A stretch of 64,000 nt of DNA from positions 5,152,001-5,216,000 of the forward strand of contig OZ245046.1 in assembly GCA_965224245.1 (NCBI GenBank), in the 5' to 3' direction. Made by a program: the position numbers and the translations under genes. Positions within the stretch are counted from its first letter, which is position 1, and each line of letters begins with the position of its first letter. Positions 1 through 64,000 of this stretch are shown piece after piece. The notes beneath the pieces were generated by a model. The model saw only the letters and a list, made by a program, of their open reading frames with translations. It had not been told where the DNA came from and made no database searches. The stretch comes from Candidatus Eiseniibacteriota bacterium (GTDB taxonomy: Bacteria > Eisenbacteria > RBG-16-71-46 > CAZAMP01).

Positions 1-738
1 TTCCTGACCGGCTCGGCTCCGGTGCTGAGCGACGCGCAGATGCTCGCACTCGTCACGTTCCTGGTGGAGTGGCGCGACGCGGCTCGCGACGAGTTCGAGG
101 GCACGGGTCCCGGCTCTGGACACGGCGGCCCCGGCCGCGGCGGTCCCGGTCGGATGCTCCTCCTCGGAGGCTCGCTCCGCGACCTCGAGCTGACCGCCGA
201 CCAGCGCACGGCCGTGCGCGAGCTCGTGTCGACGTCGGCCGAGGCGTTGCGGGAACTCCTCGAGAGCGTCGCGAACGACGCGATCACCGCCGAGGCGCTG
301 CGCGACGCCGCCAAGGCCGTGTCCGCCGAGTTCGACACCGCGCTCGCGGATCTGATCGGCGCCGAGGCGTTCGCGACCGTTCTCGAGTCGCGCCTGGAAC
401 ACCTGGCCACGATGGCCGAGCACCGGATCGATCGACTCGACGACATGGCCGAGCGTCGCCTCGAGCATCTCACGGCGATCCTGGAGCTGGACGAGGACCA
501 GGTCGCGTCGGTGGGCGCGATCCTCGAGGCCGCGGTGGCGAGCATGGCCGCGACGCTCCAGTCGCTGGCCGACGGCTCGATCGATCAGTGGGACGCGATG
601 TATGCGGCCTACGTGACCGCGAACGAGGTCGCCGAGTCCATCGCGCAGGTTCTCGACACCACTCGGGCGGAGCTCTTCGCCGCACTCCGGGATCTCGTCC
701 CGATGCACGGGGGACCCGGTCCGCGCGGACGGCTCTGA
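1..738 (+). CDS. Helical hypothetical protein, 5'-truncated by the window (Spy/CpxP-like helical repeats possible)
   Basis: ORF 22..738 probably extends off the left edge. It has repeated 'L(E)LT.DQ' helices ('DLELTADQRTAV', 'ILELDEDQVASV') and Gly/Pro-rich linkers (GPGRGGPG). Confidence 0.6.
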   Translation, partial: FLTGSAPVLSDAQMLALVTFLVEWRDAARDEFEGTGPGSGHGGPGRGGPGRMLLLGGSLRDLELTADQRTAVRELVSTSAEALRELLESVANDAITAEALRDAAKAVSAEFDTALADLIGAEAFATVLESRLEHLATMAEHRIDRLDDMAERRLEHLTAILELDEDQVASVGAILEAAVASMAATLQSLADGSIDQWDAMYAAYVTANEVAESIAQVLDTTRAELFAALRDLVPMHGGPGPRGRL

Positions 739-777
739 GCCGAACCCAGGACGCCCAGCCCCCGATCCCCGGGCGCC

Positions 778-816
778 GCGGCGCCATCGACCTCCGGGTC
801 GGTGGCGCCGCCTTTC
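778..816 (+). terminator. Intrinsic terminator-like hairpin
   Basis: GCGGCGCCATCGACC-TCCG-GGTCGGTGGCGCCGC (15-bp stem with one G-U pair), followed by CTTTC, 40 nt after the stop at 738. Confidence 0.6.
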
Positions 817-1126
817 GTCATGAAGGCCGACGCGGCGCGGAGATCCCCGTCGGGGCCGTTTGATCCCTGCACGGCGCGCAGTGATAATGTCGCTGGTACC
901 CTCATCCGGACGAGCGAAACGGGTCCGTGCAGATCACGCGTGTCCTGACGAAGGTTCGGCGGCGATGCCGGTGCCCTCGAGCGCCCGTGCTCCCCCTCGT
1001 GGACGACGAGCGAGCCGATTCCGTCGAGGACGAGGCAGCCCGTGCGCGATCGGGAGCTCGTGACCCCGAGTGAGTGCTCGAGGAGGCCGAGACAAACGGA
1101 CCGTGCGAGGGAGGTGGGAGCGCCCC

Positions 1127-1732
1127 GTGTCGTCGTATCGCACGCTGGGCTCGGAGAGCCGACTCGAGATTCCGAAGATCAAGGGCTCTCGCTTCATCGC
1201 CACCTGCGTCCCGGTGGCCGACGCCACCGGGGCGAGCGTGGCGCTCGAGCGGATCCGCCGGGAGCTGTACGACGCCCGTCACCACTGCTCGGCCTATCGC
1301 CTGGGGCGCTCGACCGACGTGTTCCGCGCCGACGACGACGGCGAGCCCTCGGGATCGGCCGGCCGTCCCATCCTGCGTGAGATCGACGCACGCGATCTGG
1401 TCGACACGCTCGTGATCGTGACACGCTACTTCGGCGGGACGAAGCTCGGGGTGGGTGGGCTCGTTCGCGCGTACGGGTCGGCCGCCGGAGCGGCGCTCGA
1501 TGCCGCGGATGTGCGCACGATCGTCATCACGCAGCGCGTGACGGTCCGGCACGCCTACGAGCTCTCGAGCGCGATCGCGGCGGCTCTGGCCACGACCGGC
1601 CACCAGCCGGTGGCCGTGGAGTACCTGGAGGTCGTCACGCTGGCGTTCGACATCCCGGTCGGGGACGTCGAGCGCTTTCGCACCGAGGTCGTGAACCGCA
1701 CGGCGGGACAGGTCGAGATCGACGTCGCGTGA
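1127..1732 (+). CDS. yigZ: YigZ/IMPACT family protein
   Basis: Motifs KIKGSRFIA, ARHHCSAY, DDDGEPSGSAGRPIL and VTRYFGGTKLGVGGLVRAY. GTG start at 1127 follows GGGAG. Confidence 0.9.
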   Translation: MSSYRTLGSESRLEIPKIKGSRFIATCVPVADATGASVALERIRRELYDARHHCSAYRLGRSTDVFRADDDGEPSGSAGRPILREIDARDLVDTLVIVTRYFGGTKLGVGGLVRAYGSAAGAALDAADVRTIVITQRVTVRHAYELSSAIAAALATTGHQPVAVEYLEVVTLAFDIPVGDVERFRTEVVNRTAGQVEIDVA

Positions 1733-1864
1733 TCGGCCACGCGGGCGCACCACGACCGACCCCACGGCGGAGCCTGGTACGCGCTCACGCCGTGCGGTAA
1801 CCTCCACGCTCGCGTCCGCACGTTCAGCGTTTCGTGCGCTTGCACCCGATGTTGCGAGAGGCCG

Positions 1865-2689
1865 ATGTCGATCTCGTTCTCAGAGCGCCTCGATCACGCG
1901 ATCACGTCACGGAAGAGCCATCTCTGCATCGGGCTCGACCCCAACCCCGAGCGGATGGCCATTCCCGACGTCACGGCGTTCAATCGCGCCATCGTGACCG
2001 CGACCGCGGACGCGGCCTGCGCCTACAAGCTCCAGCTCGCGTTCTACGAGGCCGGCGGGTCGGACGGCATTCGCAGCCTCGAGGAGACGGTCGCGTTCAT
2101 CCGCACGGAGGCGCCCGGCGTCCTCGTGATCGGCGACGGGAAGCGGGGTGACATCGGATCCACCGCGACCGCGTACGCGAGGGCCATGTTCGAGACGTGG
2201 GGTTTCGACGCGGCCACCGTCAACGCCTACCAGGGACGCGACGCGATCGAGCCGTTCCTCGCGTACGAGGGACGCGGCGCGTTCGTCCTCTGCCGGACGT
2301 CCAATCCCAGCTCGACCGAGCTCCAGGAGCTCTCCGTGTCGCGCGACGGCCAGCCGGTGCTGCTCTACCGGCACGTGGCCGAGCTCTGCGAGACGTGGTC
2401 GGCGGGTCGGGGCAACGTGGGGCTCGTCGTGGGGGCGACGGCGCCCGAACGGCTGGAGGAGCTGCGCGATCGTCACCCCGAGATGCCGTTCCTGGTCCCC
2501 GGCATCGGCGCGCAGGGGGGCGACGTGACGCGCGTGATGCGCGTGGCCGCCAGCGCGGCCGGACGCGGGGTGATCCTCAACTCGTCGCGTCAGATCCTCT
2601 ACGCGTCGAGCGACCCCGACACGTTCGCGAATGCCGCGCGCCGCGTCGCGCTGGCCACGCGCGAGGAGATCACGCGCGCGCTCGGCTGA
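1865..2689 (+). CDS. pyrF: Orotidine-5'-phosphate decarboxylase (subfamily 2)
   Basis: LCIGLDP, YKLQLAFYE, DGKRGDIGST (DxKxxDI), CRTSNP, VVGAT, LVPGIGAQGG, NSSRQI. Confidence 0.95.
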   Translation: MSISFSERLDHAITSRKSHLCIGLDPNPERMAIPDVTAFNRAIVTATADAACAYKLQLAFYEAGGSDGIRSLEETVAFIRTEAPGVLVIGDGKRGDIGSTATAYARAMFETWGFDAATVNAYQGRDAIEPFLAYEGRGAFVLCRTSNPSSTELQELSVSRDGQPVLLYRHVAELCETWSAGRGNVGLVVGATAPERLEELRDRHPEMPFLVPGIGAQGGDVTRVMRVAASAAGRGVILNSSRQILYASSDPDTFANAARRVALATREEITRALG

Positions 2690-2772
2690 CGACACTCACC
2701 GTCACGCGGAAGGTGTCGGCCGGGCGCTCGCGCGGCGCTCGCCGGCGAGGCGCCGGCTCCGGGTCGATCCGT

Positions 2773-3450
2773 TCAGAGTCCCGCCGCCCTCAGCGCGGAG
2801 CCGTCGCCCGTCTCGAGCGCGGGGACCAGCTCGCAGAGCCGCTTCTTCAACGCGAGCCGGGCGCGGTTGACGCGGCTTCGCACCGTGCCGCCCGGGATCG
2901 CGAGCACGTCGGCGATCTCGCCGTACGCGAGGCCCTGCAGATCGCGCAGCACGAGGATCTCCCGATGATGGGGGGCGAGGTCCTCGATGGCGCCGCGCAC
3001 GAGCGCCGCGGTGTCGCCGCGACTGACCGTCTCGTCCGCCAGCGGTCCGTCGTCCTCGAGCTGGAACGTGTACCCGTCGTTCATGCCGGTGACCGGGTCG
3101 ATCGGCATCGATGCGCCCTGCCGTTTCACGCGGCGCAGCTCGTTGCGTGCGATGTTCAACGCGATCGTGTGCAGCCAGGTCGTGAAGCGAGCCGTCGCGC
3201 GGTACCTCCGGCGATGGCGGAAGACACGCACGAAGACCTCCTGGCTGAGCTCCTCGGCCCGATCGCGGTCGCGCACGACCCGCGCGATCAGGTTGATCAC
3301 GTGGGCGCCGTGACGATCGACCAGCGCCCGAAACGCCGCGTCGGAGTCCTCGGCGCAGAGGGCCATGAGCTCCTCGTCGCTCGTGGTCGAGAAATCGAAA
3401 CGCCGCTCGCGCGCCGGGGCGCGTGGGATGGCGAGAATGTTGTCGCTCAT
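2773..3450 (-). CDS. ECF (sigma-70 group 4) sigma factor, paralog A
   Basis: Region 2 'AEELSQEVFVRVF...FTTWLHTIALNIARNELRR' and region 4 'LAYGEIADVLAIPGGTVRSRVNRAR'. AAGGAG RBS. Confidence 0.92.
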   Translation of the reverse strand: MSDNILAIPRAPARERRFDFSTTSDEELMALCAEDSDAAFRALVDRHGAHVINLIARVVRDRDRAEELSQEVFVRVFRHRRRYRATARFTTWLHTIALNIARNELRRVKRQGASMPIDPVTGMNDGYTFQLEDDGPLADETVSRGDTAALVRGAIEDLAPHHREILVLRDLQGLAYGEIADVLAIPGGTVRSRVNRARLALKKRLCELVPALETGDGSALRAAGL

Positions 3451-3495
3451 GACAGGCTCCTTGTGTCGAGGTGGAGTGCCTCGCCGTCACGAGGT

Positions 3496-3511
3496 ATCAA
3501 GGGGCGTGCCG
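3496..3511 (-). promoter_or_regulatory. Possible sigma-54 (-24/-12) promoter upstream of ECF paralog A
   Basis: The minus strand reads CGGCACG-CCCC-TTGAT against the consensus TGGCACG-N4-TTGCW (the conserved -12 C is A here). An AT-rich tract at ~3528-3552 lies upstream. Confidence 0.35.
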
Positions 3512-3733
3512 AAAGCCGGCCAAGGTCGTAAATAGCTGTAAATATGGTATTTAGGGAACCGGAAGCGAACAAGCGTCGAACGGCGGTTCGCATCGTTGCA
3601 TCACCTGCGTGTGACGCGGATGCCACAGGTGGGGCGGGGATGCGATGCCGGCCGCGCGGGTCCCGGAAGGACCTCCGCCCGCCTCTTCACAGCGGGAGAA
3701 CGAGCAGGGGACGGAGGTCCGGGAGTCCGGTGG

Positions 3734-5056
3734 CTACGGCAGCACGGTGAGGCGGCGTGTCGTGGTCAGACCGGTGGTCGAGACCCGCACGAAGTACACG
3801 CCCGGGCTCACCGACCGACCCCGGTCATCGAGCCCGTTCCAGACCACGGACCGTGCGCCGGCGTCCTCGACGCGGTCGATCAGCGTCCGGTGACGGCGGC
3901 CCGCGACGTCGTAGACGCCGAGCGAGACGCGGCCGGCCTCGGCCAGCACATACGAGATCTCCGCGCCGGCGCGCGTCGGGTTGGGCGCCATGCGCGAGAT
4001 GTCGACCGGCGGGACCGACACGTCACCGACACTCACGACGGCGTCCAGGTCGACGCGGAAGCCTCGGATCGCGAAGGAGGGGTCGAAGCCCCAGCCGACG
4101 ATCACGCGTCCGTCCGCGGAGACGCCGGTGGCGGTGGCGAGCGTCCAGCCCTCGGCCCCGGTGATGCCCTCGGCCGCTAGATAGTCGTCGAGGCGCTGCA
4201 GCCCCGCGCCCTCGATCCAGATGAACGCGGCACGGTCTCCACCGAAGCCGGACCAGCCCACGATGACCGAGCCGTCGTCGCTCACGTCGGTCGCGCTCGA
4301 GCGCCAGTTGAAGCCCGCGAGGCCGCCGATCGACTCCACGGCCGATCCGCCGATCCAGCGGTAGGCGTCCGAGGTGGCGGTGCTGCCGCCCACGACGACC
4401 GAGCCGTCCGGCGTGGCCGCCTGCGCCTCGCCCACCGGGATCGAGGACGCGTCGACCAGCAACGTCTGCACGCCGTCGACCCAGATCGCCCCCTGACGGA
4501 AGCCGTCGCTGGCATCCTGCCAGCCCACGATGACCGTTCCGTCCGCGGAAACGTTGTTGGCCCGCGAGCTGCGGTCGGCGACCGTGCTGCCCAGATCGAC
4601 CCAGCCGGTGCTCTCTTCCCAGGCGATCGCGTGCGCGCGGCAGCCCGGCACCCAGCCGAGTCCGACGATCGCGGAGCCGTCGCCGTCGACGCCCCACGCG
4701 CTGCTCAGGAACGCGTCGCACGAGGCGCCGCCGGGCACGAGGCCGAGGCTCGTCCATCCGTCGACACGGTTCCACCGGGCGGCGGTCTGGAGGCCGCCGT
4801 CGTCGATCGTGCCCACGACGGTCTGCCCGTCGTCGGTGATTCCCGAGCCCTCGAGACCGCCGATCAGCTCCACACCGCCCGACGCGGTCCAGAGAAACGC
4901 CTGGCCGGTCGATGTGGACGTGCCGACCACGGTGTCGCCGTCGGGCGTGCAGCCGTCGGGGAACAGGTTCAATCCGAGGTCTTCGAAGGGTGTGGCCGCC
5001 ACGGTCGTCGGGAGGATCCAGACGGCGGCGATCGAGAGGATCATACGAGCTTTCAT
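3734..5056 (-). CDS. Secreted protein with HAF-like extracellular repeats and a C-terminal FlgD-Ig/T9SS-like domain
   Basis: Signal peptide MKARMILSIAAVWILPTTVAA. About seven '(A)xxVSxDGxVIVG...A(F/I)xW' repeats. C-terminus 'PNPTRAG...VYDVAGR...VVWNGLDDRG...PGVYF'. Confidence 0.85.
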   Translation of the reverse strand: MKARMILSIAAVWILPTTVAATPFEDLGLNLFPDGCTPDGDTVVGTSTSTGQAFLWTASGGVELIGGLEGSGITDDGQTVVGTIDDGGLQTAARWNRVDGWTSLGLVPGGASCDAFLSSAWGVDGDGSAIVGLGWVPGCRAHAIAWEESTGWVDLGSTVADRSSRANNVSADGTVIVGWQDASDGFRQGAIWVDGVQTLLVDASSIPVGEAQAATPDGSVVVGGSTATSDAYRWIGGSAVESIGGLAGFNWRSSATDVSDDGSVIVGWSGFGGDRAAFIWIEGAGLQRLDDYLAAEGITGAEGWTLATATGVSADGRVIVGWGFDPSFAIRGFRVDLDAVVSVGDVSVPPVDISRMAPNPTRAGAEISYVLAEAGRVSLGVYDVAGRRHRTLIDRVEDAGARSVVWNGLDDRGRSVSPGVYFVRVSTTGLTTTRRLTVLP

Positions 5057-5174
5057 CGCGTGACTCCTGAGACGCGGAGTCCTCGGCGTCTGGACTCCGC
5101 GCCGGTTGTGGGCCGCGCGCGCTGACCGAGGTGTCCGGCCACCGCGCTCGCCAGAGAGCGTAGCACAACTTCCC

Positions 5175-5215
5175 AAGAACTCCGAGAATTCTCTAAGAGA
5201 ATTTCCAGAGTTCTT
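5175..5215. promoter_or_regulatory. 41-bp AT-rich palindrome (putative operator) in a divergent intergenic region
   Basis: AAGAACTC-cgag-AATTCTCT-A-AGAGAATT-tcca-GAGTTCTT, two nested perfect 8-bp inverted repeats centred on 5195. Confidence 0.6.
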
Positions 5216-5329
5216 TTTCCGAGATCCCGACGCGTGTGTTACGCTCGGCGGCGCGGGCGGACGGAGGTCCGTGATCGCCGCAAGCGATTGAACCAAAATC
5301 GATTGAAATCCAACCCAGGGAGACGTCAC

Positions 5330-6586
5330 GTGACCGACGCCGGGCTCTCGGCCACTCGGCCGGCCTCCGACGCCGACATCGATGCCCAGATCAAGACGGT
5401 GGCCGAGGACCTCCGCGAGACCCTGAGCGCGGTCGCGGTGGGGGTCACCGGCGCCGCGATCCGCCCGGCCCGCCTGGTTCGAGATCTCGGCATCGACAAG
5501 AGCCTCGCCAGCCGCCTCGCACGCGGGCTCCGGGCGTCGACCGCGTACGAACTCATCCACTTCCTGCCGGCACCCACCGGGCTCCGGATCTACCTCCGCG
5601 CGGCCGCGCAGGCGGGAGTCCCGCGTGCGCTGACCGCCCGCGCGGAGCGCGCGGTCGACGCGTTCCAGGCGCTGCTCGATGGGCTCCCCGGCGGACGAGC
5701 CGCCCTCGACACGCTGATCTCGGCGTCGGTCGCCGAGGTTCGAGACCGGAGCGAGCGCAGCGCGAAGCAGGCCGTCTATCGCGGGATGAGCACGCTCCTC
5801 GGCTTCCACTGCGATGCCATCACGTCGACGCTGATCTTCTTCCCGTCCGAGCGGTCCGACCGCGTGGATGCCGTCGAGGTCAGCCAGCGACGCGGCATCC
5901 GCCGGCTGCGACCGAGCACGCCGGTCGCGCTGTTCAGCGTCGCCATGGATGTGAAGGGCGAGGCGGACGGCGAGCTACCCGTTCTGGAGACGATCGACGG
6001 CGGGCGCAACGTCCGGGATCCCCGGCGCTACCTGCTGCCGGGTCACTCGAGCGATCCGCTACCGGATCTCGACCTCATCGAGGAGAACGGACATCTCGTG
6101 TTCGGACTCTCGGACGACACGATCTCGCTGCACCATCCGGTGACCGTGGCGTCGATCCTCGTCGTGCGGCGTGGCTGGCCACGCTACCGCGATGAGACCG
6201 CGCCCGACGCCGCGCGCACGTACCTCCTGCACTATCCCTGCAAGCGGGTCGTCCGAGAGGTCTACGTCCACGACGAGATCTACGTGGGCGCGAATCCGGA
6301 CGTTCGCTTCGAGTTCCCGAGCCCGAGGGGCTCGCGTACGGCTCGACCCACCGGCAAGGCGGCCCGGCTGAACACGCTCGACGTGGTGTGTCCGATCGAG
6401 CAGCTCGGAGTCGGGATCACGCGCGGGGCGGTCCCCGGTCTGCCCGGACACGCCGAGATGGTCCGCGATGCGTTCGCGCTGGCCGGCCTGGACGCGACGC
6501 GGTTCCGCGGCTACCGCACGGATTTGGCCTACCCGGTCCCGATGACGACGATGGGCTGGTGGATCCCGGTCCCGGAGCGACGCTGA
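5330..6586 (+). CDS. Hypothetical protein with an N-terminal HTH-like motif (putative regulator)
   Basis: GTG at 5330 after GGGAG. 'RPARLVRDLGIDKSLASRLARGL' resembles a helix-turn-helix. The remainder is unrecognised. Confidence 0.65.
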   Translation: MTDAGLSATRPASDADIDAQIKTVAEDLRETLSAVAVGVTGAAIRPARLVRDLGIDKSLASRLARGLRASTAYELIHFLPAPTGLRIYLRAAAQAGVPRALTARAERAVDAFQALLDGLPGGRAALDTLISASVAEVRDRSERSAKQAVYRGMSTLLGFHCDAITSTLIFFPSERSDRVDAVEVSQRRGIRRLRPSTPVALFSVAMDVKGEADGELPVLETIDGGRNVRDPRRYLLPGHSSDPLPDLDLIEENGHLVFGLSDDTISLHHPVTVASILVVRRGWPRYRDETAPDAARTYLLHYPCKRVVREVYVHDEIYVGANPDVRFEFPSPRGSRTARPTGKAARLNTLDVVCPIEQLGVGITRGAVPGLPGHAEMVRDAFALAGLDATRFRGYRTDLAYPVPMTTMGWWIPVPERR

Positions 6587-6637
6587 CGACGGCCGCTCCA
6601 CGGAATCGAGATCATCGCCCGAGGGCGAGTGCCAGGC

Positions 6638-7054
6638 TCAGGCCCACGGATCGTAGGTGCCGAAGCTCCACACGTGTCCCTCTAGATCGCGGCACGTGTA
6701 GCCGCGGCCGCCATAGTCCTGGTCCACCAGCGGCAGGATCACGCGCGCGCCCGCGGCGACCGCGCGAGCATGGTGCGCGTCAGCATCGTCCACGACCACG
6801 TACGACGACTGCGTGTTGGCGCCGTCGGGTCCGTCGGGCGGTCGCACGACCTGTCCGAAGGAGTCGTCCAGCGCCGAGCCGAGCATGATCATGCTGTTGC
6901 CGAAGCGAAGCTGCGCGTGGGGCACGGTCCCGTCCGGCCCCGGGACCACGAGATGGCGCTCGAAGCCGAAGGCCTCGCAGAGCCAGTCGATCGCGGCGTG
7001 GGCATCACGATAGCGGATCCCCGGGATGACCCTGGCGTATCCGGACTTGCTCAT
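6638..7054 (-). CDS. VOC/glyoxalase/bleomycin-resistance family protein
   Basis: AIDWLCEAFGF, HAQLRFGNSMIML, DQDYGGRGYTCRDLEGHVWSFG. Confidence 0.9.
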   Translation of the reverse strand: MSKSGYARVIPGIRYRDAHAAIDWLCEAFGFERHLVVPGPDGTVPHAQLRFGNSMIMLGSALDDSFGQVVRPPDGPDGANTQSSYVVVDDADAHHARAVAAGARVILPLVDQDYGGRGYTCRDLEGHVWSFGTYDPWA

Positions 7055-7225
7055 GCTGGTCCCTCCTCGCTCACGGGATGCGCGGCGTGCCCCCGCACAG
7101 TAGAGTGCGGACGCGTGTCACGCAGGTGACGTCCCCGGCCGGGGACGATGATCGCCCGAACGGCCCCGGTAGGTCCAGCGGCCCGCGGCGGCGACACGCG
7201 CGCAGGCTCTCGACCCGGAGGTGCG

Positions 7226-8489
7226 GTGAACGACGTCGGGTATCTGATCATCGCCGCCGCGGTTCTCGCGTTCGCGCTCGGGGCCCGTACCCTGTCGCGA
7301 TCGGTCGTCACCGCGCCGATGGCGTTTCTCGTCGTGGGGCTCCTGCTGTCGGAATCGGGGCTCGTGCGGGGCGAAGGTGCCGAGCGCCTGCTGCACGTCC
7401 TCGCCGAGGCGACGCTGGTACTGGTGCTGTTCTCCGACGCCGCCCGGATCGACCTCCTCGCGCTCCGGCGAAAGCACGTGTGGCCGATGCGCATGCTCGT
7501 GATCGGCCTGCCGACTGGCGGTCGTCCTGGGGACGGTGGCCTTTCGCGTGCTGCTGCCGGACTGGTCGGTGTGGTCGGTGGCGCTGCTCGCCGCGATCCT
7601 GGCCCCGACGGATGCGGCCCTGGGGCAGGCCGTCATCACCAACCGCAACGTTCCCGAGCGGGTCCGGCGCGCGCTGACAGTGGAGAGCGGTCTGAACGAC
7701 GGGCTCGCGCTCCCCATCGTCTTGCTTTTCGGCTGTCTCGCGTCCGCGCACGCGGCCGGCGACCAGAACTGGCCGCTGTTCACGCTCGCACAGCTCGCGC
7801 TGGGTCCGGTGGCCGGCGTCGCGGTCGGGTACACCGGGGCCAGGCTCCTTCGAGGCGCGTCCGACCGTGGGGCGACCGATGCGGCGTACGAGGGCATCGT
7901 CGTGCTCGCGCTGGCGGCCCTGGCCTACCTCGCCGCCACGGCGATCGGCGGGAACGGCTTCATCGCGGCGTTCGCGGCCGGTCTCGCGTTCGGTCACGCA
8001 GTCGGTGGCCGGTGCCGGTTCGTCTTCGAGTTCGCCGAGGCCGAGGGCAACGCACTCGTGCTGGTCACGTTCCTGGTGCTCGGCGCGTCGCTCCTGCCCG
8101 ACGCCATCGCGCGCGCCGAGCCGGGCGTGGTCGTGGCCGGGATCGTGAGCCTGGTCGCGGTTCGACCGCTGGCGATCTGGCTGTCACTGCTCGGCACGGA
8201 CGCCGCGCCGATCACGCGACTGTTCTTCGGCTGGTTCGGTCCGCGCGGCCTGGCCTCGGCGCTCTTCGCGCTCCTGATCGTACCGCAGCTGGATGCCGAG
8301 ATGGCCGACGCCGTGCTCGCGGCGGCCGTGCTCGTGGTCGGGATCAGCGCGGTCTTGCACGGCATGACGGCGGCCCCCGCCGCGGTCTGGTACGGACGGC
8401 ACGTGCGTGGCGGCGGCGACCGCCCGGAGACGATGCCGATCGAGTCGAGCGCGATGCCGCTGCGCCACGACGCATCGCGTCGATCCTAG
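7226..8489 (+). pseudogene. Cation:proton antiporter (CPA1/NhaP-like), interrupted by a +1 frameshift near 7514 (may be an assembly error)
   Basis: The N-terminal half (LAEATLVLVLFSDA...RMLVIGLP) is in the 7148 frame. The C-terminal half (LAPTDAALGQ, VESGLNDG, GWFGPRGLAS) is in the 7536 frame. Deleting the A at 7514 restores IGLP-LAVVLGT. Confidence 0.8.
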
Positions 8490-8507
8490 CAGCGCCCCTG
8501 CGGCGCG

Positions 8508-9254
8508 CTACCGGTAGGCCGGGTTGTCGAAGTCGAACCGACAGCCGGCCTCCCACTCCGAGCGCTGGTTCCCGTGCGCCGGAATGCCGCCCGCGTCCTT
8601 GAGCATCCGGGCCATGTGCATCAGGTTCCAGGTCATGAACGTCGTGTTTCGATTGGTGAAGTCGTTCTCGGGACCGCCGGATCCCTCGTCCAGGTAGGAC
8701 GGGCCGGGACCGGCCTCGCCCAGCCAGGCCGCGTCGGCCTGCGGCGGGATCACGTAGCCGAGGTGCTGGAGCGAGTAGAGGATGTTCATCGCGCAGTGCT
8801 TCGCGCCGTCCTCGTTGCCGGTGATCAGGCAGCCGCCGACCTTCCCGTAGTCGGCGTACTGGCCCTGTGCATTCAGGATGTGTGAGTTGGCGTAGAGCCG
8901 TTCGATCACCTGCGTGCACACCGACGTCTTCTCGCCGAGCCAGATCGCGCTGCCGATCACGACGATGTCGGCCGCGGTGACCTTCGCGTAGAGCCGGGGC
9001 CACTCGTCTGTGTCCCAGCCGTGCTCGGTCATGTCACCGTAGATTCCGAACGCGATGTCGTGGTCCACCGGACGCACGAGCTCGCACGAGATGCCGTTCT
9101 TCTCCATGATCCCCATGGAGATCCGGATGAGCCCCTCGGTGTGGGACAGCTGTGGGGTCTTCTTCAGCGTGCAGTTCAGGAACAGCGCGCGGAGATCGGA
9201 GAAGTCCCACCGACTCCGGCTGCACAGATCGAGCTGCCTCTCGTTCAGGCTCAT
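8508..9254 (-). CDS. Flavodoxin family / NADPH-dependent FMN reductase
   Basis: LNCTLKK...SHTEGL, ADIVVIGSAIWLGEK, GCLITGNEDGAKH. ATG at 9254 after AGGAGG. Confidence 0.85.
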   Translation of the reverse strand: MSLNERQLDLCSRSRWDFSDLRALFLNCTLKKTPQLSHTEGLIRISMGIMEKNGISCELVRPVDHDIAFGIYGDMTEHGWDTDEWPRLYAKVTAADIVVIGSAIWLGEKTSVCTQVIERLYANSHILNAQGQYADYGKVGGCLITGNEDGAKHCAMNILYSLQHLGYVIPPQADAAWLGEAGPGPSYLDEGSGGPENDFTNRNTTFMTWNLMHMARMLKDAGGIPAHGNQRSEWEAGCRFDFDNPAYR

Positions 9255-9301
9255 CACCGCCTCCTGGCTCAGGCCACCGACTCCGGCTGGACCCGACCAG
9301 G

Positions 9302-9847
9302 TTACACGCTCACCCGGCCCGCGCGAAGTCCGCGAGCGCGGCACACCGGATCCAGCGCCGCACGCCAGATACGACGCTTTTCGGCGCGCGAGATGGCGGC
9401 GTGCGCGGGGCTGGTCGAGGGCAGGCGGCGATGTCGGATGTCGCGATGCGTGCTCAGTGTCGGCAACACGTGACGCCGATAGTGGGTCTCGGCCGTCGCA
9501 CCGTTGAACAGCACGTCGCTGATCGCCGGGTGGGACGCGAGGAATCCCTCGATGTCGTTCGCGGTGACGGACCCGCCGTCGATCGCCGAATCGAGGCTGC
9601 CCCGCCGCGCGCACGAGGCCAGCACGTCCCAGAGCGCGAGGCCCCCGGCCCTCACGGCGGTCACCCGGACGTCGTAGGGCGAGTCGGGGTCGATGCCGAG
9701 GACGTCACACACGATCGGCCAGAACGCGTTTCGCGGGTGGGCGTAGTACTGACCGGCCTCCAGCGAGGCCACGCCGGGCATGCTTCCCAGGATCAGCACC
9801 CGGGCGAAACGGTCGCCGATCGGGGGGAAGCTACGAACGACCGTCAT
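9302..9847 (-). CDS. UDG-superfamily DNA glycosylase (DNA-deoxyinosine glycosylase/Mug-like)
   Basis: LILGSMPGVASL, QYYAHPRNAFW, LWDV, FNG, LPSTSPA. Confidence 0.9.
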   Translation of the reverse strand: MTVVRSFPPIGDRFARVLILGSMPGVASLEAGQYYAHPRNAFWPIVCDVLGIDPDSPYDVRVTAVRAGGLALWDVLASCARRGSLDSAIDGGSVTANDIEGFLASHPAISDVLFNGATAETHYRRHVLPTLSTHRDIRHRRLPSTSPAHAAISRAEKRRIWRAALDPVCRARGLRAGRVSV

Positions 9848-10055
9848 CGCGCTCGGTGCGGGTGAGCGTTGCCACGATCATCGAGCCGACCGCCGCGAAC
9901 GTCAACGACCAGAGCGCGAGTCCGGCCCAGTTGCCGGGGGTCGAGAACAGCGATGCCAGGGACGTCGTCTCTCGATCGAGCAGTCCCAGGCCGATTGCCG
10001 CCAGCAGGCTGGTGCAGGCGACGATCACGTACCGGCGGCGACTGTGCATGGCCAT
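9831..10055 (-). CDS. Small two-TM membrane protein
   Basis: 74 aa with two hydrophobic segments. GGAG RBS. Overlaps the start of the glycosylase gene. Confidence 0.55.
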   Translation of the reverse strand: MAMHSRRRYVIVACTSLLAAIGLGLLDRETTSLASLFSTPGNWAGLALWSLTFAAVGSMIVATLTRTERDDGRS

Positions 10056-10076
10056 CTCCCGGGGACGAGCCCGACG

Positions 10077-10391
10077 CTACTGTGAGCTCTCGGTGGAGCT
10101 GTACGTGTACGACGACACCCGGCCGCCCGCGTCGAAGCTGATCTTCAGGTCCTTCGCCCGGGGCGTGCCGAAGAGCGCATACCGGTAGTGTGCATAGGTC
10201 CACGTGCGTTCGCCGTCCTCGACTCCCGTCCGCCACGGGTCGCCGAAGAGACGCTGCACGTCCGCCTGCGTCGTCTCGCCGATCTTCAACACGGTGACCG
10301 GCTCGGACGCGAAGTCGTGTCCGACGGTCGCGCAGGCGGAGAGCCCCGCGACCGCGAGCGGGAGGGCACAGCGGAGGATGCGAGGGCGCAC
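10077..10391 (-). CDS. SmpA/BamE-like lipoprotein
   Basis: Lipobox LSAC. 'LKIGETTQADVQRLFGDP...WTY...LKISFD..GRV' BamE-like pattern. GTG at 10391 after AAAGGAG. Confidence 0.75.
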   Translation of the reverse strand: MRPRILRCALPLAVAGLSACATVGHDFASEPVTVLKIGETTQADVQRLFGDPWRTGVEDGERTWTYAHYRYALFGTPRAKDLKISFDAGGRVSSYTYSSTESSQ

Positions 10392-10490
10392 ACGAGCTCC
10401 TTTCCACGATCGTGATCGGGTCCAGCCCCGGATGGCGCACGGCATGTTTGCGTCGATGCCGTGAAACCGAGGTGAGCCGTGATCCTACGC

Positions 10491-11162
10491 TCAGAGGCCG
10501 ATCGCGTCGAGGTCCAGTCCGGACTCCCGCTCCGCGAGCTCGGGTACCAGCTCGCAGAGACGCTTCCGTAGCGCCAGCCGGGCGCGGTTGACGCGACTGC
10601 GGACGGTGCCGCCCGGGATGGCCAGCACGTCGCCGACCTCCTCGTAGGAGAGCCCGCGAATGTCGCGCAGGATCAGGATCTCCCGGTGGATCGGGGGCAG
10701 GTCGTCGATCGCCCGGTGCACGAGACGAGCGGTGTCGTGCTGCTGCATCTGCCGGTCGGCGGGCACGTCGTCCTCGTTGGGCAGGTGCAGCGTGCCCGAC
10801 TCGTTGGTGCCGGTGACGGGATCGATCGGCACGCTGGAGCCCCGTCGCTTCATCGACCGGAGCTCGTTGCGCGCGATGTTCAGCGCGATGGTGTACAGCC
10901 ACGTGTAGAACTTGCCCACGCGGCGATACGTCCGGCGGTGCCGGTGCACTCGTACGAAGACGTCCTGCGCGAGGTCCTCGGCCCGGTGGCGGTCGTTGAT
11001 GACCCGGGTGATCAGCCCGACGATCTTGGCCGAGTACCGGTCGACCAGGACGCGAAACGCGTCATCGGACCCGCCGGCGCAGGCCTCCATGAGGTCCTCG
11101 TCGCTCTGGACCGAGAGCCCGGGCGGGGCGGGGGTCGGAAACGGGATGATGTTCGTCGTCAT
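10491..11162 (-). CDS. ECF sigma factor, paralog B
   Basis: AEDLAQDVFVRV, FYTWLYTIALNIARNELR, LSYEEVGDVLAIPGGTVRSRVNRAR. Closely similar to 2773..3450. Confidence 0.92.
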   Translation of the reverse strand: MTTNIIPFPTPAPPGLSVQSDEDLMEACAGGSDDAFRVLVDRYSAKIVGLITRVINDRHRAEDLAQDVFVRVHRHRRTYRRVGKFYTWLYTIALNIARNELRSMKRRGSSVPIDPVTGTNESGTLHLPNEDDVPADRQMQQHDTARLVHRAIDDLPPIHREILILRDIRGLSYEEVGDVLAIPGGTVRSRVNRARLALRKRLCELVPELAERESGLDLDAIGL

Positions 11163-11210
11163 GCTCCACGTTGCTCCTCGGTAGGGGTCGGAGTCGAGCC
11201 CCAACACTGG

Positions 11211-11239
11211 TTAGACAGCGATGCAGGGTGGAACGTTCC
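11211..11239 (-). promoter_or_regulatory. Putative ECF-type (-35 GGAAC / -10 GTCTAA) promoter upstream of paralog B
   Basis: The minus strand reads GGAAC-N18-GTCTAA about 50 nt upstream of ATG 11162, resembling RpoE-type promoters. Confidence 0.45.
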
Positions 11240-11327
11240 GGAAGATTTGGGGTACACATGCTAACTGATTTGCTCGTAATCTGTTGAATGGATCGAGGGG
11301 GCGGACCGCCCCGGAAGGAGGACGAGA

Positions 11328-11738
11328 ATGAGCGTCCAGGAACGGATCGACGCGTTCTTGAACGGTGCGCCCCACGCCGTCGTCGGTGCCTCGCGCGATC
11401 GATCCAAGTACGGCAACAAGGTGCTTCGCGTCTACATGCAGGCCGGTCGCGAGGTCTACCCGGTCAACCCGACCGGGGGCGAGATCGAGGGGCTCACCGC
11501 GTACGCGTCACTGGATGCGGTCCCCCCGCGTGTGCACGGCGTCTCGATCATCACGCCGGCGAGGGTCACCGAGAAGGTGGTCGAGACGGCCGCGGAGCTG
11601 GGTATCCAGCACGTCTGGATGCAGCCGGGGGCCGAGAGCGACGCGGCCGTGGCCAGGGCCGAGGAGCTGGGTCTCAGCGTGATCTCCGGCGGACCGTGCA
11701 TTCTGGTCGTGCTCGGGTATCGCGAGCAGCACACCTGA
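11328..11738 (+). CDS. CoA-binding protein (YccU-like)
   Basis: AVVGASRDRSKYG, VYPVNP, VWMQPGAES, GPCILV. Confidence 0.9.
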   Translation: MSVQERIDAFLNGAPHAVVGASRDRSKYGNKVLRVYMQAGREVYPVNPTGGEIEGLTAYASLDAVPPRVHGVSIITPARVTEKVVETAAELGIQHVWMQPGAESDAAVARAEELGLSVISGGPCILVVLGYREQHT

Positions 11739-11784
11739 GGCGGTCCCGACGCGCGACCGAGGTGGATCCGGCCGCGTCGGCGGC

Positions 11785-12612
11785 TCACCCCTCGATCGCG
11801 GCCTCCAGCACGGCGCGATGGCGAGCCATCCAGGCCGCGCTCCGCGTCCGCCACGTGATCGCCCAGAGTGACGACGCGTCGAGAGTCTCGGCGGTCACCG
11901 AGCCGTCGATGGCCTGCTGCGCGGCGTCCTGGATGGCGAACTCGATCATGAGCTCCACGAAGCCCGACCGATCGGCGCCGCTCAGGCCGTAGCCATCGAG
12001 GAGCAGCCGCGCCTGCCGCGCCCGACGCTCGGGCGACTCGAGCCCCTCCTTGCGCGCAACGTCGTCGTCGAAGAGCCGCGCGTTGAGCCAGCATGCCTGC
12101 GCGAGCTCCACGTCCCGGTCGACGGGCCCGGCCACCTCCCAGTCGATCAGTGCGACCGGGCAGCCGTCGCGCGCCACGATGTTCCAGGGCGCGGGGTCCC
12201 CGTGACCGACCACGCGCGCCGAGCCGCCGAGCGATCGGCCGAACCACGGGCGCCACGCGGCGTCGGGACCGGGATCGAACGTGGCGGTCGCGTCGTGGAG
12301 GCGGCGCAGCATCCGACCCACCGCGTGGATCGAGGCGTCGCTCCACGCCTTGGCGACCGTCTCCCCCTCGATGTAGTACAGCGCCTCGCACCCTCTGCCG
12401 TCGAAGCCATCGCCGACGAGACGAGGTGAGCCGGCGAATCCGGCCTCCTCGAGATGCCTCAGCAGCGCGTGGACCGAGGGTGTCCACGGGCGGACGTCCC
12501 GCAGGACGACGTCGTCTCGACGGGCGACGCGGCTGCGACCGCCGCCGTGGAGCTCGACCTCGGAGGTGTCGGGCTCGCGGCGTTCGGCTGGATTCGACAT
12601 GCGATGCTCCAT
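11785..12612 (-). CDS. Aminoglycoside phosphotransferase (APH)-like kinase
   Basis: HGDPAPWNIV and LIDWE catalytic motifs. N-terminal 'SVHALLRHLEEAGFAGSPR'. Confidence 0.8.
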   Translation of the reverse strand: MEHRMSNPAERREPDTSEVELHGGGRSRVARRDDVVLRDVRPWTPSVHALLRHLEEAGFAGSPRLVGDGFDGRGCEALYYIEGETVAKAWSDASIHAVGRMLRRLHDATATFDPGPDAAWRPWFGRSLGGSARVVGHGDPAPWNIVARDGCPVALIDWEVAGPVDRDVELAQACWLNARLFDDDVARKEGLESPERRARQARLLLDGYGLSGADRSGFVELMIEFAIQDAAQQAIDGSVTAETLDASSLWAITWRTRSAAWMARHRAVLEAAIEG

Positions 12613-12717
12613 TACGGCCGGTGGCGGCGGCGGACGGCCGTCGTCGCCCGCTCCCGTGGGATCGACAACCCCACAAGGATCGGCACGCGTGCCCGAGAAG
12701 TTGACCCCGGCGACCGA

Positions 12718-14658
12718 TCAGCGCGCGGACAGGGCGCGCGTCACGAGCTTCTCGGCCCCTCCGGCGGCCACGAGCTCCTGGGGTACGCGACCCAGCGCCG
12801 CGAACGCGAACTCGCGACCGTCGCAGCGCACGATCGAGTCCCGGAAGTCGACCTCGATGTCGCCGGCCACGATCGTCGGCGCGTCCGGGGTCGGATGCTC
12901 GGCTCGGAGGTGCTCCACCAGCTCGGGGCACTCGAACACCGGGAAGCCGTTGTTGAACGCGTTCCGCTTGTACGTCTCCGAGAAGCTGATGGCGATCACG
13001 CACGGCACCCCGCGGTACGCGAGGGCGGTCGCCGCCTGCTCCCGCGAGGAGCCGGTGCCGAAGTTGCGACCCCCGACGATGACGTCACCCCGCCGGTATA
13101 CCTCGCCGAAGCGGGGATCGTGGTTCTCGAACACCACCTTCGCCATCTCCTCGGGCGTCATGTCGTCCTGGTACGTCCACTTTCCGGCGAAGATGCCGTC
13201 GGTGTTCAGGTTGTCGGCCGGCATGAGGAGCGCGCGGCCCGAGACCGTCTCGGGGAAGCCGTCGAGGATCTCGACCGTGTTCGCGGCGCGCGGCTTCGGT
13301 GCGCTCACCGATGCCGACTTCCGCGCCGGCGTGACGGCGAACCGCGTCGGAGACGTGATGTATCCGGCCACCGCCGACGCCGCGACGACCGCCGGCGAGC
13401 CCAGATACACCTCGGCCTCGCGGCTCCCCATGCGTCCCTTGAAGTTCCGGTTCGTGGCGCTGATGCCGACCTCGCCGTCCTCGATCGTGCCGGCGCCGAG
13501 GCCGATGCAGGGTCCACACCCCGACGGCAACGGGATCGCGCCCGCGTCGGTGAGGCTCTTCCACGTGCCGTCCGCCTCGGCGACGGCCTGGATCTCGGCC
13601 GACGCGGCGGCGAAGTAGAACTCGACGCCGTCGGCCACGCGCTTGCCGCGAACCACCGCCGCGGCGTCACGCAGATCCTCGAGACGCGCGTTCACGCAGC
13701 TCAGGAGGTAGGCCTTCTGAATGGCGACACGCTTCGCCTCGATCTCCGGGATCGACGTCATCGTCTTGACGTGGTTGGGCCCCGACACGTGCGGGATCAC
13801 GGTGGCGAGATCCAGCTCCAGCTCGGCGGCGTACGTCGCGTCGACGTCGGCCTCGAGCCGCTCGGTGTACCACGCATCGACGTGGTTGCGCGTGTACCGG
13901 TCGGTCCGGCCGGCGCGAGCGAACGCATCGGCCCGGCTGCGGAGATAGTGGCCGAGCACGGCGTCGAACGGGAACACGCCGGCCAGCGCGCCCCACTCGG
14001 TGGTCATGTTCGCGATGCTCATGCGCTGGTCCATCGTCAGACCGGCGATGCCGTCGCCGACGAACTCCACGGCGTGGTTCAGCACCTCGTCCTGATTGAA
14101 CAGACCGCAGAGCGCGATGATGACGTCTTTGCCCACCACGCCGGGCCGGAGGGTGCCGGTGAGACGGACCCGCGCGATCTTCGGGACCTGCCACCAGGTC
14201 TGTCCCGTGGCCCAGATCGCCGCCGCGTCGGTGCGTACGACCGGTGTTCCCAGTGCGGCCGCGGCGCCGTACAGATTCGAGTGGGAATCCGAGCCCACGA
14301 CCAGGCTGCCGGGCGTGACGTATCCCTGCTCGACCATGACCTGATGGCTGATGCCCGTGCCCGCAGGATGGAAGTCGATTCCGTGAGTCGTCGCGAACGC
14401 CTCGATCCTGGCGTACTTGGCCAGGTTCGCCTCGGACCGGTTCTGGATGTCGTGATCGATCGCGAAGACCGGCTGCCGCGGGTCGTGCACGCGCGTGGCC
14501 CCGATCGACTCGAACTTGGGGATGACCGCACCGGTGTTGTCGTGCGTCATCACGTGCTTCGGGCGGATCGTCACGTAGTCCCCGGCGTGGACGCGCTCAC
14601 CCTCGGCGAGACCGACGGCGTAGCGGGTGACGATCTTCTCGACGAGGGTCTGACCCAT
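12718..14658 (-). CDS. lysF: Homoaconitase-like aconitase, large and small subunits fused
   Basis: MTHDNT, GISHQ, DSHSN, SCVN, CGPCIG (Fe-S cysteines), TNRNFKGRMG, and a C-terminal swivel domain (NTDGI, NFGTGSSREQA). Confidence 0.8.
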   Translation of the reverse strand: MGQTLVEKIVTRYAVGLAEGERVHAGDYVTIRPKHVMTHDNTGAVIPKFESIGATRVHDPRQPVFAIDHDIQNRSEANLAKYARIEAFATTHGIDFHPAGTGISHQVMVEQGYVTPGSLVVGSDSHSNLYGAAAALGTPVVRTDAAAIWATGQTWWQVPKIARVRLTGTLRPGVVGKDVIIALCGLFNQDEVLNHAVEFVGDGIAGLTMDQRMSIANMTTEWGALAGVFPFDAVLGHYLRSRADAFARAGRTDRYTRNHVDAWYTERLEADVDATYAAELELDLATVIPHVSGPNHVKTMTSIPEIEAKRVAIQKAYLLSCVNARLEDLRDAAAVVRGKRVADGVEFYFAAASAEIQAVAEADGTWKSLTDAGAIPLPSGCGPCIGLGAGTIEDGEVGISATNRNFKGRMGSREAEVYLGSPAVVAASAVAGYITSPTRFAVTPARKSASVSAPKPRAANTVEILDGFPETVSGRALLMPADNLNTDGIFAGKWTYQDDMTPEEMAKVVFENHDPRFGEVYRRGDVIVGGRNFGTGSSREQAATALAYRGVPCVIAISFSETYKRNAFNNGFPVFECPELVEHLRAEHPTPDAPTIVAGDIEVDFRDSIVRCDGREFAFAALGRVPQELVAAGGAEKLVTRALSAR

Positions 14659-14953
14659 GTGAAAGCGTGCTCCTCTCTGGCCCCGAGAACTCCTGGATCC
14701 ACGTGACGGGAATACTACGCTCAGTCACGAGAGCAGGTCACGTCGCGCCGAAGTTGTTGCCGTTTGAGGTCATCCCGACCGCCATCGTTCTCCGTCAGCC
14801 CCGAGTGTGATTCCGATCGTCCCGCCGCGCCTCACGATCGGAATGGGGCGCGGCCTCGCGATCGATCCTCGGCTCGCTTCCGATGCCGCGCACGTCGATC
14901 AATGTTCGATCAGGGATGGCGCGACCCAGGCGCCTCCGAGCTGGAGTGATCCC

Positions 14954-17911
14954 ATGCACACGTCTTCTGTCATTCGGGTACGGCCTTCCGGCCTCCTGGC
15001 CCTGGGGGCCCTGTTCGTCGCGGGGGTGGCGGTGGCCGGCCCCCGCCTGTCCGATCGGGCTCCGGACGACGTCCCGTCGCGGGACGTGATGGCGGCGATC
15101 TCGCGTCCGGATCCATCCGTCCTGCCTCCCCATGGATACGGGAGCCTCGTCCGTCTCTTGATGCAGAACCGGACGGACGTCCGGTCGGGGCTCCTGACCG
15201 AGGCCGAGGCGGCGGCCCGCGGAGGCACCGCGATCGCGGGGAGCCGGGCCTTTCCCGTGTTCCCGTTCCTGTACGACAACACGGGGTCCGCGCCCTTCTC
15301 GCAGGACGACCTCGAGGATCAGCTCTTCACCGGCCCCTGGCCCACGGGAACGATGAAGGAGTACTACGAGGAGGTGTCCTACGGGCTGTTCTCGGTGACC
15401 GGTCACGTGGAGGACTGGTTCACGCTGGACCACGACGACGACTACTACGAGGGCTTCAACAACGGCCTCGACGTGGACGGGAACGTCTACGAGGCGATGG
15501 TCGACATCCTCGATGACCGGGATCCGGGTCTCGACTTCGGTCTCTGGGACAACGACGGTCCGGACGGCGTGCCCAACTCCGGCGACGACGACGGCTACGT
15601 GGACTTCATCATGTTCGTGACCCCCGACCCGAGCGGCGCCTGCGGGGACAACGACAACATCTGGTCCCACACCTGGTTCCTCAGCGGGTGGGGTACCCAC
15701 TACGAGACCGACGACGCGGCCGCCGCCGCGGGGGTGGCCAACATCCGGATCGATCACTACTTCATGTCCGCCGGCATCGACTGCACGCTGCCCCGGCAGC
15801 GCGGCATCGGCACGCACTGTCACGAGTTCGGGCATGCGCTGGGGCTGCCGGACCTCTACGACACCGATGGTGGCTCCGAGGGCATCGGCGACTGGGGCCT
15901 GATGGGCAACGGCAACAACAATACCCAGGATCGTCCGGCTCACTTCACGGCGTTCCACAAGGAGCGCCTGGGATGGCTGCATTACTACGACGTGACCCAG
16001 GACGCCACGCACCTCTGCGTGCCGCCGGTGGAGACTCATCCGGCCGCGGTGCGGCTGTGGACACACGGCCGCGTGGGTGACGAGTACTTCCTGGTCGAGA
16101 ATCGCCAGCAGATCGGATTCGACGACCAGGTCCACGGCACGGGGTTCGTGATCTATCACGTGGACGAACGCGTGTACGCGGCCAATCTCCACGACAACGC
16201 CGTGAACACGGACGAGGCGCACAAGGCCGTCGACGTGGAGTGCGCCGACGCCACCACGGCCGCCCACGTGGCCGACGCCGACGACCTCGACCGGCGTGCG
16301 AACGAAGGCGACGCGGGTGACGTGTGGTGTCCGGCGACGGAGGACACGTTCGACGACACGAGCGTGCCCGACACGCGATCGTGCTCCGGCGGATCCACCG
16401 AGGTCTCCATCCAGAACATCGACGCCTGCACCGGCGTCGTGTGCGCCGACTTCAACGTGGGGAGCGCCTACGTGGCCGATCTCTGCATCCGTGATTGCGT
16501 GAGCGACGGCTGCGACGAGCTCTCACTCTGCGAAGGGTGGTGGGGGAGTCCCGACATCTGGATCGACAACGACGGCGACGGCGTCAGCGATCTTCCGGCC
16601 GACGCCCTCGAGAACGACCTCTGGTTCCGCATCCGGAACGTCGGGCCGGAGCCCCTCAGCGACGTCACCGTGAGCCTCTACTACGGGGACCCGGCGATGG
16701 GTCAGCTCTGGCCGTCTTTCGGTACCTTGATCGAGTCCCGATCGGTGACGTCGATCGACGTGGGTGAGGTGGTGGAGGACTACGTTCCGTTCGTCTATCC
16801 AGCACCGCCGGTCTACGTGGATCACTACTGCATCGGCGCGGTGGTGACACACGAGCTCGACCCGCAGAACAGCGAGTACCCGCCGAACGACAACAACGTG
16901 GCGCAGGTGAACCACCAGGTGCTCGTGAACCGAGCAGGCGGAAGCCTGCTGGCCGCCGGCTGCGGTCCCTTCGTCGAGAAGTCGCGCATCCTGCTGCACG
17001 CCCCGGACGACTACGCGCACGCGGTCGTACGGCTCGGTACGCCGCCGACGTTCGCCGACTACTCGATCCCGCCGGACTGGACCGTGAGCTTCGACCCGGG
17101 ACCTTACGACATCTACGGGACACCCGTGCCGTTCAACCTGACGGTGGAGTCCACGGAAACGACCCACCGTCAGATGGCGCGCATCCCGCTCACGCTGTGG
17201 GATCTGCAGCAGGGCCGCGCGATCGGTGGCGTTCTGATGAACTACGTGATCGACTGCTCCGCACCGAAGCAGGTCGGGGGCCGCGGCGCCGAGTGGCTCT
17301 CTCCGCACGGTGATTATCTCATCGGACCCACCGTGCTCGTGGAGTGGGATCGAGTCACCTCGGACGAGGACGGAGAGCCCGAGATCATCACGCACTACGA
17401 GGTGCAACGCTCGGATGATCACGGTACGCCGTGGACGACCGTGGAGCGCGTGGCGGTGGACGCGGAGCTGGAGATGCCGTGGTTTCAGTGGTACGACGAT
17501 CTCACGAAGACCTGCGACGTCGAGTACTACTATCGTGTACGCGGCGTGGACGCGGCCGGGTCGGTCGGCGCTTACTCCGCGACCATGACGCTGGCTTGCG
17601 AGCCCTTGGACGTGGCGGACACGCCCGGCGCGGTCGGATGGCAGCTCGACGCCGGCACGCCGAACCCGTTCCGGGGGCCGACGGAGATCCGGTACGGGGT
17701 TCCGGTGGCAGGGCCGATCCGACTGGACGTCTTCGACGTGCACGGGCGCCGCGTGCGATCCCTGGTGAACGGCGTCCGGGAGGTCGGTGAGTTCGCCGTG
17801 ACGTGGGACGGCCGCGACGACGGCGGTCGGGACGTGGAGCCGGGGATCTACTTCCATCGTCTCCGCGCGGGCGAGACGACCCTGACCCGGAAGACGACCC
17901 GGGTCGAGTGA
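14954..17911 (+). CDS. Secreted M6 (immune inhibitor A-like) metalloprotease with CARDB-like and FlgD-Ig C-terminal domains
   Basis: Signal peptide, YYEEVSYG, IWSH, HEFGHALGLPDLYD zinc motif, EYFLVENRQ, C-terminal PNPF...WDGRDD.G...PGIYF. Confidence 0.9.
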   Translation: MHTSSVIRVRPSGLLALGALFVAGVAVAGPRLSDRAPDDVPSRDVMAAISRPDPSVLPPHGYGSLVRLLMQNRTDVRSGLLTEAEAAARGGTAIAGSRAFPVFPFLYDNTGSAPFSQDDLEDQLFTGPWPTGTMKEYYEEVSYGLFSVTGHVEDWFTLDHDDDYYEGFNNGLDVDGNVYEAMVDILDDRDPGLDFGLWDNDGPDGVPNSGDDDGYVDFIMFVTPDPSGACGDNDNIWSHTWFLSGWGTHYETDDAAAAAGVANIRIDHYFMSAGIDCTLPRQRGIGTHCHEFGHALGLPDLYDTDGGSEGIGDWGLMGNGNNNTQDRPAHFTAFHKERLGWLHYYDVTQDATHLCVPPVETHPAAVRLWTHGRVGDEYFLVENRQQIGFDDQVHGTGFVIYHVDERVYAANLHDNAVNTDEAHKAVDVECADATTAAHVADADDLDRRANEGDAGDVWCPATEDTFDDTSVPDTRSCSGGSTEVSIQNIDACTGVVCADFNVGSAYVADLCIRDCVSDGCDELSLCEGWWGSPDIWIDNDGDGVSDLPADALENDLWFRIRNVGPEPLSDVTVSLYYGDPAMGQLWPSFGTLIESRSVTSIDVGEVVEDYVPFVYPAPPVYVDHYCIGAVVTHELDPQNSEYPPNDNNVAQVNHQVLVNRAGGSLLAAGCGPFVEKSRILLHAPDDYAHAVVRLGTPPTFADYSIPPDWTVSFDPGPYDIYGTPVPFNLTVESTETTHRQMARIPLTLWDLQQGRAIGGVLMNYVIDCSAPKQVGGRGAEWLSPHGDYLIGPTVLVEWDRVTSDEDGEPEIITHYEVQRSDDHGTPWTTVERVAVDAELEMPWFQWYDDLTKTCDVEYYYRVRGVDAAGSVGAYSATMTLACEPLDVADTPGAVGWQLDAGTPNPFRGPTEIRYGVPVAGPIRLDVFDVHGRRVRSLVNGVREVGEFAVTWDGRDDGGRDVEPGIYFHRLRAGETTLTRKTTRVE

Positions 17912-18220
17912 GCGCGCGGTGGGGGTCCACGTCGCCGGGCGTGTGAGCCGCCATCCGTGGCGGCTTCGGTGGCACGAGCCCGAACGACGCGTGTATCATG
18001 CACGAGCGGATGCCGATCGCCTCAGAATGAGGGTCGTGGGCCCGACGTTCGTCGGTCCCCGACCGGACGACGCCATGGACGCGCCGATGAAGACGATGAC
18101 ATTCCTCGCGAGCGTGTCCATTCGTTCACCTCGGCCACGGCTCGTGGTGGTCGCTGGCAGCGCGTGCGCCTGGTCACCCGGGGTGCCGGGCTTCGGCTCG
18201 ATGGCGGGCGGCGACGTCCG

Positions 18221-19573
18221 ATGACGCGCGGTGTGCTCCACCACGCCGCGCGATACCCGAGCGCGTGGCTCCTGATCGTCGTCGCCGTCTTCTCTGCGCT
18301 CTCGGCATTCGCGCGATCCGATCGCGCACCGGGCGCCGACTTCTATCAGTTCTGGGTCGTCGGGCAGTCCATTCGCGCCGGAGGCCCCCACGACGTGTAC
18401 TCGGATGCCGCTCGTCGGCAGCTGGGTGCCGAGGCGCGCAGCCAGGCGCAGTCGGAGCCTGACTCGCGTCGCGAGGTGATCTCGCGTCATCGCATGGTGC
18501 TCGAGACGTACTCGTCCCCACTGCTCTACACGCTCTTTGCCGCCTTCTCCGGCGGATCCTACGACGAGGACCTCCGTCGTCTTCGATGGGGGACGATCGC
18601 GGCCACGGTCGCCAGCCTGCTGGTCTTCGGCATGGCGGTGGGACACGGCTCGACGTCGCTGGCGATCTTCGTCCTCGCGTTCACGGCCTGGTACGGCCCG
18701 CTCGATTCCGAGCTACGGGTCGGCAACGTGAACACGCTCCTGATGCTCGTCGCCGCGGCGATGATCGCGGCGGCGGGCCGCACCCCCCGCGGACGCTGGG
18801 GCGTGATCCGCGGTGTCGCACTCGGCGCCGGGATCGCGTTCAAGCCGACGCTGCTGGGCGTGCTCGGCCTCGTGCTGCTGGACCGGCTGGTCGGCCGGCG
18901 CTGGTGGGACGCGCGGGCCGAGGCGATCGGCGTACTGGTCGGAGTCACCATCGGCGTGGTCGTCGGCGCGATCGGACTCGGTCCCGGCGCGTGGATCGCG
19001 TGGCTCGGGGCACTCGCCACGCTACCCGACACCATCATCGGCATCCAGGCCGGCAACTTCTCCCTCGCACGCCTGGTCGGCGACGCGATCGGAGACGGTG
19101 CCGCACTCGCCGCGCGGGTGGCCGTGGTCTCGGTCGCGTGCGTCGCGACGTGGCGTGCGGCGCGTGCCCGGCGCTCGAACACCGCCCTCGACGGCGTCGG
19201 AGCCGCGCCGGCGGCGCGATCGCCCGATCGAGAGCACGACGTCGCGGTGACCGCGCTCGCCCTTCTGACGACCGTTCTGGTCTCGCGGCTGTCGTGGCTC
19301 CACTACTACGTACTGGCGGCTCCAGCTTTCGTGTATCTGCTGCGACCTCGCGCGTCCTCGGCGTCGATGGGATCGGCCGCGAGCTCGATCACGATCGCGT
19401 TCACGCTGGCGGGGTTCTGCTGCGTGGCCGTGAGCCCGGCCCCGCTGCTCGGCCTCCGGCTGCAGCCCGAAGGGCTCGCCGTGATGACGATCCTGGGCGC
19501 GACGCTTCTGTTCGCCTCGCTGTCCGCCGACCTGCTCGGCGCGAGCCCGCGCGAGGCTCAGCGTAACCGGTAG
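18221..19573 (+). CDS. GT87-like (DUF2029) polytopic GT-C glycosyltransferase
   Basis: DFYQFW, YSSPLLY, LRVGNVN, AFKP, GNFSL and SWLHY motifs. Many TM segments. Confidence 0.7.
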   Translation: MTRGVLHHAARYPSAWLLIVVAVFSALSAFARSDRAPGADFYQFWVVGQSIRAGGPHDVYSDAARRQLGAEARSQAQSEPDSRREVISRHRMVLETYSSPLLYTLFAAFSGGSYDEDLRRLRWGTIAATVASLLVFGMAVGHGSTSLAIFVLAFTAWYGPLDSELRVGNVNTLLMLVAAAMIAAAGRTPRGRWGVIRGVALGAGIAFKPTLLGVLGLVLLDRLVGRRWWDARAEAIGVLVGVTIGVVVGAIGLGPGAWIAWLGALATLPDTIIGIQAGNFSLARLVGDAIGDGAALAARVAVVSVACVATWRAARARRSNTALDGVGAAPAARSPDREHDVAVTALALLTTVLVSRLSWLHYYVLAAPAFVYLLRPRASSASMGSAASSITIAFTLAGFCCVAVSPAPLLGLRLQPEGLAVMTILGATLLFASLSADLLGASPREAQRNR

Positions 19574-21216
19574 ATGATGTACTCGTCGCGTCCGGCGGGG
19601 CCGATCACGAATGGCAGTGGGCCGACGGCGCTGGAGTAGAAGCCGGCGCCGACGTCCCAGCACGTGGTCTGGATCCAGCGACGGTCCACCGTCACGAGGT
19701 CGATGCGGGAGGCGACTGTCTCATCGGGAAGAAAGACATGAGCGTTGCTGCGAGGGACGACGAGACGATCGCCCCGGACGCCGATGGGCCGGCGGGAGTC
19801 CTCGTGAACGGCGCCGCCCCGTTCCATGTAGTACTGGAAGCCCCAGTGTCCGAAGAACAGTGTCCGCTCTCCGCGGGTGACCGCGAGCGAGCGAGCCGCT
19901 CGGCGAACGTCGTTCGCCCACACCATGTCGCCCCACGCCACGACGGCGGCCACCGCGAACGCCGGCACGAGACGCAGTCCGGAGCGGAAGCGCCGCCAGT
20001 CGATCCGTGCCAGCTCCGGGCGCCGGGCCAGGACGATGGCCATTGCCGGCACCAGAGGCAGAATCGAGCGCCCGTTGTTCGACCAGTTGACGTACGTCGC
20101 GAAGAAGGCGGTTCCGCCGATCCACGCGGCCAGGAGAATGGCCGTCGGCGACCCCCGCTGTCGGAGGACGTCCTCGACCGTGGTCCAGACGACGGCCAAC
20201 CCCGCGAGCAGGAACACACCCAGCTGTAGCGTGTGGTGCCAGCGCGCAATCCGTACGATCCCCGGTGCATCGTACAGGCGCTGGGCGAAGGCGGCGGCGA
20301 CCAGCGCGCTCCCGAGGGTCAGGGCGATCCTCCAGCGCCACGGCCAACGACAGAAGGCGACCGGCAGCGCCACCAGTACGCATCCGCCGAGGAACGCGAG
20401 TCCGACGACGGTCTGATCGACGACCGTGAGCGGAGTGCGTCGTCCCGCGGCGTAGAGCGCGGCCTCGAAGAAGAGCCCGCGTCCGTACATGGCGCGGGTC
20501 AGCATCTCGTAGCCGAGCCACATCCCGAGCGGGAGGGCGAGCGGCGGCAGCCACACCGCCAGGCGTCGGGTCCGGAGGAGCGCGTAGAGCACGAGGAGCG
20601 GCAGCAGCGCCACCGCGAAGTACTTCGTCAGCGCCGCCACCCCGCACAGTGCGGCCGCGAGCACGAGACGACGAAGCGTCCGCCCGTCCGCCGGGTCGCC
20701 ACCCGCCAGGCTGTCGATTCCTCGCATCCACAGCCACAGCGACGGCAACCAGAGTGCGAGCATCGAGACGTCGCACATGATGGTCGTGCTGGACACCAGG
20801 AACGCCGGCGTAGCCGTCGCCACGAGCGCCGCAAGCAGCGGCGCGGCGCCCATGCGTGCGGCCAGGAGATACACGAAAACCATCGAGACGAGCGCCGGCA
20901 CCATGAAGCCGAGATGACACGCGATCTCGGACCACCCGAAGACCGCGGTGACCGCGGCGAGATAGTAGCCCGCCAGCGGGGGGTTCCTCGTGACGTCGAA
21001 CATCGGCGCGGCGTATCCGTACCAGTTCACGTCGAAGCCAAAGAAGTCGCCGGGACTGGCATGGATCTGCCTTGCCAGTGCCAGGAACAGCGTATCGTCG
21101 ATCGTGAATGCCTTGTTCACGAACGGCAGGTGAACCGCCAGTCCGATGACCACGACGAGGAGGAGCTGGCGTCTCGAGCGCGCGACGCCCGTCATGTCAG
21201 CTCCGTCCGCGCTCAC
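19558..21216 (-). CDS. ArnT/PMT-like GT-C glycosyltransferase
   Basis: FTIDDTLF, NPPL, MCDV, LTKY. Multiple TM helices. Confidence 0.75.
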   Translation of the reverse strand: MSADGADMTGVARSRRQLLLVVVIGLAVHLPFVNKAFTIDDTLFLALARQIHASPGDFFGFDVNWYGYAAPMFDVTRNPPLAGYYLAAVTAVFGWSEIACHLGFMVPALVSMVFVYLLAARMGAAPLLAALVATATPAFLVSSTTIMCDVSMLALWLPSLWLWMRGIDSLAGGDPADGRTLRRLVLAAALCGVAALTKYFAVALLPLLVLYALLRTRRLAVWLPPLALPLGMWLGYEMLTRAMYGRGLFFEAALYAAGRRTPLTVVDQTVVGLAFLGGCVLVALPVAFCRWPWRWRIALTLGSALVAAAFAQRLYDAPGIVRIARWHHTLQLGVFLLAGLAVVWTTVEDVLRQRGSPTAILLAAWIGGTAFFATYVNWSNNGRSILPLVPAMAIVLARRPELARIDWRRFRSGLRLVPAFAVAAVVAWGDMVWANDVRRAARSLAVTRGERTLFFGHWGFQYYMERGGAVHEDSRRPIGVRGDRLVVPRSNAHVFLPDETVASRIDLVTVDRRWIQTTCWDVGAGFYSSAVGPLPFVIGPAGRDEYIIYRLR

Positions 21217-22201
21217 GGAGGCCCGACACGTACAGCATGCCGAGCGCCGCCACCGCCAGTGTGTTCAAGCGGTAGGCCAGCGCGATGATGCCGCCCGGTC
21301 CATCGTCCGTCCCGCCGAAGAGCGCGAGACCATAGAGCTCCGTCAGTGCCAGCTCCGTCGTGCCCAGCCCGGCCGGCGTGATCGGGAGCGCCGCGATCAG
21401 CGACGCGATCGGCATAATCACGAAGTGATTCGACAGCGAGGGCACCGCGGGGGCGATCGCGGTGGCGACGAGCCAGAGCGCGAGCGCAGAGAGTGCATGA
21501 ACGCCCACGCTCATTGCGAAGGCCAGCGCGACGACCCCCGGCGCTCGTCCGAACGCATGAAGTGACGCGATGAGCTGCCCCACGACTCGTCTGAGGCGGG
21601 AGGACGTCTGATCGTCCCTGCGGTCGACGGGTCGGCTGCCGTGCCACTCCCGCCGGGAGAGCATGGTGAGCACCGCTCCGACGAGAAGCGTCGCGAGGAC
21701 GCTCGCACCCGCCACTGCCGGCATCTCCGATCGGATGTGCGGGCTCGCGACGAGTGCCGCACCGACGAAGATCGCGAGACCATACATGCCCACGATGCGA
21801 TCCATGATCACCGACGCCAGCGCCGCGCCGTGGGACCCGGAGCGCCTTCGGCCCAATGAGGCGGCCTTGAACACGTCGCCGCCGGCGCTCCCGAACGACG
21901 CGAAGCTGAACAGGTAGCCGAGAAAGCCCAGACGGAACGCCTCGCGCAGTGTCAGCCGCAGCCCGAGGGCACGGACCAGGCAGCGCCATCGGATGAAGGT
22001 GACCGACACCGCTGCCAGCAGGGTCACGAGCGCCATCGCGAACGTGACCCCGCTCTTCGGCTGATCTCTGAACCGTCGCCAGTCATCCGGGGGGATGGTC
22101 ATGACCACCCAGGCGAGAATGCCGAACGGAAGGAGTAGCTTCAGCGCGGAGATCGCGGCCGCACGCGTGGACGCTCCGGGCGCACGCGGTCGCTCATCCA
22201 C
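21197..22201 (-). CDS. Lysylphosphatidylglycerol synthase TM-domain (UPF0104, flippase-like) protein
   Basis: [31 protein letters not shown]. Confidence 0.85.
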
Positions 22202-23000
22202 CGCGAATGCCCTCGTCGGACGCCGCGGATGACGGCACCGTCACGTCGGCATCCGGCACCACGGGCCGGAATAGTGGGCTCTGGTAGAGGCCAGTGCGCC
22301 AGAGGCGATACTCGAGGGAGGTTCGCAACACGCCGATCCCATATCGACATGCGCGGCGCAGTCCGATCGAGCTCGCCTCGGGAAAGTACTTGGTCGGACA
22401 CGAGATCTCCCCCACGCGGAAGCCGAAGGCGAGGCACTGCGTCAACATCTGATTGTCGAACACGAAGTCGTCGGAGTTGCGCTCGAGCGGCAGCGTCTCC
22501 AGGACGCGGCGCGAGAACGCACGATACCCCGTGTGGAACTCGGAGAGCTTCGACGCCAGGAGGACGTTTTGCACGAGCGTGAGCGCCCGGTTCGAGACCA
22601 GCTTGTACAGCGGCATGCCGCCACTTCTGGCCGTCGCGCCGAGGATGCGAGAGCCGATCACGACGTCGTACACGTCGGAGGCGACCATCCCCGCCATCGG
22701 CGTCACGAGCCGTGGCTCATACTGATAGTCGGGGTGCAGCATCACGACGATGTCGGCACCCAGCCCGAGCGCCTCCCGGTAGCACGTCTTCTGATTCGCA
22801 CCGTACCCTCTGTTCTCCGGGTGTACTATCGTATGAATGCCGAGATGGCGAGCGATGGCCGCGGTGTCGTCGTCGCTTCCATCGTCTACCAGGAGACAGT
22901 GGTCGACGATGTCGTGAGGGATGGCGCGGTGCGTCTTCTCGAGCGTCCGTGCCGCCCGAAAGGCGGGCAAGACGACGACGATTCGCTTGGACGCGAGCAT
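22194..23000 (-). CDS. GT2 glycosyltransferase (polyprenol-phosphate sugar synthase-like)
   Basis: [42 protein letters not shown] at 23000. Confidence 0.9.
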
Positions 23001-23182
23001 TGGTGATCCAGATCCTGGAGACGGGACGTCGCGCGACGGCGGAGGGCCGCGATCTCGAACCCGAGGATGATACCAGAGTACTTCAACCGGGGGACGGCTT
23101 CGGCGAACCGAGGCGCGTCTCGCCGTACGCACGCCCTGCGACGAGCCGACCGCGGAGCACTCGCAGTCGAGGATCGACACCC

Positions 23183-24196
23183 ATGAAGCCACGTTCGAAG
23201 AGATCTCACGCGGCGACGCTGGCGGCGTTGGTCGGGCTGGTGGCCGGCTGCGGGTCGCTCACGGGGCGCCACGACGTCGACGACGAGCTGGCACGTGCCG
23301 GGCCCACGACGATCCGGATCCTGGCCACCGCCCGCACCGATGGCGAGACCGATCCCTGTCCGTGACGGTCGGCGCCCGGACAGGGCGGGCTGGCCCGGCG
23401 GGCCACGCTTCTCGACTCGTTGCGGGCAGAGGATCCGGATCTGCTCGTGGTCGACGCCGGCGACTTCTGCGAGCACGATGGGCCGCTCGCGGTGGAGAAG
23501 AGCGCCTTCATCCTCAGCATGATGCAGGAGATGGGCTACGACGCCGTGGCACTGGGTCCGAGGGAGCTGGCGATCGCCGGCGACCTGTCGCACGCGATCG
23601 AGGATACCCGTGGCATCGTTCTCTCGAACGCGACCGACGCCATCGATCGATCACTCTCGCCTGAGCGCCACGTCGTCAAGCAAGTCGGAGGCACGAGAGT
23701 GGGCGTCTTTGCGCTCGTGCAGCCCGAGGCCGCCGGCGGCTCGGCCGCCGACGCCCTCCCCGAGCTCGTCGCCGCCGCCGAGCGCACGTTGCGAGATCTC
23801 CGCGCGGAGCGAGCCGGCTTCACGGTGCTGCTCTGTCAGCTCGATGCCGTGGTGACGGACACGCTTCTCAGACGGATCACAGGCGTGGACCTGGTCGTGA
23901 TGGGAGACACGCCCGTTGCACGCATTCGGGACCGTATCGAGAGCACCGTGCCCCTGGTCGTGTACCCGGGAGGAAAGGGACGCTCAGTGACGATCGTCGA
24001 CGTGAGCGTCGACGCGTCCGGTACCGTCGTCGACGGCCAGGCCCGGATGGTCCTCCTGAACGCGCACATTCCGCTGGATCCGCGAGTCCACGCGCGGGTC
24101 TCGGTCATGAACGCCCGCATCCGGGAGGAGCGGATGCGGATCTTCCGGGAGAGCCGGGGGCTGGGCGACGGTAGAGAGGTGTCGGACGATCCGTGA
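23183..24196 (+). CDS. Probable selenoprotein: UshA/5'-nucleotidase-like lipoprotein with a C-P-U motif (in-frame TGA 23363-23365)
   Basis: ATG 23183 after GAGGA, lipobox VAGC. Reading through TGA gives ...[43 protein letters not shown]..., continuous with ORF 23420..24196 in the same frame (337 aa). Confidence 0.8.
23367..23395 (+). other. Candidate bacterial SECIS hairpin
   Basis: GGTCGG-CGCCC-[GGACA]-GGGCG-gg-CTGGCC begins 1 nt after the TGA. The apical loop starts with G. Confidence 0.5.
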
Positions 24197-24335
24197 GTCC
24201 GGCGACCCGCGAGGGCTCGTGGGTCGGTGGCGGGACCGCCTCGATCCGTCTGATGACGGATACCGGTCGGCAGAGGGCGTCCCTCCGGGTGCGGGGTCTC
24301 GCACCCGGAGGTGACGTGACGCGAGGATCAGCTCG

Positions 24336-25973
24336 TCACTTGCCCGGGCACTGGCTGACCACGCTGGAGTCGATGCCCTTGTTGCCGTAGTTCTTGTCGA
24401 AGTACGCCGAGAACTCCGCCGCGAGCTTCTTCGCTCGCGCATCGTACGCGGACGGGTCCTTCCACGTGTTCCGCGGCGCCAGCATCGTCGAGTCGATACC
24501 CGGCACCTCGTTGGGAACGTTCACGTGGAAGAGCGGATCCTCGGTGTACGAGACCTTCTCCAGCGTGCCGTCGAGAGCCGCATGGACGAGGCTCCGCGTC
24601 AGGTTGATGTCCATCCGTGAGCCCTCACCGTACGGGCCGCCGCTCCAGCCGGTGTTGACCAGGTACACGTTGGTCTTGTGCTCCTTCATCTTCCTGCCCA
24701 GGAGCGATGCGTAGTCGTCGGGGTTGCGCGGCATGAACGGCGCGCCGAAGAAACGCGAGAACGCGGTCTGCGGCTCGGTGACGCCGCGTTCGGTGCCCGC
24801 CAGCTTCGAGGTGTAGCCCATCATGAACCACAGCATTGCCTGCGCGGCGTTCAGCTTGGCCACCGGCGGCAGCACGCCGTTCGCGTCGGCGGTCAGGAAG
24901 ATGATGTTCGACGGATGCGTCGAGATCGGCGGCGTCTTGATGTGCTCGAGGAAGCTCAGCGGATACGACACGCGTGAGTTCTCGGTCAGGCGGCCGTCGT
25001 CGACGTCGAAGCTGCCGTCGGCCAGCATGAAGCAGTTCTCGATCAGCGCGCCGTGGGCGAGAGGGTCGGACTTGTGGAACGTGGCGTTCCAGATCTCCGG
25101 CTCCTTGTCTTGACGCAGGTTGATCAGCTTCGCGTAGCAGCCGTTCTCGAAGTTCGCGATGCCGTCGTCGCTCCAGCCGTGCTCGTCGTCGCCGAGGAGC
25201 AAGCGCCGCGGATCGGCCGAGAGCGTCGTCTTGCCGGTGCCCGAGAGGCCGAGGAAGAGTGCACAGTCGCCCGCTTGACCCTCGTTCGCCGAGCAGTGGA
25301 GCGGCAGAATGCCCTGGTCGGGAAGCAGGAAGTTCATGACCGTGAACATCAGCTTCTTGACGCTGCCGGCGTACGCGTTGCCGTACACGAGCCCCAGACG
25401 CCGATCGAAGTCCATCGCGATCGCCATGTTGGAGCGAAGCCGTCCCTGGTACGCGTCGAAGTTGATGCGGTCGTACGGGAGCACCAGGAGCTTGAAGCCT
25501 CGGCTCGCGTAGACGCTGGTCTCGATCTTGTCCGGGATGGGACGGAACATGTTGTCGGTGAAGAGCATCGTGGCCGCCCGATCGGAGACCGTGCGGATCG
25601 GGAGCGCGTACGCAGGATCGGCGCCGACGGTGCGGTCGGTGTAGTACACCGTCTTCTTCATGGCCAGGATCTTCAGCGCGTCGTTCCAGAGGTCGTCGAA
25701 CGTCGACGGCTCCATCGGAATGCAGTTGGGAGAGTCCCAGTCGATCTTGCCTTCGCTCTCGGAGTGGCGAACGATGAACGTGTCCTTCGGGCTGCGGCCC
25801 GTGCAATCAGACGGCGTGAACGTCGCGATCGCACCTCCGGCCGACGCGAACCCTTCCTTGTTGTCCAGGACGTGGCGGATCAGGTTGCGCCGGGGGAGGT
25901 TCGCGTTGACCCCGATGTGGTGTTCGAGCACGCGATCGAGGCCCTTGCCGAGTGTGTCTACCGTGTGTGACAT
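24336..25973 (-). CDS. pckA: Phosphoenolpyruvate carboxykinase (ATP)
   Basis: TGRSPKD, YAGSVKK, LHCSAN, GLSGTGKTTLS (P-loop), GDDEHGW, ENGCYAK, LVNTGWSGG. Confidence 0.95.
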   Translation of the reverse strand: MSHTVDTLGKGLDRVLEHHIGVNANLPRRNLIRHVLDNKEGFASAGGAIATFTPSDCTGRSPKDTFIVRHSESEGKIDWDSPNCIPMEPSTFDDLWNDALKILAMKKTVYYTDRTVGADPAYALPIRTVSDRAATMLFTDNMFRPIPDKIETSVYASRGFKLLVLPYDRINFDAYQGRLRSNMAIAMDFDRRLGLVYGNAYAGSVKKLMFTVMNFLLPDQGILPLHCSANEGQAGDCALFLGLSGTGKTTLSADPRRLLLGDDEHGWSDDGIANFENGCYAKLINLRQDKEPEIWNATFHKSDPLAHGALIENCFMLADGSFDVDDGRLTENSRVSYPLSFLEHIKTPPISTHPSNIIFLTADANGVLPPVAKLNAAQAMLWFMMGYTSKLAGTERGVTEPQTAFSRFFGAPFMPRNPDDYASLLGRKMKEHKTNVYLVNTGWSGGPYGEGSRMDINLTRSLVHAALDGTLEKVSYTEDPLFHVNVPNEVPGIDSTMLAPRNTWKDPSAYDARAKKLAAEFSAYFDKNYGNKGIDSSVVSQCPGK

Positions 25974-26406
25974 CGAAGTATCCTCTCGCAGGCTCCAACG
26001 GCGCGCGAGACGTTCGTGCGCGGGGAGCTGACTTGAATGCGCTCGAGTCCCAGAAAGCCGAAGAGCATAGGCGAGCGCTCCGTCGCGCGACAACTTGCGG
26101 AAACCCGAAACGGAATATTCGCCTGTCGCTATGTCAGGGCGGAGTCCGCGAGCGCCATCGGACCCATCGCACCGATCTCGACTCACGTTCACATCCGGCT
26201 CCGACGGCCATGCCGTCCGGGTCACGGTCGAGAGGTGCCCGACGTCCCGGCGCGCGCGGGCGCGCTCACGTGGGGGTCTCGCGGCCCTCGGCCGCGGGCG
26301 GCGATCGGCCGGACAGCGGGCGCGCCCGTGGGCGGCACGACCCGCGCGGGCTCGCGTGGTAGGATCTGTCGCCACCGATCCCGCACACGTGACCAGGAGC
26401 CCCGCC

Positions 26407-27768
26407 GTGACCCTCGAGCAATACGTGAACGACAACCGACGCCGGACGCTGGACGAGCTCGTTGAGCTGCTCCGGGTGCCGAGCGTCAGCACCGATCCCG
26501 CCCGTGCGGCGGACGTGGCGCGCTGCGCGCGTCTCGTCGAAGCGCGCCTCGCCGAGGTGGGGCTGTCCACGCGCATCTACGACACCCCCGGTCATCCGAT
26601 CGTCTACGGCGAGCGGCTGGGCCGCGAGGATCAGCCGACGCTCCTGATCTACGGGCACTACGACGTGCAGCCGCCCGATCCGCTCGCGCGGTGGCGATAC
26701 GGGCCATTCGAGCCGACCCTCGAAGAGGGCCGGCTGATCGCGCGTGGAGCCAGTGACGACAAGGGCCAGTTCTACGCCCTCGTGAAAGGCATCGAGGCCG
26801 CCCGCGCGACCTACGGCGACGTCCCGATCAACGTGAAGGTGCTGATCGAGGGCGAGGAGGAGATCGGGAGCCCGAACCTCGCGCCGTTCGTGCACCAGAG
26901 CCGTGCGCTCCTGGCGTCCGACGTGTGCCTGATCTCCGACGGCGCGCAGTTCGGACCAGGCCAGCCCGCGATCACATATGGGCTCAAGGGGCTCTGCTAT
27001 CTGGAGATGACCCTGACCGGACCCCAGAAGGATCTGCACTCGGGGGGGTTCGGGGGGACGGTGGCCAACCCGGCCAACGTGCTCGCACGCGTCATCGCCT
27101 CCTGTCAGGCGCCCGACGGCACGGTGACGATCCCGGGCTTCTACGACGACGTGGTCCCGATCGACGAGGATGAGCGGGCCCGCATCGCCGCCCTGCCGTT
27201 CGACGAGTCGGTTTACCTCGACGAGATCGGCTCGCCCGCCGCGACCGGCGAGCCCGGATACTCCACGCTGGAGCGCCGGTGGGCGCGTCCGACCTTCGAC
27301 GTGAACGGGCTCTCGAGCGGCTTCACCGGTGACGGGGCCAAGACGGTGCTGCCGTCGACGGCGATGGCGAAGTTCTCGATGCGACTCGTGCCCGACCAGG
27401 ATCCCGATCGCATCGTGCGGCTGGTCACCGCGCATCTCCGGCGGGTCACACCGGAGAGCGTGACCCTGGACGTGAAGCCCTTCCACACCGGGCGACCGAT
27501 TCTCCAGCCGATCGACAGCGAGCCCGTGCGGGCGGCGACGCGGGCGCTCGAGGCGGCGTTCGGCTGCGCGCCGGTGCACGTGCGCGACGGCGGGACGATC
27601 CCGGTCGTGGCCACGTTTCGCGAGGAGCTCGGCGTCGACTCGCTCCTCCTGGGGCTCGGTCAGGCCACCGACAATGCGCACTCGCCGAACGAGCAGTTCG
27701 ACGTCGACGCCTTCCATCGTGGTCAGGTGATGATGGGAGCCCTGCTCCACGAGCTCCGGCGTGGCTGA
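26407..27768 (+). CDS. M20 family dipeptidase
   Basis: YGHYDVQP, ARGASDDKGQ, EGEEEIGS, DLHSG, NAHSPNE. Confidence 0.92.
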   Translation: MTLEQYVNDNRRRTLDELVELLRVPSVSTDPARAADVARCARLVEARLAEVGLSTRIYDTPGHPIVYGERLGREDQPTLLIYGHYDVQPPDPLARWRYGPFEPTLEEGRLIARGASDDKGQFYALVKGIEAARATYGDVPINVKVLIEGEEEIGSPNLAPFVHQSRALLASDVCLISDGAQFGPGQPAITYGLKGLCYLEMTLTGPQKDLHSGGFGGTVANPANVLARVIASCQAPDGTVTIPGFYDDVVPIDEDERARIAALPFDESVYLDEIGSPAATGEPGYSTLERRWARPTFDVNGLSSGFTGDGAKTVLPSTAMAKFSMRLVPDQDPDRIVRLVTAHLRRVTPESVTLDVKPFHTGRPILQPIDSEPVRAATRALEAAFGCAPVHVRDGGTIPVVATFREELGVDSLLLGLGQATDNAHSPNEQFDVDAFHRGQVMMGALLHELRRG

Positions 27769-29146
27769 GACGGACGTCGGGTCGGGCTCCGGTCCGGGCG
27801 AGCACGACCCGCGACCGGTCACGCAGCGGGACGTGCTCCGAACCTGGTGGCCGCTCGCCGCGAGCTGGGTCATGATGGGGCTCGAGATGCCGATGGTCAG
27901 CGCGGTCATGGCCCGGCTCACGAATCCCGAGATCTCCCTGGCCGCGTACGGCGGCATCGTGTTTCCGCTGGCGCTGTTGATCGAGGCGCCGATCATCATG
28001 GTGCTCGCGGCGTCGACGGCGTTGTCGCGGGACTGGCCGTCGTATCGTCGCCTCCGTCGGTTCGTGGTCACCGCCGGCGTCTCGCTCACCAGCATTCACG
28101 TGCTGGTCGCGTTCACACCACTCTTCGACGTCGTGATCGGTGCGCTCGGATCCCCCGAGGAGATCCGTGGCGCGGGTCGTCTGGGGCTCATGATCCTGAC
28201 CCCGTGGACGGGATCGATCGCGATCCGTCGATTCCAGCAGGGCGTGCTCATCCGCTTCGGACGATCGGGTGTGGTGGGAACGGGCACCGTGGTCCGGCTG
28301 CTCGCGAACGCGTCGGTGCTGGCGGTCGGCGTCGCCATCGGCTCGCTCGAGGGGATCGTGGTGGCCGCGGCCGGTGTGTCGATGGGCGTCATCGCCGAGG
28401 CCGTGTTCGTCAACCGGGTGGTGCAGCCCGTGCTCCGCGATCGGCTCCGTCCGGCCGTCCCGGAAGGGGAGCCGCTCTCCTGGCTGGCGCTCCTGCGTTT
28501 CTACACGCCGCTGGCCATGACCCCCCTGCTCGGGCTCCTCGTGCTTCCGATCGGGAGCGCCGCGATGAGCCGCATGCCGAATCCCATCGCGTCGCTCGCG
28601 GTGTGGCCCGTGCTGTCCGGCATCACGTTCACGCTCCGGAGCCTGGGCATCGCGCTCAACGAGGTCGTCGTCGCGCTCCTGGATCGACCGAACGCGGCCT
28701 CCGCGCTGCGCAGCTTCTCGGTGCGACTGGCCGGCGCGAACACCCTTCTCCTGGTGCTGATCGCGGCCACGCCGCTGTCCACGGTCTGGTTTGCGCACGT
28801 GTCGGCGCTGAGTCCGGAGCTGACCGAGCTCGCCAGACGGGTGGTCTGGGTGCCCATCCTGGCGCCGGCATTCGGCGTATTCCAGAGCTGGTACCAGGGC
28901 ACGCTCGTGCACAGTCGCCGGACGCGGGCGATCACCGAGGCGGTCGCGATCAACGTGGCCGTGGTGCTCGTCATCGTGGCGATCGGGATCTCGACGCAGG
29001 CCGTGACGGGCATCTACGTCGGGCTTCTGGCAAACTCGCTGGGACTCGGTGCCCAGATGGCCTGGGTTCGCCACCGGAGCCGATCGGTGCGACGGCGCCT
29101 GTCGGCGACCCCGACGCTGCTCCGCGAGGCACCGTCGGTGACGTGA
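27761..29146 (+). CDS. Polytopic membrane protein, MATE/MOP-like (ANKH-like) transporter
   Basis: About 12 TM segments. Internal two-fold repeat (WWPLAASW...ARL / FYTPLAMT...SRM; RRFQQGVLI / QSWYQGTLV). Confidence 0.65.
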   Translation: MAETDVGSGSGPGEHDPRPVTQRDVLRTWWPLAASWVMMGLEMPMVSAVMARLTNPEISLAAYGGIVFPLALLIEAPIIMVLAASTALSRDWPSYRRLRRFVVTAGVSLTSIHVLVAFTPLFDVVIGALGSPEEIRGAGRLGLMILTPWTGSIAIRRFQQGVLIRFGRSGVVGTGTVVRLLANASVLAVGVAIGSLEGIVVAAAGVSMGVIAEAVFVNRVVQPVLRDRLRPAVPEGEPLSWLALLRFYTPLAMTPLLGLLVLPIGSAAMSRMPNPIASLAVWPVLSGITFTLRSLGIALNEVVVALLDRPNAASALRSFSVRLAGANTLLLVLIAATPLSTVWFAHVSALSPELTELARRVVWVPILAPAFGVFQSWYQGTLVHSRRTRAITEAVAINVAVVLVIVAIGISTQAVTGIYVGLLANSLGLGAQMAWVRHRSRSVRRRLSATPTLLREAPSVT

Positions 29147-29270
29147 TGCCTCGCGGTGTCTCCCGGAGTCGGATCTCGTGCACACTTCCAGACCGCCAGC
29201 TGAACGATCCGGTCCATCGCGCCCGGGCTCGTGGCCGCGCCTCGCACGCGGGCGAGGCCTCGGCGGAGCG

Positions 29271-31046
29271 GTGTCGCGACCGGCCTGGCTCGCCCTGCTC
29301 GCCCTTCTCGTCCTCGTCGGCTGGACGTATGCACGCGTGGGGACCCTGGGGTTCGTCTACGACGATCATCGGCTCGTCGAGCTGAACCCCCTCCTCGCCG
29401 AGGGCGCGGACCCGTGGCGGTTCCTGACCACCGGTCTCTCGGGCACCGACGAGTGGAAGCTGTATCGGCCGGTCACCGGGATCTCGTGGTGGATTGATCG
29501 CGCGCTGTTCGGAACCGGCCCGGCTCCGCTCCACGTGATCAACGTGCTCTGGCATCTGGTGGCGGTGCTCGCGCTCGTGTGGTGCGTGAGCGAGCTCGTG
29601 CGCGCCGACCGCGCGACGGACCCGGCAGACGGCCGGGACGTCCGCGACGCGCGGGCTCGATCCCGTCCGGTGCCGCCGGTCGCGCTCGCCGCCGGCGCGC
29701 TGTTCGCGGTGCATCCGCTGAACAGCGAGCCCGTGCTCTGGATCAGTCGCCGGGCCGACCTGATGGTCGGGGGGTTCACCCTTCTGGCGCTGGCCGGGCT
29801 CGTCCGCGGGTGTCGACGGGGCGCGCCCGGGTGGCTCGGCGTGAGCGCCGGGTGCTCGGCCCTGGCCCTGGGCGCCAAGGAGATCGGGCTCGTGCTGCCG
29901 GTGCTCCTCGCGGTGGCCGTGATCGCGCTCCGGGGAGTGGACCGCTGCCGCTGCGTGTCGTGGCTCCTGCCCGCGGCCGTGGCCGGCATGGTCGGTGCCC
30001 TGGCCCTGGTCCGGCTGCGTCTCTTCGGGACGGTGGCCGGGCAGCCGGTGGCGTTCGTCCAGAATCCGCTCAGTGAGCTGGATCTCGGCGAGCGGCTCCT
30101 CGCGGCCGTCGGGCTGGTCGCGCACTACGCCCGTCTCGTCGTGTGGCCGCGACCGATGTCCGCCGACTACTCGTGGCGATCGCTGGAGCTCGGCCCCGTC
30201 TGGAGCGGCCTGGGGATCGGGCTCGTCCTCGCGGCCGTGCTCGCCTTCGTGTGGGGATGGCGACGCTCACGGGCGGTCGCGATCGGCGTCGCGCTTCTCG
30301 TGATCACGTACCTGCCGATCTCCAACGCCGTCGTGCCGATCGGAGCGGCGTTCGCGGAGCGGTTCGCCTACCTCCCGCTCGCGGGGCTGCTGGCGGCGAT
30401 GGCGGCACGGGTCGCCCACGCGGCATCGCGCGTCACACTGGTGCAACGAGCGCCGGACACGGAATCCGGCATCCCCGGAATGCGTGATGCGCGCGCCGGC
30501 GATCGCCTCCGCGGCGCCGTGCGGGGGGGGGTCCTCGTCGTGGCCCTGGCCTCGTGCGCGGTAACGACGCACCGGCGGGTGGACGACTGGCGGACCGACG
30601 GCACGCTCTTCGCAGCGGCGCTCGAGGCCTATCCGCGGAACATCGTCGCGCGAACGTACGTGGCCATCGACGCGCGGAGCGAGGGGCGGCTGGGGGAGGC
30701 CATCGCTCACTACGACCGGATCCTCGAGCTGTACCCCGACTACAGCCTGGCCCGCGTGAACCGGGCGCTCATCGAGCTCGAGCGCGGCAACGCCGCGCGG
30801 GCGGCCAGCGAGATGCGATGGGTGACCGAGCGCGAGCCGGGCCCGGGCGCCGCGCATTACGTGTACGGGCTGGCCGAGGAGCAGCTGGGCCACCTCGACG
30901 CGGCCGAGCGCGAGCTCTGGCTGGCCGCACGCGACCGGCGCACGCGGGGCGATGCGCTCGGCGCCCTGGCCCGTCTGTACCGCCGGCTCGGGGACGAGGC
31001 CGGTCTCCGGCGGGTCCAGCAGGCCCTGAAATCTGGACAGGACTGA
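29271..31046 (+). CDS. TMTC-like GT-C membrane protein with C-terminal TPRs
   Basis: FVYDD, YRPV, LFAVHP..SEPV.WISRR, AKE, AERFAYLP, W.T..TLF, then TPR helices. Confidence 0.85.
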   Translation: MSRPAWLALLALLVLVGWTYARVGTLGFVYDDHRLVELNPLLAEGADPWRFLTTGLSGTDEWKLYRPVTGISWWIDRALFGTGPAPLHVINVLWHLVAVLALVWCVSELVRADRATDPADGRDVRDARARSRPVPPVALAAGALFAVHPLNSEPVLWISRRADLMVGGFTLLALAGLVRGCRRGAPGWLGVSAGCSALALGAKEIGLVLPVLLAVAVIALRGVDRCRCVSWLLPAAVAGMVGALALVRLRLFGTVAGQPVAFVQNPLSELDLGERLLAAVGLVAHYARLVVWPRPMSADYSWRSLELGPVWSGLGIGLVLAAVLAFVWGWRRSRAVAIGVALLVITYLPISNAVVPIGAAFAERFAYLPLAGLLAAMAARVAHAASRVTLVQRAPDTESGIPGMRDARAGDRLRGAVRGGVLVVALASCAVTTHRRVDDWRTDGTLFAAALEAYPRNIVARTYVAIDARSEGRLGEAIAHYDRILELYPDYSLARVNRALIELERGNAARAASEMRWVTEREPGPGAAHYVYGLAEEQLGHLDAAERELWLAARDRRTRGDALGALARLYRRLGDEAGLRRVQQALKSGQD

Positions 31047-31171
31047 TCAGTCTCACCACCGGGCCGCACCGCGTGGCGATTCGAACGACGTTCTCGCTTG
31101 CGCCGCGCCCGGAACCTGACATTCTGTCTCGTGCACGACGTCCGCCGGCCGCGTCGTCGGCGGGTCGGGGC

Positions 31172-31252
31172 ATGAAAGAGGCCCGGGGTGGAAGTGAGTG
31201 CGGATCCGGGTGCCCAAACCGAGACCTTCACTCGTGGCATCCACCCCGGGCC
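31172..31252 (-). terminator. Terminator-like hairpin downstream of the ompA-family gene
   Basis: Perfect 13-bp stem GGCCCGGGGTGGA (31180-31192) / TCCACCCCGGGCC (31240-31252) with an inner GAGTG/CACTC pair. The minus strand continues TCTTTCAT. Confidence 0.5.
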
Positions 31253-31370
31253 AGGGTCCCCGGTAGCGGCACCAGGTTCCCGTCCGTGGTCCCGACGGCG
31301 CGGGCCGTGCCGGCCCACCACCTATCGGCGACGCTCCGTTCGATCGCTCCGCGCGTGGCGCGCGAGCACG

Positions 31371-32843
31371 CTAGCGCTTCAAGAGCTCACGCTTCTCGAC
31401 CTCTCTCTTCAGCACGTCGCGGTTCAGCACGGTGAACTCCACGCGGCGGTTCTGCGCGCGTCCAGCCGGTGTCTCGTTCGACGCGATGGGCTGGCTCTCG
31501 CCGTAGCCGCGTACGGTGAACTGACCCGCGCGGATGTTCGGGTAGCGGCGAATGAGGTAGTCCAGGACCGCCTGTGCACGGCGCTCCGACAATCCCTGAT
31601 TCAGCTCGACCGAGCCCCGACTGTCGGTGTGTCCGCCGATCTCGATCCGGAGCTCCGGCCACTGCACGAGCGTGCGGCCGATGTCGTCGAGGATCGCGCC
31701 CGACGACTCCTCGAGATCCGCCTTGCCGCTCGCGAAACGGATGTCCGACGACCGGATGACACCGGTGTCGAGGAAGACGGTCTCGGTGGCCGTGATCTCG
31801 ATCGGGCATCCGCGCTCGTCCACCTCGAGGTCGACCGGTGTGTTCGCACACAGATCGATGCCGTCGTAGACGCCGTCGCCGTCCGCATCGGACGGGCATC
31901 CGGTCGCGTCGACGGACGCGCCGCGGGGCGTGTCGGCGCAGCGGTCGATGCCGTCGACGACGCCGTCACCGTCGCCGTCGCGGGGGCAGCCCGACGCATC
32001 GACCAGCGCGCCCGCCGGCGTGTCACCGCAGCGATCGAGGCCGTCGAAGATGCCGTCGCCGTCGCTGTCGAACGGGCAGCCGTCCGCGCTCACGACCGCA
32101 CCGCGAGGCGTATCGACACAGGCATCGAGTCCGTCGGGGACGCCGTCCCGGTCGCTGTCGATCGGACAGCCGGCGGCGTCGACCACCGCGCCGAGCGGTG
32201 TGTCGGGGCACTCGTCCTTGTGGTCCTTGACGCCGTCGCCGTCGGTATCGGTGCCCGAGGCTCCGAACGCGAACGTGAGTCCGGCGGTGAACAGGAAGTT
32301 GTGGTCGTCGGAGTCCGAGCCGGGGATCCACTGAACGGGCTGGCTGACCACGTCGCGGGCGTCGAAGCGCAGGTCGGCTCGGACGCCGCCGGTCTCGCCG
32401 AGGCGCACCTTCAGGCCGCCGCCGGCCTCCCACCCCTTCATGACGTAGCGCGTGCCGCCGACGACGTCGTTCTCGAACGCGCTGTCGTGGGTGAGCTGGG
32501 CCCATCCCCCGATGATGTATGGGTTGATGGTGGAGTGCGGGCGGAGGCTCACCATCAGATCGACGCCGACGTGCTCCATGTCGGTCTTCCAAGCATCTCC
32601 GTAGTTCGTCTCGGTCTCCTCGAGTCCGTAGGTGGCCTCGATGCCGACGACGTGCAAGAAGTTGATGCCGGCCCGACCGCCGAACAGGATCTCGTCCGCC
32701 AGGTCGAAGTCGTCATCCCACATCGACGTCCCCACGTAAGGGGACAAGGTCACGTGTGGTCCTCGGATCTCGGCCCCGGCCGTCGAGACGACCAGAGAGA
32801 TCCCCAGGATCGAGCAGGCAGCCGCACGCTGGAGTGGGCGCAT
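31371..32843 (-). CDS. OmpA-family outer membrane protein with thrombospondin type-3-like repeats
   Basis: Signal peptide, beta-barrel N-terminus, five D.D.DG(V/I).D..D.C..TP.G..VD..GCP repeats, and an OmpA C-domain (GHTDSRG..N..LSERRA, NRRVE). Confidence 0.92.
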   Translation of the reverse strand: MRPLQRAAACSILGISLVVSTAGAEIRGPHVTLSPYVGTSMWDDDFDLADEILFGGRAGINFLHVVGIEATYGLEETETNYGDAWKTDMEHVGVDLMVSLRPHSTINPYIIGGWAQLTHDSAFENDVVGGTRYVMKGWEAGGGLKVRLGETGGVRADLRFDARDVVSQPVQWIPGSDSDDHNFLFTAGLTFAFGASGTDTDGDGVKDHKDECPDTPLGAVVDAAGCPIDSDRDGVPDGLDACVDTPRGAVVSADGCPFDSDGDGIFDGLDRCGDTPAGALVDASGCPRDGDGDGVVDGIDRCADTPRGASVDATGCPSDADGDGVYDGIDLCANTPVDLEVDERGCPIEITATETVFLDTGVIRSSDIRFASGKADLEESSGAILDDIGRTLVQWPELRIEIGGHTDSRGSVELNQGLSERRAQAVLDYLIRRYPNIRAGQFTVRGYGESQPIASNETPAGRAQNRRVEFTVLNRDVLKREVEKRELLKR

Positions 32844-33118
32844 GGGTTCCCTCCCGGAACGTTTGGCATCTCCGTCGCGACGTGACGTCCGTGTCAACGT
32901 ATTGAACCGCAACGAGATAGTATGACATGAGTCGCCCAGCTTGGCGCCTGCATGCTAATCGACCGCCCGGGTCGGCGAAAGTCACATTCGTTTTTCTGGC
33001 CGACCACGTCAGGACCGTGTGACCCGGCGACGCTCGCCGGGTCTGTTCATCAGCGCACCCGCTGCTTTCCGGTGTGCGTCGCGCGTCTGTGATTCCGATG
33101 TGAACCGCGGTCCGTCCC

Positions 33119-33922
33119 GTGACGGACGACACCGGGCCCCGGGGGTGGGGCCCCGAGGATGGTCAACCCATGTTGGGACGGCTCACGAACGTCCTCAGCG
33201 CGTTGTTCGTGGTCGCGCTCACGGCATGCGGCGTCGCGATGGTGTACGTGGGGTACTCCTCACATGCCGTGATCGAGCAGGGGCTCGAGCGCGCGCTCGG
33301 TGTCGACGCCAGGATCGACGAGGTCGACTACCGACCGCTCTCGCGCCAGCTTCATCTACAGGCCCTGGGGGTCTCGAACCCACGCGGGTACGGCGGCGAA
33401 CATCTCCTCCGGATCGCCGAGGGGTACTGCGAGGTATCTCCCGGCGACCTGGGGCGAAACGTGGTCACGGTACCGAGGCTGACCCTGAACGGGCTGGATC
33501 TCGTCGTCGAGCAGAGCGGTGTCACCACCAACGCCCAGGAGGTCCTCGCGACCGTGAGTGCGGGCACCGCGCGGCTCGATGACCCACGCCTGCGGCTGCT
33601 CATCGGCTCGTTCGTCGCGAACGACGTGGTCGCGCGCGTGTCGCTCGACGGGCCGGCGGCGCCCCTGATCGTCAGTGACGCGTCGCGGTGGGCGCCCGGC
33701 GAAGGTCGGCGGCCGGAACCGTCTCCCGACGGACTCGAGGCCACGGTGAGGCTCGGGCGCATCCAGCTGGCCAACCTCGGTGGTGCCGAGGGAATCGGGA
33801 TCGGCGAGCTGTGCGCGCTCCTCCTCGAGACGCTGCTCGAGCGTCTCGAGTCGAGGGGCATTCCGCTGCCGCGGCCGGACGTCGTCGCCGGCGTCGCCGG
33901 CCCCGAGGGGGTACCCGGCTAG
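33119..33922 (+). CDS. AsmA-like membrane-anchored hypothetical protein
   Basis: N-terminal TM segment. 'LGVDARI...L.L..L.VSNP.GY' pattern resembles AsmA/DUF748-like proteins. Confidence 0.55.
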   Translation: MTDDTGPRGWGPEDGQPMLGRLTNVLSALFVVALTACGVAMVYVGYSSHAVIEQGLERALGVDARIDEVDYRPLSRQLHLQALGVSNPRGYGGEHLLRIAEGYCEVSPGDLGRNVVTVPRLTLNGLDLVVEQSGVTTNAQEVLATVSAGTARLDDPRLRLLIGSFVANDVVARVSLDGPAAPLIVSDASRWAPGEGRRPEPSPDGLEATVRLGRIQLANLGGAEGIGIGELCALLLETLLERLESRGIPLPRPDVVAGVAGPEGVPG

Positions 33923-33966
33923 CGCCGGACCACCGGGATCCGACGGCGTGAGCGTCTCGACGATCT

Positions 33967-35361
33967 CTACACGTCGAACGACTGGCCGCGCCGGGCCACC
34001 GTGACCCGGGAGAAGCCCTGGTCGCGCATCGCCTCGGCGAGCGGCTCGGACTGGTCGGCCTCGCCGTGCACGAGGAACGCGTGCCGGCAGCTCGTCGCCG
34101 ACGGGGCGGCGAACTCCAGAAGGCCCTGCCGGTCGGCGTGGCCGGACAGGCCGTTGATCGCGACCACCGATGCCCGGAGCCGGTGCGGCCGCCCGAAGAT
34201 CTTGACCTCGGGCGTTCGCTCCAGGATGCGCCGGCCGAGCGTGTGGGCGGCCTGGTACCCCACGAACAGGATCGTGGTCCGGGGATCCTCGATGTTGTTC
34301 CGGAGGTGGTGAAGGATGCGGCCGGCCTCGCACATGCCGTTTCCGGCCAGGATGATCATCGGCTCGTCACGGTCGTTCAGCGCCTTGCTCTCGTCGGTGA
34401 GCCGGATGTACCGGAGACCCGGAAAGAAGAACGGGCTCTTCTTCTTCACGTAGAGGTCCGATACGTCGGCGTCGAACGCCTCGGGATGGAGTCGGAACAC
34501 CTGGGTGATGTCGGCCGTCAACGGGCTGTCCACGAACATCGGGATCTCCGGAATGCGACCGGCCTCCCGGAGCTCGCGAATGGTGAAGATCACCTCCTGG
34601 GCACGCTCGAGCGCGAACGACGGGATCAGGATCTTGCCGCCGCGCTCGACGGTGCGATTGATGGCGTCGGCGAAGACGCTCGCCGTGGATGCGTACGGCT
34701 CGTGGGTGCGGTTGCCGTAGGTCGACTCCATGATGAGCACGTCGGCATCCCAGGCCGGGACCGGATCATCCAGAAGCGGCGTCACCGAGCGGCCGACGTC
34801 ACCGGAGAACACGAGGCGGGTCGGCGTGCCGCCCCCCTCCTGCACCGTCATCACGATGCTCGAGGAGCCGAGGACGTGCGCGGCGTCCCGGAACGTGATC
34901 TCGACGCCGTCGGCGATCCGGAGCGGGATCTCGTAGCCGACGGTCACGAAGCGGCCGACCGTCTTCATGGCGTCCCGCGGCGTGTAGAGCGGCTCGATCC
35001 GGCTCGCCTTCCACTTCCTGGCGTGACGGTTGAACCACTTCGCGTCGTTCACCTGGATGTGTGCGCTGTCGGCGAGCATCACCGCCGACAGGTCACGCGT
35101 GGCGTCGGTGGCGTAGATCAGACCCTCGAAGCCCCGGGCGACGAGGCCCGGCAGGTTTCCGGTGTGGTCGATGTGCGCGTGGGAGAGCACCACGCCGTCG
35201 ATCGAGGCGGGATCGAAGCCGAAGTCACGATTGCGCTGGTTCGCCTCGGCCCGGCGGCCCTGGTACAGGCCGCAGTCGAGCAGGATGCGCGTGCCGTTCG
35301 CCTCGACCAGATGCATCGACCCGGTGACGCATCCCGCCGCTCCGAAGAAGTGAACCTTCAT
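33967..35361 (-). CDS. MBL-fold / beta-CASP ribonuclease
   Basis: GAAGCVTGS, DCGLYQG, SHAHIDHTG (HxHxDH), MESTYGNR, GYQA..TLGR, LSGHAD, LVHGE. Confidence 0.93.
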   Translation of the reverse strand: MKVHFFGAAGCVTGSMHLVEANGTRILLDCGLYQGRRAEANQRNRDFGFDPASIDGVVLSHAHIDHTGNLPGLVARGFEGLIYATDATRDLSAVMLADSAHIQVNDAKWFNRHARKWKASRIEPLYTPRDAMKTVGRFVTVGYEIPLRIADGVEITFRDAAHVLGSSSIVMTVQEGGGTPTRLVFSGDVGRSVTPLLDDPVPAWDADVLIMESTYGNRTHEPYASTASVFADAINRTVERGGKILIPSFALERAQEVIFTIRELREAGRIPEIPMFVDSPLTADITQVFRLHPEAFDADVSDLYVKKKSPFFFPGLRYIRLTDESKALNDRDEPMIILAGNGMCEAGRILHHLRNNIEDPRTTILFVGYQAAHTLGRRILERTPEVKIFGRPHRLRASVVAINGLSGHADRQGLLEFAAPSATSCRHAFLVHGEADQSEPLAEAMRDQGFSRVTVARRGQSFDV

Positions 35362-35487
35362 GGCGTCCCCGAACGAGTGCGCGTGCGGGCCGCACCGGGA
35401 GAGGGTCTGACCGGTGCGCGGACTGCCGGCGAGGCCGCCGCCGGCCGTGCTCCCGAGCGAACACGGCCGAGCGGTGCCTGGACGCGG

Positions 35488-35991
35488 CTACATCGAGAGT
35501 GGATAGTCGATCGAGTCGCCCATGAGCGCGGGGACCTTCGCCCCCATGATGCGCAGGTAGGTCGTGAGCTGGCCGCGATGGTGGATGAGGTGATCGTGGC
35601 TCCACTCGAGAAACGTGACGGCCGGGAACTCGCCGTAGTTGAAGAACGCGATGGGCTTGGCGAGCTGCTCGCCGGAAAGGCTCTTGGACAGGCCCAGCAT
35701 CTGCTCGTGCATCCCGTTGCAGGCGTCGAGAAGCGCCGCCTTGGTCGTGGGGACATCGACCGTCGGGGTCTCGCCGAACTCGGCCTTGCCCGCCTTCATG
35801 ATCCCGCCGAACCAGAGGTTCGTCCCGTAGATGTGGTGGGCCAGCTCGGCGAACGGGCGGAGCCCGTCGTGGGGCGTGTAGGTGAGCTTCTCGTCCGGCA
35901 CGTGCTCGATCACCGCGCACATGCCCTTGTGGTCGGCGTTGAGCGTGTCGAGGAGCTTGTCGCGCAGCGCGGCGGCTTCTTGCGGGGTCAT
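35488..35991 (-). CDS. DinB family protein
   Basis: YTP...R.F.ELAHHI and HLIHHRGQLTTYLRIMG. Confidence 0.9.
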   Translation of the reverse strand: MTPQEAAALRDKLLDTLNADHKGMCAVIEHVPDEKLTYTPHDGLRPFAELAHHIYGTNLWFGGIMKAGKAEFGETPTVDVPTTKAALLDACNGMHEQMLGLSKSLSGEQLAKPIAFFNYGEFPAVTFLEWSHDHLIHHRGQLTTYLRIMGAKVPALMGDSIDYPLSM

Positions 35992-36145
35992 GGCTTCGTC
36001 TCCAGGTTGAGAATGCGTGGTCCATCCGGCCCGTCGGCGGGGGATTCTACGAGCTTTGACCGGTCGCGTCGAGCACGAGGATTCGAGGGACCGGGGGAGT
36101 GGTCGCACCCGGAACGCGACCACTCGGAGGGTCGGCGTCCCTGCT

Positions 36146-39100
36146 TCACTTCAGCAGCAGCATCGATCGCGTCAGCCGCTCGTGCTCGGTATGCAGCTCG
36201 TAGTAGTACATGCCGCTGGCCGCCGCGTCGCCGGAACGATCCCGGCCATCCCAGACGACCATGCGTTTGCCGGCGAGGACGGTCTCGTCGACGAGTCGGA
36301 TGACCAGACGTCCCGACACGTCGAACACGGACAGTCGAACGTGCATCGTGCGAGGCACCACGAAGCCGATCCGTGTCGAGGGGTTGAACGGGTTCGGTGC
36401 GTTCGGCAACAGCTGCGGCCGCGCGGACACCGTCGGTGCCGACGTGTCGACGCCGACGATGAAATCGTCTCCGACGCGGACGTCGTCGACGTACCAGCCC
36501 TCCCCCGGGGTCAGTGTCTCGTCGGCGGCGAACACGAACCGACAGTGCAGCGTGTCGTCGAGGAACGCCGCCAGGGCGAACCGCACCGGCTCGAAGTCGT
36601 GCGAGCCGCTGAACAGACCGGTGCCGGCGCCGAGCGGCCCCGTGTAGTCGGCGGGCGTCGAGTACGGGTACCCACCCACTGGGTTCAGGATCGACCAGGA
36701 CTGCCCGTCGTCGGTGCTCACCTCGACCCGACCCCCGTGCGTGGCCTCGGAATCGAGACCGTTCGCGGCATCGATGAAGTGCTGGAACACCAGGTACTGA
36801 TCGGGCTGCACCACGACCGGCGGCATGCGCAGGATGGAGTAGTTCAGCGGGGAGTACGGCCCGGTGCCGAAGCCGCCGCACTTGAACGACGAGTCGCCCT
36901 CGGCGGTCGCGTTCCGGGCGCCGGACATGTGCCACTCGTCGAGACGGTCCACGTCGCCGGCCTCGTGCGTCCAAGCGCCCTGGCCGAACTCGAAATCATC
37001 GTCGAACCCCGCCAGAAGCTCGAGATCGATCGTCAGCGTGCTGTCCGACAGCACGCCCACGCCGCGGACGTGACGCGGACCGAACCCGGCTCCCGCCACG
37101 CGAACGTCGTAGGTGGCCACCGGTACCGATCCCAGGAGATAGGCGCCCTCGGTGTTCGTCGTGTCCTCCACCGCGATCGAGGTCAGGCGGACGTCGATCC
37201 CCGACGTCGGCGACCCGAAGGTCGTGATCGTGCCCGCGACGGCGCCGAGCGGCAGCGCCCGGAGACCGACCGGCTGGTAGAGCATCTCGTCGGTCGCGAT
37301 GACGACGTCGAGTGTATCGGGGATGTCGCCGGCGACGTCGTAGGCGATCTGATGGACGGTTCCCGCCGAGATGAAGAGCTCGTACGACCCATCGGCATCG
37401 CTCATGACCTCCAGCCCGCTGTTCAGGTCGATCACGCGTCCGACGAGCGGACCGGCGTCGGCCGCGTCGACGACCTCCACGCGCAGGTTCCGGAATCCGA
37501 TCTGCCCCCCGACGCCGCCCGTGGATCGGGCCTGCGCGATCAGGTACGCCTCGGTCAGGTCCTCGGCCGGGAACGAGCCACCGAGCGCGGTGCCGTTGTC
37601 GGTGCCGTACGCGATGGCGGCTCCGTAGGGGCCGCCGTTGACCGACAGCGAGACCATGCCGCCCGTGGTATCGCTGGGTACGAGCCGGAGATCGAAGCTG
37701 AACGTCGGAGGCGCGAGCAGCGCCGGACCGAGCGCCCCGGCGATCGCCGCGTCGAAGTCGCCGGCGGCGGCCACGTGCCCCGTGTCGCTGAGCGCGTACC
37801 GGACGAACACCGCCTGGTCGAACAGGTCCGACGGGTCGCCGGTGATGATGAGCGCCGAGTCGCGCTGGGCGGCCGAGACGAGCCCGAACTCGACGACGGT
37901 GGAGTCGACGTCGGACACGTCGAAGAGATCGACCGTCCCGCTCACGTACACGGTGTCGGCGGCCTGGGCGTCGACGGGCACGCTCGCCAGGCGATGGTCG
38001 TGGACCGTGCCGTCCGGATCCACGACGAGCGTGTCGTTCAGGAGCGTGACCACGCCCGTGACCGAACGTAGCCGACCGGCGAGAGTGGCCTGCGGGAGCT
38101 TGATCAGACCCATCGGCTGATAAAGCGTGTCGCGATGGGCCAGGTCGACGTTCGCGAACTCGGTGGGGAAGCCATCTCGCTCGTACGAGATCGTGAGCTC
38201 GAGAAGACCCGGCACCTCGAGCGAGTAGTAGCCGTCGGCGTCGGCCAGCGTGGTCGCGAGCGCGCCGAGGGTCTGGATGCGCGCCGGAAGGCCCTCACCG
38301 TACCCCGGGCGCACGGCCTCGGCCCGCACGTTGCGGAACGTCACCGACCCCCCGGCTCCGCCGACTCCGCGAAGCTGGGCGACGAGGAAGCTCGACGTCA
38401 GGTCCTCGACCGGGAACGAGCCACCGAGGGCCGTGCCGTTGTCGACGCCGTAGGTGATGGGATCACCGTACGCGCCGCCGTCGATGGCCAGCGCCGCGGT
38501 GCCTCCACCACCCGGGGCGGGGATGAGCCGGAGATCGAACGTGAACGTCGGCGAGGCCGGTTGTCCGACGCCGACCCCTCCCGGGAGCGCGGCGTCGAAG
38601 TCGCCGGGAGCCGCGACGCGTCCCGTGTCGGTGAGCGCGTACCTCACGAACACGGCCTGATCGAACATGTCCGACGGTGTGCCCGTGATCACCAGCGCCG
38701 AGTCGCGCTGAGCCTCGGTGATGAGCCCGAACTCCACGACGGTGGAATCGAGGTCGGCCACGTCGTGCAGCGTCACGTTGCCCCGCACGTACACCGTGTC
38801 CGGTGACTGGGCGTCGAACGGCACGTCGCCGATCACGTAGTCGTACGCCGACCCGCCGTCGGGATCCACGCTCAACGTGCTGTCCGGCAGCGAGACCGCG
38901 GCCGAGACGGCGCGCACGCGCCCGCTGATCACCGCGCGGGGACGCTGCTCGAGAGCGAACGTGACCGGCAGCGTCTCCTCGTAGTCGACGCTCACGTGCA
39001 GCGTGTCGGGAAAGCACTGCGGAGCCGACACGATCAGCGTGCGCGGCTCGTACGCCTGGATGGGGATGCTCAGATCCCCGTTCCCGTCGGCCAGAAACGT

Positions 39101-41446
39101 CTCGCTCGTCTCGAACACGTCGACCGTTGCCTGGAGCGAGTGGCCCCAGCCGGGATCGATCGTGCCCGCGCGCACGTTGCGGAAGACCACCGAGGCCTTC
39201 TCGCCGTCCGCCGGGGTCCGGAGCTGCGCGAGGAGGTATGCCTCGCTCAGGTCCTCGGGCGGGTACGACCCGCCGAGCGCGGTTCCGTTGTTGACGCCGT
39301 AGGGATGGCCGGCGCCGTACGGGCCGCCGTCGATGGACAGATAGGCCATGCCGCCGGCCGGACCGTCCGGAACGAGGCGCAACGAGAACGAGAACGCGCC
39401 CTCGACGGGCACCGCCTCGCCCGCGCCGCCGGTGATGAAGGCGGAGTAGTCGCCCGGGCTGGCCACGCGTCCCGAGTCGCTGACCGCGACGCGCATGAAA
39501 ACGGATTGATCGAACATGCGAGACGCGATGCCGGTGGTGACCAGCGCCGAGTCGCGCGCGGCCCGGGTGATGAGGCCGAACTCGACGACCGCGGTGTCCA
39601 CGCGCGTCGCGCTGTTGAGCAGGATCTCGCCGGTCACGTAGGCCTCGCCGGTGTCCTGAGCGTCGATGGGGTCGGTCGAGATGCGGTAGTCGTAGAGCGT
39701 CCCCAGGGCCGGGTCGACGGCGAGGACGGCGTCAGGCAGCTTGGTCATCTCGGTCAGCGCGCGCGTGGGGCCGGCCACGGTGCCGGTGATGGCGCCGGTG
39801 GTGATCAGCGCCTCGTACGCGTTCACGCGGCCGTATCCGTAGTAGATGTCGAAGCCCGGAGTGTCCTCGGCCGGATCGCCCACCTGGTCCTCGGCCGAGA
39901 AGCGCAGCACGTCCAGGACCTGCGCGTTGGTGAGCGTCGGGGCGACCGACCACACCAGCGCGGCCACGCCGGTCACGATGGGGGCGGCGAAGGACGTTCC
40001 GGAGCGGATCATGTAGTCACCGGGGTCGGTCCCGAACGAGCCCGAGATGTCGGCCACCTGGATCAGGATGCCGGGCGCCACGACGTCGAGTTCGGGTCCG
40101 AAGTTCGACGCGGCGCCGTAGACCACCTCGCACGTCTCGTCGTCGGACTGTGCGCGCGTGTCGCAGGGCGTGCTCATGCCCACCGCGACCGTCGTCGAGT
40201 AGGCCGCCGGGTACTCGATGAACGGGTCACCTCCGTTGCCGGCCGACGCGACCGTGAGGCAGCCCGCGTTGGCGGCGTTCTCGCAAGCGGTGCGGATGCC
40301 GGGATCGTCCACGTCGGCCTTCCACGAGAGGTTGATCACGACGTTGTCGAACGCACCCTTCCAGCTCGCGGAGTAGTTGATCGCGTCGGCGCGCGAGGCG
40401 AGCCCGCTGGCCGCGAAGCTGACACGCAGCGGCAGGCCGGTGCATTCCGGTGAGACTCCGGTCATCCCGAGACCGTTGTCGGCGTGGGCCAGCGGCAGGC
40501 TCGCGACCGACGTGCCGTGCCAGTCGCCGAAGAGGTTGAACGGTCCCCCCGTGGAGTCGGGATTGTCGAACGACCAGTCGTGGCCCGGCGGTCGTTCGAG
40601 GAACGCGCCCTCCAGGTCGGGGTGGGTGACCTCGCATCCCTCGTCCACGATCGCGATCAGCACGAGCGAGTCGCCGCGCGTCATCTCCCAGGCCGGCAGG
40701 TACTCGATGTCGGCGCCGACGGTGCCGCCGAACTGGCCGGTGTTCTCGAGCGCCCACTGGTCGGGGAACAGCGGATCGTCGGGGGCGACGAGCCGATCAT
40801 CCTCGCTGCCGAGGACGTCGGGACACGCGAAGTCGACGTCGTCGCGATCGTTGAAGCGAGAGACCGCGCCGAACACGTCCATCGTGGCGGGCAAGCCGAC
40901 CCGGTAGTACCCGGGGGTCCAGAAGTCGTGAAGGACGGCGCATCCGAGGGCGGCGAGGCGCGTGCGTGCGTCGGCATCCGAGACCGACCGATCGAACTGC
41001 ACGATGATCTGACCGGGTGCGGCATGCACGGTCTTGCCGCGATCGGTGACCAGGGCCACGTGAACGCGCGTCGACCGCCCGGCGTCCCGCGACGCCGCAC
41101 CGCGAATGCCGGAGGCGACGTCGGACGCGCCGCGGCGCTCGGTCGGGCTCGCGTTCGTGCGGTAGGCGCCGAGCCGCATGCCTTCCACGTACGGACGGAC
41201 CGGGGTCAGGCCCCACGTCTCGGCGAACGCGGCCCGGTCGGCGTCGGTCCACTCGCCGTCGAAGCGCACGACGATCTCGTCGGAGGAGGGGGCGAAGCGG
41301 TGCTCGATCCGGAACCGGGCATCGGTGTACGTCAACGCGCGCTCGGCGGTGACGGCGGCGACCACGCCGGTGACGACGCCGGCGATCGCGCCCACGCAGA
41401 GGATCGTTCGAAAGGTGTTGCCGAGGGACGCGCGAGCGTTTCGCAT
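36146..41446 (-). CDS. Large secreted S8 subtilase with three internal ~190-aa repeats and a FlgD-Ig C-terminal domain
   Basis: Catalytic triad IVDEG / WHGT / SGTSFAAP, plus VINLSW, GYGRVNA. Late 'GWYVDDV' domain and C-terminal PNPFNPST...WDGRD. Start codon uncertain. Confidence 0.9.
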   Translation of the reverse strand: MRNARASLGNTFRTILCVGAIAGVVTGVVAAVTAERALTYTDARFRIEHRFAPSSDEIVVRFDGEWTDADRAAFAETWGLTPVRPYVEGMRLGAYRTNASPTERRGASDVASGIRGAASRDAGRSTRVHVALVTDRGKTVHAAPGQIIVQFDRSVSDADARTRLAALGCAVLHDFWTPGYYRVGLPATMDVFGAVSRFNDRDDVDFACPDVLGSEDDRLVAPDDPLFPDQWALENTGQFGGTVGADIEYLPAWEMTRGDSLVLIAIVDEGCEVTHPDLEGAFLERPPGHDWSFDNPDSTGGPFNLFGDWHGTSVASLPLAHADNGLGMTGVSPECTGLPLRVSFAASGLASRADAINYSASWKGAFDNVVINLSWKADVDDPGIRTACENAANAGCLTVASAGNGGDPFIEYPAAYSTTVAVGMSTPCDTRAQSDDETCEVVYGAASNFGPELDVVAPGILIQVADISGSFGTDPGDYMIRSGTSFAAPIVTGVAALVWSVAPTLTNAQVLDVLRFSAEDQVGDPAEDTPGFDIYYGYGRVNAYEALITTGAITGTVAGPTRALTEMTKLPDAVLAVDPALGTLYDYRISTDPIDAQDTGEAYVTGEILLNSATRVDTAVVEFGLITRAARDSALVTTGIASRMFDQSVFMRVAVSDSGRVASPGDYSAFITGGAGEAVPVEGAFSFSLRLVPDGPAGGMAYLSIDGGPYGAGHPYGVNNGTALGGSYPPEDLSEAYLLAQLRTPADGEKASVVFRNVRAGTIDPGWGHSLQATVDVFETSETFLADGNGDLSIPIQAYEPRTLIVSAPQCFPDTLHVSVDYEETLPVTFALEQRPRAVISGRVRAVSAAVSLPDSTLSVDPDGGSAYDYVIGDVPFDAQSPDTVYVRGNVTLHDVADLDSTVVEFGLITEAQRDSALVITGTPSDMFDQAVFVRYALTDTGRVAAPGDFDAALPGGVGVGQPASPTFTFDLRLIPAPGGGGTAALAIDGGAYGDPITYGVDNGTALGGSFPVEDLTSSFLVAQLRGVGGAGGSVTFRNVRAEAVRPGYGEGLPARIQTLGALATTLADADGYYSLEVPGLLELTISYERDGFPTEFANVDLAHRDTLYQPMGLIKLPQATLAGRLRSVTGVVTLLNDTLVVDPDGTVHDHRLASVPVDAQAADTVYVSGTVDLFDVSDVDSTVVEFGLVSAAQRDSALIITGDPSDLFDQAVFVRYALSDTGHVAAAGDFDAAIAGALGPALLAPPTFSFDLRLVPSDTTGGMVSLSVNGGPYGAAIAYGTDNGTALGGSFPAEDLTEAYLIAQARSTGGVGGQIGFRNLRVEVVDAADAGPLVGRVIDLNSGLEVMSDADGSYELFISAGTVHQIAYDVAGDIPDTLDVVIATDEMLYQPVGLRALPLGAVAGTITTFGSPTSGIDVRLTSIAVEDTTNTEGAYLLGSVPVATYDVRVAGAGFGPRHVRGVGVLSDSTLTIDLELLAGFDDDFEFGQGAWTHEAGDVDRLDEWHMSGARNATAEGDSSFKCGGFGTGPYSPLNYSILRMPPVVVQPDQYLVFQHFIDAANGLDSEATHGGRVEVSTDDGQSWSILNPVGGYPYSTPADYTGPLGAGTGLFSGSHDFEPVRFALAAFLDDTLHCRFVFAADETLTPGEGWYVDDVRVGDDFIVGVDTSAPTVSARPQLLPNAPNPFNPSTRIGFVVPRTMHVRLSVFDVSGRLVIRLVDETVLAGKRMVVWDGRDRSGDAAASGMYYYELHTEHERLTRSMLLLK
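37475..39739 (-). repeat. Three tandem intragenic repeats (~850-nt period) in the S8 protease
   Basis: Units at ~39739-39165, ~38890-38318 and ~38042-37475 share P.DAQ..., VVEFGL, RDSAL.(T/I)TG, FDQ.VF, NGTALGGS(Y/F)P.EDL and FRN(V/L)R. Confidence 0.9.
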
Positions 41447-41828
41447 CTGGGGCCGTGGCCTCCTCCGGACGTCACGCAGTGCTGCCGGCGCGCCGAAGCA
41501 CGCCGAACATCGGTGCAAACCCAGTCATGTGCTCGGTAGAGGAGCGGTGGACCGGTCGGGCGGGCGCGCCACGTCCACTATGCCTCTGAGGGACCACCGA
41601 ACGAGCGAGCGACCAGACGATGACCTGCTCAACGTTGCGAATGATATCACGAGCGGCGATCGGGACTCAAACGCGCCCGGGTTTCCAAGTCGTTCCCCGG
41701 CAACGAATTGGCCGAGCCGAGCCGAAGCCCGTTCTCATCCCGGGGACGGCAAGGCCCGGATCGACCGCGTTTACGCCGCTCGCCCCGACCCGTAAGATCG
41801 GCCGGACGCCGCGCCCGAGGGAGATTCC

Positions 41829-43010
41829 GTGTCGTACAAGCACCTGTTCAAACGGTTCATCGAGGCCGATCCCGAGCGCCGGCACTTCGCGGCTCACAGC
41901 CACCACCTGTGGCCCGACGTGACGTTCGACGCCCAGTCGCGCTGCTGGAACGACGCCGCCCGGCTGGCCGATCACAAGTGGTCGCACGTGTTCGGGCAGG
42001 TGCTGGCCAGCGCCCAGCGCAACATCGCGTTCGCGCTCGGGCTACGCGATCCGAGGACGCTCGCGTTCGCACCCAACACGCACGAGTTCATCGTGCGGCT
42101 GCTCTCGTGCTTTCCGGGTCGCCGCCCGATCCACGTGGTGACCACCGGCAGCGAGTTCCACAGCTTTCGCCGCCAGAGCGAGCGGATGATCGAGGTCGGC
42201 GAGCTCGCGGTGACCGCGGTGCCCACCGAGCCGTTCGACACGTTCTCGAAGCGACTCCTGGCAACCGTTCGCGATCAGCGCGAGCTCGACCTCGTGTTCC
42301 TGAGCCAGGTCTTCTTCGACTCGGGGTTCGTCGTGCCTGACCTCGACCACGTGGTGAAGGCGATCCCCGACGAGGTGATGATCGTCATCGACGGCTACCA
42401 CGGGTGGATGGCGCTGCCCACCGATCTGTCGGCGATCGCGGACCGCGCGTTCTACATGTCGGGCTCGTACAAGTACGCGATGGCCGGCGAGGGGATGACG
42501 TTCCTGCACTGCCCGCCCGGCCACGGCAAGCACCCGGTGAACACGGGCTGGTTCGCCACGTTCGACACGCTCACCACCGAGTCTCCCGGAGGGAGCACGC
42601 GCTATCCCGAATCGGGGGCGCGGTTCCTGGGGGCGACGTTCGAGCCCGTCGGCGCGTATCGACTGAACGCCGTGTTCGAGATGCTCGACGCGAACGGGCT
42701 CACCATCGCGGGGATCCACGCGCACGTGCGGCGACTCCAGACGCGCTTCCTGGATGCGCTCGAGCAAGGAGGTGGCGGCGGACGGCGGTGTCCGATCGGA
42801 CGCGACACGCTGGTGCTGCCGGACACCGCCCCCGATCGGGGCAACTTCCTGGCGTTTCGTCTGTCCGATGCCGGGGAGTGGCACGATCGCCTCGCCGACC
42901 GCGGTGTCGTCACGGACTACCGGCGCGACCGGCTGCGCATCGGGTTCGGGATCTACCACGACGACGCCGACGTCGACGATCTGGCGGCGCTCATCCGATC
43001 GATGAGCTGA
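41829..43010 (+). CDS. PLP-dependent class V aminotransferase (kynureninase-like)
   Basis: HFAAHSHHLWP, EFHS, SQVFFDSG, IDGYH, GSYKYAMAGEG, NTGWFA, RIGFGIYH. Confidence 0.8.
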   Translation: MSYKHLFKRFIEADPERRHFAAHSHHLWPDVTFDAQSRCWNDAARLADHKWSHVFGQVLASAQRNIAFALGLRDPRTLAFAPNTHEFIVRLLSCFPGRRPIHVVTTGSEFHSFRRQSERMIEVGELAVTAVPTEPFDTFSKRLLATVRDQRELDLVFLSQVFFDSGFVVPDLDHVVKAIPDEVMIVIDGYHGWMALPTDLSAIADRAFYMSGSYKYAMAGEGMTFLHCPPGHGKHPVNTGWFATFDTLTTESPGGSTRYPESGARFLGATFEPVGAYRLNAVFEMLDANGLTIAGIHAHVRRLQTRFLDALEQGGGGGRRCPIGRDTLVLPDTAPDRGNFLAFRLSDAGEWHDRLADRGVVTDYRRDRLRIGFGIYHDDADVDDLAALIRSMS

Positions 43011-43172
43011 CGCCGGCGGTCGCGCCATCCCCGAGGGCACAACGAGTCGGTACGGGGGCCCGGGGACAATCGCTTCCTCCGTCACGCTCTCTCGATCGGG
43101 TATCATCAGGTCTTCCCCAGAGCTCGAGCCGACGCGCGCCCGGTACGCGCACATGACCGGAGGAGGCTCGAC

Positions 43173-46100
43173 ATGCTCCCTCGACGCACGACGCTCCGAT
43201 GCGTGGCGACGATCACGTGGGTTGCCTCGCTCTCCGCGGCCGACTTCGCGAACGCGGCCGGTCCGCTGGAGAAGTGCGTCGAGCCGCTGACCTCCGACGC
43301 TCGCTCGGAGCAATACGATCCGCCACCCGCCGGCGTGGTGCGCAGCGGGCGCCCCGGCGGCATGAGCGGTCTCGACACGGTCCGGTTCGGTGGACGCGAC
43401 GCCAGTGGTCTGGCGATCGAGGGCGGCGTGTGGGACTTCGAGGACGGCACGCTGCAGGGATGGTGGTCCGAGGACCTGACCGTCGTCGTGCAGGCGGACC
43501 CACCGGGCGATCCGTCGGTGGGCTCCCCCGGGAACACGTACTTCCGCCGTGTCACCGCGGCCGATTTCTCCGGCGCCACGACCATCCCCGTGATGAACGG
43601 CGTAGGCTCACTGTGGGCCGGCGCCAACGACGAGGAGGCCGCAGCGGGCTGCTGGCCGGGCGGTCTCGGCTACGACAACGGCTGGATCGTCGACGCGCGG
43701 AAGACGTTCGTCTACGGCGGCAGCGGTGCGGTCACGATCCAGTTCGACTACTTCACGGACTCCGAGACGCAGTTCGACTACACGTACGTCTACGTCGAGA
43801 CCGACGGCGTGCGCTCGACGCCGCTCAACACGTCGGCGTGGGCGACCGATGAGGGCTGGGGATACTCCGGGGCGACCCTCGAAGGCAGCGCGATCGGAGC
43901 GCCGTCCACTCCGGCTCACGACACGATCGTGATCGATCCGTCGTTTCTGCCCGACGCGTCCGGCGAGGCATTCTGGGTCGTGTTCGAGTTCGACTCCGAC
44001 GTTCTCTACTCCGACGGTCTGGACTCGTTCTTCGGGTACCTGAACTCGCTCTGGGGCCCGTTTGGCATGGACGACTTCAGGATCGAGGGCGTCGGGCTGT
44101 CGGACACCGACACCTTCGAGGTCGACGAGGAGGGCTGGACGTTCGAGTCGGCCGACCCGATCGGCTCGTTTCTCCAGGCGGTCGAGCTGGTGTCGTTGGA
44201 TCCGATCGACGACGGTTGCAGGTGTCCGATCACGCTGGATCCCGAGAACGACCACGTGATCATCGCGGCGGACCACGATGGCTCGATCGCCGGCGGGTAT
44301 CCGCACCCGAAGCGCCAGCACGAGTGGCTCCGATCGAACCCGGTGGTCATCATCGATGGGTCGAACGACGACGGAGAGCAGGTCCACGTCGTCTGGAACG
44401 TGTGGGAGGATATGCCGACGTCGAACGGTGTCGGGTACCGCGTCGCCGTCGACTACTACCCGTGGACGTGTCCGGAGACGGACATCGTCAGCTGGACGCT
44501 GGAGCCGGTCGGCGACCCCGGGTTCATCTGGTCGGGGCTCGGTGGGCCACGCTGTAGCACGCTCCGCGTCAACAACACGGAGTTCATGGCCGAGGCCATC
44601 GCCGGCGGTATCGACTCGCTCCGGATCGTCTTCGAGCTCCTCGGCGACTGCGACGACTTCGGCACCACGAGCTGCACCGGCCCGGAACGGACGAACGCCT
44701 CCCCTTACTGGGACGACGTGCGCCTCGAGCTCGTGACCGACGTCGATGCCCCATGGCTGGCCACCGAGCTCCTGTTCAACGACGTCTTCCCCGACCTCAA
44801 CTCGCTGCTCCCATCGGCCACCGCGAGCGTGAAGTCGTTCTACGACAACAACCGCGCGGACCTCGACCGGACCAACGCGGACATGGGCGACTCGGCCGTC
44901 GTGATCTGCGAGACAGGAGCCGACGTCTACCTGAACTACCGGCTGTACCTGGGGCCGGCGATGTCGGCGTCCGACGTCGGCGCCTTCCTCCTCGAATCGC
45001 GCGCCGGACCGCACGGCGTGGCCGGGGCGGCGGGCTCGATCGGCGACGCGGTTGGTGATCAGGGAAACGGTGAGGATGGACGAGGGCGCTTCGCCTCGTG
45101 TCGCTTGGTCGAGCTCGATCCCGACTCGCGCCCGGGGGAGTTCGCCACCTACTCGGCAGCGAGCGGGAGCAAGATCCTGCCCGACGACGTCCTGACCCCG
45201 GGCGCGACCGTCGAGTACTTCTTCTCGGTGTTCGGACCCACCGGTGAGGTGCGCACCCATCCCGACACGTCGAACGGCGACGACGATTCGTCCACGTTCT
45301 TCTTCCTGGAACTCGAGGTGCTGCCGGGGATGCTCGACGCCGGCGGCGGTGACATCGTGTCGTCGCGCGTACTCTACGTCGATGCGTACAACGCCGGCGC
45401 GCAGCAGCCGATCGAGAACGAGGGGCTTCGCCCCACGCTGGGGGTCGAGATCGACGTCGACGGCATCGCGCACGACCGCTGGGACCGTTACGACTATCTC
45501 GTCGCGTCGTCGACCGTGCCCGCGCCGCTCGCGCGCGAGGCCGCCGGCGACAACGGCATGACGAAGTACCAGTCGCTCGTCTACCGGACGATCCTCTACA
45601 ACACGGGCACGTTCGCCCAGGAGGGCCTTCGCGACGGCGACGCCGAGCTCCTGCTGTACTGGCTCACGACGGTCAGGCCGGACGGATCGGAGTTCAGACG
45701 CGGTCTCTGGCTCAGCGGCAACGGGATCGCGTCGATCCTGAGCCGGACCGGGCGGGCCGACAACAACGCGCTGCTGAGTCAGTACGTGCAGGCGTCGCTG
45801 GTCGGAACTTCGTACCGCTACGAGGCCGGGGATCCGTCGCTCTGCGTGCGACTCGATGCCGACCCCGGGAGCGACGTCAGCGCGCCAGGGAGCTATGCAT
45901 CGGTCCGGGAAAACGGATGCCCACTGGAGTACGACTTCGACGTCCTCGGGGTCACCGGAGACGGCGCAGGCGATCTCGTCTACGTGGATCAGGACGCGGG
46001 CGAGGGCGCGACACCGTTCGCATCCGTGTCGAGCGATCAATCGCCGACCTCGACCGGTCGTCGCGTCGTCCTCGACGCGTTCTCGCTCCACTACCTGCGG

Positions 46101-46583
46101 GCGACCCCCGACGGATGGCTCGGTGACGGGGAGTACGCGTCGCACCCGGGAGACGGCGTGCCCTGTGCGGACTACGCGATCCTGGAGAGGGTTGCCGACG
46201 TGTTCGACTTCCTCGAGGCGCCGACGGCGGCGACCGCCCTCGCGCCGGTCGCTCCGCTGATCATCGGGATCGACGACGGTGTCGCTCACGGTCCGCCGGC
46301 GCCGCGCACCGCGCTCTACGCGAGCAGCCCGAACCCGTTCAGCCCGACGACGAGCGTCCGCTACCGGATCGGCCGCGAGCTGGACGTGCGGCTTCGTGTC
46401 CACGACGTCGCCGGACGCCTCGTGCGGACGCTGGTTCACGAGGTGCAGGTGCCCGGCACGTACCAGGTGCAGTGGGACGGCACGGCCGAGTCCGGGGAGA
46501 ACGCCTCGGGTGGCGTCTACTGGGCGCGGCTGACCACGTCGGACGGCTTCTCCGCGTCGACGAAGCTCGTCGTCCTACGGTGA
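43173..46583 (+). CDS. Large secreted acidic protein of unknown function with a FlgD-Ig C-terminal domain
   Basis: Signal peptide, DSETQFDYTYV, Cys pairs, C-terminal PNPFSPTT...HDVAGRLVR...WDG...GVYW. Confidence 0.8.
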   Translation: MLPRRTTLRCVATITWVASLSAADFANAAGPLEKCVEPLTSDARSEQYDPPPAGVVRSGRPGGMSGLDTVRFGGRDASGLAIEGGVWDFEDGTLQGWWSEDLTVVVQADPPGDPSVGSPGNTYFRRVTAADFSGATTIPVMNGVGSLWAGANDEEAAAGCWPGGLGYDNGWIVDARKTFVYGGSGAVTIQFDYFTDSETQFDYTYVYVETDGVRSTPLNTSAWATDEGWGYSGATLEGSAIGAPSTPAHDTIVIDPSFLPDASGEAFWVVFEFDSDVLYSDGLDSFFGYLNSLWGPFGMDDFRIEGVGLSDTDTFEVDEEGWTFESADPIGSFLQAVELVSLDPIDDGCRCPITLDPENDHVIIAADHDGSIAGGYPHPKRQHEWLRSNPVVIIDGSNDDGEQVHVVWNVWEDMPTSNGVGYRVAVDYYPWTCPETDIVSWTLEPVGDPGFIWSGLGGPRCSTLRVNNTEFMAEAIAGGIDSLRIVFELLGDCDDFGTTSCTGPERTNASPYWDDVRLELVTDVDAPWLATELLFNDVFPDLNSLLPSATASVKSFYDNNRADLDRTNADMGDSAVVICETGADVYLNYRLYLGPAMSASDVGAFLLESRAGPHGVAGAAGSIGDAVGDQGNGEDGRGRFASCRLVELDPDSRPGEFATYSAASGSKILPDDVLTPGATVEYFFSVFGPTGEVRTHPDTSNGDDDSSTFFFLELEVLPGMLDAGGGDIVSSRVLYVDAYNAGAQQPIENEGLRPTLGVEIDVDGIAHDRWDRYDYLVASSTVPAPLAREAAGDNGMTKYQSLVYRTILYNTGTFAQEGLRDGDAELLLYWLTTVRPDGSEFRRGLWLSGNGIASILSRTGRADNNALLSQYVQASLVGTSYRYEAGDPSLCVRLDADPGSDVSAPGSYASVRENGCPLEYDFDVLGVTGDGAGDLVYVDQDAGEGATPFASVSSDQSPTSTGRRVVLDAFSLHYLRATPDGWLGDGEYASHPGDGVPCADYAILERVADVFDFLEAPTAATALAPVAPLIIGIDDGVAHGPPAPRTALYASSPNPFSPTTSVRYRIGRELDVRLRVHDVAGRLVRTLVHEVQVPGTYQVQWDGTAESGENASGGVYWARLTTSDGFSASTKLVVLR

Positions 46584-47558
46584 CGGCCACAGCATGGCGG
46601 CTCCGCGGACCCCGCTGGAGTCGCCGTGCGCGTTCCGGACGATCGGCGTGACGAACGTGTCCGAGAACACGTGCCGGGCCACCGCGCGGACGCCCTCGCC
46701 GTAGAGGGCGTCGATGGCCGAGAGCCCGCCGCCGAGGACGATGCAGTCGGGGTCGAGCACGTCCACGACGCCGGCGAGGCTCCGGCCGAACCGGTCGAGG
46801 TAGGCTCGCATCGCCTCGCCGGCGGCATCGTCGTTCGCAGCGCGGCCCGCGTCGCCTGTGTCGCCCACGGCGCGACCGCCTGCGTCGCCCGGGGTGCCTG
46901 CGGCGCGGTCGCGCGCGGCGTCGGTGGCGATGTCGGTTGCGCGGCGTCCCGGGGCGCCACCGCGCGCCTCGTAGTCCCGTTCGAGCCCCGGTCCGGACAG
47001 GAACGTCTCCACGCACCCGCGATCCCCGCAGTAGCAGGGCGGTCCCTCCGGATCGATCGACGTGTGACCCCACTCGCCGGCGATGCCGTTCGGGCCCTCG
47101 TGCGGCACGCCGTCGATCACGACGCCGCCCCCGACGCCGGTGCCGAGGATGACGCCGAACACGATGCGATGGCCCCGCGCCGCGCCGTCGATCGCCTCGG
47201 AGACGGCGAAGCAGTTCGCGTCGTTGGCCATGCGGACTTCTCGACCCAGGGTTCGGACGAGATCGTCGAGAAGCCGTCGGCCGTTCAGGGACGTGGTGTT
47301 GCAGTTCTTCATGGTCCCGCTGGCGCGAGAGAGAGATCCCGGGGTGGCGATCCCGATCGTGCAGTCGTCGCCGGCATCGGTGCGGACGCGATCGATGACC
47401 TCGGCGATCGCGGCCAGGATCTCGTCGTAGTCGTGGGACGGCGGCGTGGGGATGCGATGCCGGGCGACGATCACCGCCCGGGCGTCCATGCGAACGGCCT
47501 CGATCTTCGTCCCGCCGAGGTCCACGCCGATGCGCCAGGTCGGTCTCGTCACGATCAC
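46575..47558 (-). CDS. ROK family sugar kinase
   Basis: GVDLGGTKIE, ANDANCFA.SEA, ILGTGVGGG, AGEWGH, CYCGDRGCVE, VLGGGLS, GDSSGVRGAA. GTG start overlaps the stop of the HAD gene. Confidence 0.92.
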   Translation of the reverse strand: MIVTRPTWRIGVDLGGTKIEAVRMDARAVIVARHRIPTPPSHDYDEILAAIAEVIDRVRTDAGDDCTIGIATPGSLSRASGTMKNCNTTSLNGRRLLDDLVRTLGREVRMANDANCFAVSEAIDGAARGHRIVFGVILGTGVGGGVVIDGVPHEGPNGIAGEWGHTSIDPEGPPCYCGDRGCVETFLSGPGLERDYEARGGAPGRRATDIATDAARDRAAGTPGDAGGRAVGDTGDAGRAANDDAAGEAMRAYLDRFGRSLAGVVDVLDPDCIVLGGGLSAIDALYGEGVRAVARHVFSDTFVTPIVRNAHGDSSGVRGAAMLWPSP

Positions 47559-48226
47559 TCTCCGTCGGGGACGAGGTTGATGTGGGGATCGAGATCGTCC
47601 GAGATCGCGTCGGCGTTGCCGGCCTCGAACGCACGGAATCCGAACGCGCTGGCGGCGTACACGCACTCGACGTCGTCGTCCACGTAGCCGATCTCGTCGG
47701 GCGGCACCTCGAGGCGATCCATGACGGCATCGAACGCGGCCTCGTCGGGCTTGACGGCGCCGATCTGACACGAGAAGAGCACGTGATCGAACAGCGCCAG
47801 CACGCCGGCGTATCGATCCCGCCAGACGGCGGCGTGAACGGGCGTCGCGTTGGTCAGCGCGACCAGGCGCACCGACGTCGCGAGCCGTTCCAGGAGCTCC
47901 ACGATACCCGGGTACGGATCGCCGGACGCGGCGGCGACGGCCGCGGCCAGCGTATCCGGCGAGACCGGCGCGAGTCCCTCGGCCGCCGGCTCGATCCCGA
48001 CCCTGGACCCGATCTCGGTCTCGAGCTCGGCCGGGAGCTCGGAGGTGTCGAGGCGCCCGTCGCGGGCGCGCGCGATCGCGTCCGATGCGGCCAGGATCGC
48101 TCGCACCCGGTCCGCCGCGAGCCCGAGCGACCCGGCCAGCGAATGCGCGAGCACGTCGGCGTCGAATGGGAAGACGACATCGTCGAGATCGAAGACAATC
48201 GCGTCCAGCGGGTTGTAGGATTGCAT
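47555..48226 (-). CDS. HAD-superfamily phosphatase
   Basis: IVFDLDDVV (motif I), LTN, VKPD, YVDD. Confidence 0.85.
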   Translation of the reverse strand: MQSYNPLDAIVFDLDDVVFPFDADVLAHSLAGSLGLAADRVRAILAASDAIARARDGRLDTSELPAELETEIGSRVGIEPAAEGLAPVSPDTLAAAVAAASGDPYPGIVELLERLATSVRLVALTNATPVHAAVWRDRYAGVLALFDHVLFSCQIGAVKPDEAAFDAVMDRLEVPPDEIGYVDDDVECVYAASAFGFRAFEAGNADAISDDLDPHINLVPDGE

Positions 48227-48363
48227 GAGCGCGGAGCCCGCTCCGTTCGGTTCCGAGACGCGCCGGGGAGGGCGCCTCGCTCCAGAGCCAGACACGTTCC
48301 GGGTTTCGATTGCGGATCCTAGCACCTCGGGTCCGCGCGGCAACGCCGCGGAGAGGGTTCTGC

Positions 48364-48885
48364 ATGCCGGCACCTCGCGTTCGCGAGATGACGCCCGCCG
48401 ACTGGCCCGACGTCGTGCGCGCCTACCTCGACGGCATCGCGACCGGGCACGCCACGTTCGCGACGAAGGCGCCCGAATGGTCCGAGTGGGACGCGGCGCG
48501 CCACCGCCACTCCCGCCTCGTGGCCGTCGACGTGGACCCCGACGCACCCGACCGCGCGGTCGGCTTCGCCGCGCTGTCGCCGACGTCGCGGCGCAAGGTC
48601 TACGCCGGCGTCGCGGAGGTGATGATCTACGTCGGCGCCGCGTGGCGTGGACGCGGGATCGGGGCCGCCCTGATGGCCGCCCTGATCACGTCCTCGGAGG
48701 CCGCCGGCATCTGGACGCTCCAGGCCGGCGTGTTCCCGGAGAACACGGCGAGCATCGCGCTGCACGAGCGCTTCGGGTTCCGGGTCCTCGGCCGGCAGGA
48801 GCGCGTCGGGTGCATGGACGGGTGGTGGCGGGACGTCGTGTTGTTCGAGCGCCGCAGCGCGGTGGTGGGGGGGGATCCGTTCTGA
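48364..48885 (+). CDS. GNAT acetyltransferase (phosphinothricin acetyltransferase-like)
   Basis: GIATGHATF, VYAGVAEV.IYV, RGRGIG, TLQAGVFPENTASIALHERFGFR, WRDV. Confidence 0.9.
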   Translation: MPAPRVREMTPADWPDVVRAYLDGIATGHATFATKAPEWSEWDAARHRHSRLVAVDVDPDAPDRAVGFAALSPTSRRKVYAGVAEVMIYVGAAWRGRGIGAALMAALITSSEAAGIWTLQAGVFPENTASIALHERFGFRVLGRQERVGCMDGWWRDVVLFERRSAVVGGDPF

Positions 48886-48927
48886 TTCGCCGACGTTCTT
48901 GTCGTGTTTCTCGGGGCTCGTTCCGCA

Positions 48928-49064
48928 TCGGCGAGGGTGGGGCGCTACGTCGCTCCGGCTGCCGGCGTCACCGCGAGACCGGGTGGTGGCATCATTTCGT
49001 GCGGGAGAGGCTCCGCGGTGCTTTCGTGTCGCACAAGTCGCGACTCCGGCCCCACCCTCGTCGA
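48928..49064 (+). repeat. Structured intergenic element, copy A (conserved core inside a closing stem)
   Basis: Stem TCGGCGAGGGTGGGGC (48928-48943) / GCCCCACCCTCGTCGA (49049-49064). Core 48950-49041 matches the reverse complement of 49369-49460 at 73/92 positions by manual ungapped alignment. Confidence 0.75.
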
Positions 49065-49292
49065 CCCTGGGCCGAGGTCGTGTGATCAACCCCGGGGTCG
49101 TCGCGGGCACGGATCGCCCCGGGGGGTAGCCGCGGGGATGACGTGGGGGCGACGAGTGGCGGTGGGTGCGTGTTCACTCGCGTCAGTTCGATACCCGGGT
49201 ACGGACTGCATCACGCGCCGGCGGTTGACGGTGCGTTGCGGTGCCGCATGATCGTCCCCGTCACCCCTTCCACACCCAACCCCCAGGCAACA

Positions 49293-49534
49293 CCCGGGTG
49301 TCATTCCCGGTGACGTGCCCGCCGCCGCGCCCGATCGCGCAGGGGACGGTGGGGGTGGTGTCGTCGCAGCGACTGATGCGACACACGAGCACCCCGAAGC
49401 CGCTCCCACACGAAATGATGCCCCCGACTGATCTCACGGCCACGCCGTCCGCCGGAGCGAAGACGACACCACCCCCACCGTCCCCGGAGCGCCCCGAACG
49501 CCGAGGCGAACGTCACGCCCGAGAAACACCCGGG
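49293..49534 (-). repeat. Structured intergenic element, copy B (inverted)
   Basis: Perfect 24-bp inverted repeat GGGGACGGTGGGGGTGGTGTCGTC (49342-49365 / 49462-49485) encloses the core. Outer pairings 49293-49301/49526-49534 and 49310-49316/49510-49516. Confidence 0.75.
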
Positions 49535-49544
49535 AGTCGCCGTC

Positions 49545-50801
49545 TCAGACGGTGGCTTCGGCGAACTCCGGCACCCACTCGCCCCGGCGCATCAGCGGCT
49601 CGCGTGCACCGTCGGCAGAGATGCCGTCGATGTCCAACTCGCCGGACCCGATCATGAAGTCGACGTGGATCAGGCTCGTGTTGCCGCCCATCGCGTTGAA
49701 GGCCTCGTCGGTGGTGCCGGTGGCGCCCTCGCAGCACGTCCGGTACGCCTTGCCCAGCGCGAGGTGGCTGGACGCGTTCTCGTCGTACAGCGTGTTCAGG
49801 AACAGGAGGCCGGACTGCGAAATCGGTGAGCTGTGAGGCACCAGCGCCACCTCACCGAAGCGCGCGGCACCCTCGTCGGTGCCGATCATCCGCTGGAGGA
49901 TCTCGTCTCCGCGACCCGCTTGCGCCTTCACCACACGGCCGCCCTCGATCTCGAAGTGGAAGTCGTCGATCAGGGTGCCGCCGTAGTTGAGGGGCTTCGT
50001 CGAGCGGACGGTTCCCTCGATCCGCTCGCGGTCGGGCAGCGTGAAGACCTCCTCGGTGGGCAGGTTGGGCACGAACGGGTGACCGCTCTGCGTCATGCCG
50101 CGTCCACCCAGCCAGACGTGTCCGTCCGGCAGGCCCACGCGGAGGTCGGTGCCGGGCCCGGAGTAGGCGAGCTCGCGGTAGCGCTTCTCGTTGAGCGTGG
50201 TCCGCCAGGCGGCCAGGTTCGCGATGTGCGACTCCCAGGCCGCAATCGGATCGGGCTGATCGGCGCGCACGGCCTTGAAGATCGCGTCCCACAGAAGCGC
50301 CGTGGCCTCGTCGGCCGACGCGGCGGGGAACACGCGCTGGGCCCACGCGGGGACCGCCGCGGCCACGACGGTCCAGTTGATCGCGTTGCTCATGACCTTC
50401 ACCGAGTACTCGAGCGTGTAGCGCTGGATCGCCTGGTGCATCTCGGTGACGCTCTCCGGATCGAAGCCCGCGAACGCGTCCGGATCGGCCGCGTAGACCG
50501 ACGTGACCGCGCCGCCCCGGGCGAGGTTCTGCGTCAACGAGTCGCCTCGCCACTCCGAGATCATCGACAGCGTGTCCTTCGGCGCGTGCTGGAGGCGCAC
50601 CCGCGCCAGCGGATCGTGCTTCCAGATCGCGTCGACGAACGGCGAGCCCGCGGCGTAGGCGTGCTCGGCCACCCGCTCGACGAACGGCGCGGCCTCGAGC
50701 GGCGTGTTCAGGAGGAGCTGCTGGCCCGGTCGGAGTCCGAGCCCGACGTGGACGACGAGCTTCGCGTAGTTGTCGAGCTTGTCGTCGAATGAGAGTGACA
50801 T
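49545..50801 (-). CDS. Aminopeptidase, M29 family (AmpS/PepS/AmpT)
   Basis: PNLPTEEVFT, GEVALV, LYDENASSHLALG, NTSLIHVDFMIG. Confidence 0.93.
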   Translation of the reverse strand: MSLSFDDKLDNYAKLVVHVGLGLRPGQQLLLNTPLEAAPFVERVAEHAYAAGSPFVDAIWKHDPLARVRLQHAPKDTLSMISEWRGDSLTQNLARGGAVTSVYAADPDAFAGFDPESVTEMHQAIQRYTLEYSVKVMSNAINWTVVAAAVPAWAQRVFPAASADEATALLWDAIFKAVRADQPDPIAAWESHIANLAAWRTTLNEKRYRELAYSGPGTDLRVGLPDGHVWLGGRGMTQSGHPFVPNLPTEEVFTLPDRERIEGTVRSTKPLNYGGTLIDDFHFEIEGGRVVKAQAGRGDEILQRMIGTDEGAARFGEVALVPHSSPISQSGLLFLNTLYDENASSHLALGKAYRTCCEGATGTTDEAFNAMGGNTSLIHVDFMIGSGELDIDGISADGAREPLMRRGEWVPEFAEATV

Positions 50802-50863
50802 CAGAGACCTCGCGTGTCGTGGGTGTGGGTCGTTTCAGCGGCGGAAAGCGTACCAGACCGGAC

Positions 50864-51799
50864 TCAGCGCGACCACGCCGCTTCCACCGGCAGGGTCCGG
50901 GGCAGGACGTCGTAGCGGACCGGCAGCCGCCCCAGGGGCTCCCCGTCGGTCTCGACGGGGCACTCCGCCGAGGGATCGGCGCACGAAACCTCGAGCGTGC
51001 GGGAGCGGAGCATCGACACGTAGGGGAGCGCGCCGTGCGTGCCGGCATACAGGCGGCCGCTCTGCCGCACGAACGTGAGGACGCTGATGTCGCCCACGAT
51101 CGTCACGTCCAGCGCGCCGTCGGTCAGGTCGGCGTCGGGCGCGATCATCATGCCGCCGCCGTAGAAGCGGGCATTGGCGACGGCGATGCTGTTCAGGCGC
51201 GCGACGGGCAGCGGCCCCCGGTCCGTCGCGACGCGGAGCTCGAGGTTGCGCGAGGCCAGAAGGCCCCGGATGGTCCCCAGATAGAACGACACCTTCCCGC
51301 CCAGCCACTTCGGCATCTCCTCGACGCAGCTCGTGACCCGGGCGCTCGCCCCGAGGCCCGAGACGTTCACAAAGAGCCGCCGCACCGTCTCGCCGGACGG
51401 AGCCCGGGCCGCGACGCGTCCGACGTCGACCCGCTGCACCGTCACGACCTCGCGCGAGCCGGGACCCTCGCCGAGGCTCCTGACGAAGTCCGACCCGGTT
51501 CCGACGGGGTGGATGGCCAGGGTCGCGCCATCGGACACCGGGGTCTCGAGATCGGTGTCGAAGAAGCCGTTCACGGCCTCGTTGATGGAGCCGTCGCCTC
51601 CCACGACGACGACGCGCTCGGCCCCGGCCCGGAGCGCGGCCCGGACACGCGTCGTGATGTCGCGGGGTCCCTCCGACAGCACGAGCTCGGTGACGCCCCA
51701 CGCGCGTGAGAGCTCGGACTCGATCGCCCGGCGGCCGCGGGCCACCCGACCGGCGGACGCGCGTGGATTGGCGATCGCGAAGGTGCTCCGCTCGCTCAT
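50864..51799 (-). CDS. Diacylglycerol/lipid kinase family protein
   Basis: IANPRAS, VGGDGSINEAVNG, PVGTGSDF, NARFYGGGM, ETDGE. Confidence 0.9.
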   Translation of the reverse strand: MSERSTFAIANPRASAGRVARGRRAIESELSRAWGVTELVLSEGPRDITTRVRAALRAGAERVVVVGGDGSINEAVNGFFDTDLETPVSDGATLAIHPVGTGSDFVRSLGEGPGSREVVTVQRVDVGRVAARAPSGETVRRLFVNVSGLGASARVTSCVEEMPKWLGGKVSFYLGTIRGLLASRNLELRVATDRGPLPVARLNSIAVANARFYGGGMMIAPDADLTDGALDVTIVGDISVLTFVRQSGRLYAGTHGALPYVSMLRSRTLEVSCADPSAECPVETDGEPLGRLPVRYDVLPRTLPVEAAWSR

Positions 51800-52554
51800 G
51801 GCGCGTCCAGCCGGCCCGCCACGACCGCATACGCCGCCGAGTGTCCCTCGAACCCGGGCGTGAGCACGTTGAGCACGACGATGAGCTCGGTCTCGTCGAT
51901 CAGTCGCACCTCCTCGATCCGGTAGTCGAGGGCGCAGACGCCGGGCGGGGCGAAGTCGTCCACGAGCACGCGCGGACGGTCGCCGGTATGCAGGACGAGG
52001 TCGACCGAGAGCGCCTCGCCGAAGAAGTGGCAGTCGCGTCCGAGCGGCTCGGGGGCGAGCTCGATGCTGAGCTCCCGCCAGCGCATGCCACCGAGCGCGG
52101 GGTGGGTGGCCACGTGCACGCGATGATCGTCGACTCCGAGATCGGTTCGGGGATGCCAGAGAAGGCGACGGCCCACACGCTCGGGGTCGATCCCGAGCGC
52201 GGTCAGCTCGATCGCCGCCCGGTCCCGCAGCTGCCGCCGTACGACGTCCACGCCCACCGTCGAGTTCTCCGGCTCGACGCGGCGCCAGGCCGGCCGGAAC
52301 GCCTGGTTGGTCGCCGTGTCGAACACGTGAACGGAGGCGATCGCCGAGCCGCTCCCGTCCATCACGCCGTACTGCTCGAACGCGGCATGACGCCCGTCGG
52401 GCGAGGTGCCGAGGAAGTGGAAGGTCAGGTGCTCCCCCGCGAGAGCCGCCGTTGCCGACATCGCCGTCATGAACGCGCACGCCGCGATCGACGCCGCGAC
52501 GTCGCGCGCGACCGACCGGAGGGTCGGCCTGGAAACCGATCGCGACGCGTGCAT
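51796..52554 (-). CDS. Secreted DUF2259-like protein
   Basis: Signal peptide followed by 'FLGTSPDGRHAAFEQYGVMDGSG'. The true start may be ~52470. Confidence 0.6.
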   Translation of the reverse strand: MHASRSVSRPTLRSVARDVAASIAACAFMTAMSATAALAGEHLTFHFLGTSPDGRHAAFEQYGVMDGSGSAIASVHVFDTATNQAFRPAWRRVEPENSTVGVDVVRRQLRDRAAIELTALGIDPERVGRRLLWHPRTDLGVDDHRVHVATHPALGGMRWRELSIELAPEPLGRDCHFFGEALSVDLVLHTGDRPRVLVDDFAPPGVCALDYRIEEVRLIDETELIVVLNVLTPGFEGHSAAYAVVAGRLDAP

Positions 52555-52676
52555 GCGGTTGACTCCGGCGGTTGTCTCGACTATTTGATAGCTATGCGCG
52601 GGCGGCAGGCACGCGTGAACGCGCGATGGACTCGCATTGTACTCGACGGTGTTGGGTCACGCACCTGGAGTCACCG

Positions 52677-53156
52677 ATGGCACCTCGACGCTACTGGCTC
52701 ATGAAGAGCGAGCCGGATGTCTTCTCGATCGACGACCTCGCCCGGGACGGGCGCACCTGCTGGGACGGCATCCGGAACTACCAGGCCCGGAACTTCATGC
52801 GCGACGAGATGCACGTCGGTGACCTGGTTCTGTTCTATCACTCCAACGCGAAGCCGCCCGGCATCGCGGGGCTGGCCCAGGTGTGCCGCGAGGCGTATCC
52901 CGACTACACGGCCTGGGACACCCGGAGCGCGTACTTCGACGAGCGCTCCACGCCGGACAACCCCGTCTGGATGATGGTCGACATCGAGTTCGTGGAGCGA
53001 TTCCCCGAGGTGCTCAGCCTCGAGGAGCTGAAGTCCACCCCGGCGCTCGCGGACATGAAGGTCGTCCAGAAGGGCCAGCGCCTGTCCGTGCAGCCGGTCT
53101 CGGCCGCCCACATGGACGCCGTCCTCGAGATGGCGGGAGCGCGGCACACGATCTAG
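52677..53156 (+). CDS. EVE domain protein
   Basis: YWLMKSEPDVFSIDDL, WDGIRNYQARNFM, GDLVLFYHSN, RLSVQPV. Confidence 0.93.
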   Translation: MAPRRYWLMKSEPDVFSIDDLARDGRTCWDGIRNYQARNFMRDEMHVGDLVLFYHSNAKPPGIAGLAQVCREAYPDYTAWDTRSAYFDERSTPDNPVWMMVDIEFVERFPEVLSLEELKSTPALADMKVVQKGQRLSVQPVSAAHMDAVLEMAGARHTI

Positions 53157-56100
53157 ATCGAGCCTCCATCCGACGGCCTCTCCGACTCTGTCCGGGAGCC
53201 CCGCGGAACCCGGAGAGCACGGAGCTCCTGGATTCTCTGGGCCAGGTCGGATTCTCTGTCCGCGCCCAGCTTCTCGGCCACCGACTCCGCCTCGGCAAGC
53301 GCGGCTCGGGCCGCTTCCACGTCTCCAAGCCTCATCTCGAGAGTGCCGATTGCACACAGCGCCTTCCCGAGCTCGACGTGATCACGCACGTCTCGCAGGA
53401 TGCCGGTGCCGAGGGCAAAGTACCGACGCGCCTCGACCAGACGATCCTGCTCTGCGTGTAGTGCACCCAGGCTGCAGAGCGTGTCTCCCTCCGACGATCG
53501 GTTCCCCGTCGCGCGATTGATCGTCAGTGCCCGCTCGAGGTACTCCTGGGCCAGCTTCATCCGACCGTGCTCCATGCAGAGGGTCCCGAGGTTGCTCAGC
53601 ACGATTCCCTGTCCAAGCAGTTGATCGATCTCACGATAAATCGCCAGGGCTTCATCCCCTGTCGCGATTGCGCGGTCGAGGTCTCCGAGGGAGGCGTGGA
53701 AGTTGACCAGGTTCGCGAGCACGGTTGCCTCGGATCGCCGGGCACCCACCTCGCGAGTCATCGCCAGGGCCGCATCGTAGTGGAGGCGCGCTTCCTCGGT
53801 GTGACCGGCTCTGAAGTGCAGGATGCCGAGGCCGCCGAGCAGGACCCCCTCCAGCAGCCGATTGCCCGTGTCACGATGCGCAGCGAGCGCCGCTTCGTAG
53901 CATTCTCTCGACTCCTCCAGGCGGCCCTCGTTGGCGGCGAGAGCGCCGAGGTTGCCGAGAACGACGCCTTCCAGACGCCGGTTTCCGGTCTCTCGGTGAA
54001 CGGCCAGGGCCGCCTCGTAATGCGAACGCGCCTCCTCCCGTCGACCTTGCTGCTGACAGTGTGCGCCGAGATTGCTGAGCGTCGTGGCTTCGGAGGAGCG
54101 GTCACCGACGCGCCTCTCGATGGCCAGCGCCGCCTGGTAGCGGCGGTATGCGTCGGCCGGGCGATCCTGGATCGCGTCGAGATCGCCCAGCAGCCGGCTG
54201 GCCGCCGCCTCACGTCGCCAATCGCGTCCGCGCTGGCTGATGGAGAGTCCGGATTCCGCGTGGGCCCTCGCCGCGTCCATCTTCCCGGCGAGCTGCTCTG
54301 CCCAGGCCACCGACACGAGCACCCGACCGCGTGGCCCGGATTCGGAGATCGACTGAAGTACCTCGTTTCCGAGTCGAACCGCGGTCGAGAGCGGTCCTCG
54401 CAGGGTCAGCACCGCGTTCGCAGCCGCGAACGCATTCGCGGCTAGCGAATCGTCTCCTCTCGCCAGGGCCCGTCGGCATGCCACCAACAGGTTCGAAAGC
54501 TCCAGCGCCAGTGCCGCGCGTCTGGAGACGCCCCGATGCCGGTGAAGCCGCTCGATGGACTCATCGCTACCCATCCCGGCGTAGTATGCACAATGGCGCG
54601 TCTCGACCCCGCACGAGCACCGATCGCTCGACGCGAGCCGGGCGGCCGTGTACTCGCGAACGGTCGCGTACATGCCGAACCTCAGCACACCGTGCGTCAC
54701 CCACGTTCGCAACCAGCTCTTGTCGATCAGGGCCTGAAGCACGTCGAGCACCGGCGGCACCGCAGTGCCATCACCCGGGTCGATCACGGATTCCCCAGCG
54801 TCCAGCGTGAAGCCACCCTCGAAGACAGAGGCTTGCGAGATCGCCAGTCGCTCCCCTCGATCGAGCAGATCCCACGACCAGTCCAGCGTTTCCCGGAGCG
54901 TGGAGCCGTGGTCATCGCCGTGTCCGGTGTCGATCCGGAAGTGTCTGCGGAGGCGATCACGAAGCTGAGCCAGATCGAGCCGACGAAGACGAGCCGCCGC
55001 GAGCTCGATTGCCAGGGGCATTCCTCCCAACCGACGGACGATGTCCGCGGCGATCGAGTGGTTGCGTGCCGTCAGGCGAAAGCCCGGCTGGTACCCGATC
55101 GCCCGCGCCTCGAACAGCGTCGCCCCAGAGGTCATCGGGTCGAGGGGCTCCAGCTCGATCGCGACCTCCTCGGGCATCTGAAGCCGTGCCCGGCTGGTGA
55201 TCACGAACACGGCACTCGTCGCCATCTGGAGCCAGACCCGCAGGACCTCGGTCGAGCCCGGGGCCCTTGGATCCAACCCGTCGAGGATGACCAAGCATTC
55301 GGCACGCGCGGCGATGGCGTGGCCGATTCTCTCGATGGGGTCGTCGCGGTCGAGAACGATGTCCAGCACGGTGGCGACCACGCGCGCCAGGTCGTCGGCG
55401 TCGAGCGCCTCGCTCACATCACAGAACCAGACGCCGCCCGGCCAGACGTCGAGGCTCCGCCACCCGTGGTGTTGAGCCAGGCGCGTCTTGCCGATCCCTC
55501 CGGGCCCGTGAACGGTGAAGAGCCGCGATGACGATGCCCGCGCTCCCGGCGAGAACTCCGCGAGGAGGTCGAGCTCGCCTTGGCGACCGACGAACACGTC
55601 GCGCTCGGCGGGTAGAGACCTCGGAGTCTCCCGGCTGGCGACCGGGCGCCCTTCGATGACGCGAATGGCATCGCCCGCGGTGGCGGGACGGCTCTCCGGG
55701 TCCTCGGCGAGGAGCAGACCAACCGCGTGATCCCACCTCGCATCGACTGGTACGAAGTCCGTGACCCGCGGACGCGGCTTGTCGAGACACGCCCTTGCGG
55801 CCTCGACCGAGGTGGCTTCCGGAAACGGGAGGCGACCGGTCGCCATCTCGAACAGCACGACGCCAAGAGCGTACAGGTCGCCACGCGGTCCCGATGTCTT
55901 GCCTCGGAGCTGCTCTGGCGCCATGTGTGTCGGCGTTCCCGCGACTCTCGTGGGCTCCGGCGCGTCTGGCGGCGTCGCGATCGTTCCGGTCACCGATCTG
56001 TCAGGACCGGCGTCGTGATCGCCCGAGGGGACGCCGTACTCGAATGCCCTTGCGAGTCCGAAGTCGGTGATGACCGTGCGATCGCCTCCGTCCACACGCG

Positions 56101-56782
56101 TGAGCATGATGTTGGCGCTCTTGAAGTCGCCATGAACGATCCCCGAGCGGTGCGCGGCGTCGAGGCCGTCCGCAAGCTGATACGCCAGGGCCAGCGCCTG
56201 GTCGGCGTCGATCGGCCCCTCCCGTCGAATACGACTTCGGAGAGTCTCTCCTCGCAGGTAGTCCATGACGAGAAAGAGCAGCTCTCCCACCGCATTCTGG
56301 TGTCGGCCGAACTCGTAGATCCTGCAGATACCGGGATCGAACACGGAGCGCGCCGCGAGAAACTCTTGCTTGAAGCGATGGAGGACGGCCGCGTCCAGCG
56401 CGAACTCCGACCGTAGCGTCTTGACCGCCACCTGGACCCGGAGCCGGGTGTCCCTCGCGAGATAGACCTCTCCCATTCCTCCCCGGGCGATGAATCGCAC
56501 GATACGATATCGGCCGGCAACGACTTCGTCGATCCTGAGCCGCGGAGCTGACGGCCGGCGTAGCTTCGGCCGAAGTGCCTCCGTGATCGCGTCATCGATC
56601 GAATCGTGTGGCAGATCGGACCGTCGAATCAGGCGTTGCGCGAGCAGCGCCAGCTCGGGATCTCGCCGGGCGAGCTCCGACAGCCGATCGGAGCGTTCAC
56701 GGGGAGGGCGATCGAGAAGGTCGAGCACGATCGAACGCAGAGTGGCGAATCGAGACGGCGAGAGAGGAGACGGTGGGATCAT
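53153..56782 (-). CDS. Ser/Thr kinase - STAND ATPase (NB-ARC-like) - TPR fusion protein
   Basis: Kinase: ARGGMGEVY, VAVK, HGDFKSANI, DFGLA, APEQ. Walker A GPGGIGKT, Walker B VILDG, GGMPLAIELAA. About 9 TPRs. No signal peptide or TM segment seen. Confidence 0.9.
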   Translation of the reverse strand: MIPPSPLSPSRFATLRSIVLDLLDRPPRERSDRLSELARRDPELALLAQRLIRRSDLPHDSIDDAITEALRPKLRRPSAPRLRIDEVVAGRYRIVRFIARGGMGEVYLARDTRLRVQVAVKTLRSEFALDAAVLHRFKQEFLAARSVFDPGICRIYEFGRHQNAVGELLFLVMDYLRGETLRSRIRREGPIDADQALALAYQLADGLDAAHRSGIVHGDFKSANIMLTRVDGGDRTVITDFGLARAFEYGVPSGDHDAGPDRSVTGTIATPPDAPEPTRVAGTPTHMAPEQLRGKTSGPRGDLYALGVVLFEMATGRLPFPEATSVEAARACLDKPRPRVTDFVPVDARWDHAVGLLLAEDPESRPATAGDAIRVIEGRPVASRETPRSLPAERDVFVGRQGELDLLAEFSPGARASSSRLFTVHGPGGIGKTRLAQHHGWRSLDVWPGGVWFCDVSEALDADDLARVVATVLDIVLDRDDPIERIGHAIAARAECLVILDGLDPRAPGSTEVLRVWLQMATSAVFVITSRARLQMPEEVAIELEPLDPMTSGATLFEARAIGYQPGFRLTARNHSIAADIVRRLGGMPLAIELAAARLRRLDLAQLRDRLRRHFRIDTGHGDDHGSTLRETLDWSWDLLDRGERLAISQASVFEGGFTLDAGESVIDPGDGTAVPPVLDVLQALIDKSWLRTWVTHGVLRFGMYATVREYTAARLASSDRCSCGVETRHCAYYAGMGSDESIERLHRHRGVSRRAALALELSNLLVACRRALARGDDSLAANAFAAANAVLTLRGPLSTAVRLGNEVLQSISESGPRGRVLVSVAWAEQLAGKMDAARAHAESGLSISQRGRDWRREAAASRLLGDLDAIQDRPADAYRRYQAALAIERRVGDRSSEATTLSNLGAHCQQQGRREEARSHYEAALAVHRETGNRRLEGVVLGNLGALAANEGRLEESRECYEAALAAHRDTGNRLLEGVLLGGLGILHFRAGHTEEARLHYDAALAMTREVGARRSEATVLANLVNFHASLGDLDRAIATGDEALAIYREIDQLLGQGIVLSNLGTLCMEHGRMKLAQEYLERALTINRATGNRSSEGDTLCSLGALHAEQDRLVEARRYFALGTGILRDVRDHVELGKALCAIGTLEMRLGDVEAARAALAEAESVAEKLGADRESDLAQRIQELRALRVPRGSRTESERPSDGGSI

Positions 56783-57432
56783 GAACGTGGCGTTCCCCCG
56801 TCGTCCTCGTTACGACGTCCGGAGTCTCCCTCGCTGGCCTCTCGCTGGGGCCGGGTCTCGTCGATCTGATCGAGTAGCCACAGCCGCGCGACTTGCCAGT
56901 CGTTGGTGACCGTTCGCCTCGACACTCCCAGGACCTCGGCGGTCTCGGTCTCGGTCAGCCCGCCGAACACCCGGAGCTCGACGACGCGCGCCATGCGGGG
57001 ATCCATCACCGCGAGCTGCTCGAGGATCTCGTTGACCTCGAGAACCTGCTCGGCGTCATCGATCGCGAGCTCGAGCAGACCATCGAGCGGAACGCGCTGC
57101 CGTGGCCCGCCGCGCTTCTGCGCCGTCTTCCGTCGCGCGTGCTCGACCAGGATCTGGCGCATGGCGCGTGTGGCGATCCCAAAGAAGTGTGCCCGGGACT
57201 GCCATGGAACCACCGCGTCACGCGTCAGCCGAACGTACGCCTCGTTCACGAGCGCCGTCGGTTGGAGGGTGTGATCCTCGCGCTCCCGCGTCATGAGGCG
57301 GTTCGCGATTGCGCGCAGCTCACGGTAGGCGGTCGAGAAGACGACGTCGGTCACCGCTCTCGTGGGAGGTCGGGTCCCGAGGTCCAGGAGGATCGCCGTG
57401 ATCTCCTGGCTGGGCTTCGAGGACGAGGACAT
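56779..57432 (-). CDS. ECF sigma factor of the Ser/Thr-kinase-associated type (TIGR02999-like)
   Basis: YRELRAIA, HTLQPTALVNEAY, SRAHFF.IA.RAMRQILV, KRGG, VELRVFGGLT..E.AEVLGVSRRTV..DW. Its stop overlaps the kinase ATG (ATGA). Confidence 0.92.
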   Translation of the reverse strand: MSSSSKPSQEITAILLDLGTRPPTRAVTDVVFSTAYRELRAIANRLMTREREDHTLQPTALVNEAYVRLTRDAVVPWQSRAHFFGIATRAMRQILVEHARRKTAQKRGGPRQRVPLDGLLELAIDDAEQVLEVNEILEQLAVMDPRMARVVELRVFGGLTETETAEVLGVSRRTVTNDWQVARLWLLDQIDETRPQREASEGDSGRRNEDDGGTPRS

Positions 57433-57643
57433 CGTGGTTCTCCCGAAAACCCCGATCTTATCACAGGTGAACCTCGAAAACGGCGACCGGTCTGGATCAT
57501 AAGTTGCACAAAGGCAATATGTTACAACCGAGAGGGAGGATCCAGACCTTCGTTGGACGAGACAGCGCTGCGCAATCCGTCGCCGTCTTGCACATCTCGA
57601 ATCAGGAATCCGATCCAGTCGATTCGATGCAGGAGGGCCACAG

Positions 57644-60600
57644 ATGAATCTCAGAATCGGACGCCCAGTCCTCGTCGTGCTTGCCGCAATCACTTCGGTC
57701 GCGGCGATGACCTCGGCTTCGGCTCCGCTCACCGGCGGTGGGGATCGAGCCGCATGCTGCAACCAGTCGCACGATGTCGGACTCGACTTTCGCCGGGACA
57801 GCCCGGGAGCCGTCCCCGAGGCGGTCTCCGGATTCCAGCTTCCCATGGACAACCATCACTACGGTCTTTGCTACAAGCTCTGCGAGGCCGTGGACAGCTG
57901 TCCGGGCACGACGTTTCACCCCGGCGTCGATTTCAACGGGCCGGGTGACGGCGATGCGGATTGCGGTCTCGACGTGCGATCCGTCGCGACCGGACTCGTC
58001 CGCTGGGTCGACACCACGACCTGGGGCAGCATCGTCATCGAGCATCTGTATCAGGGACAGACGTGGTACTCGCAGTACGGCCACCTCGAGATCGCCGACG
58101 TCGTGGTGGGTCAGGCGGTTGCCCGCGGCGACAAGATCGGCGAGGTCGGCAAGGTCGGCGCCACGTCGTGCCATCTCCACTGGGAGATCCGCGAGTCCGA
58201 CCATCCAGCCCCAACCTATGGTCCTTTCTGGGACTGCAACGGCTTTCAGAGCCAGACGACGATCGAGGACTGGTACGAGGATCCGGAGGCATTCGTCGCC
58301 GGGCATGGCCCGTACGGAGAGAGCATCGTGGTGAGCGATCCCCTCGCGGTTTCGCCCACTCGGACCGATCCCATGACGATCTTCGCGCTCCCCGACGAGT
58401 ATGCCGGTGGCTTTCCCGAGGGAGGCGAGCGGAACCTCCTCGTTGGCTTTCGGCTCCGAAACGACGGCCCGGCGGACGTCCTTCTCGACAACTACGGCGT
58501 CGAGGTGTTGAAGGGCGGAGTCCATCAGTTCTTTCTCAGGCGCGATGCGTCCGTGTGGCTCCCGTCCGGCGGTGAGACGCCTGTCTTCGACATGAGAGGG
58601 TGGATCACCGACGACCGCCTGGACGGTCTCTCCGCTACCGAATTCGGCGCGATCGTGCAGTACCAGAAGGGAGGCGAGTGGTTCGACGCTGGTGGCGATG
58701 ACGCGACCGCAACGTTCACCGTGTTCCCGCGGCCGCCCTTGGCGGACCGCATGCTCGTCAAGCGTCCGCGAGCCGAGGGCGAGACCGATCCCGAGACCGC
58801 TCGCATCCATCATCATCAGCATGGATTCAAGTGGTGGATAACCAGCTCGACCACCGCCGACAACCTGTTTCCGGGCTGGAGCCAGACGTTCTACGTCTAC
58901 CCGTCAGGTGAAGTCACCGCGCTCGCGGTCCCTCGACACCCCGACCACGACGGCACCACACCGGTCGTCGCCGGGCGGAATCTCCTGGTGATCCGAGAAG
59001 GCTCTCCGACCGTGTACATCCTCGAGCCCGAGCCGAGCGGTGGACCGTTGCGACTACGGCCGTTCGCCGACGAGGCGGCCTTCTGGGCCTATGGGTACGA
59101 TTCCACGGGCCCCGATCACGACCTCGTCACGCAACCCATCCTCGTGGAGCACGGCTGGTCGTGGCTGGAGGCGGCCTACCCCGTCGGGTCCACGATCGAA
59201 CCACCTGCGGAGGACCCGATCCTCTCGGTAACCCCCGACCACCAAGACGTCGACTGGCCATCGGGCAACGGGTTCTTCGACGTCTGGAATCAGGGCGGCG
59301 GCGAGATGACGTGGACCTCCGAGGTGATCGTCGGCGCGGAGTGGCTCCACATCATCGGTGGAAGCACGGGAGTCGACGGCGGGACCATCAGCTTCCTTGC
59401 CGACGTCAACCCGGTCACCGCACCGCGATCGGGGACGATCCGCGTAACCGCGCCCGGCGCCGCCGGCAGCCCGGCCGACGTGGTCGTCAATCAAGCCGCT
59501 GGCCCCGGGACGAGCGTGCTCTACGTCTGTCCTGACGGCACTGCCGAGTACGCGACCATCCAGGACGCGATCGACGCCGCGATCCCCGGCGACGTCGTCC
59601 TGCTCTGCGACGGCGTGTACAGCGGTCCCGGCAACCGGACCGTCCAGTTTCGCGGCAAGGACATCACCGTGCGATCCGAGAGCGGTGATCCGTCCACCTG
59701 CGTCATCGACGTCGGAGGCGCCACCGGATCGGACACGGGTTTCTACTTCGGCGAGTTCGAGTCCGACGCAGCCGCTCTCGCGTACGTGACGATCACCAAT
59801 GGCGGCTGGGCAACCGCGGGGGCGGTCTGGGTGGCGTACTCCTCTCCGGTCATCGAAGGCTGCGTGTTCGAGGGGAACTTCGCGTCGGAGCGAGGCGGCG
59901 CGGTCAACATCGCCGGCGACAGTGAGTGCAGGATCGAGGGCTGCGTGTTTCGCGACAACGAGGCGGTGGGCTGGGGCGGTGCGATCTACCTCTCCGGAAG
60001 TTCCGCCACGATCGTCGGGAACGTGTTCGAGGACAACTCCGCCGACTTCGGTGGTGCCATTCGTGTGTCCGCATCGGCCGACGGGTCGGTCATCGCCGGC
60101 AACGTCTTCCGTCGGAATCGCGGCAAGGGGGCTGCCCTCTGGGTCGGTGCCAACGAGGTGTTGATCGAGGACAACGTGTTCGATCGGAATGGACCGGTCG
60201 CCGGGGGAAGTGACAAGGGCTCGGTGTTCGTCGGCATGGCGTCGCCGACGCTCTCCCGGAACACGTTCGTGAACAGCCGGGGCACCGCGGTCTGGTGCTC
60301 GTGGGAGGCGGATGCGGTCGTCGAGGCCAACATCATCACCGGGTCGGCCGCATGGGGCATGGTCTGCGAGCCCGATGGTGTTCACCTCCCGGAGCCGACC
60401 ATCCACTGCAACGCGTTCTGGGAGAACGCGAGCGGAGACTTCTGCGGCATCGACCTGGGTGGAAACTTCCACCTCGACCCTCAGATCTGCGTGGGAGACA
60501 CGACGTCGTACGGACTGGCCGACACGTCCCCGTGCCGGCCCGGCCAGCACCCGGACGGCATGGCATGTGGTCGCATCGGTGCGAGCGACTCCGTCTGCGT

Positions 60601-60904
60601 ACTGCTCGACGTCCACTCTCCGCCAGAACGGCCGCAAGCGGTCGTGTCCGTATGGCCGAATCCCGTCCGGGGTCAGGTGCGGATCGCGGGCCCCATTCTG
60701 GACGGTACACCTGCCCGATCGTCCGTCTACGACCCCACCGGTCGTCGCGTGTGCTCGCTGGACGTCACCGAGTCTCCAGACCGGGCCAGCGCAATCTGGG
60801 ATGGGTGCGATGATTCGGGACGCCCGGTGCCGCCCGGGGTCTACTTCCTGCGCTGGGGATCGGCTGAGAGAGGGACCTCGGCGCGGATCGTCTTGATCGA
60901 GTGA
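57644..60904 (+). CDS. Secreted multidomain protein: M23 peptidase + BACON-like + parallel beta-helix + FlgD-like C-terminus
   Basis: HPGVD (HxxxD), YGHL and HLHWE (HxH). 'W.....GAEWL...' BACON-like segment. YATIQDAIDAA...GVYSGPGN and repeated F..N.A..GGA. C-terminal PNP...YDPTGRRV...WDG. Confidence 0.85.
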   Translation: MNLRIGRPVLVVLAAITSVAAMTSASAPLTGGGDRAACCNQSHDVGLDFRRDSPGAVPEAVSGFQLPMDNHHYGLCYKLCEAVDSCPGTTFHPGVDFNGPGDGDADCGLDVRSVATGLVRWVDTTTWGSIVIEHLYQGQTWYSQYGHLEIADVVVGQAVARGDKIGEVGKVGATSCHLHWEIRESDHPAPTYGPFWDCNGFQSQTTIEDWYEDPEAFVAGHGPYGESIVVSDPLAVSPTRTDPMTIFALPDEYAGGFPEGGERNLLVGFRLRNDGPADVLLDNYGVEVLKGGVHQFFLRRDASVWLPSGGETPVFDMRGWITDDRLDGLSATEFGAIVQYQKGGEWFDAGGDDATATFTVFPRPPLADRMLVKRPRAEGETDPETARIHHHQHGFKWWITSSTTADNLFPGWSQTFYVYPSGEVTALAVPRHPDHDGTTPVVAGRNLLVIREGSPTVYILEPEPSGGPLRLRPFADEAAFWAYGYDSTGPDHDLVTQPILVEHGWSWLEAAYPVGSTIEPPAEDPILSVTPDHQDVDWPSGNGFFDVWNQGGGEMTWTSEVIVGAEWLHIIGGSTGVDGGTISFLADVNPVTAPRSGTIRVTAPGAAGSPADVVVNQAAGPGTSVLYVCPDGTAEYATIQDAIDAAIPGDVVLLCDGVYSGPGNRTVQFRGKDITVRSESGDPSTCVIDVGGATGSDTGFYFGEFESDAAALAYVTITNGGWATAGAVWVAYSSPVIEGCVFEGNFASERGGAVNIAGDSECRIEGCVFRDNEAVGWGGAIYLSGSSATIVGNVFEDNSADFGGAIRVSASADGSVIAGNVFRRNRGKGAALWVGANEVLIEDNVFDRNGPVAGGSDKGSVFVGMASPTLSRNTFVNSRGTAVWCSWEADAVVEANIITGSAAWGMVCEPDGVHLPEPTIHCNAFWENASGDFCGIDLGGNFHLDPQICVGDTTSYGLADTSPCRPGQHPDGMACGRIGASDSVCVLLDVHSPPERPQAVVSVWPNPVRGQVRIAGPILDGTPARSSVYDPTGRRVCSLDVTESPDRASAIWDGCDDSGRPVPPGVYFLRWGSAERGTSARIVLIE

Positions 60905-61044
60905 TGCGGGTTCGACACGACCCTGCGCGGGCCCCGACTACGGCCGAGCCTCCCGCGCCGGGTCCTCGGTCTCCCGGGACGCCAGCCGGCCGGAGCCGAG
61001 GCCCGATTGACTCACGACGTCCATCGAAGGTGGAAGGAGGGCAC

Positions 61045-61767
61045 ATGTCCACGTGGCAGAAGGCGAGCCTGGTCGGATCGGGGATCGTGGTCGCAGCCTT
61101 CTTCGCCCCCTGGGCAGGACCCCGGATCGGACTCCATGTCGTCGTCGTGTCGCTTCAGATGCTGGAGCGCCATGGCCGAGACTGGATCCTGGTCGGAGTC
61201 ACCAACATGCTGTTCATACTCCTGCCCCTGGTCTGCCATTCGCTCAATCTGCTCGGCCGTGCAAGACGTCGCGTGAGAAGCCTCGTCCTCGTTTCGATAC
61301 CGCTCGCGTTCTGGATACTGGTCTTCGTCTACGCCTCGGCGGGCGCCGGGCGGTCGGTCCTTCCGGCCTCGCAGGAGGTGATGACGAGCCCTGGTTTCAT
61401 GGCCACGCTGCTGGGGCAGCTGGTCGCCGTAAAGGGAGGTTTCATGACGCAATCGGCAACCGAGACCGGGGGGAGCGAGATTCGAACCTCCCCGGCCCGA
61501 GAGATCGATGCCGGCGCGCCCGGCAGGTTTCGTGTACCGGTCACGGTTTTCGTCATCGCGGCGGTCGTCCTGATCGGCAGCGTCATCTGGAATCAGGTCG
61601 CGCAGGACGCGTATCGAGAGGCGTTCTGGAGCTGGGGTGGTGCCGGCGAAGAGAGCGCCAAGCTACAGGTTCAGGTCTCCAGGGTACTCCAGTACGTCGG
61701 GGGCGCGGGGGCGGCGCTGGGGCTGATCCTCGCCATCTTGGCTGCGGCTGGAAGGAGGGAGACCTGA
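61045..61767 (+). CDS. Polytopic membrane hypothetical protein
   Basis: ATG after AAGGAGG. About 6 hydrophobic segments. Confidence 0.6.
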   Translation: MSTWQKASLVGSGIVVAAFFAPWAGPRIGLHVVVVSLQMLERHGRDWILVGVTNMLFILLPLVCHSLNLLGRARRRVRSLVLVSIPLAFWILVFVYASAGAGRSVLPASQEVMTSPGFMATLLGQLVAVKGGFMTQSATETGGSEIRTSPAREIDAGAPGRFRVPVTVFVIAAVVLIGSVIWNQVAQDAYREAFWSWGGAGEESAKLQVQVSRVLQYVGGAGAALGLILAILAAAGRRET

Positions 61768-61840
61768 CCGCCGGGTCCCGGGCACAGACTGCTCGCGGAC
61801 CTCGATCTCCTCCGTCGCCCAGAAGTCGTGTACCCTCCTG

Positions 61841-61865
61841 GGGGGTCGAGGCCGACTCGACCCCC
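61841..61865. other. GC-rich hairpin between the membrane gene and the selenoprotein gene
   Basis: GGGGGTCGAG-GCCGA-CTCGACCCCC, a perfect 10-bp stem with no U tract. Confidence 0.4.
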
Positions 61866-61904
61866 GACCCGCCCACACATGACACCCTATCCCGGAGGGG
61901 ACCC

Positions 61905-63966
61905 ATGAAGAAGATGCTCGTGGCCGCGACGATGCTCGCGACATGGATGGCGTCGACGTCCGCGCTCGCGGAGCCGCGCATGGTGCTCATGGAGAAGCTC
62001 ACGAACACCGCTTGACCGACCTGTCCAGGAGCCAGCCGTGCGCTGGAGGAGATTCTTTCCAAGCATCCGGATACGGTCACGTCCCATTGCCTACCACACC
62101 TGGTGGCCCAGCTCGGCAGACCCGTACTATCAGTACAACGTCCCCGAGAACAATGCGCGCATCAACTACTACGGCGCCGTCTTCACCCCGCACGTCTACA
62201 TCGACGGTCTGATCGACGGCGGATCCGGAGGCGATTGGGAGTCCGTGGTCCTCGACCGGGCGGCCGTCGAGAGCCCGCTCCGGATCGAGCTGTCCGGTGA
62301 CCCCGGTGCCAGCACCATCACCGCGGTAATCACGAACACGAGCGCCGGACTGGTGTCCGGGCAGCTCCGGTTCGTGCTGATGGAGAACGGGCTGTTCCAC
62401 TCGGGCAACCCGCACGACCGGGTCATGCGCGACTTCTTCGCCCCGTCGAGCACCACGGGTGAGTCGATCCTGCTCGCGCCGGGAGAGGAGATCACGCGGG
62501 TCGAGACCTTCTCGGTGGACCCGATCTTCGTCGAGGACGAGCTCCAGTGCGTCGTCTACGTTCAGAACGACGGCACCAAGGAGATCCACCAGGCGGCCAC
62601 GATCTACTTCCAGCTCGACGAGCCCGAGCTGGCGGCGTCCACGATCTCCACCGACGATTCGGCCGGCGGCGACGGCAACGGGCGACTGGACCCGGGCGAG
62701 ACCGCCGACGTGGCCGTCGATCTCTTCAACCTGAACCCGGTCGACGCCAGCGCGGTGACGGGCGTGCTCTCCTCCACCGATCCGGCGCTCACGATCGGCG
62801 ATGCGGCGGGAAGCTGGCCGGACATCCCCGGGGGCACCTCGGCCGACAACGCGGCCGATCCGTTCGGCGTGTCGGTCGACGGCGAGACGCCGTGGGGCTA
62901 CGAGATCCCGGTCACGCTGACCGTGAACGCAAACGACGGCTACGTGAAGGAGATCGACCTCGACCTGCCGGTGGGCTCCCCGACCCACCCGATGGGTCCG
63001 GACGCGGGTCAGTACTACACGTACGAGGACCTGGACCCCTATGACCCGTCACCGGTGTTCGACTGGATCGAGATCGATCCGACCCTGGGCGGCCCGGGCA
63101 CGCTGTTCACGCTGGGCGACGACCAGACCCGCACGACGACGATCCCGTTCGCATTCCAGCTCTACGGCGTCAGCTCCACGACGCTGTCGATCTCGTCGAA
63201 CGGCTTTCTCGCGGTGGGCGCGACGTCGAACCGCGACAACAGTCCCGGCGAGATCCCCGGTCCCGAGGGTCCGCCGAGCATGATCGCCGGCTACTGGATG
63301 GACCTGAACCCGGTCGCCACGGGCGGCGGCAAGGTCTATACGTATGACGACGCGGCCAACGATCGCTACATCGTCGAGTTCTCCGGCGTCGAGCACTACG
63401 ACGGCGCGGGACTCGGACCGGCCGAGACGTTCCAGTTCATCCTGTACGATCCGTCGGTGTACCCCACGCCGACCGGTGACGGCCAGATCGTCATCCAGTA
63501 TCTCGTGGTCAGCGACCCGTCGCGCTGCGCGGTGGGCATCGAGGACCAGACCGAGACGATCGGCACGCAGTACCTGTCGGTCGGTCACCTGAACGCCGCC
63601 GCCCACGGCCTGGCCGCAGGGCGGGCGATCAAGTTCACGACGATCCCGCCGGACGGCTTCGTCTCGGTGGATCCGATCCTGCCGCCACCGAGCGCCGCGA
63701 TGCTGGCCGCGCGCCCCAATCCGTTCCGATCGGGGGCGACGATCCGCTACTCGCTCCCGGTGGCCGGTCACGCCACCGTGCGCGTGTACACGCTCGGCGG
63801 GGCACTGGTCCGGACCCTCCTCGACGGGGAAGTCGGCGCCGGCTGGGGTCAGCTGTCCTGGGATGGCACCGACCGCCGCGGCGTCGCATTGCCCGCCGGC
63901 ATCTATCTGTACGAGATCGAAGGAGCAGGCTACGAGGCGTCGGGACGCCTCGTGCGGCTCCGCTGA
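61905..63966 (+). CDS. Probable secreted selenoprotein: Omp28/thioredoxin-like domain with U-x-x-C (TGA 62013-62015), further extracellular domains and a FlgD-Ig C-terminus; +1 frameshift near 62080
   Basis: ATG after GGAGG and a signal peptide (MKKMLVAATMLATWMASTSALA). Then EPRMVLMEKLTNTA-U-PTCPGASRALEEILSKHPDTVT, continuing in the +1 frame PIAYHTWWP...DPYY...RINYYG..FTPHVYIDG. Confidence 0.8.
62032..62046 (+). other. Candidate bacterial SECIS hairpin
   Basis: CCAGC-[CGTGC]-GCTGG. The loop begins 21 nt after the TGA and has G then U at positions 2-3. A short lower stem TCC/GGA is possible. Confidence 0.55.
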
Positions 63967-64000
63967 TCGACCCTCACTCGACCTCGCCGGGCGAGCCGAC

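Follow-up and report, generated by a model that had tools for sequence, protein, structure and literature searches.

A UshA-like lipoprotein gene with an internal TGA: a probable selenoprotein on a metallophosphatase fold that has lost its dimetal site

Introduction

The locus described here raises the question of whether a reading frame interrupted by a TGA is one gene or two and, if it is one, what its protein might do. The frame opens with an ATG at position 23183, meets a TGA at 23363–23365 and continues in the same frame of the + strand to a stop at 24194–24196. In public protein sets it has been divided between two entries: P0020 (60 aa, identical to residues 1–60 of the read-through product) and P0002 (249 aa, identical to residues 90–337). 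An earlier note on this DNA had proposed a selenoprotein candidate hidden by gene calling, and the presence of its two halves as separate public proteins bears this out. We analysed the gene within the window (the whole 64-kb stretch of DNA under study, with a GC content of ~69%) and in comparison with related loci from other genomes. We conclude that the locus is probably a single gene encoding a periplasmic lipoprotein, with the internal UGA decoded as selenocysteine and with C59 and U61 forming a redox pair.

Proteins of this type have been described before, as the earlier note had said of UshA-like proteins carrying CxC or CxU at this position. The entry 'COG0737, UshA-like, CxU' is found among the previously characterised selenoprotein families of the GOS selenoproteome of 2008, where it counts 76 Sec and 92 Cys sequences (PMC2398784), and the UshA-like CxU family is also tabled in two reviews (PMC9312934, PMC13188914), the second of which gives the motif CxU for family NF041198 and CxxU for NF049981. 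Where these three papers name the family, in tables or in passing, they assign it no function. As selenoproteins of this UshA-like CxU type were in the literature by 2008, the present gene is a new and unannotated member of a known family, being a C-P-U variant without haem that scores below both curated cut-offs, and not a new kind of system.

Results and discussion

A single reading frame across the TGA

The coordinates of the features discussed below are collected in Table 1. The sequence GAGGA is seen by eye 11 nt upstream of the ATG, and GC3 stands at 0.8–0.9 in the frame of the gene on both sides of the internal TGA. In a phmmer search many matches begin at residues 36–44 of the query, which means that homology crosses the TGA. 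All of the peptides that the earlier note had quoted (the VAGC lipobox, VVDAGDF and the stretches flanking the TGA) are present in the one frame. The N-terminus has the character of a lipoprotein signal: residues 1–9 are rich in Lys and Arg and are followed by a hydrophobic core and by V-A-G-C23, which on a reading of the sequence agrees with the lipobox pattern [LVI][ASTVI][GAS]C; a lipobox of the form [AS]-G-C is also present in the relatives L002, L006, L009, L010 and L012. We infer export through the Sec translocon, with lipid attachment at Cys23. A scan of positions 22950–24400 for promoters and terminators found none. Standard gene calling leaves only two fragments of the gene, P0020 and P0002, that mean nothing by themselves, and the selenoproteome and lipoproteome of the organism are consequently under-counted.

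Table 1. Features of the UshA-like locus, in positions of the window.
Feature	Positions	Strand	Basis
Complete gene as read through the internal TGA, for a 337-residue UshA-like (seleno)lipoprotein of the short form, without cytochrome domain	23183..24196	+	Translation, GC3, NF041198 match, AF2, Foldseek
Predicted lipoprotein signal peptide: basic n-region, hydrophobic core, lipobox L-V-A-G-C, Cys23	23183..23251	+	Read from the sequence
Span of the former dimetal-site positions R51, D53, D94 (kept), P126, R127, Q219, D242 and P244	23333..23914	+	Alignment with L005, L008 and L011; column counts
C59-P60-U61 codons; TGA 23363–23365 taken as selenocysteine	23357..23365	+	Homologue column, TGA in other loci
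Alternative hairpin of the earlier note: 11 bp, GG bulge, loop GGACA; shares bases with the conserved hairpin on its 5' arm	23367..23395	+	Hand-drawn; within the minimum-energy fold
SECIS-like hairpin within the codons for G-L-A-R-R-A-T: upper stem 23392–23396/23400–23404 (GGCCC/GGGCC), loop GGC 23397–23399, 31 nt past the TGA	23388..23409	+	Window folds, comparison
Terminal TGA stop; protein ends where relatives run on into a cytochrome c554-like domain	24194..24196	+	Translation, comparison

The TGA occupies a conserved cysteine column

An exhaustive phmmer search returned 3147 representatives at E ≤1e-3, 376 of them at E ≤1e-10, and from the phmmer representatives a family alignment of 117 rows was made, into which the window protein was entered with its TGA read as Cys. 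Counting this row, column 59 is Cys in 95 of the 97 rows that have a residue there and column 61, where the TGA falls, in 95 of 96. The residue between the two is Gly in 63 of 97 rows; Pro takes this place in none of the 110 representatives with a recognisable CxC, so that C-P-U is an unusual variant. Twenty of the 117 aligned relatives start just past the TGA column, mostly at L/M-ARRAT, and this would be the pattern expected where gene callers meet a Sec codon.

In order to see this column in DNA, species-representative genomes were scanned once with the pattern [LM]ARRAT[LF][IL]DS, which gave 12 related loci (L001–L012), the window's own genome not being among them. Five of these (L001, L003, L004, L009 and L010) have an in-frame TGA at the identical column, all in the context P-C-G-U; four (L002, L006, L007 and L012) are Cys forms with TGC or TGT there; and the remaining three (L005, L008 and L011) are canonical nucleotidase-like genes with HTNDxHS and without CxC. 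When read through, L003 (282.6 bits) and L004 (360.5 bits) exceed the cut-off of NF041198. Alignment to homologues thus places the TGA on the second Cys of C-x-C, as the earlier note had supposed, and the two observations on which a selenoprotein is generally recognised are both made here: a UGA aligned with a Cys of homologues, and homologues with UGA in other organisms. The C-x-C/U site itself is located in the loop that joins strand 1 to helix 1 in the 5'-nucleotidase-type metallophosphatase fold.

Within the 64-kb window, ARAGORN and Pfam (on 37 + 8 ORFs) found neither tRNA-Sec nor selA, selB or selD, and ARAGORN reported no tRNA of any kind. A genome-wide reassignment of TGA was considered and rejected: TGA serves as a regular stop for 24 of the 34 Pfam-supported genes in the window, which excludes a reassigned code. 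The earlier note had called this gene the second hidden selenoprotein, implying another one; three scans for in-frame TGA in the window gave 82 candidates at the loosest setting, and among the 29 TGA-joined candidates scanned with Pfam there was no domain across the TGA, whilst of the 17 window sites with a TGA within 3 residues of a Cys only that at 23363 has a protein-like context by eye. By these scans the implied companion was not found in the window.

A hairpin kept by codon choice in the Sec-form genes

The bSECIS model as given in PMC13188914 has an apical loop of 3–9 nt, an upper stem of 4–16 bp, a G within the first two positions of the loop and a distance of 16–37 nt from the UGA. 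The hairpin at 23388–23409 agrees in silico with this model in every point: loop GGC, upper stem of 5–6 bp and 31 nt from the TGA. In the window gene and in L001, L003, L009 and L010 the codons of L-A-R-R-A read (C/T)TG GCC CGG (C/A)GG GCC, from which a hairpin of the form GGCCC / GG(C/A) / GGGCC, with a short lower stem beneath it, can arise. This type of hairpin is present in four of the five other Sec loci and in none of the seven non-Sec loci (four Cys-form and three canonical), which encode the same amino acids by other synonymous codons; the comparison comprises six Sec sequences, L009 and L010 being near-identical, and the four Cys loci stand for about two lineages. The exception among the Sec loci is L004, which is without the shared hairpin and has a 9-bp hairpin of its own, with a GUCU loop, nearer its TGA. 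It is by the choice of synonymous codons that the conserved hairpin is kept, and in the Sec-form genes only. Compensatory changes or covariation within the hairpin were not seen among the six Sec sequences (window and five loci).

The earlier note had described a different structure, an 11-bp interrupted hairpin with a G-starting loop that begins 1 nt after the TGA. Such a hairpin, with the loop GGACA, can indeed be drawn and lies inside the minimum-energy fold; however, it is not the one that comparison supports, since its loop is 12 nt from the TGA, outside the range of 16–37 nt, and it is absent from the other Sec loci. Folding energy as evidence for a SECIS element was tried and set aside as uninformative in 69% GC DNA, the z-scores against shuffled sequence (-1.74 for 60 nt, -0.47 for 45 nt) not being beyond chance. 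Rfam gave no family for the whole window at gathering thresholds and chance-level matches only for positions 23300–23500 at E up to 10.

A haem-less short form below the curated cut-offs

The best family for the window protein is NF041198, 'UshA-like (seleno)protein' (UshA_like_PCGU), with 81.4 bits over residues 40–299 and profile positions 20–290 of 519, so that the match spans the TGA; the cut-off of 275 bits is not reached. The two share the N-terminal fold, the C-x-U/C column followed by GGLARRAT and the lipoprotein or secreted character, and the NF041198 members L003 and L004 have TGA at the same place. They differ not only in score: the P-C-G-U/C motif of NF041198 reads P-C-P-U here, with the Cys and Sec columns right and Pro for Gly between them, and the tetrahaem c554-like domain is lacking. 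NF049981, 'UshA-like (seleno)protein family 2', follows with 59 bits against a cut-off of 140, likewise not reached, and resembles the window protein in its short architecture of ~260 profile positions and in homology over positions 2–224, but its motif is tabled as CxxU (PMC13188914), whereas the window protein has CxU. Behind these two come weak matches to SoxB and to multifunctional nucleotidases.

Four CxxCH motifs, indicative of a tetrahaem protein, occur in L001–L004, L006, L007 and L012. They belong to a C-terminal domain that is cytochrome c554-like according to Pfam and NCBIfam, that occupies profile positions 360–518 of NF041198 and that comes after a long C-terminal helix. The window protein has no CxxCH and ends at residue 337, exactly where the tetrahaem domain would begin, and it is for the lack of this domain that it scores below both NCBIfam cut-offs. 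It has much company in this respect: by a rough regular expression, the 148 top representatives contain 85 short CxC forms against 19 cytochrome-fused ones, together with N-truncated forms (12 short and 8 fused, after 6 false positives had been removed by eye), and 13 full-length short forms all score 86.7–152.5 bits on NF041198, below its cut-off. Judged by these profile scores, a large haem-less short form of the family is escaping the NCBIfam cut-offs.

A quick maximum-likelihood tree was calculated for 95 rows and for the domain only (columns of query residues 70–312), with the window protein, the 12 locus proteins and those of the representatives P0019–P0109 that have 230–520 residues; representatives further down the list were excluded, as were longer and shorter ones. 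In this tree P0026 and P0035, two short forms with truncated N-termini, join the window protein (SH-aLRT 99). The sister group of these three (support 93) is made up of seven cytochrome-fused rows: L001, in which the TGA is confirmed in the DNA, and six with gene calls that start past the CxC column. Resolution is poor along the backbone, and the four Cys loci again fall into about two lineages.

A nucleotidase fold without its metal ligands

In order to place the protein structurally, an AF2 model was built on the 117-row alignment, which is confident, with a mean pLDDT of 87.8 and a pTM of 0.84; the blocks covering residues 51–70 average 96 and 94. Foldseek matched the model to the N-terminal metallophosphatase domains of CD73, Thermus 5'-nucleotidase, UshA and YfkN (probability 1.00, TMq 0.63–0.70; E 1e-20 to 1e-16 for the first three), and the family profile of 117 rows matched the structures 2z1a (4.5e-54), CD73, UshA 1ush (4.8e-42) and SoxB (1.8e-34). 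Profile, AF2 and Foldseek thus agree with the claim of a UshA-like N-terminal fold that is continuous across the TGA.

Whilst the fold is that of the N-terminal domain of 5'-nucleotidase, UshA and CD73 (Foldseek TMq ~0.7), the window protein differs from these enzymes in that the dimetal ligands, the catalytic His and the C-terminal domain are absent and C-x-U has been gained. Compared with the canonical L005, L008 and L011, HTNDxHS has become ATARTDG (D to R51, H to D53), GNHD has become GPRE (N to P126, H to R127), LSHLG has become LCQLD (H to Q219) and GGHTH has become MGDTP (H to D242, H to P244), so that just one of the eight canonical metallophosphatase residues is kept, the aspartate of the GD motif (D94). 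Pfam PF00149 (Metallophos) is sub-threshold, with 13 bits against a cut-off of 21.5. The loss of the ligands in DxH, in GNHE and at the later His sites, which the earlier note had read from the sequence, is therefore real; however, it is not peculiar to this gene but common to the whole family. The 95 CxC rows keep between zero and four of the eight canonical residues, which indicates that the family as a whole gave up the dimetal centre while fixing C-x-C. In the alignment of 117 rows D91 is found in 105 and the GD aspartate in 59, the motif IV His is kept in 54 and the first motif V His in 56, and Arg or Lys frequently occupies the His columns, with Arg in 38/117 at the His of motif III (GNH) and in 20/97 at that of motif I. 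Also correct was the statement that a C-terminal nucleotidase domain is missing: Pfam did not find PF02872 (5'-nucleotidase C-terminal domain) in the protein, which ends at residue 337.

A further relative is the SoxB thiosulfohydrolase (TIGR04486; PDB 2wdc), which is periplasmic, belongs to the same superfamily and takes part in sulfur redox metabolism. It is reached by the family profile at the E-value given above, and the score of the window protein itself is 40 bits against a cut-off of 550. In SoxB a dimanganese site is retained and C-x-C is absent; we claim no membership.

Proposed role of the Cys/Sec site

In the mechanism that we propose, SelB bound to Sec-tRNA would recognise the hairpin at 23388–23409 and insert Sec at position 61, and the protein would then pass through the Sec translocon and receive its lipid at Cys23. 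The scaffold would no longer work as a phosphoesterase because it has lost seven of the eight canonical metal or catalytic residues and does not have the C-terminal domain that binds nucleotides. In place of hydrolysis, C59 and U61 may act as a redox-active thiol/selenol pair in a selenenylsulfide cycle, at or near the rim of the old active site, in the loop after the old motif I. Since a tetrahaem cytochrome c554-like domain is attached to many of the relatives, the family most likely couples its Cys/Sec site to haem electron transfer; electrons would be exchanged with c-type cytochromes in cis in the fused relatives and in trans here, the short form presumably using a separate cytochrome or a thiol partner. 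Several observations weigh against this reading: the window yielded neither Sec machinery nor a second selenoprotein gene (29 of 82 candidates scanned with Pfam), the hairpin is no more stable than shuffled GC-rich sequence and shows no compensatory changes, L004 deviates from it, the Cys loci sample about two lineages, the NCBIfam scores are low, and no conserved neighbour hints at a pathway.

A more far-reaching idea, which we hold to be improbable, is that the window protein and its nearest relatives P0026 and P0035 constitute a free-standing, haem-less Sec clade in which the old phosphate pocket, lined by Arg (R51, R127) where metal-binding residues used to be, could accommodate a chalcogen compound or oxyanion (thiosulfate, polysulfide, selenite or arsenate) that is reduced or transferred by C-P-U. 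If true, a metallophosphatase fold would have been turned into a metal-free periplasmic chalcogen/oxyanion reductase. A possible analogy is offered by the ArsC arsenate reductases, in which a phosphatase fold has been reused for Cys-based oxyanion reduction; their fold is of the low-molecular-weight tyrosine phosphatase type and unrelated to the present one. The function, if solved, would show what a phosphatase scaffold does after trading its metals for a Cys/Sec pair, and experiments can take hold at the family-wide decay of the dimetal site, the tetrahaem fusion in many members, the SECIS-like hairpin in the conserved LARRA codons and the haem-less short form.

Alternative readings

The main rival to a redox pair accepts the same selenoprotein but has C59 and U61 bind a new metal centre, with help from acidic residues that survive, D91 and D94 for example, and without a redox-cycling pair. 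Selenocysteine does serve as a ligand elsewhere, to Mo/W in formate dehydrogenase and to Ni in [NiFeSe] hydrogenase. The scaffold here is an old metal-binding pocket, in which D91 and the GD aspartate are still common across the family (105/117 and 59/117) and in which about half of the members retain the motif IV His (54/117) and the first motif V His (56/117), and the fusion to a haem domain would suit a metallo-redox enzyme equally well. In the window protein, however, both of these His residues are lost (Q219, D242), and the frequent Arg or Lys in the metal-ligand columns (Arg in 38/117 and 20/97) looks more like the replacement of a cation than like a new metal site; on balance we regard a new metal centre as unlikely. 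Far less probable still is a phosphoesterase or nucleotidase that persists with a reduced or unconventional metal site, with C-x-U as nothing but a structural selenenylsulfide. The fold match to 5'-nucleotidases speaks for it, as does the profile alignment in which the second Cys of CxC coincides with the loop Cys of snake-venom 5'-nucleotidase, a residue that we take to be disulfide-bonded in CD73-type enzymes. Against it stand the single canonical residue kept out of eight, the Arg in place of the catalytic His of GNHE, the sub-threshold Metallophos score (13 bits against 21.5) and the absent substrate-binding C-terminal domain; moreover, hydrolysis would leave the haem fusions of the relatives unexplained. 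The expense of selenocysteine is also seldom borne for a bond that is purely structural, which argues against such a role here.

The TGA could also be a real stop, either in a decayed or split gene that yields a 60-residue lipopeptide and at most a cytoplasmic fragment of 249–258 residues, or through a sequencing error from TGC or TGT to TGA. This would agree with the public gene calls, which have two proteins (P0020 and P0002), and the apparent frameshift in a Na+/H+ exchanger gene of the window indicates that errors or decay do occur there. Such a stop would nevertheless have to fall exactly on the Cys column at which five other genomes also have TGA, in a gene that has the Sec-type hairpin codons and that counts only Sec or truncated forms among its nearest relatives. 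Neither GC3 nor homology is disturbed to either side of the TGA, and the downstream half would be without a signal peptide of its own although the family is exported. We therefore hold a true stop or an error to be very improbable, and decoding of the UGA as selenocysteine, with C59 and U61 as a redox pair, is the interpretation that we prefer.

Gene neighbourhood

Upstream of the gene lie a divergent GT2 glycosyltransferase gene and membrane glycosyl/lipid-modifying genes, and downstream a convergent PEP carboxykinase gene. A cytochrome gene was not found in the window. The Na+/H+ exchanger gene with the apparent frameshift is also part of the window. Around nine homologue loci (Pfam, 65 ORFs) the shared neighbours amount to nothing beyond lineage-level synteny and point to no pathway. 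In both L006 and L007 a PLP enzyme of Cys/Met metabolism is encoded upstream.

Genomic surroundings of the UshA-like genes

At two related loci, the Sec-form L001 and the Cys-form L007, the UshA-like gene is adjoined by an additional large ORF with a cytochrome c554-like domain (see table), possibly a tandem paralog or a cytochrome partner. In a phmmer comparison with the 337-residue readthrough product, two stretches of each of the protein representatives P0018 and P0022 (~1200 aa) matched the query. The Sec-form gene at L004 lies on a Latescibacterota chromosome, where it is preceded by an AhpC/TSA peroxiredoxin gene and followed, at a distance of a few kb, by genes of cytochrome c maturation. 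In the window, the intergenic region on which the selenoprotein and PEP carboxykinase genes converge holds a perfect inverted repeat that may be a bidirectional terminator; it was not called as a terminator by a consensus terminator scan of window 22950-24400.

Other features of the window

Five large secreted proteins, an M6 peptidase and an S8 subtilase among them, end in a FlgD Ig-like domain, which suggests that proteins of this organism share the domain as a C-terminal tag for sorting or anchoring; the tag is also found in a neighbour gene of the Eisenbacteria locus L006. The N-terminal part of a Na+/H+ exchanger (MIARTAP...VIGLPT) lies in a different frame from the remainder, which from 7503 on matches Pfam profile positions 86-375. 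Given this apparent frameshift, the gene is a pseudogene or else the assembly contains an error here. The region of the Ser/Thr kinase exhibits a lowered GC content (~0.65), and directly upstream of this gene lies one for an ECF-type sigma factor.

Features in the window and at related loci
Sequence	Position	Strand	Feature
Window	3737-5974	-	Secreted, FlgD Ig-like end
Window	7083-8489	+	Na+/H+ exchanger, apparently frameshifted; break near 7490-7510
Window	14768-17908	+	Secreted, FlgD Ig-like end
Window	24282-24311		Inverted repeat, GC-rich, 12 bp, 6-nt loop, no T-run
Window	36149-41524	-	Secreted, FlgD Ig-like end
Window	43011-46580	+	Secreted, FlgD Ig-like end
Window	53153-57852	-	Ser/Thr kinase, AAA domain, TPR repeats, 1209 residues
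Window	61909-63963	+	Secreted, FlgD Ig-like end
L001	4673-6139	+	Cytochrome c554-like ORF
L004	5285-5779	+	AhpC/TSA peroxiredoxin
L004	9289-12274	+	ccmE, ccmF, ccmH
L007	3207-6002	+	Cytochrome c554-like ORF

Follow-up and report, generated by a model that had tools for sequence, protein, structure and literature searches.

A predicted exported, Omp28-related selenoprotein family of Candidatus Eisenbacteria and a frameshifted member

Known relatives and how the family compares

The closest described system is GOS_C ('hypothetical protein GOS_C'), a UxxC Trx-like selenoprotein predicted by Zhang & Gladyshev (2008; PMC2398784), for which GOS holds 74 sequences with Sec and 312 with Cys, and equated in Table 1 of PMC13188914 with the NCBIfam model NF045500, 'Omp28-related selenoprotein'. 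Here we describe a gene family whose members are labelled Candidatus Eisenbacteria or come from metagenomes. One of them lies at 61905..63966 (+ strand) of the window, the stretch of 64,000 nucleotides that was analysed. GOS_C/NF045500 resembles the present family in its Trx-like fold, conserved UxxC, SECIS-like hairpin after the UGA, numerous Cys homologs and homology to the Omp28 domain. Positions ~30-267 of the NF045500 model aligned with relatives of the window protein, with scores far below the model's cut-off of 200 bits (window ORF, 16.2; P0009, 68.5; L111, 58.6; L023, 58.7; L113, 44.9); the relatives scored no better with it than with the Cys-type Omp28 lipoprotein model NF033782, and no gene of the genome passed the NF045500 cut-off. 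Compared with GOS_C/NF045500, the present branch adds Ig-like, NIDO-like and T9SS-tail domains, the likeness having been measured through the NF045500 model. Judged by these profiles, the family is a distant branch of the Omp28-related UxxC selenoproteins, a kind that is already known. The 'unusual location and architecture' that the first-pass annotation had proposed is hence overstated, as proteins of this kind were catalogued as GOS_C in 2008 and now stand as NF045500.

Surface proteins with Cys offer a further comparison. HBP35 of Porphyromonas gingivalis (PDB 5Y1A) is a surface protein with thioredoxin activity whose C-terminal domain serves as T9SS signal (PMC4674972). Our N-terminal-domain profile matched 5y1a_A weakly and in the Omp28-type part only (E = 4.4e-4, query 173-241). 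HBP35 differs in having Cys instead of Sec, in its link to heme use and, apparently, in having no Ig/NIDO-like middle region. Omp28 of P. gingivalis (PDB 2R2C; Pfam PF11551) was matched by the same profile (2r2c_A, E = 0.0028); the Pfam model begins after the CxxC/UxxC part, at residue ~88. Matches to the thioredoxin MJ0307 (1fo5_A, E = 3.4e-6) and to Atu2684/DUF1223 (2axo_A, E = 2.9e-6) span ~80-130 residues, and both are small Cys proteins without export tails. The DsbA-like, DsbG-like, thiol:disulfide interchange and TlpA-like selenoproteins also combine an extracytoplasmic thiol-oxidoreductase fold with Sec as the first residue of CxxC (PMC13188914), but they belong to other Trx subfamilies, and the part of that source which lists them gives neither an Omp28-type domain nor a T9SS tail. 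Our literature searches found no paper joining Omp28 with selenoprotein and only an unrelated one joining it with selenocysteine; among the papers listed by our search for Eisenbacterial selenoproteins, none showed a mention of Eisenbacteria.

The in-frame UGA, its hairpin and the Sec machinery

A Shine-Dalgarno-like GGAGGGG (61894..61900, + strand), read directly, lies 4 nt upstream of ATG 61905, which opens a putative 22-residue signal peptide, MKKMLVAATMLATWMASTSALA (61905..61970, + strand). The N-terminus, MKKMLVAATMLATWMASTSALA followed by EP, has the look of a typical signal peptide with an AxA cleavage site, both judged by eye, and the orthologs carry an equivalent hydrophobic N-terminus in frame with their own TGA. 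The frame continues through RMVLMEKLTNTA into TGA 62013-62015 (codon 37) and on into PTCP. In the resulting U-P-T-C redox motif (62013..62024, + strand), the TGA would be read as selenocysteine, with TGT 62022-62024 as the resolving Cys.

In all 25 related genes that we read as DNA (seven from five genomes and 18 from 12 metagenome loci), the codon in this alignment column is TGA, and in every one of them it shares a single frame with the upstream signal peptide and the downstream xxC. The column holds Cys in P0009 (EEFSNTSCPYCP) and in L148 (TGC). In the wider domain family, searched in 41 related genomes, 16 of 36 matches contained one in-frame TGA, and a motif pattern caught 17 U-forms and 10 Cys forms, all in the same column; eight loci without a match to the pattern were left out (L117, L118, L122, L123, L131, L132, L137 and L140). 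G069 and G116 are the same contigs as L023 and L022 and were counted once. In the N-terminal-domain profile, the CxxC of thioredoxin 1FO5 and that of 2AXO align with the U/CxxC column, which makes Sec the N-terminal, attacking residue of a Trx-type motif. Together with the hairpin and the Sec machinery described below, this correspondence in sequence allows us to predict with high confidence that TGA 62013 is a selenocysteine codon, and Sec is presumably inserted in members of the family.

We then applied the SECIS (selenocysteine insertion) criterion of a hairpin just 3' of the UGA with a G in its apical loop. A minimal SECIS-like hairpin, CCAGC-CGUGC-GCUGG (62032..62046, + strand), stands 16 nt past the UGA, and its loop begins 21 nt past TGA 62013-62015. 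None of the 26 genes departs from the stem CCAGC/GCUGG or from the 16-nt spacing; in the loop, all 26 have U at position 3, and 25 have G at position 2. In bacterial elements the distance from the UGA is reportedly ~16-37 nt, a figure ascribed to the bSECISearch paper, and the distance found in the family is suitable for a SECIS element. Six full-length orthologs share 122 invariant columns whose residue is four- or six-fold degenerate, and just 12 of these kept a single codon; inside the hairpin, AGC, CGT and CTG did so in three of three. CGT accounts for 26 of 160 Arg codons. The pattern TGA-N6-TGY-N7-CCAGC-N5-GCTGG occurs once in the genome, at the gene described here. The hairpin is missing from the Cys form L148, and all 17 U-forms had a positioned hairpin versus 7 of 10 Cys forms, where it was weaker and scattered in position (Mann-Whitney p = 0.001, the relatives not being independent). 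Folding energy gave no such signal: the MFE of the whole segment did not separate U-forms from Cys forms (-18.7 vs -17.8 kcal/mol), and the window hairpin was not specially stable (MFE -10.7 kcal/mol, z = +0.75; 154 of 200 shuffles folded at least equally well). A search of Rfam with the hairpin segment returned no match at E <= 10, and RNAalifold found no covariation in the hairpin, none of the five pairs varying, because the stem never varies. The evidential weight of the hairpin therefore lies in its conservation, not in its folding energy.

The genome encodes the full Sec machinery. tRNA-Sec scored 71.9 bits (cut-off 47), and ARAGORN called it as tRNA-SeC with anticodon TCA; selA scored 515.8 (cut-off 267.9), selB 353.4 summed (cut-off 242.25) and selD 378.4 (cut-off 125). 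The selD gene has its own in-frame TGA, followed at a similar distance by a hairpin with GGU in the loop. Taken together, these results bear out what the first-pass annotation had drawn from the letters alone, namely a ribosome-binding site, ATG and signal peptide leading into a TGA at the first Cys of a CxxC motif, and a 5-bp hairpin with a C-G-U loop start 21 nt downstream. Two of the checks it had proposed also came out in its favour, since all four Sec components were found and only TGA or Cys aligned at the U position.

Domain content and predicted export

GTG 62038 is where both the ORF finder and the public protein P0003 begin the gene; this codon falls within the hairpin, does not share the frame of the N-terminus and opens a 642-aa ORF. 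Downstream of the signal peptide, the thioredoxin-fold and Omp28-type domain occupies 61971..62631 (+ strand), with a frameshift inside it; it is the +1 frame that carries the motifs PIAYHTWWP and INYYGAVFTPHVYIDG. Pfam Omp28 scored 29.2 bits on the truncated 642-aa ORF, below its cut-off of 34.9, and 57.7, 48.4 and 48.2 bits on full-length relatives, above it. The nearest ESM Atlas clusters are Omp28 proteins, and it is on these features and the sequence profiles that we assign a thioredoxin/Omp28 fold to the head. An Ig-like domain beginning DDSAGGDGNGRLDPGE follows at 62644..62982 (+ strand; residues ~203-315 of the 642-aa ORF). It had no Pfam match of its own at E <= 0.1 in relatives, and aligns to repeated modules of P0043, a protein with a weak Peptidase_C25_C match elsewhere. 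The NIDO-like domain (62995..63645, + strand; residues ~320-536) is assigned by transitivity only: it shares 34% and 32% identity with two P0043 repeats, the second of which overlaps a Pfam NIDO match of 27.9 bits (cut-off 25).

The gene closes with a FlgD-Ig / T9SS type-A sorting-domain-like tail and a TGA stop at 63964-63966 (63706..63966, + strand). In the 642-aa ORF, residues 576-629 matched Pfam FlgD_ig with 33.3 bits (cut-off 27). With the full-length alignment, the PDB profile found FlgD and the PorU C-terminus, through the tail only. In another search, the tail drew all but four of the 150 scored matches. TIGR04183 gave 20.5 bits in the window ORF (cut-off 23), 23.7 in L111 and L023, and 21.7 in L113. 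A search for T9SS parts, which covered PorU and SprA, found both in the genome (PorU, 469.6 against a cut-off of 420; SprA, 540.1 summed against 200). The Omp28-like motifs, the FlgD-Ig tail and the false ORF-finder start that the first-pass annotation had proposed were all recovered, and the predicted N-terminal signal peptide and T9SS-type tail agree with the surface-export parts it had named.

From this domain content we propose the following model. An intact member would be a protein of ~686 residues, made up, in order, of a Sec-type signal peptide, a thioredoxin-fold/Omp28-type head, the Ig-like and NIDO-like domains and the FlgD-Ig/T9SS-type C-terminal sorting domain. In the head, selenocysteine would replace the attacking Cys of CxxC, the UGA at 62013 being decoded via the minimal hairpin. 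Export would take the protein through the inner membrane via Sec and through the outer one via the type IX system; it could then act as a cell-surface selenol/thiol oxidoreductase in the manner of the Cys-based T9SS cargo HBP35, and its Ig and NIDO-like modules would provide spacing or binding. Surface location and redox activity are suggested by relatives only, and the export route by the signal peptide, tail and T9SS genes. We hold only tentatively, at somewhat less than even odds, that these are type IX-placed surface selenoenzymes, carrying the Sec site on an Ig/NIDO-like stalk and acting on extracellular substrates. The neighbouring genes, which are not conserved among the orthologs, were uninformative (an M23/beta-helix protein, a sigma-54 activator, LysM/SLT, CAP, MoeA and, once, an AhpC/TSA redoxin).

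The extra base and the competing readings

The window copy has no continuous frame past the Sec codon. Frame 0 holds up to ACG 62079-62081 and frame +1 from ATT 62086, so that one residue is spelled by four bases, TCCC (62082..62085, + strand), in place of the single codon of the relatives. The break falls 23 codons past the Sec codon; translation from the ATG as assembled ends out of frame at 62298-62300, and 626 codons are open past the shift. As the DNA stands, the window copy cannot make the 686-aa protein. The extra base was absent from all 26 relatives read as DNA (25 U-forms and L148). Contigs of X1 (depth 9), X2 (depth 12.4) and X3 (depth 2) show it as well, with 0 differences; X4, from a second sample, had no coverage of 62043-62282. 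None of the sequencing runs listed for the locus was an RNA run. The first-pass annotation had treated the removal of one base near 62080 as a technicality, which does not stand, as no relative needs such a correction. Its interpretation thus survives for the Sec codon, hairpin, machinery, mis-start and export features, and falls short on this point and on the unusual architecture.

Our main reading, to which we give a probability of about 60%, is that the family consists of exported selenoproteins with UGA-coded Sec and that the window copy, its frame broken so soon after the Sec codon, is most likely a recently inactivated allele. The copy is probably either freshly broken or the product of a sequence error. 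In the latter case the extra base would have arisen in sequencing or consensus building, and the organism itself would have an unbroken gene and make the full protein, which we consider fairly unlikely. Apart from the four-base site, a short C run, the gene is flawless, and the window copy keeps all U-form-invariant residues of the N-terminal-domain alignment A5 (its translation read against the alignment without the window). Its end branch is not lengthened and shows no sign of long decay (0.29, its sister having 0.38 and the median being 0.22, in a quick tree with P0040 left out; alignment A1 leaves out the fragments P0030 and P0033). L112, an ortholog from another long-contig assembly, has an isolated frameshift of its own in mid-gene, so such breaks do occur in this kind of data. 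Moreover, X1-X3 represent one sample, which may be the source of the assembly itself, and with no sequencing platform on record a systematic read error may be at work. Against an error, the three runs agree fully, contigs of 16 kb built at ~10x by a k-mer assembler would suggest accurate reads, and other long frames of the window (1792, 1190, 1133 and 1047 codons) were unbroken in an informal check, so indel errors are not frequent here. We accordingly favour a true mutation. Expression of the window copy through a programmed +1 ribosomal frameshift at UCC-C, directly after Sec decoding, is much less likely and in our view very improbable: the sequence on either side is undamaged and conserved, and a shift of exactly +1 within the C run would suffice, but none is needed in the 25 U-form relatives or the Cys form, and frame 0 stays open to 62298, without a stop or evident hungry codon at the site. 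In the prfB frameshift model a Shine-Dalgarno-like element acts as stimulator; on direct reading, we saw none of this type here.

Two further explanations would do away with selenocysteine altogether. If TGA 62013 were an ordinary stop, the annotated 642-aa ORF from GTG 62038 would be the true gene, as public gene callers have it throughout the family. We regard this as extremely improbable, since the product would lack a signal peptide yet bear a secretion tail, 25 relatives conserve the 36 codons ahead of the TGA in its frame, and Cys-form homologs run continuously across the TGA site; in addition, residues 1-16 of the annotated ORF come from a different frame than the homologs use, and tblastn matches begin at residue 17. 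A variant genetic code in which TGA specifies a standard amino acid has the open frame in its favour and nothing more, and is the least probable reading of all: this gene and several relatives terminate in TGA, the TGA column pairs only with Cys, and the genome has a dedicated tRNA-Sec together with SelA, SelB and SelD.

Because of its frameshift, the window copy is best not taken for a functional selenoprotein before the reads have been checked. Among aligned database homologs, 35 of 36 begin past the Sec column, 15 of them at the GTG inside the hairpin; the whole family is thus mis-annotated, and without signal peptide and redox motif, automated annotation labels a secreted selenoenzyme as a cytoplasmic 'hypothetical protein'. 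The 15-nt hairpin with its fixed spacing offers a compact, testable SECIS for this lineage, and the family brings a multi-domain, T9SS-tailed architecture to the Omp28-related selenoproteins. If the surface reading is true, the enzymes might act on, for example, disulfides, peroxides, or metal or chalcogen species in the water of soils or sediments, and selenium would take part in the chemistry outside the cells of a phylum that is still poorly known.

Reading frames and the in-frame TGA codon

The first-pass annotation had described a hidden selenoprotein gene at 61905–63966, and the upstream site, ATG, signal peptide, TGA, PTCP, hairpin and Omp28-like motifs that it named were all found in the window sequence. 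As read there, a GGAGGGG site (61894–61900, + strand) precedes the start codon ATG at 61905 (+), and the first 22 residues, MKKMLVAATMLATWMASTSALA, resemble a Sec signal peptide when judged by eye. The frame continues to RMVLMEKLTNTA, then TGA at 62013–62015, then PTCP, and a hairpin, CCAGC-CGUGC-GCUGG (62032–62046, +), lies with 16 nt between UGA and stem. Frame 0 is last useful at ACG 62079–62081, and the +1 frame picks up at ATT 62086 and holds PIAYHTWWP, INYYGAVFTPHVYIDG and the remaining 626 codons. Because of this switch between 62081 and 62086, one residue is spelled by four bases, TCCC at 62082–62085. The suspected false start was also seen: the ORF finder and P0003, the public 642-aa record of the gene, both begin at GTG 62038, inside the hairpin. 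With Pfam, this 642-aa ORF scored 33.3 bits for FlgD_ig, above the cut-off of 27, and 29.2 bits for Omp28, below the cut-off of 34.9.

Selenocysteine and the downstream hairpin

A protein search with the window protein returned 58 matches, and 36 of the 38 with E ≤ 2.5e-119 were aligned, two fragments being left out. The TGA column precedes the start of 35 of these 36 database proteins, 15 of which start exactly at the V/M matching the GTG inside the hairpin; gene callers yield this pattern on meeting an in-frame TGA. The only full-length protein among them, P0009 (686 aa), reads EEFSNTSCPYCP. No other full-length Cys form is present in the protein database, and in a quick tree with no root test P0009 nests among forms truncated at the Sec column, a placement that suggests replacement of Sec by Cys within the family.

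We further compared related genes as DNA. TGA occupied the Sec column in 25/25 genes, 7 from 5 genomes and 18 from 12 metagenome loci, some of the metagenome copies being near-identical to one another. In each, one frame joins the upstream signal peptide, the TGA, the downstream xxC and YH.WWP..DPFY. The earlier proposal to look for Cys or TGA opposite U was thus borne out, with Cys in P0009 and in the L148 ortholog, which has TGC in that column. Tandem paralogs are common in the family (three genes at locus L022, two each at L158–L162 and L191), every one with its own TGA and an identical hairpin. For the wider Omp28-like domain, 41 related genomes gave 36 matches, 16 with one in-frame TGA, and, of the matches caught by the motif pattern, 17 distinct U-forms (all TGA) and 10 Cys forms have the column in common.

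The Sec machinery, whose presence the first-pass annotation had left to be checked, was complete for the four components sought in G000, the window genome: tRNA-Sec (71.9 bits, cut-off 47; tRNA-SeC with anticodon TCA by ARAGORN), selA (515.8 bits, cut-off 267.9), selB (353.4 bits summed, cut-off 242.25) and selD (378.4 bits, cut-off 125). The selD gene (L018, G000:C1:4218184-4219107, +) is itself a selenoprotein gene, with an in-frame TGA in 'VSGAG-U-ASKLGPG'; its UGA is followed after 12 nt, a distance similar to that in the window gene, by the hairpin GGGCCAGG-GGU-CCUGGCCC.

The predicted hairpin with a C-G-U loop start is present, and its stem is kept in 26/26 genes; its fold energy was no better than that of shuffles. 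Taken alone, the window hairpin is weak: its stem has 5 bp, the 48-nt segment folded with z = +0.75 (154/200 shuffles as good), and an Rfam search of the segment gave no match. RNAalifold found no covariation in the hairpin, because none of its pairs varies. On the genes compared, it is conservation that makes the SECIS case. Stem and 16-nt spacing are identical in 26/26 genes, with loops CGUGC (12), CGUGU (7), AGUGU (4), AGUUU (1), CUUGC (1) and AGUUC (1), so that position 3 is U in all 26 and position 2 is G in 25. Among 6 full-length orthologs, the same codon was kept in only 12 of 122 invariant columns of four-/six-fold degenerate residues, but in 3/3 columns of the hairpin codons AGC, CGU and CUG; CGU is a minor Arg codon there (26/160). 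The Cys ortholog L148 is without the hairpin. Other U-form subfamilies have their own hairpins in the same place, one with compensatory changes (GGGUCGG/CCGACCC vs GGGGUGG/CCACCCC).

Two other TGA sites were noted in G000. A second Omp28-like UxxC selenoprotein gene (L099/L127, G000:C1:2703913-2704596, −) reads '...SVLIEHFTNYA-TGA-GICGSVDP' after a signal peptide and ends ~210 codons past the TGA; a FlgD-type tail is absent from this stretch up to the stop. Its 7-bp hairpin, GGGUCGG-UGGAU-CCGACCC, begins 9 nt past UGA and is kept in orthologs of other genomes via compensatory changes (GGGGUGG/CCACCCC). At window 23363-23365, an in-frame TGA follows '...DGETDPCP', with several hairpins downstream, in this genome with Sec machinery.

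The extra base at 62082–62085

In the sequence at hand, the copy in the window is broken. The first-pass annotation had simply removed one base near 62080; the four bases TCCC are indeed there, but this was passed over as an issue, and no relative needs such a removal. In each of the three closest orthologs from genomes, the match runs through a single frame that contains one TGA and needs no shift. The ortholog group occurs in 6/151 sampled genomes of the phylum, and the 7 non-window matches in that sample comprise 6 with one TGA, 1 with Cys and none split; 18/18 metagenome genes are continuous. Programmed +1 frameshifting, under which the shift would be part of normal expression, is on these comparisons very improbable.

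We consider a recent inactivating insertion the best reading (probability about 0.6); the remainder of the gene is intact, and in a quick tree the end branch of the window copy (0.29) is not longer than that of its sister (0.38). The main rival, a sequence error, is a good deal less likely. Logan contigs from runs X1 (depth 9), X2 (depth 12.4) and X3 (depth 2) span the site and show no difference, so that a single assembler cannot have produced the extra base as an artefact; these three runs come from one sample, which may be the assembly's own source, with no platform on record. In X4, from a second sample, the TGA was covered and the shift site lay outside coverage. Separately, in another ortholog, L112 (G012:C4, genome of only 4 contigs), the translation passes into unrelated sequence after 'NWVEIDPNLG', near residue 395. 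It is a mid-gene frameshift of its own, unrelated to the window's, and such breaks therefore do occur in these assemblies.

Architecture and place among Omp28-related selenoproteins

Full-length relatives matched Pfam Omp28 above cut-off (48.2–57.7 bits, residues ~88–235), with weak thioredoxin-type matches near the CxxC (DSBA, DUF1223, Thioredoxin_3/4). The N-terminal-domain profile matched Atu2684/DUF1223 (2AXO, E = 2.9e-6) and thioredoxin MJ0307 (1FO5, E = 3.4e-6), the CxxC of both aligned to U/CxxC, as well as HBP35 (5Y1A, E = 4.4e-4) and Omp28 (2R2C, E = 2.8e-3). The closest ESM Atlas clusters were Omp28-domain proteins (score 0.93). Two stretches of the 642-aa ORF, residues ~203–315 and 320–536, could be aligned with modules that are repeated in the database relative P0043, where one copy of the 320–536-type module overlaps a Pfam NIDO match; in another relative, P0045, a C25 peptidase precedes the same rear part. 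The tail gave matches to FlgD_ig and, close to the cut-off, to the T9SS type A sorting domain.

PorU and SprA were found in G000. Of 150 scored matches of P0009 against this genome, all except four were FlgD-Ig/T9SS-type C-terminal tails on large proteins, a count that suggests that the T9SS-type secretome is very large. The upstream neighbour (window 57503-60900, +; 1132 aa) combines Peptidase_M23, BACON and right-handed beta-helix/NosD domains with a FlgD_ig tail that scores weakly, and is probably another T9SS-type cargo. Neighbouring genes of the window gene and its orthologs gave no clue to function. In the sole genome of the window genome's own family, an AhpC/TSA-Redoxin gene (L025:5653-6216, +) lies downstream of the ortholog at a distance of ~770 nt; the other orthologs examined had no such neighbour. 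The protein would be exported to the surface and have thiol/selenol redox activity; for such a function HBP35, described in PMC4674972 as a T9SS cargo that has thioredoxin activity, offers the best precedent.

The selenoprotein type is less unusual than had been claimed, as NCBIfam already holds NF045500, 'Omp28-related selenoprotein'. In a 2026 review (PMC13188914, Table 1) this entry is identified with 'hypothetical protein GOS_C', a UxxC protein described by Zhang & Gladyshev in 2008, whose paper (PMC2398784) gives 74 Sec sequences, 312 Cys homologs, a Trx-like fold, the UxxC motif and SECIS-like elements. The window family scored 16.2–68.5 bits against NF045500, where the cut-off is 200, and its scores with the Cys-type Omp28 lipoprotein model were just as good. 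By these scores the family lies outside the NF045500 model; it is therefore a branch apart within the shared superfamily. Collectively, our results show that this selenoprotein gene family is real and that its annotation is systematically wrong; its kind, the Omp28-related UxxC selenoproteins, is already known, and this branch differs from it in its longer architecture.
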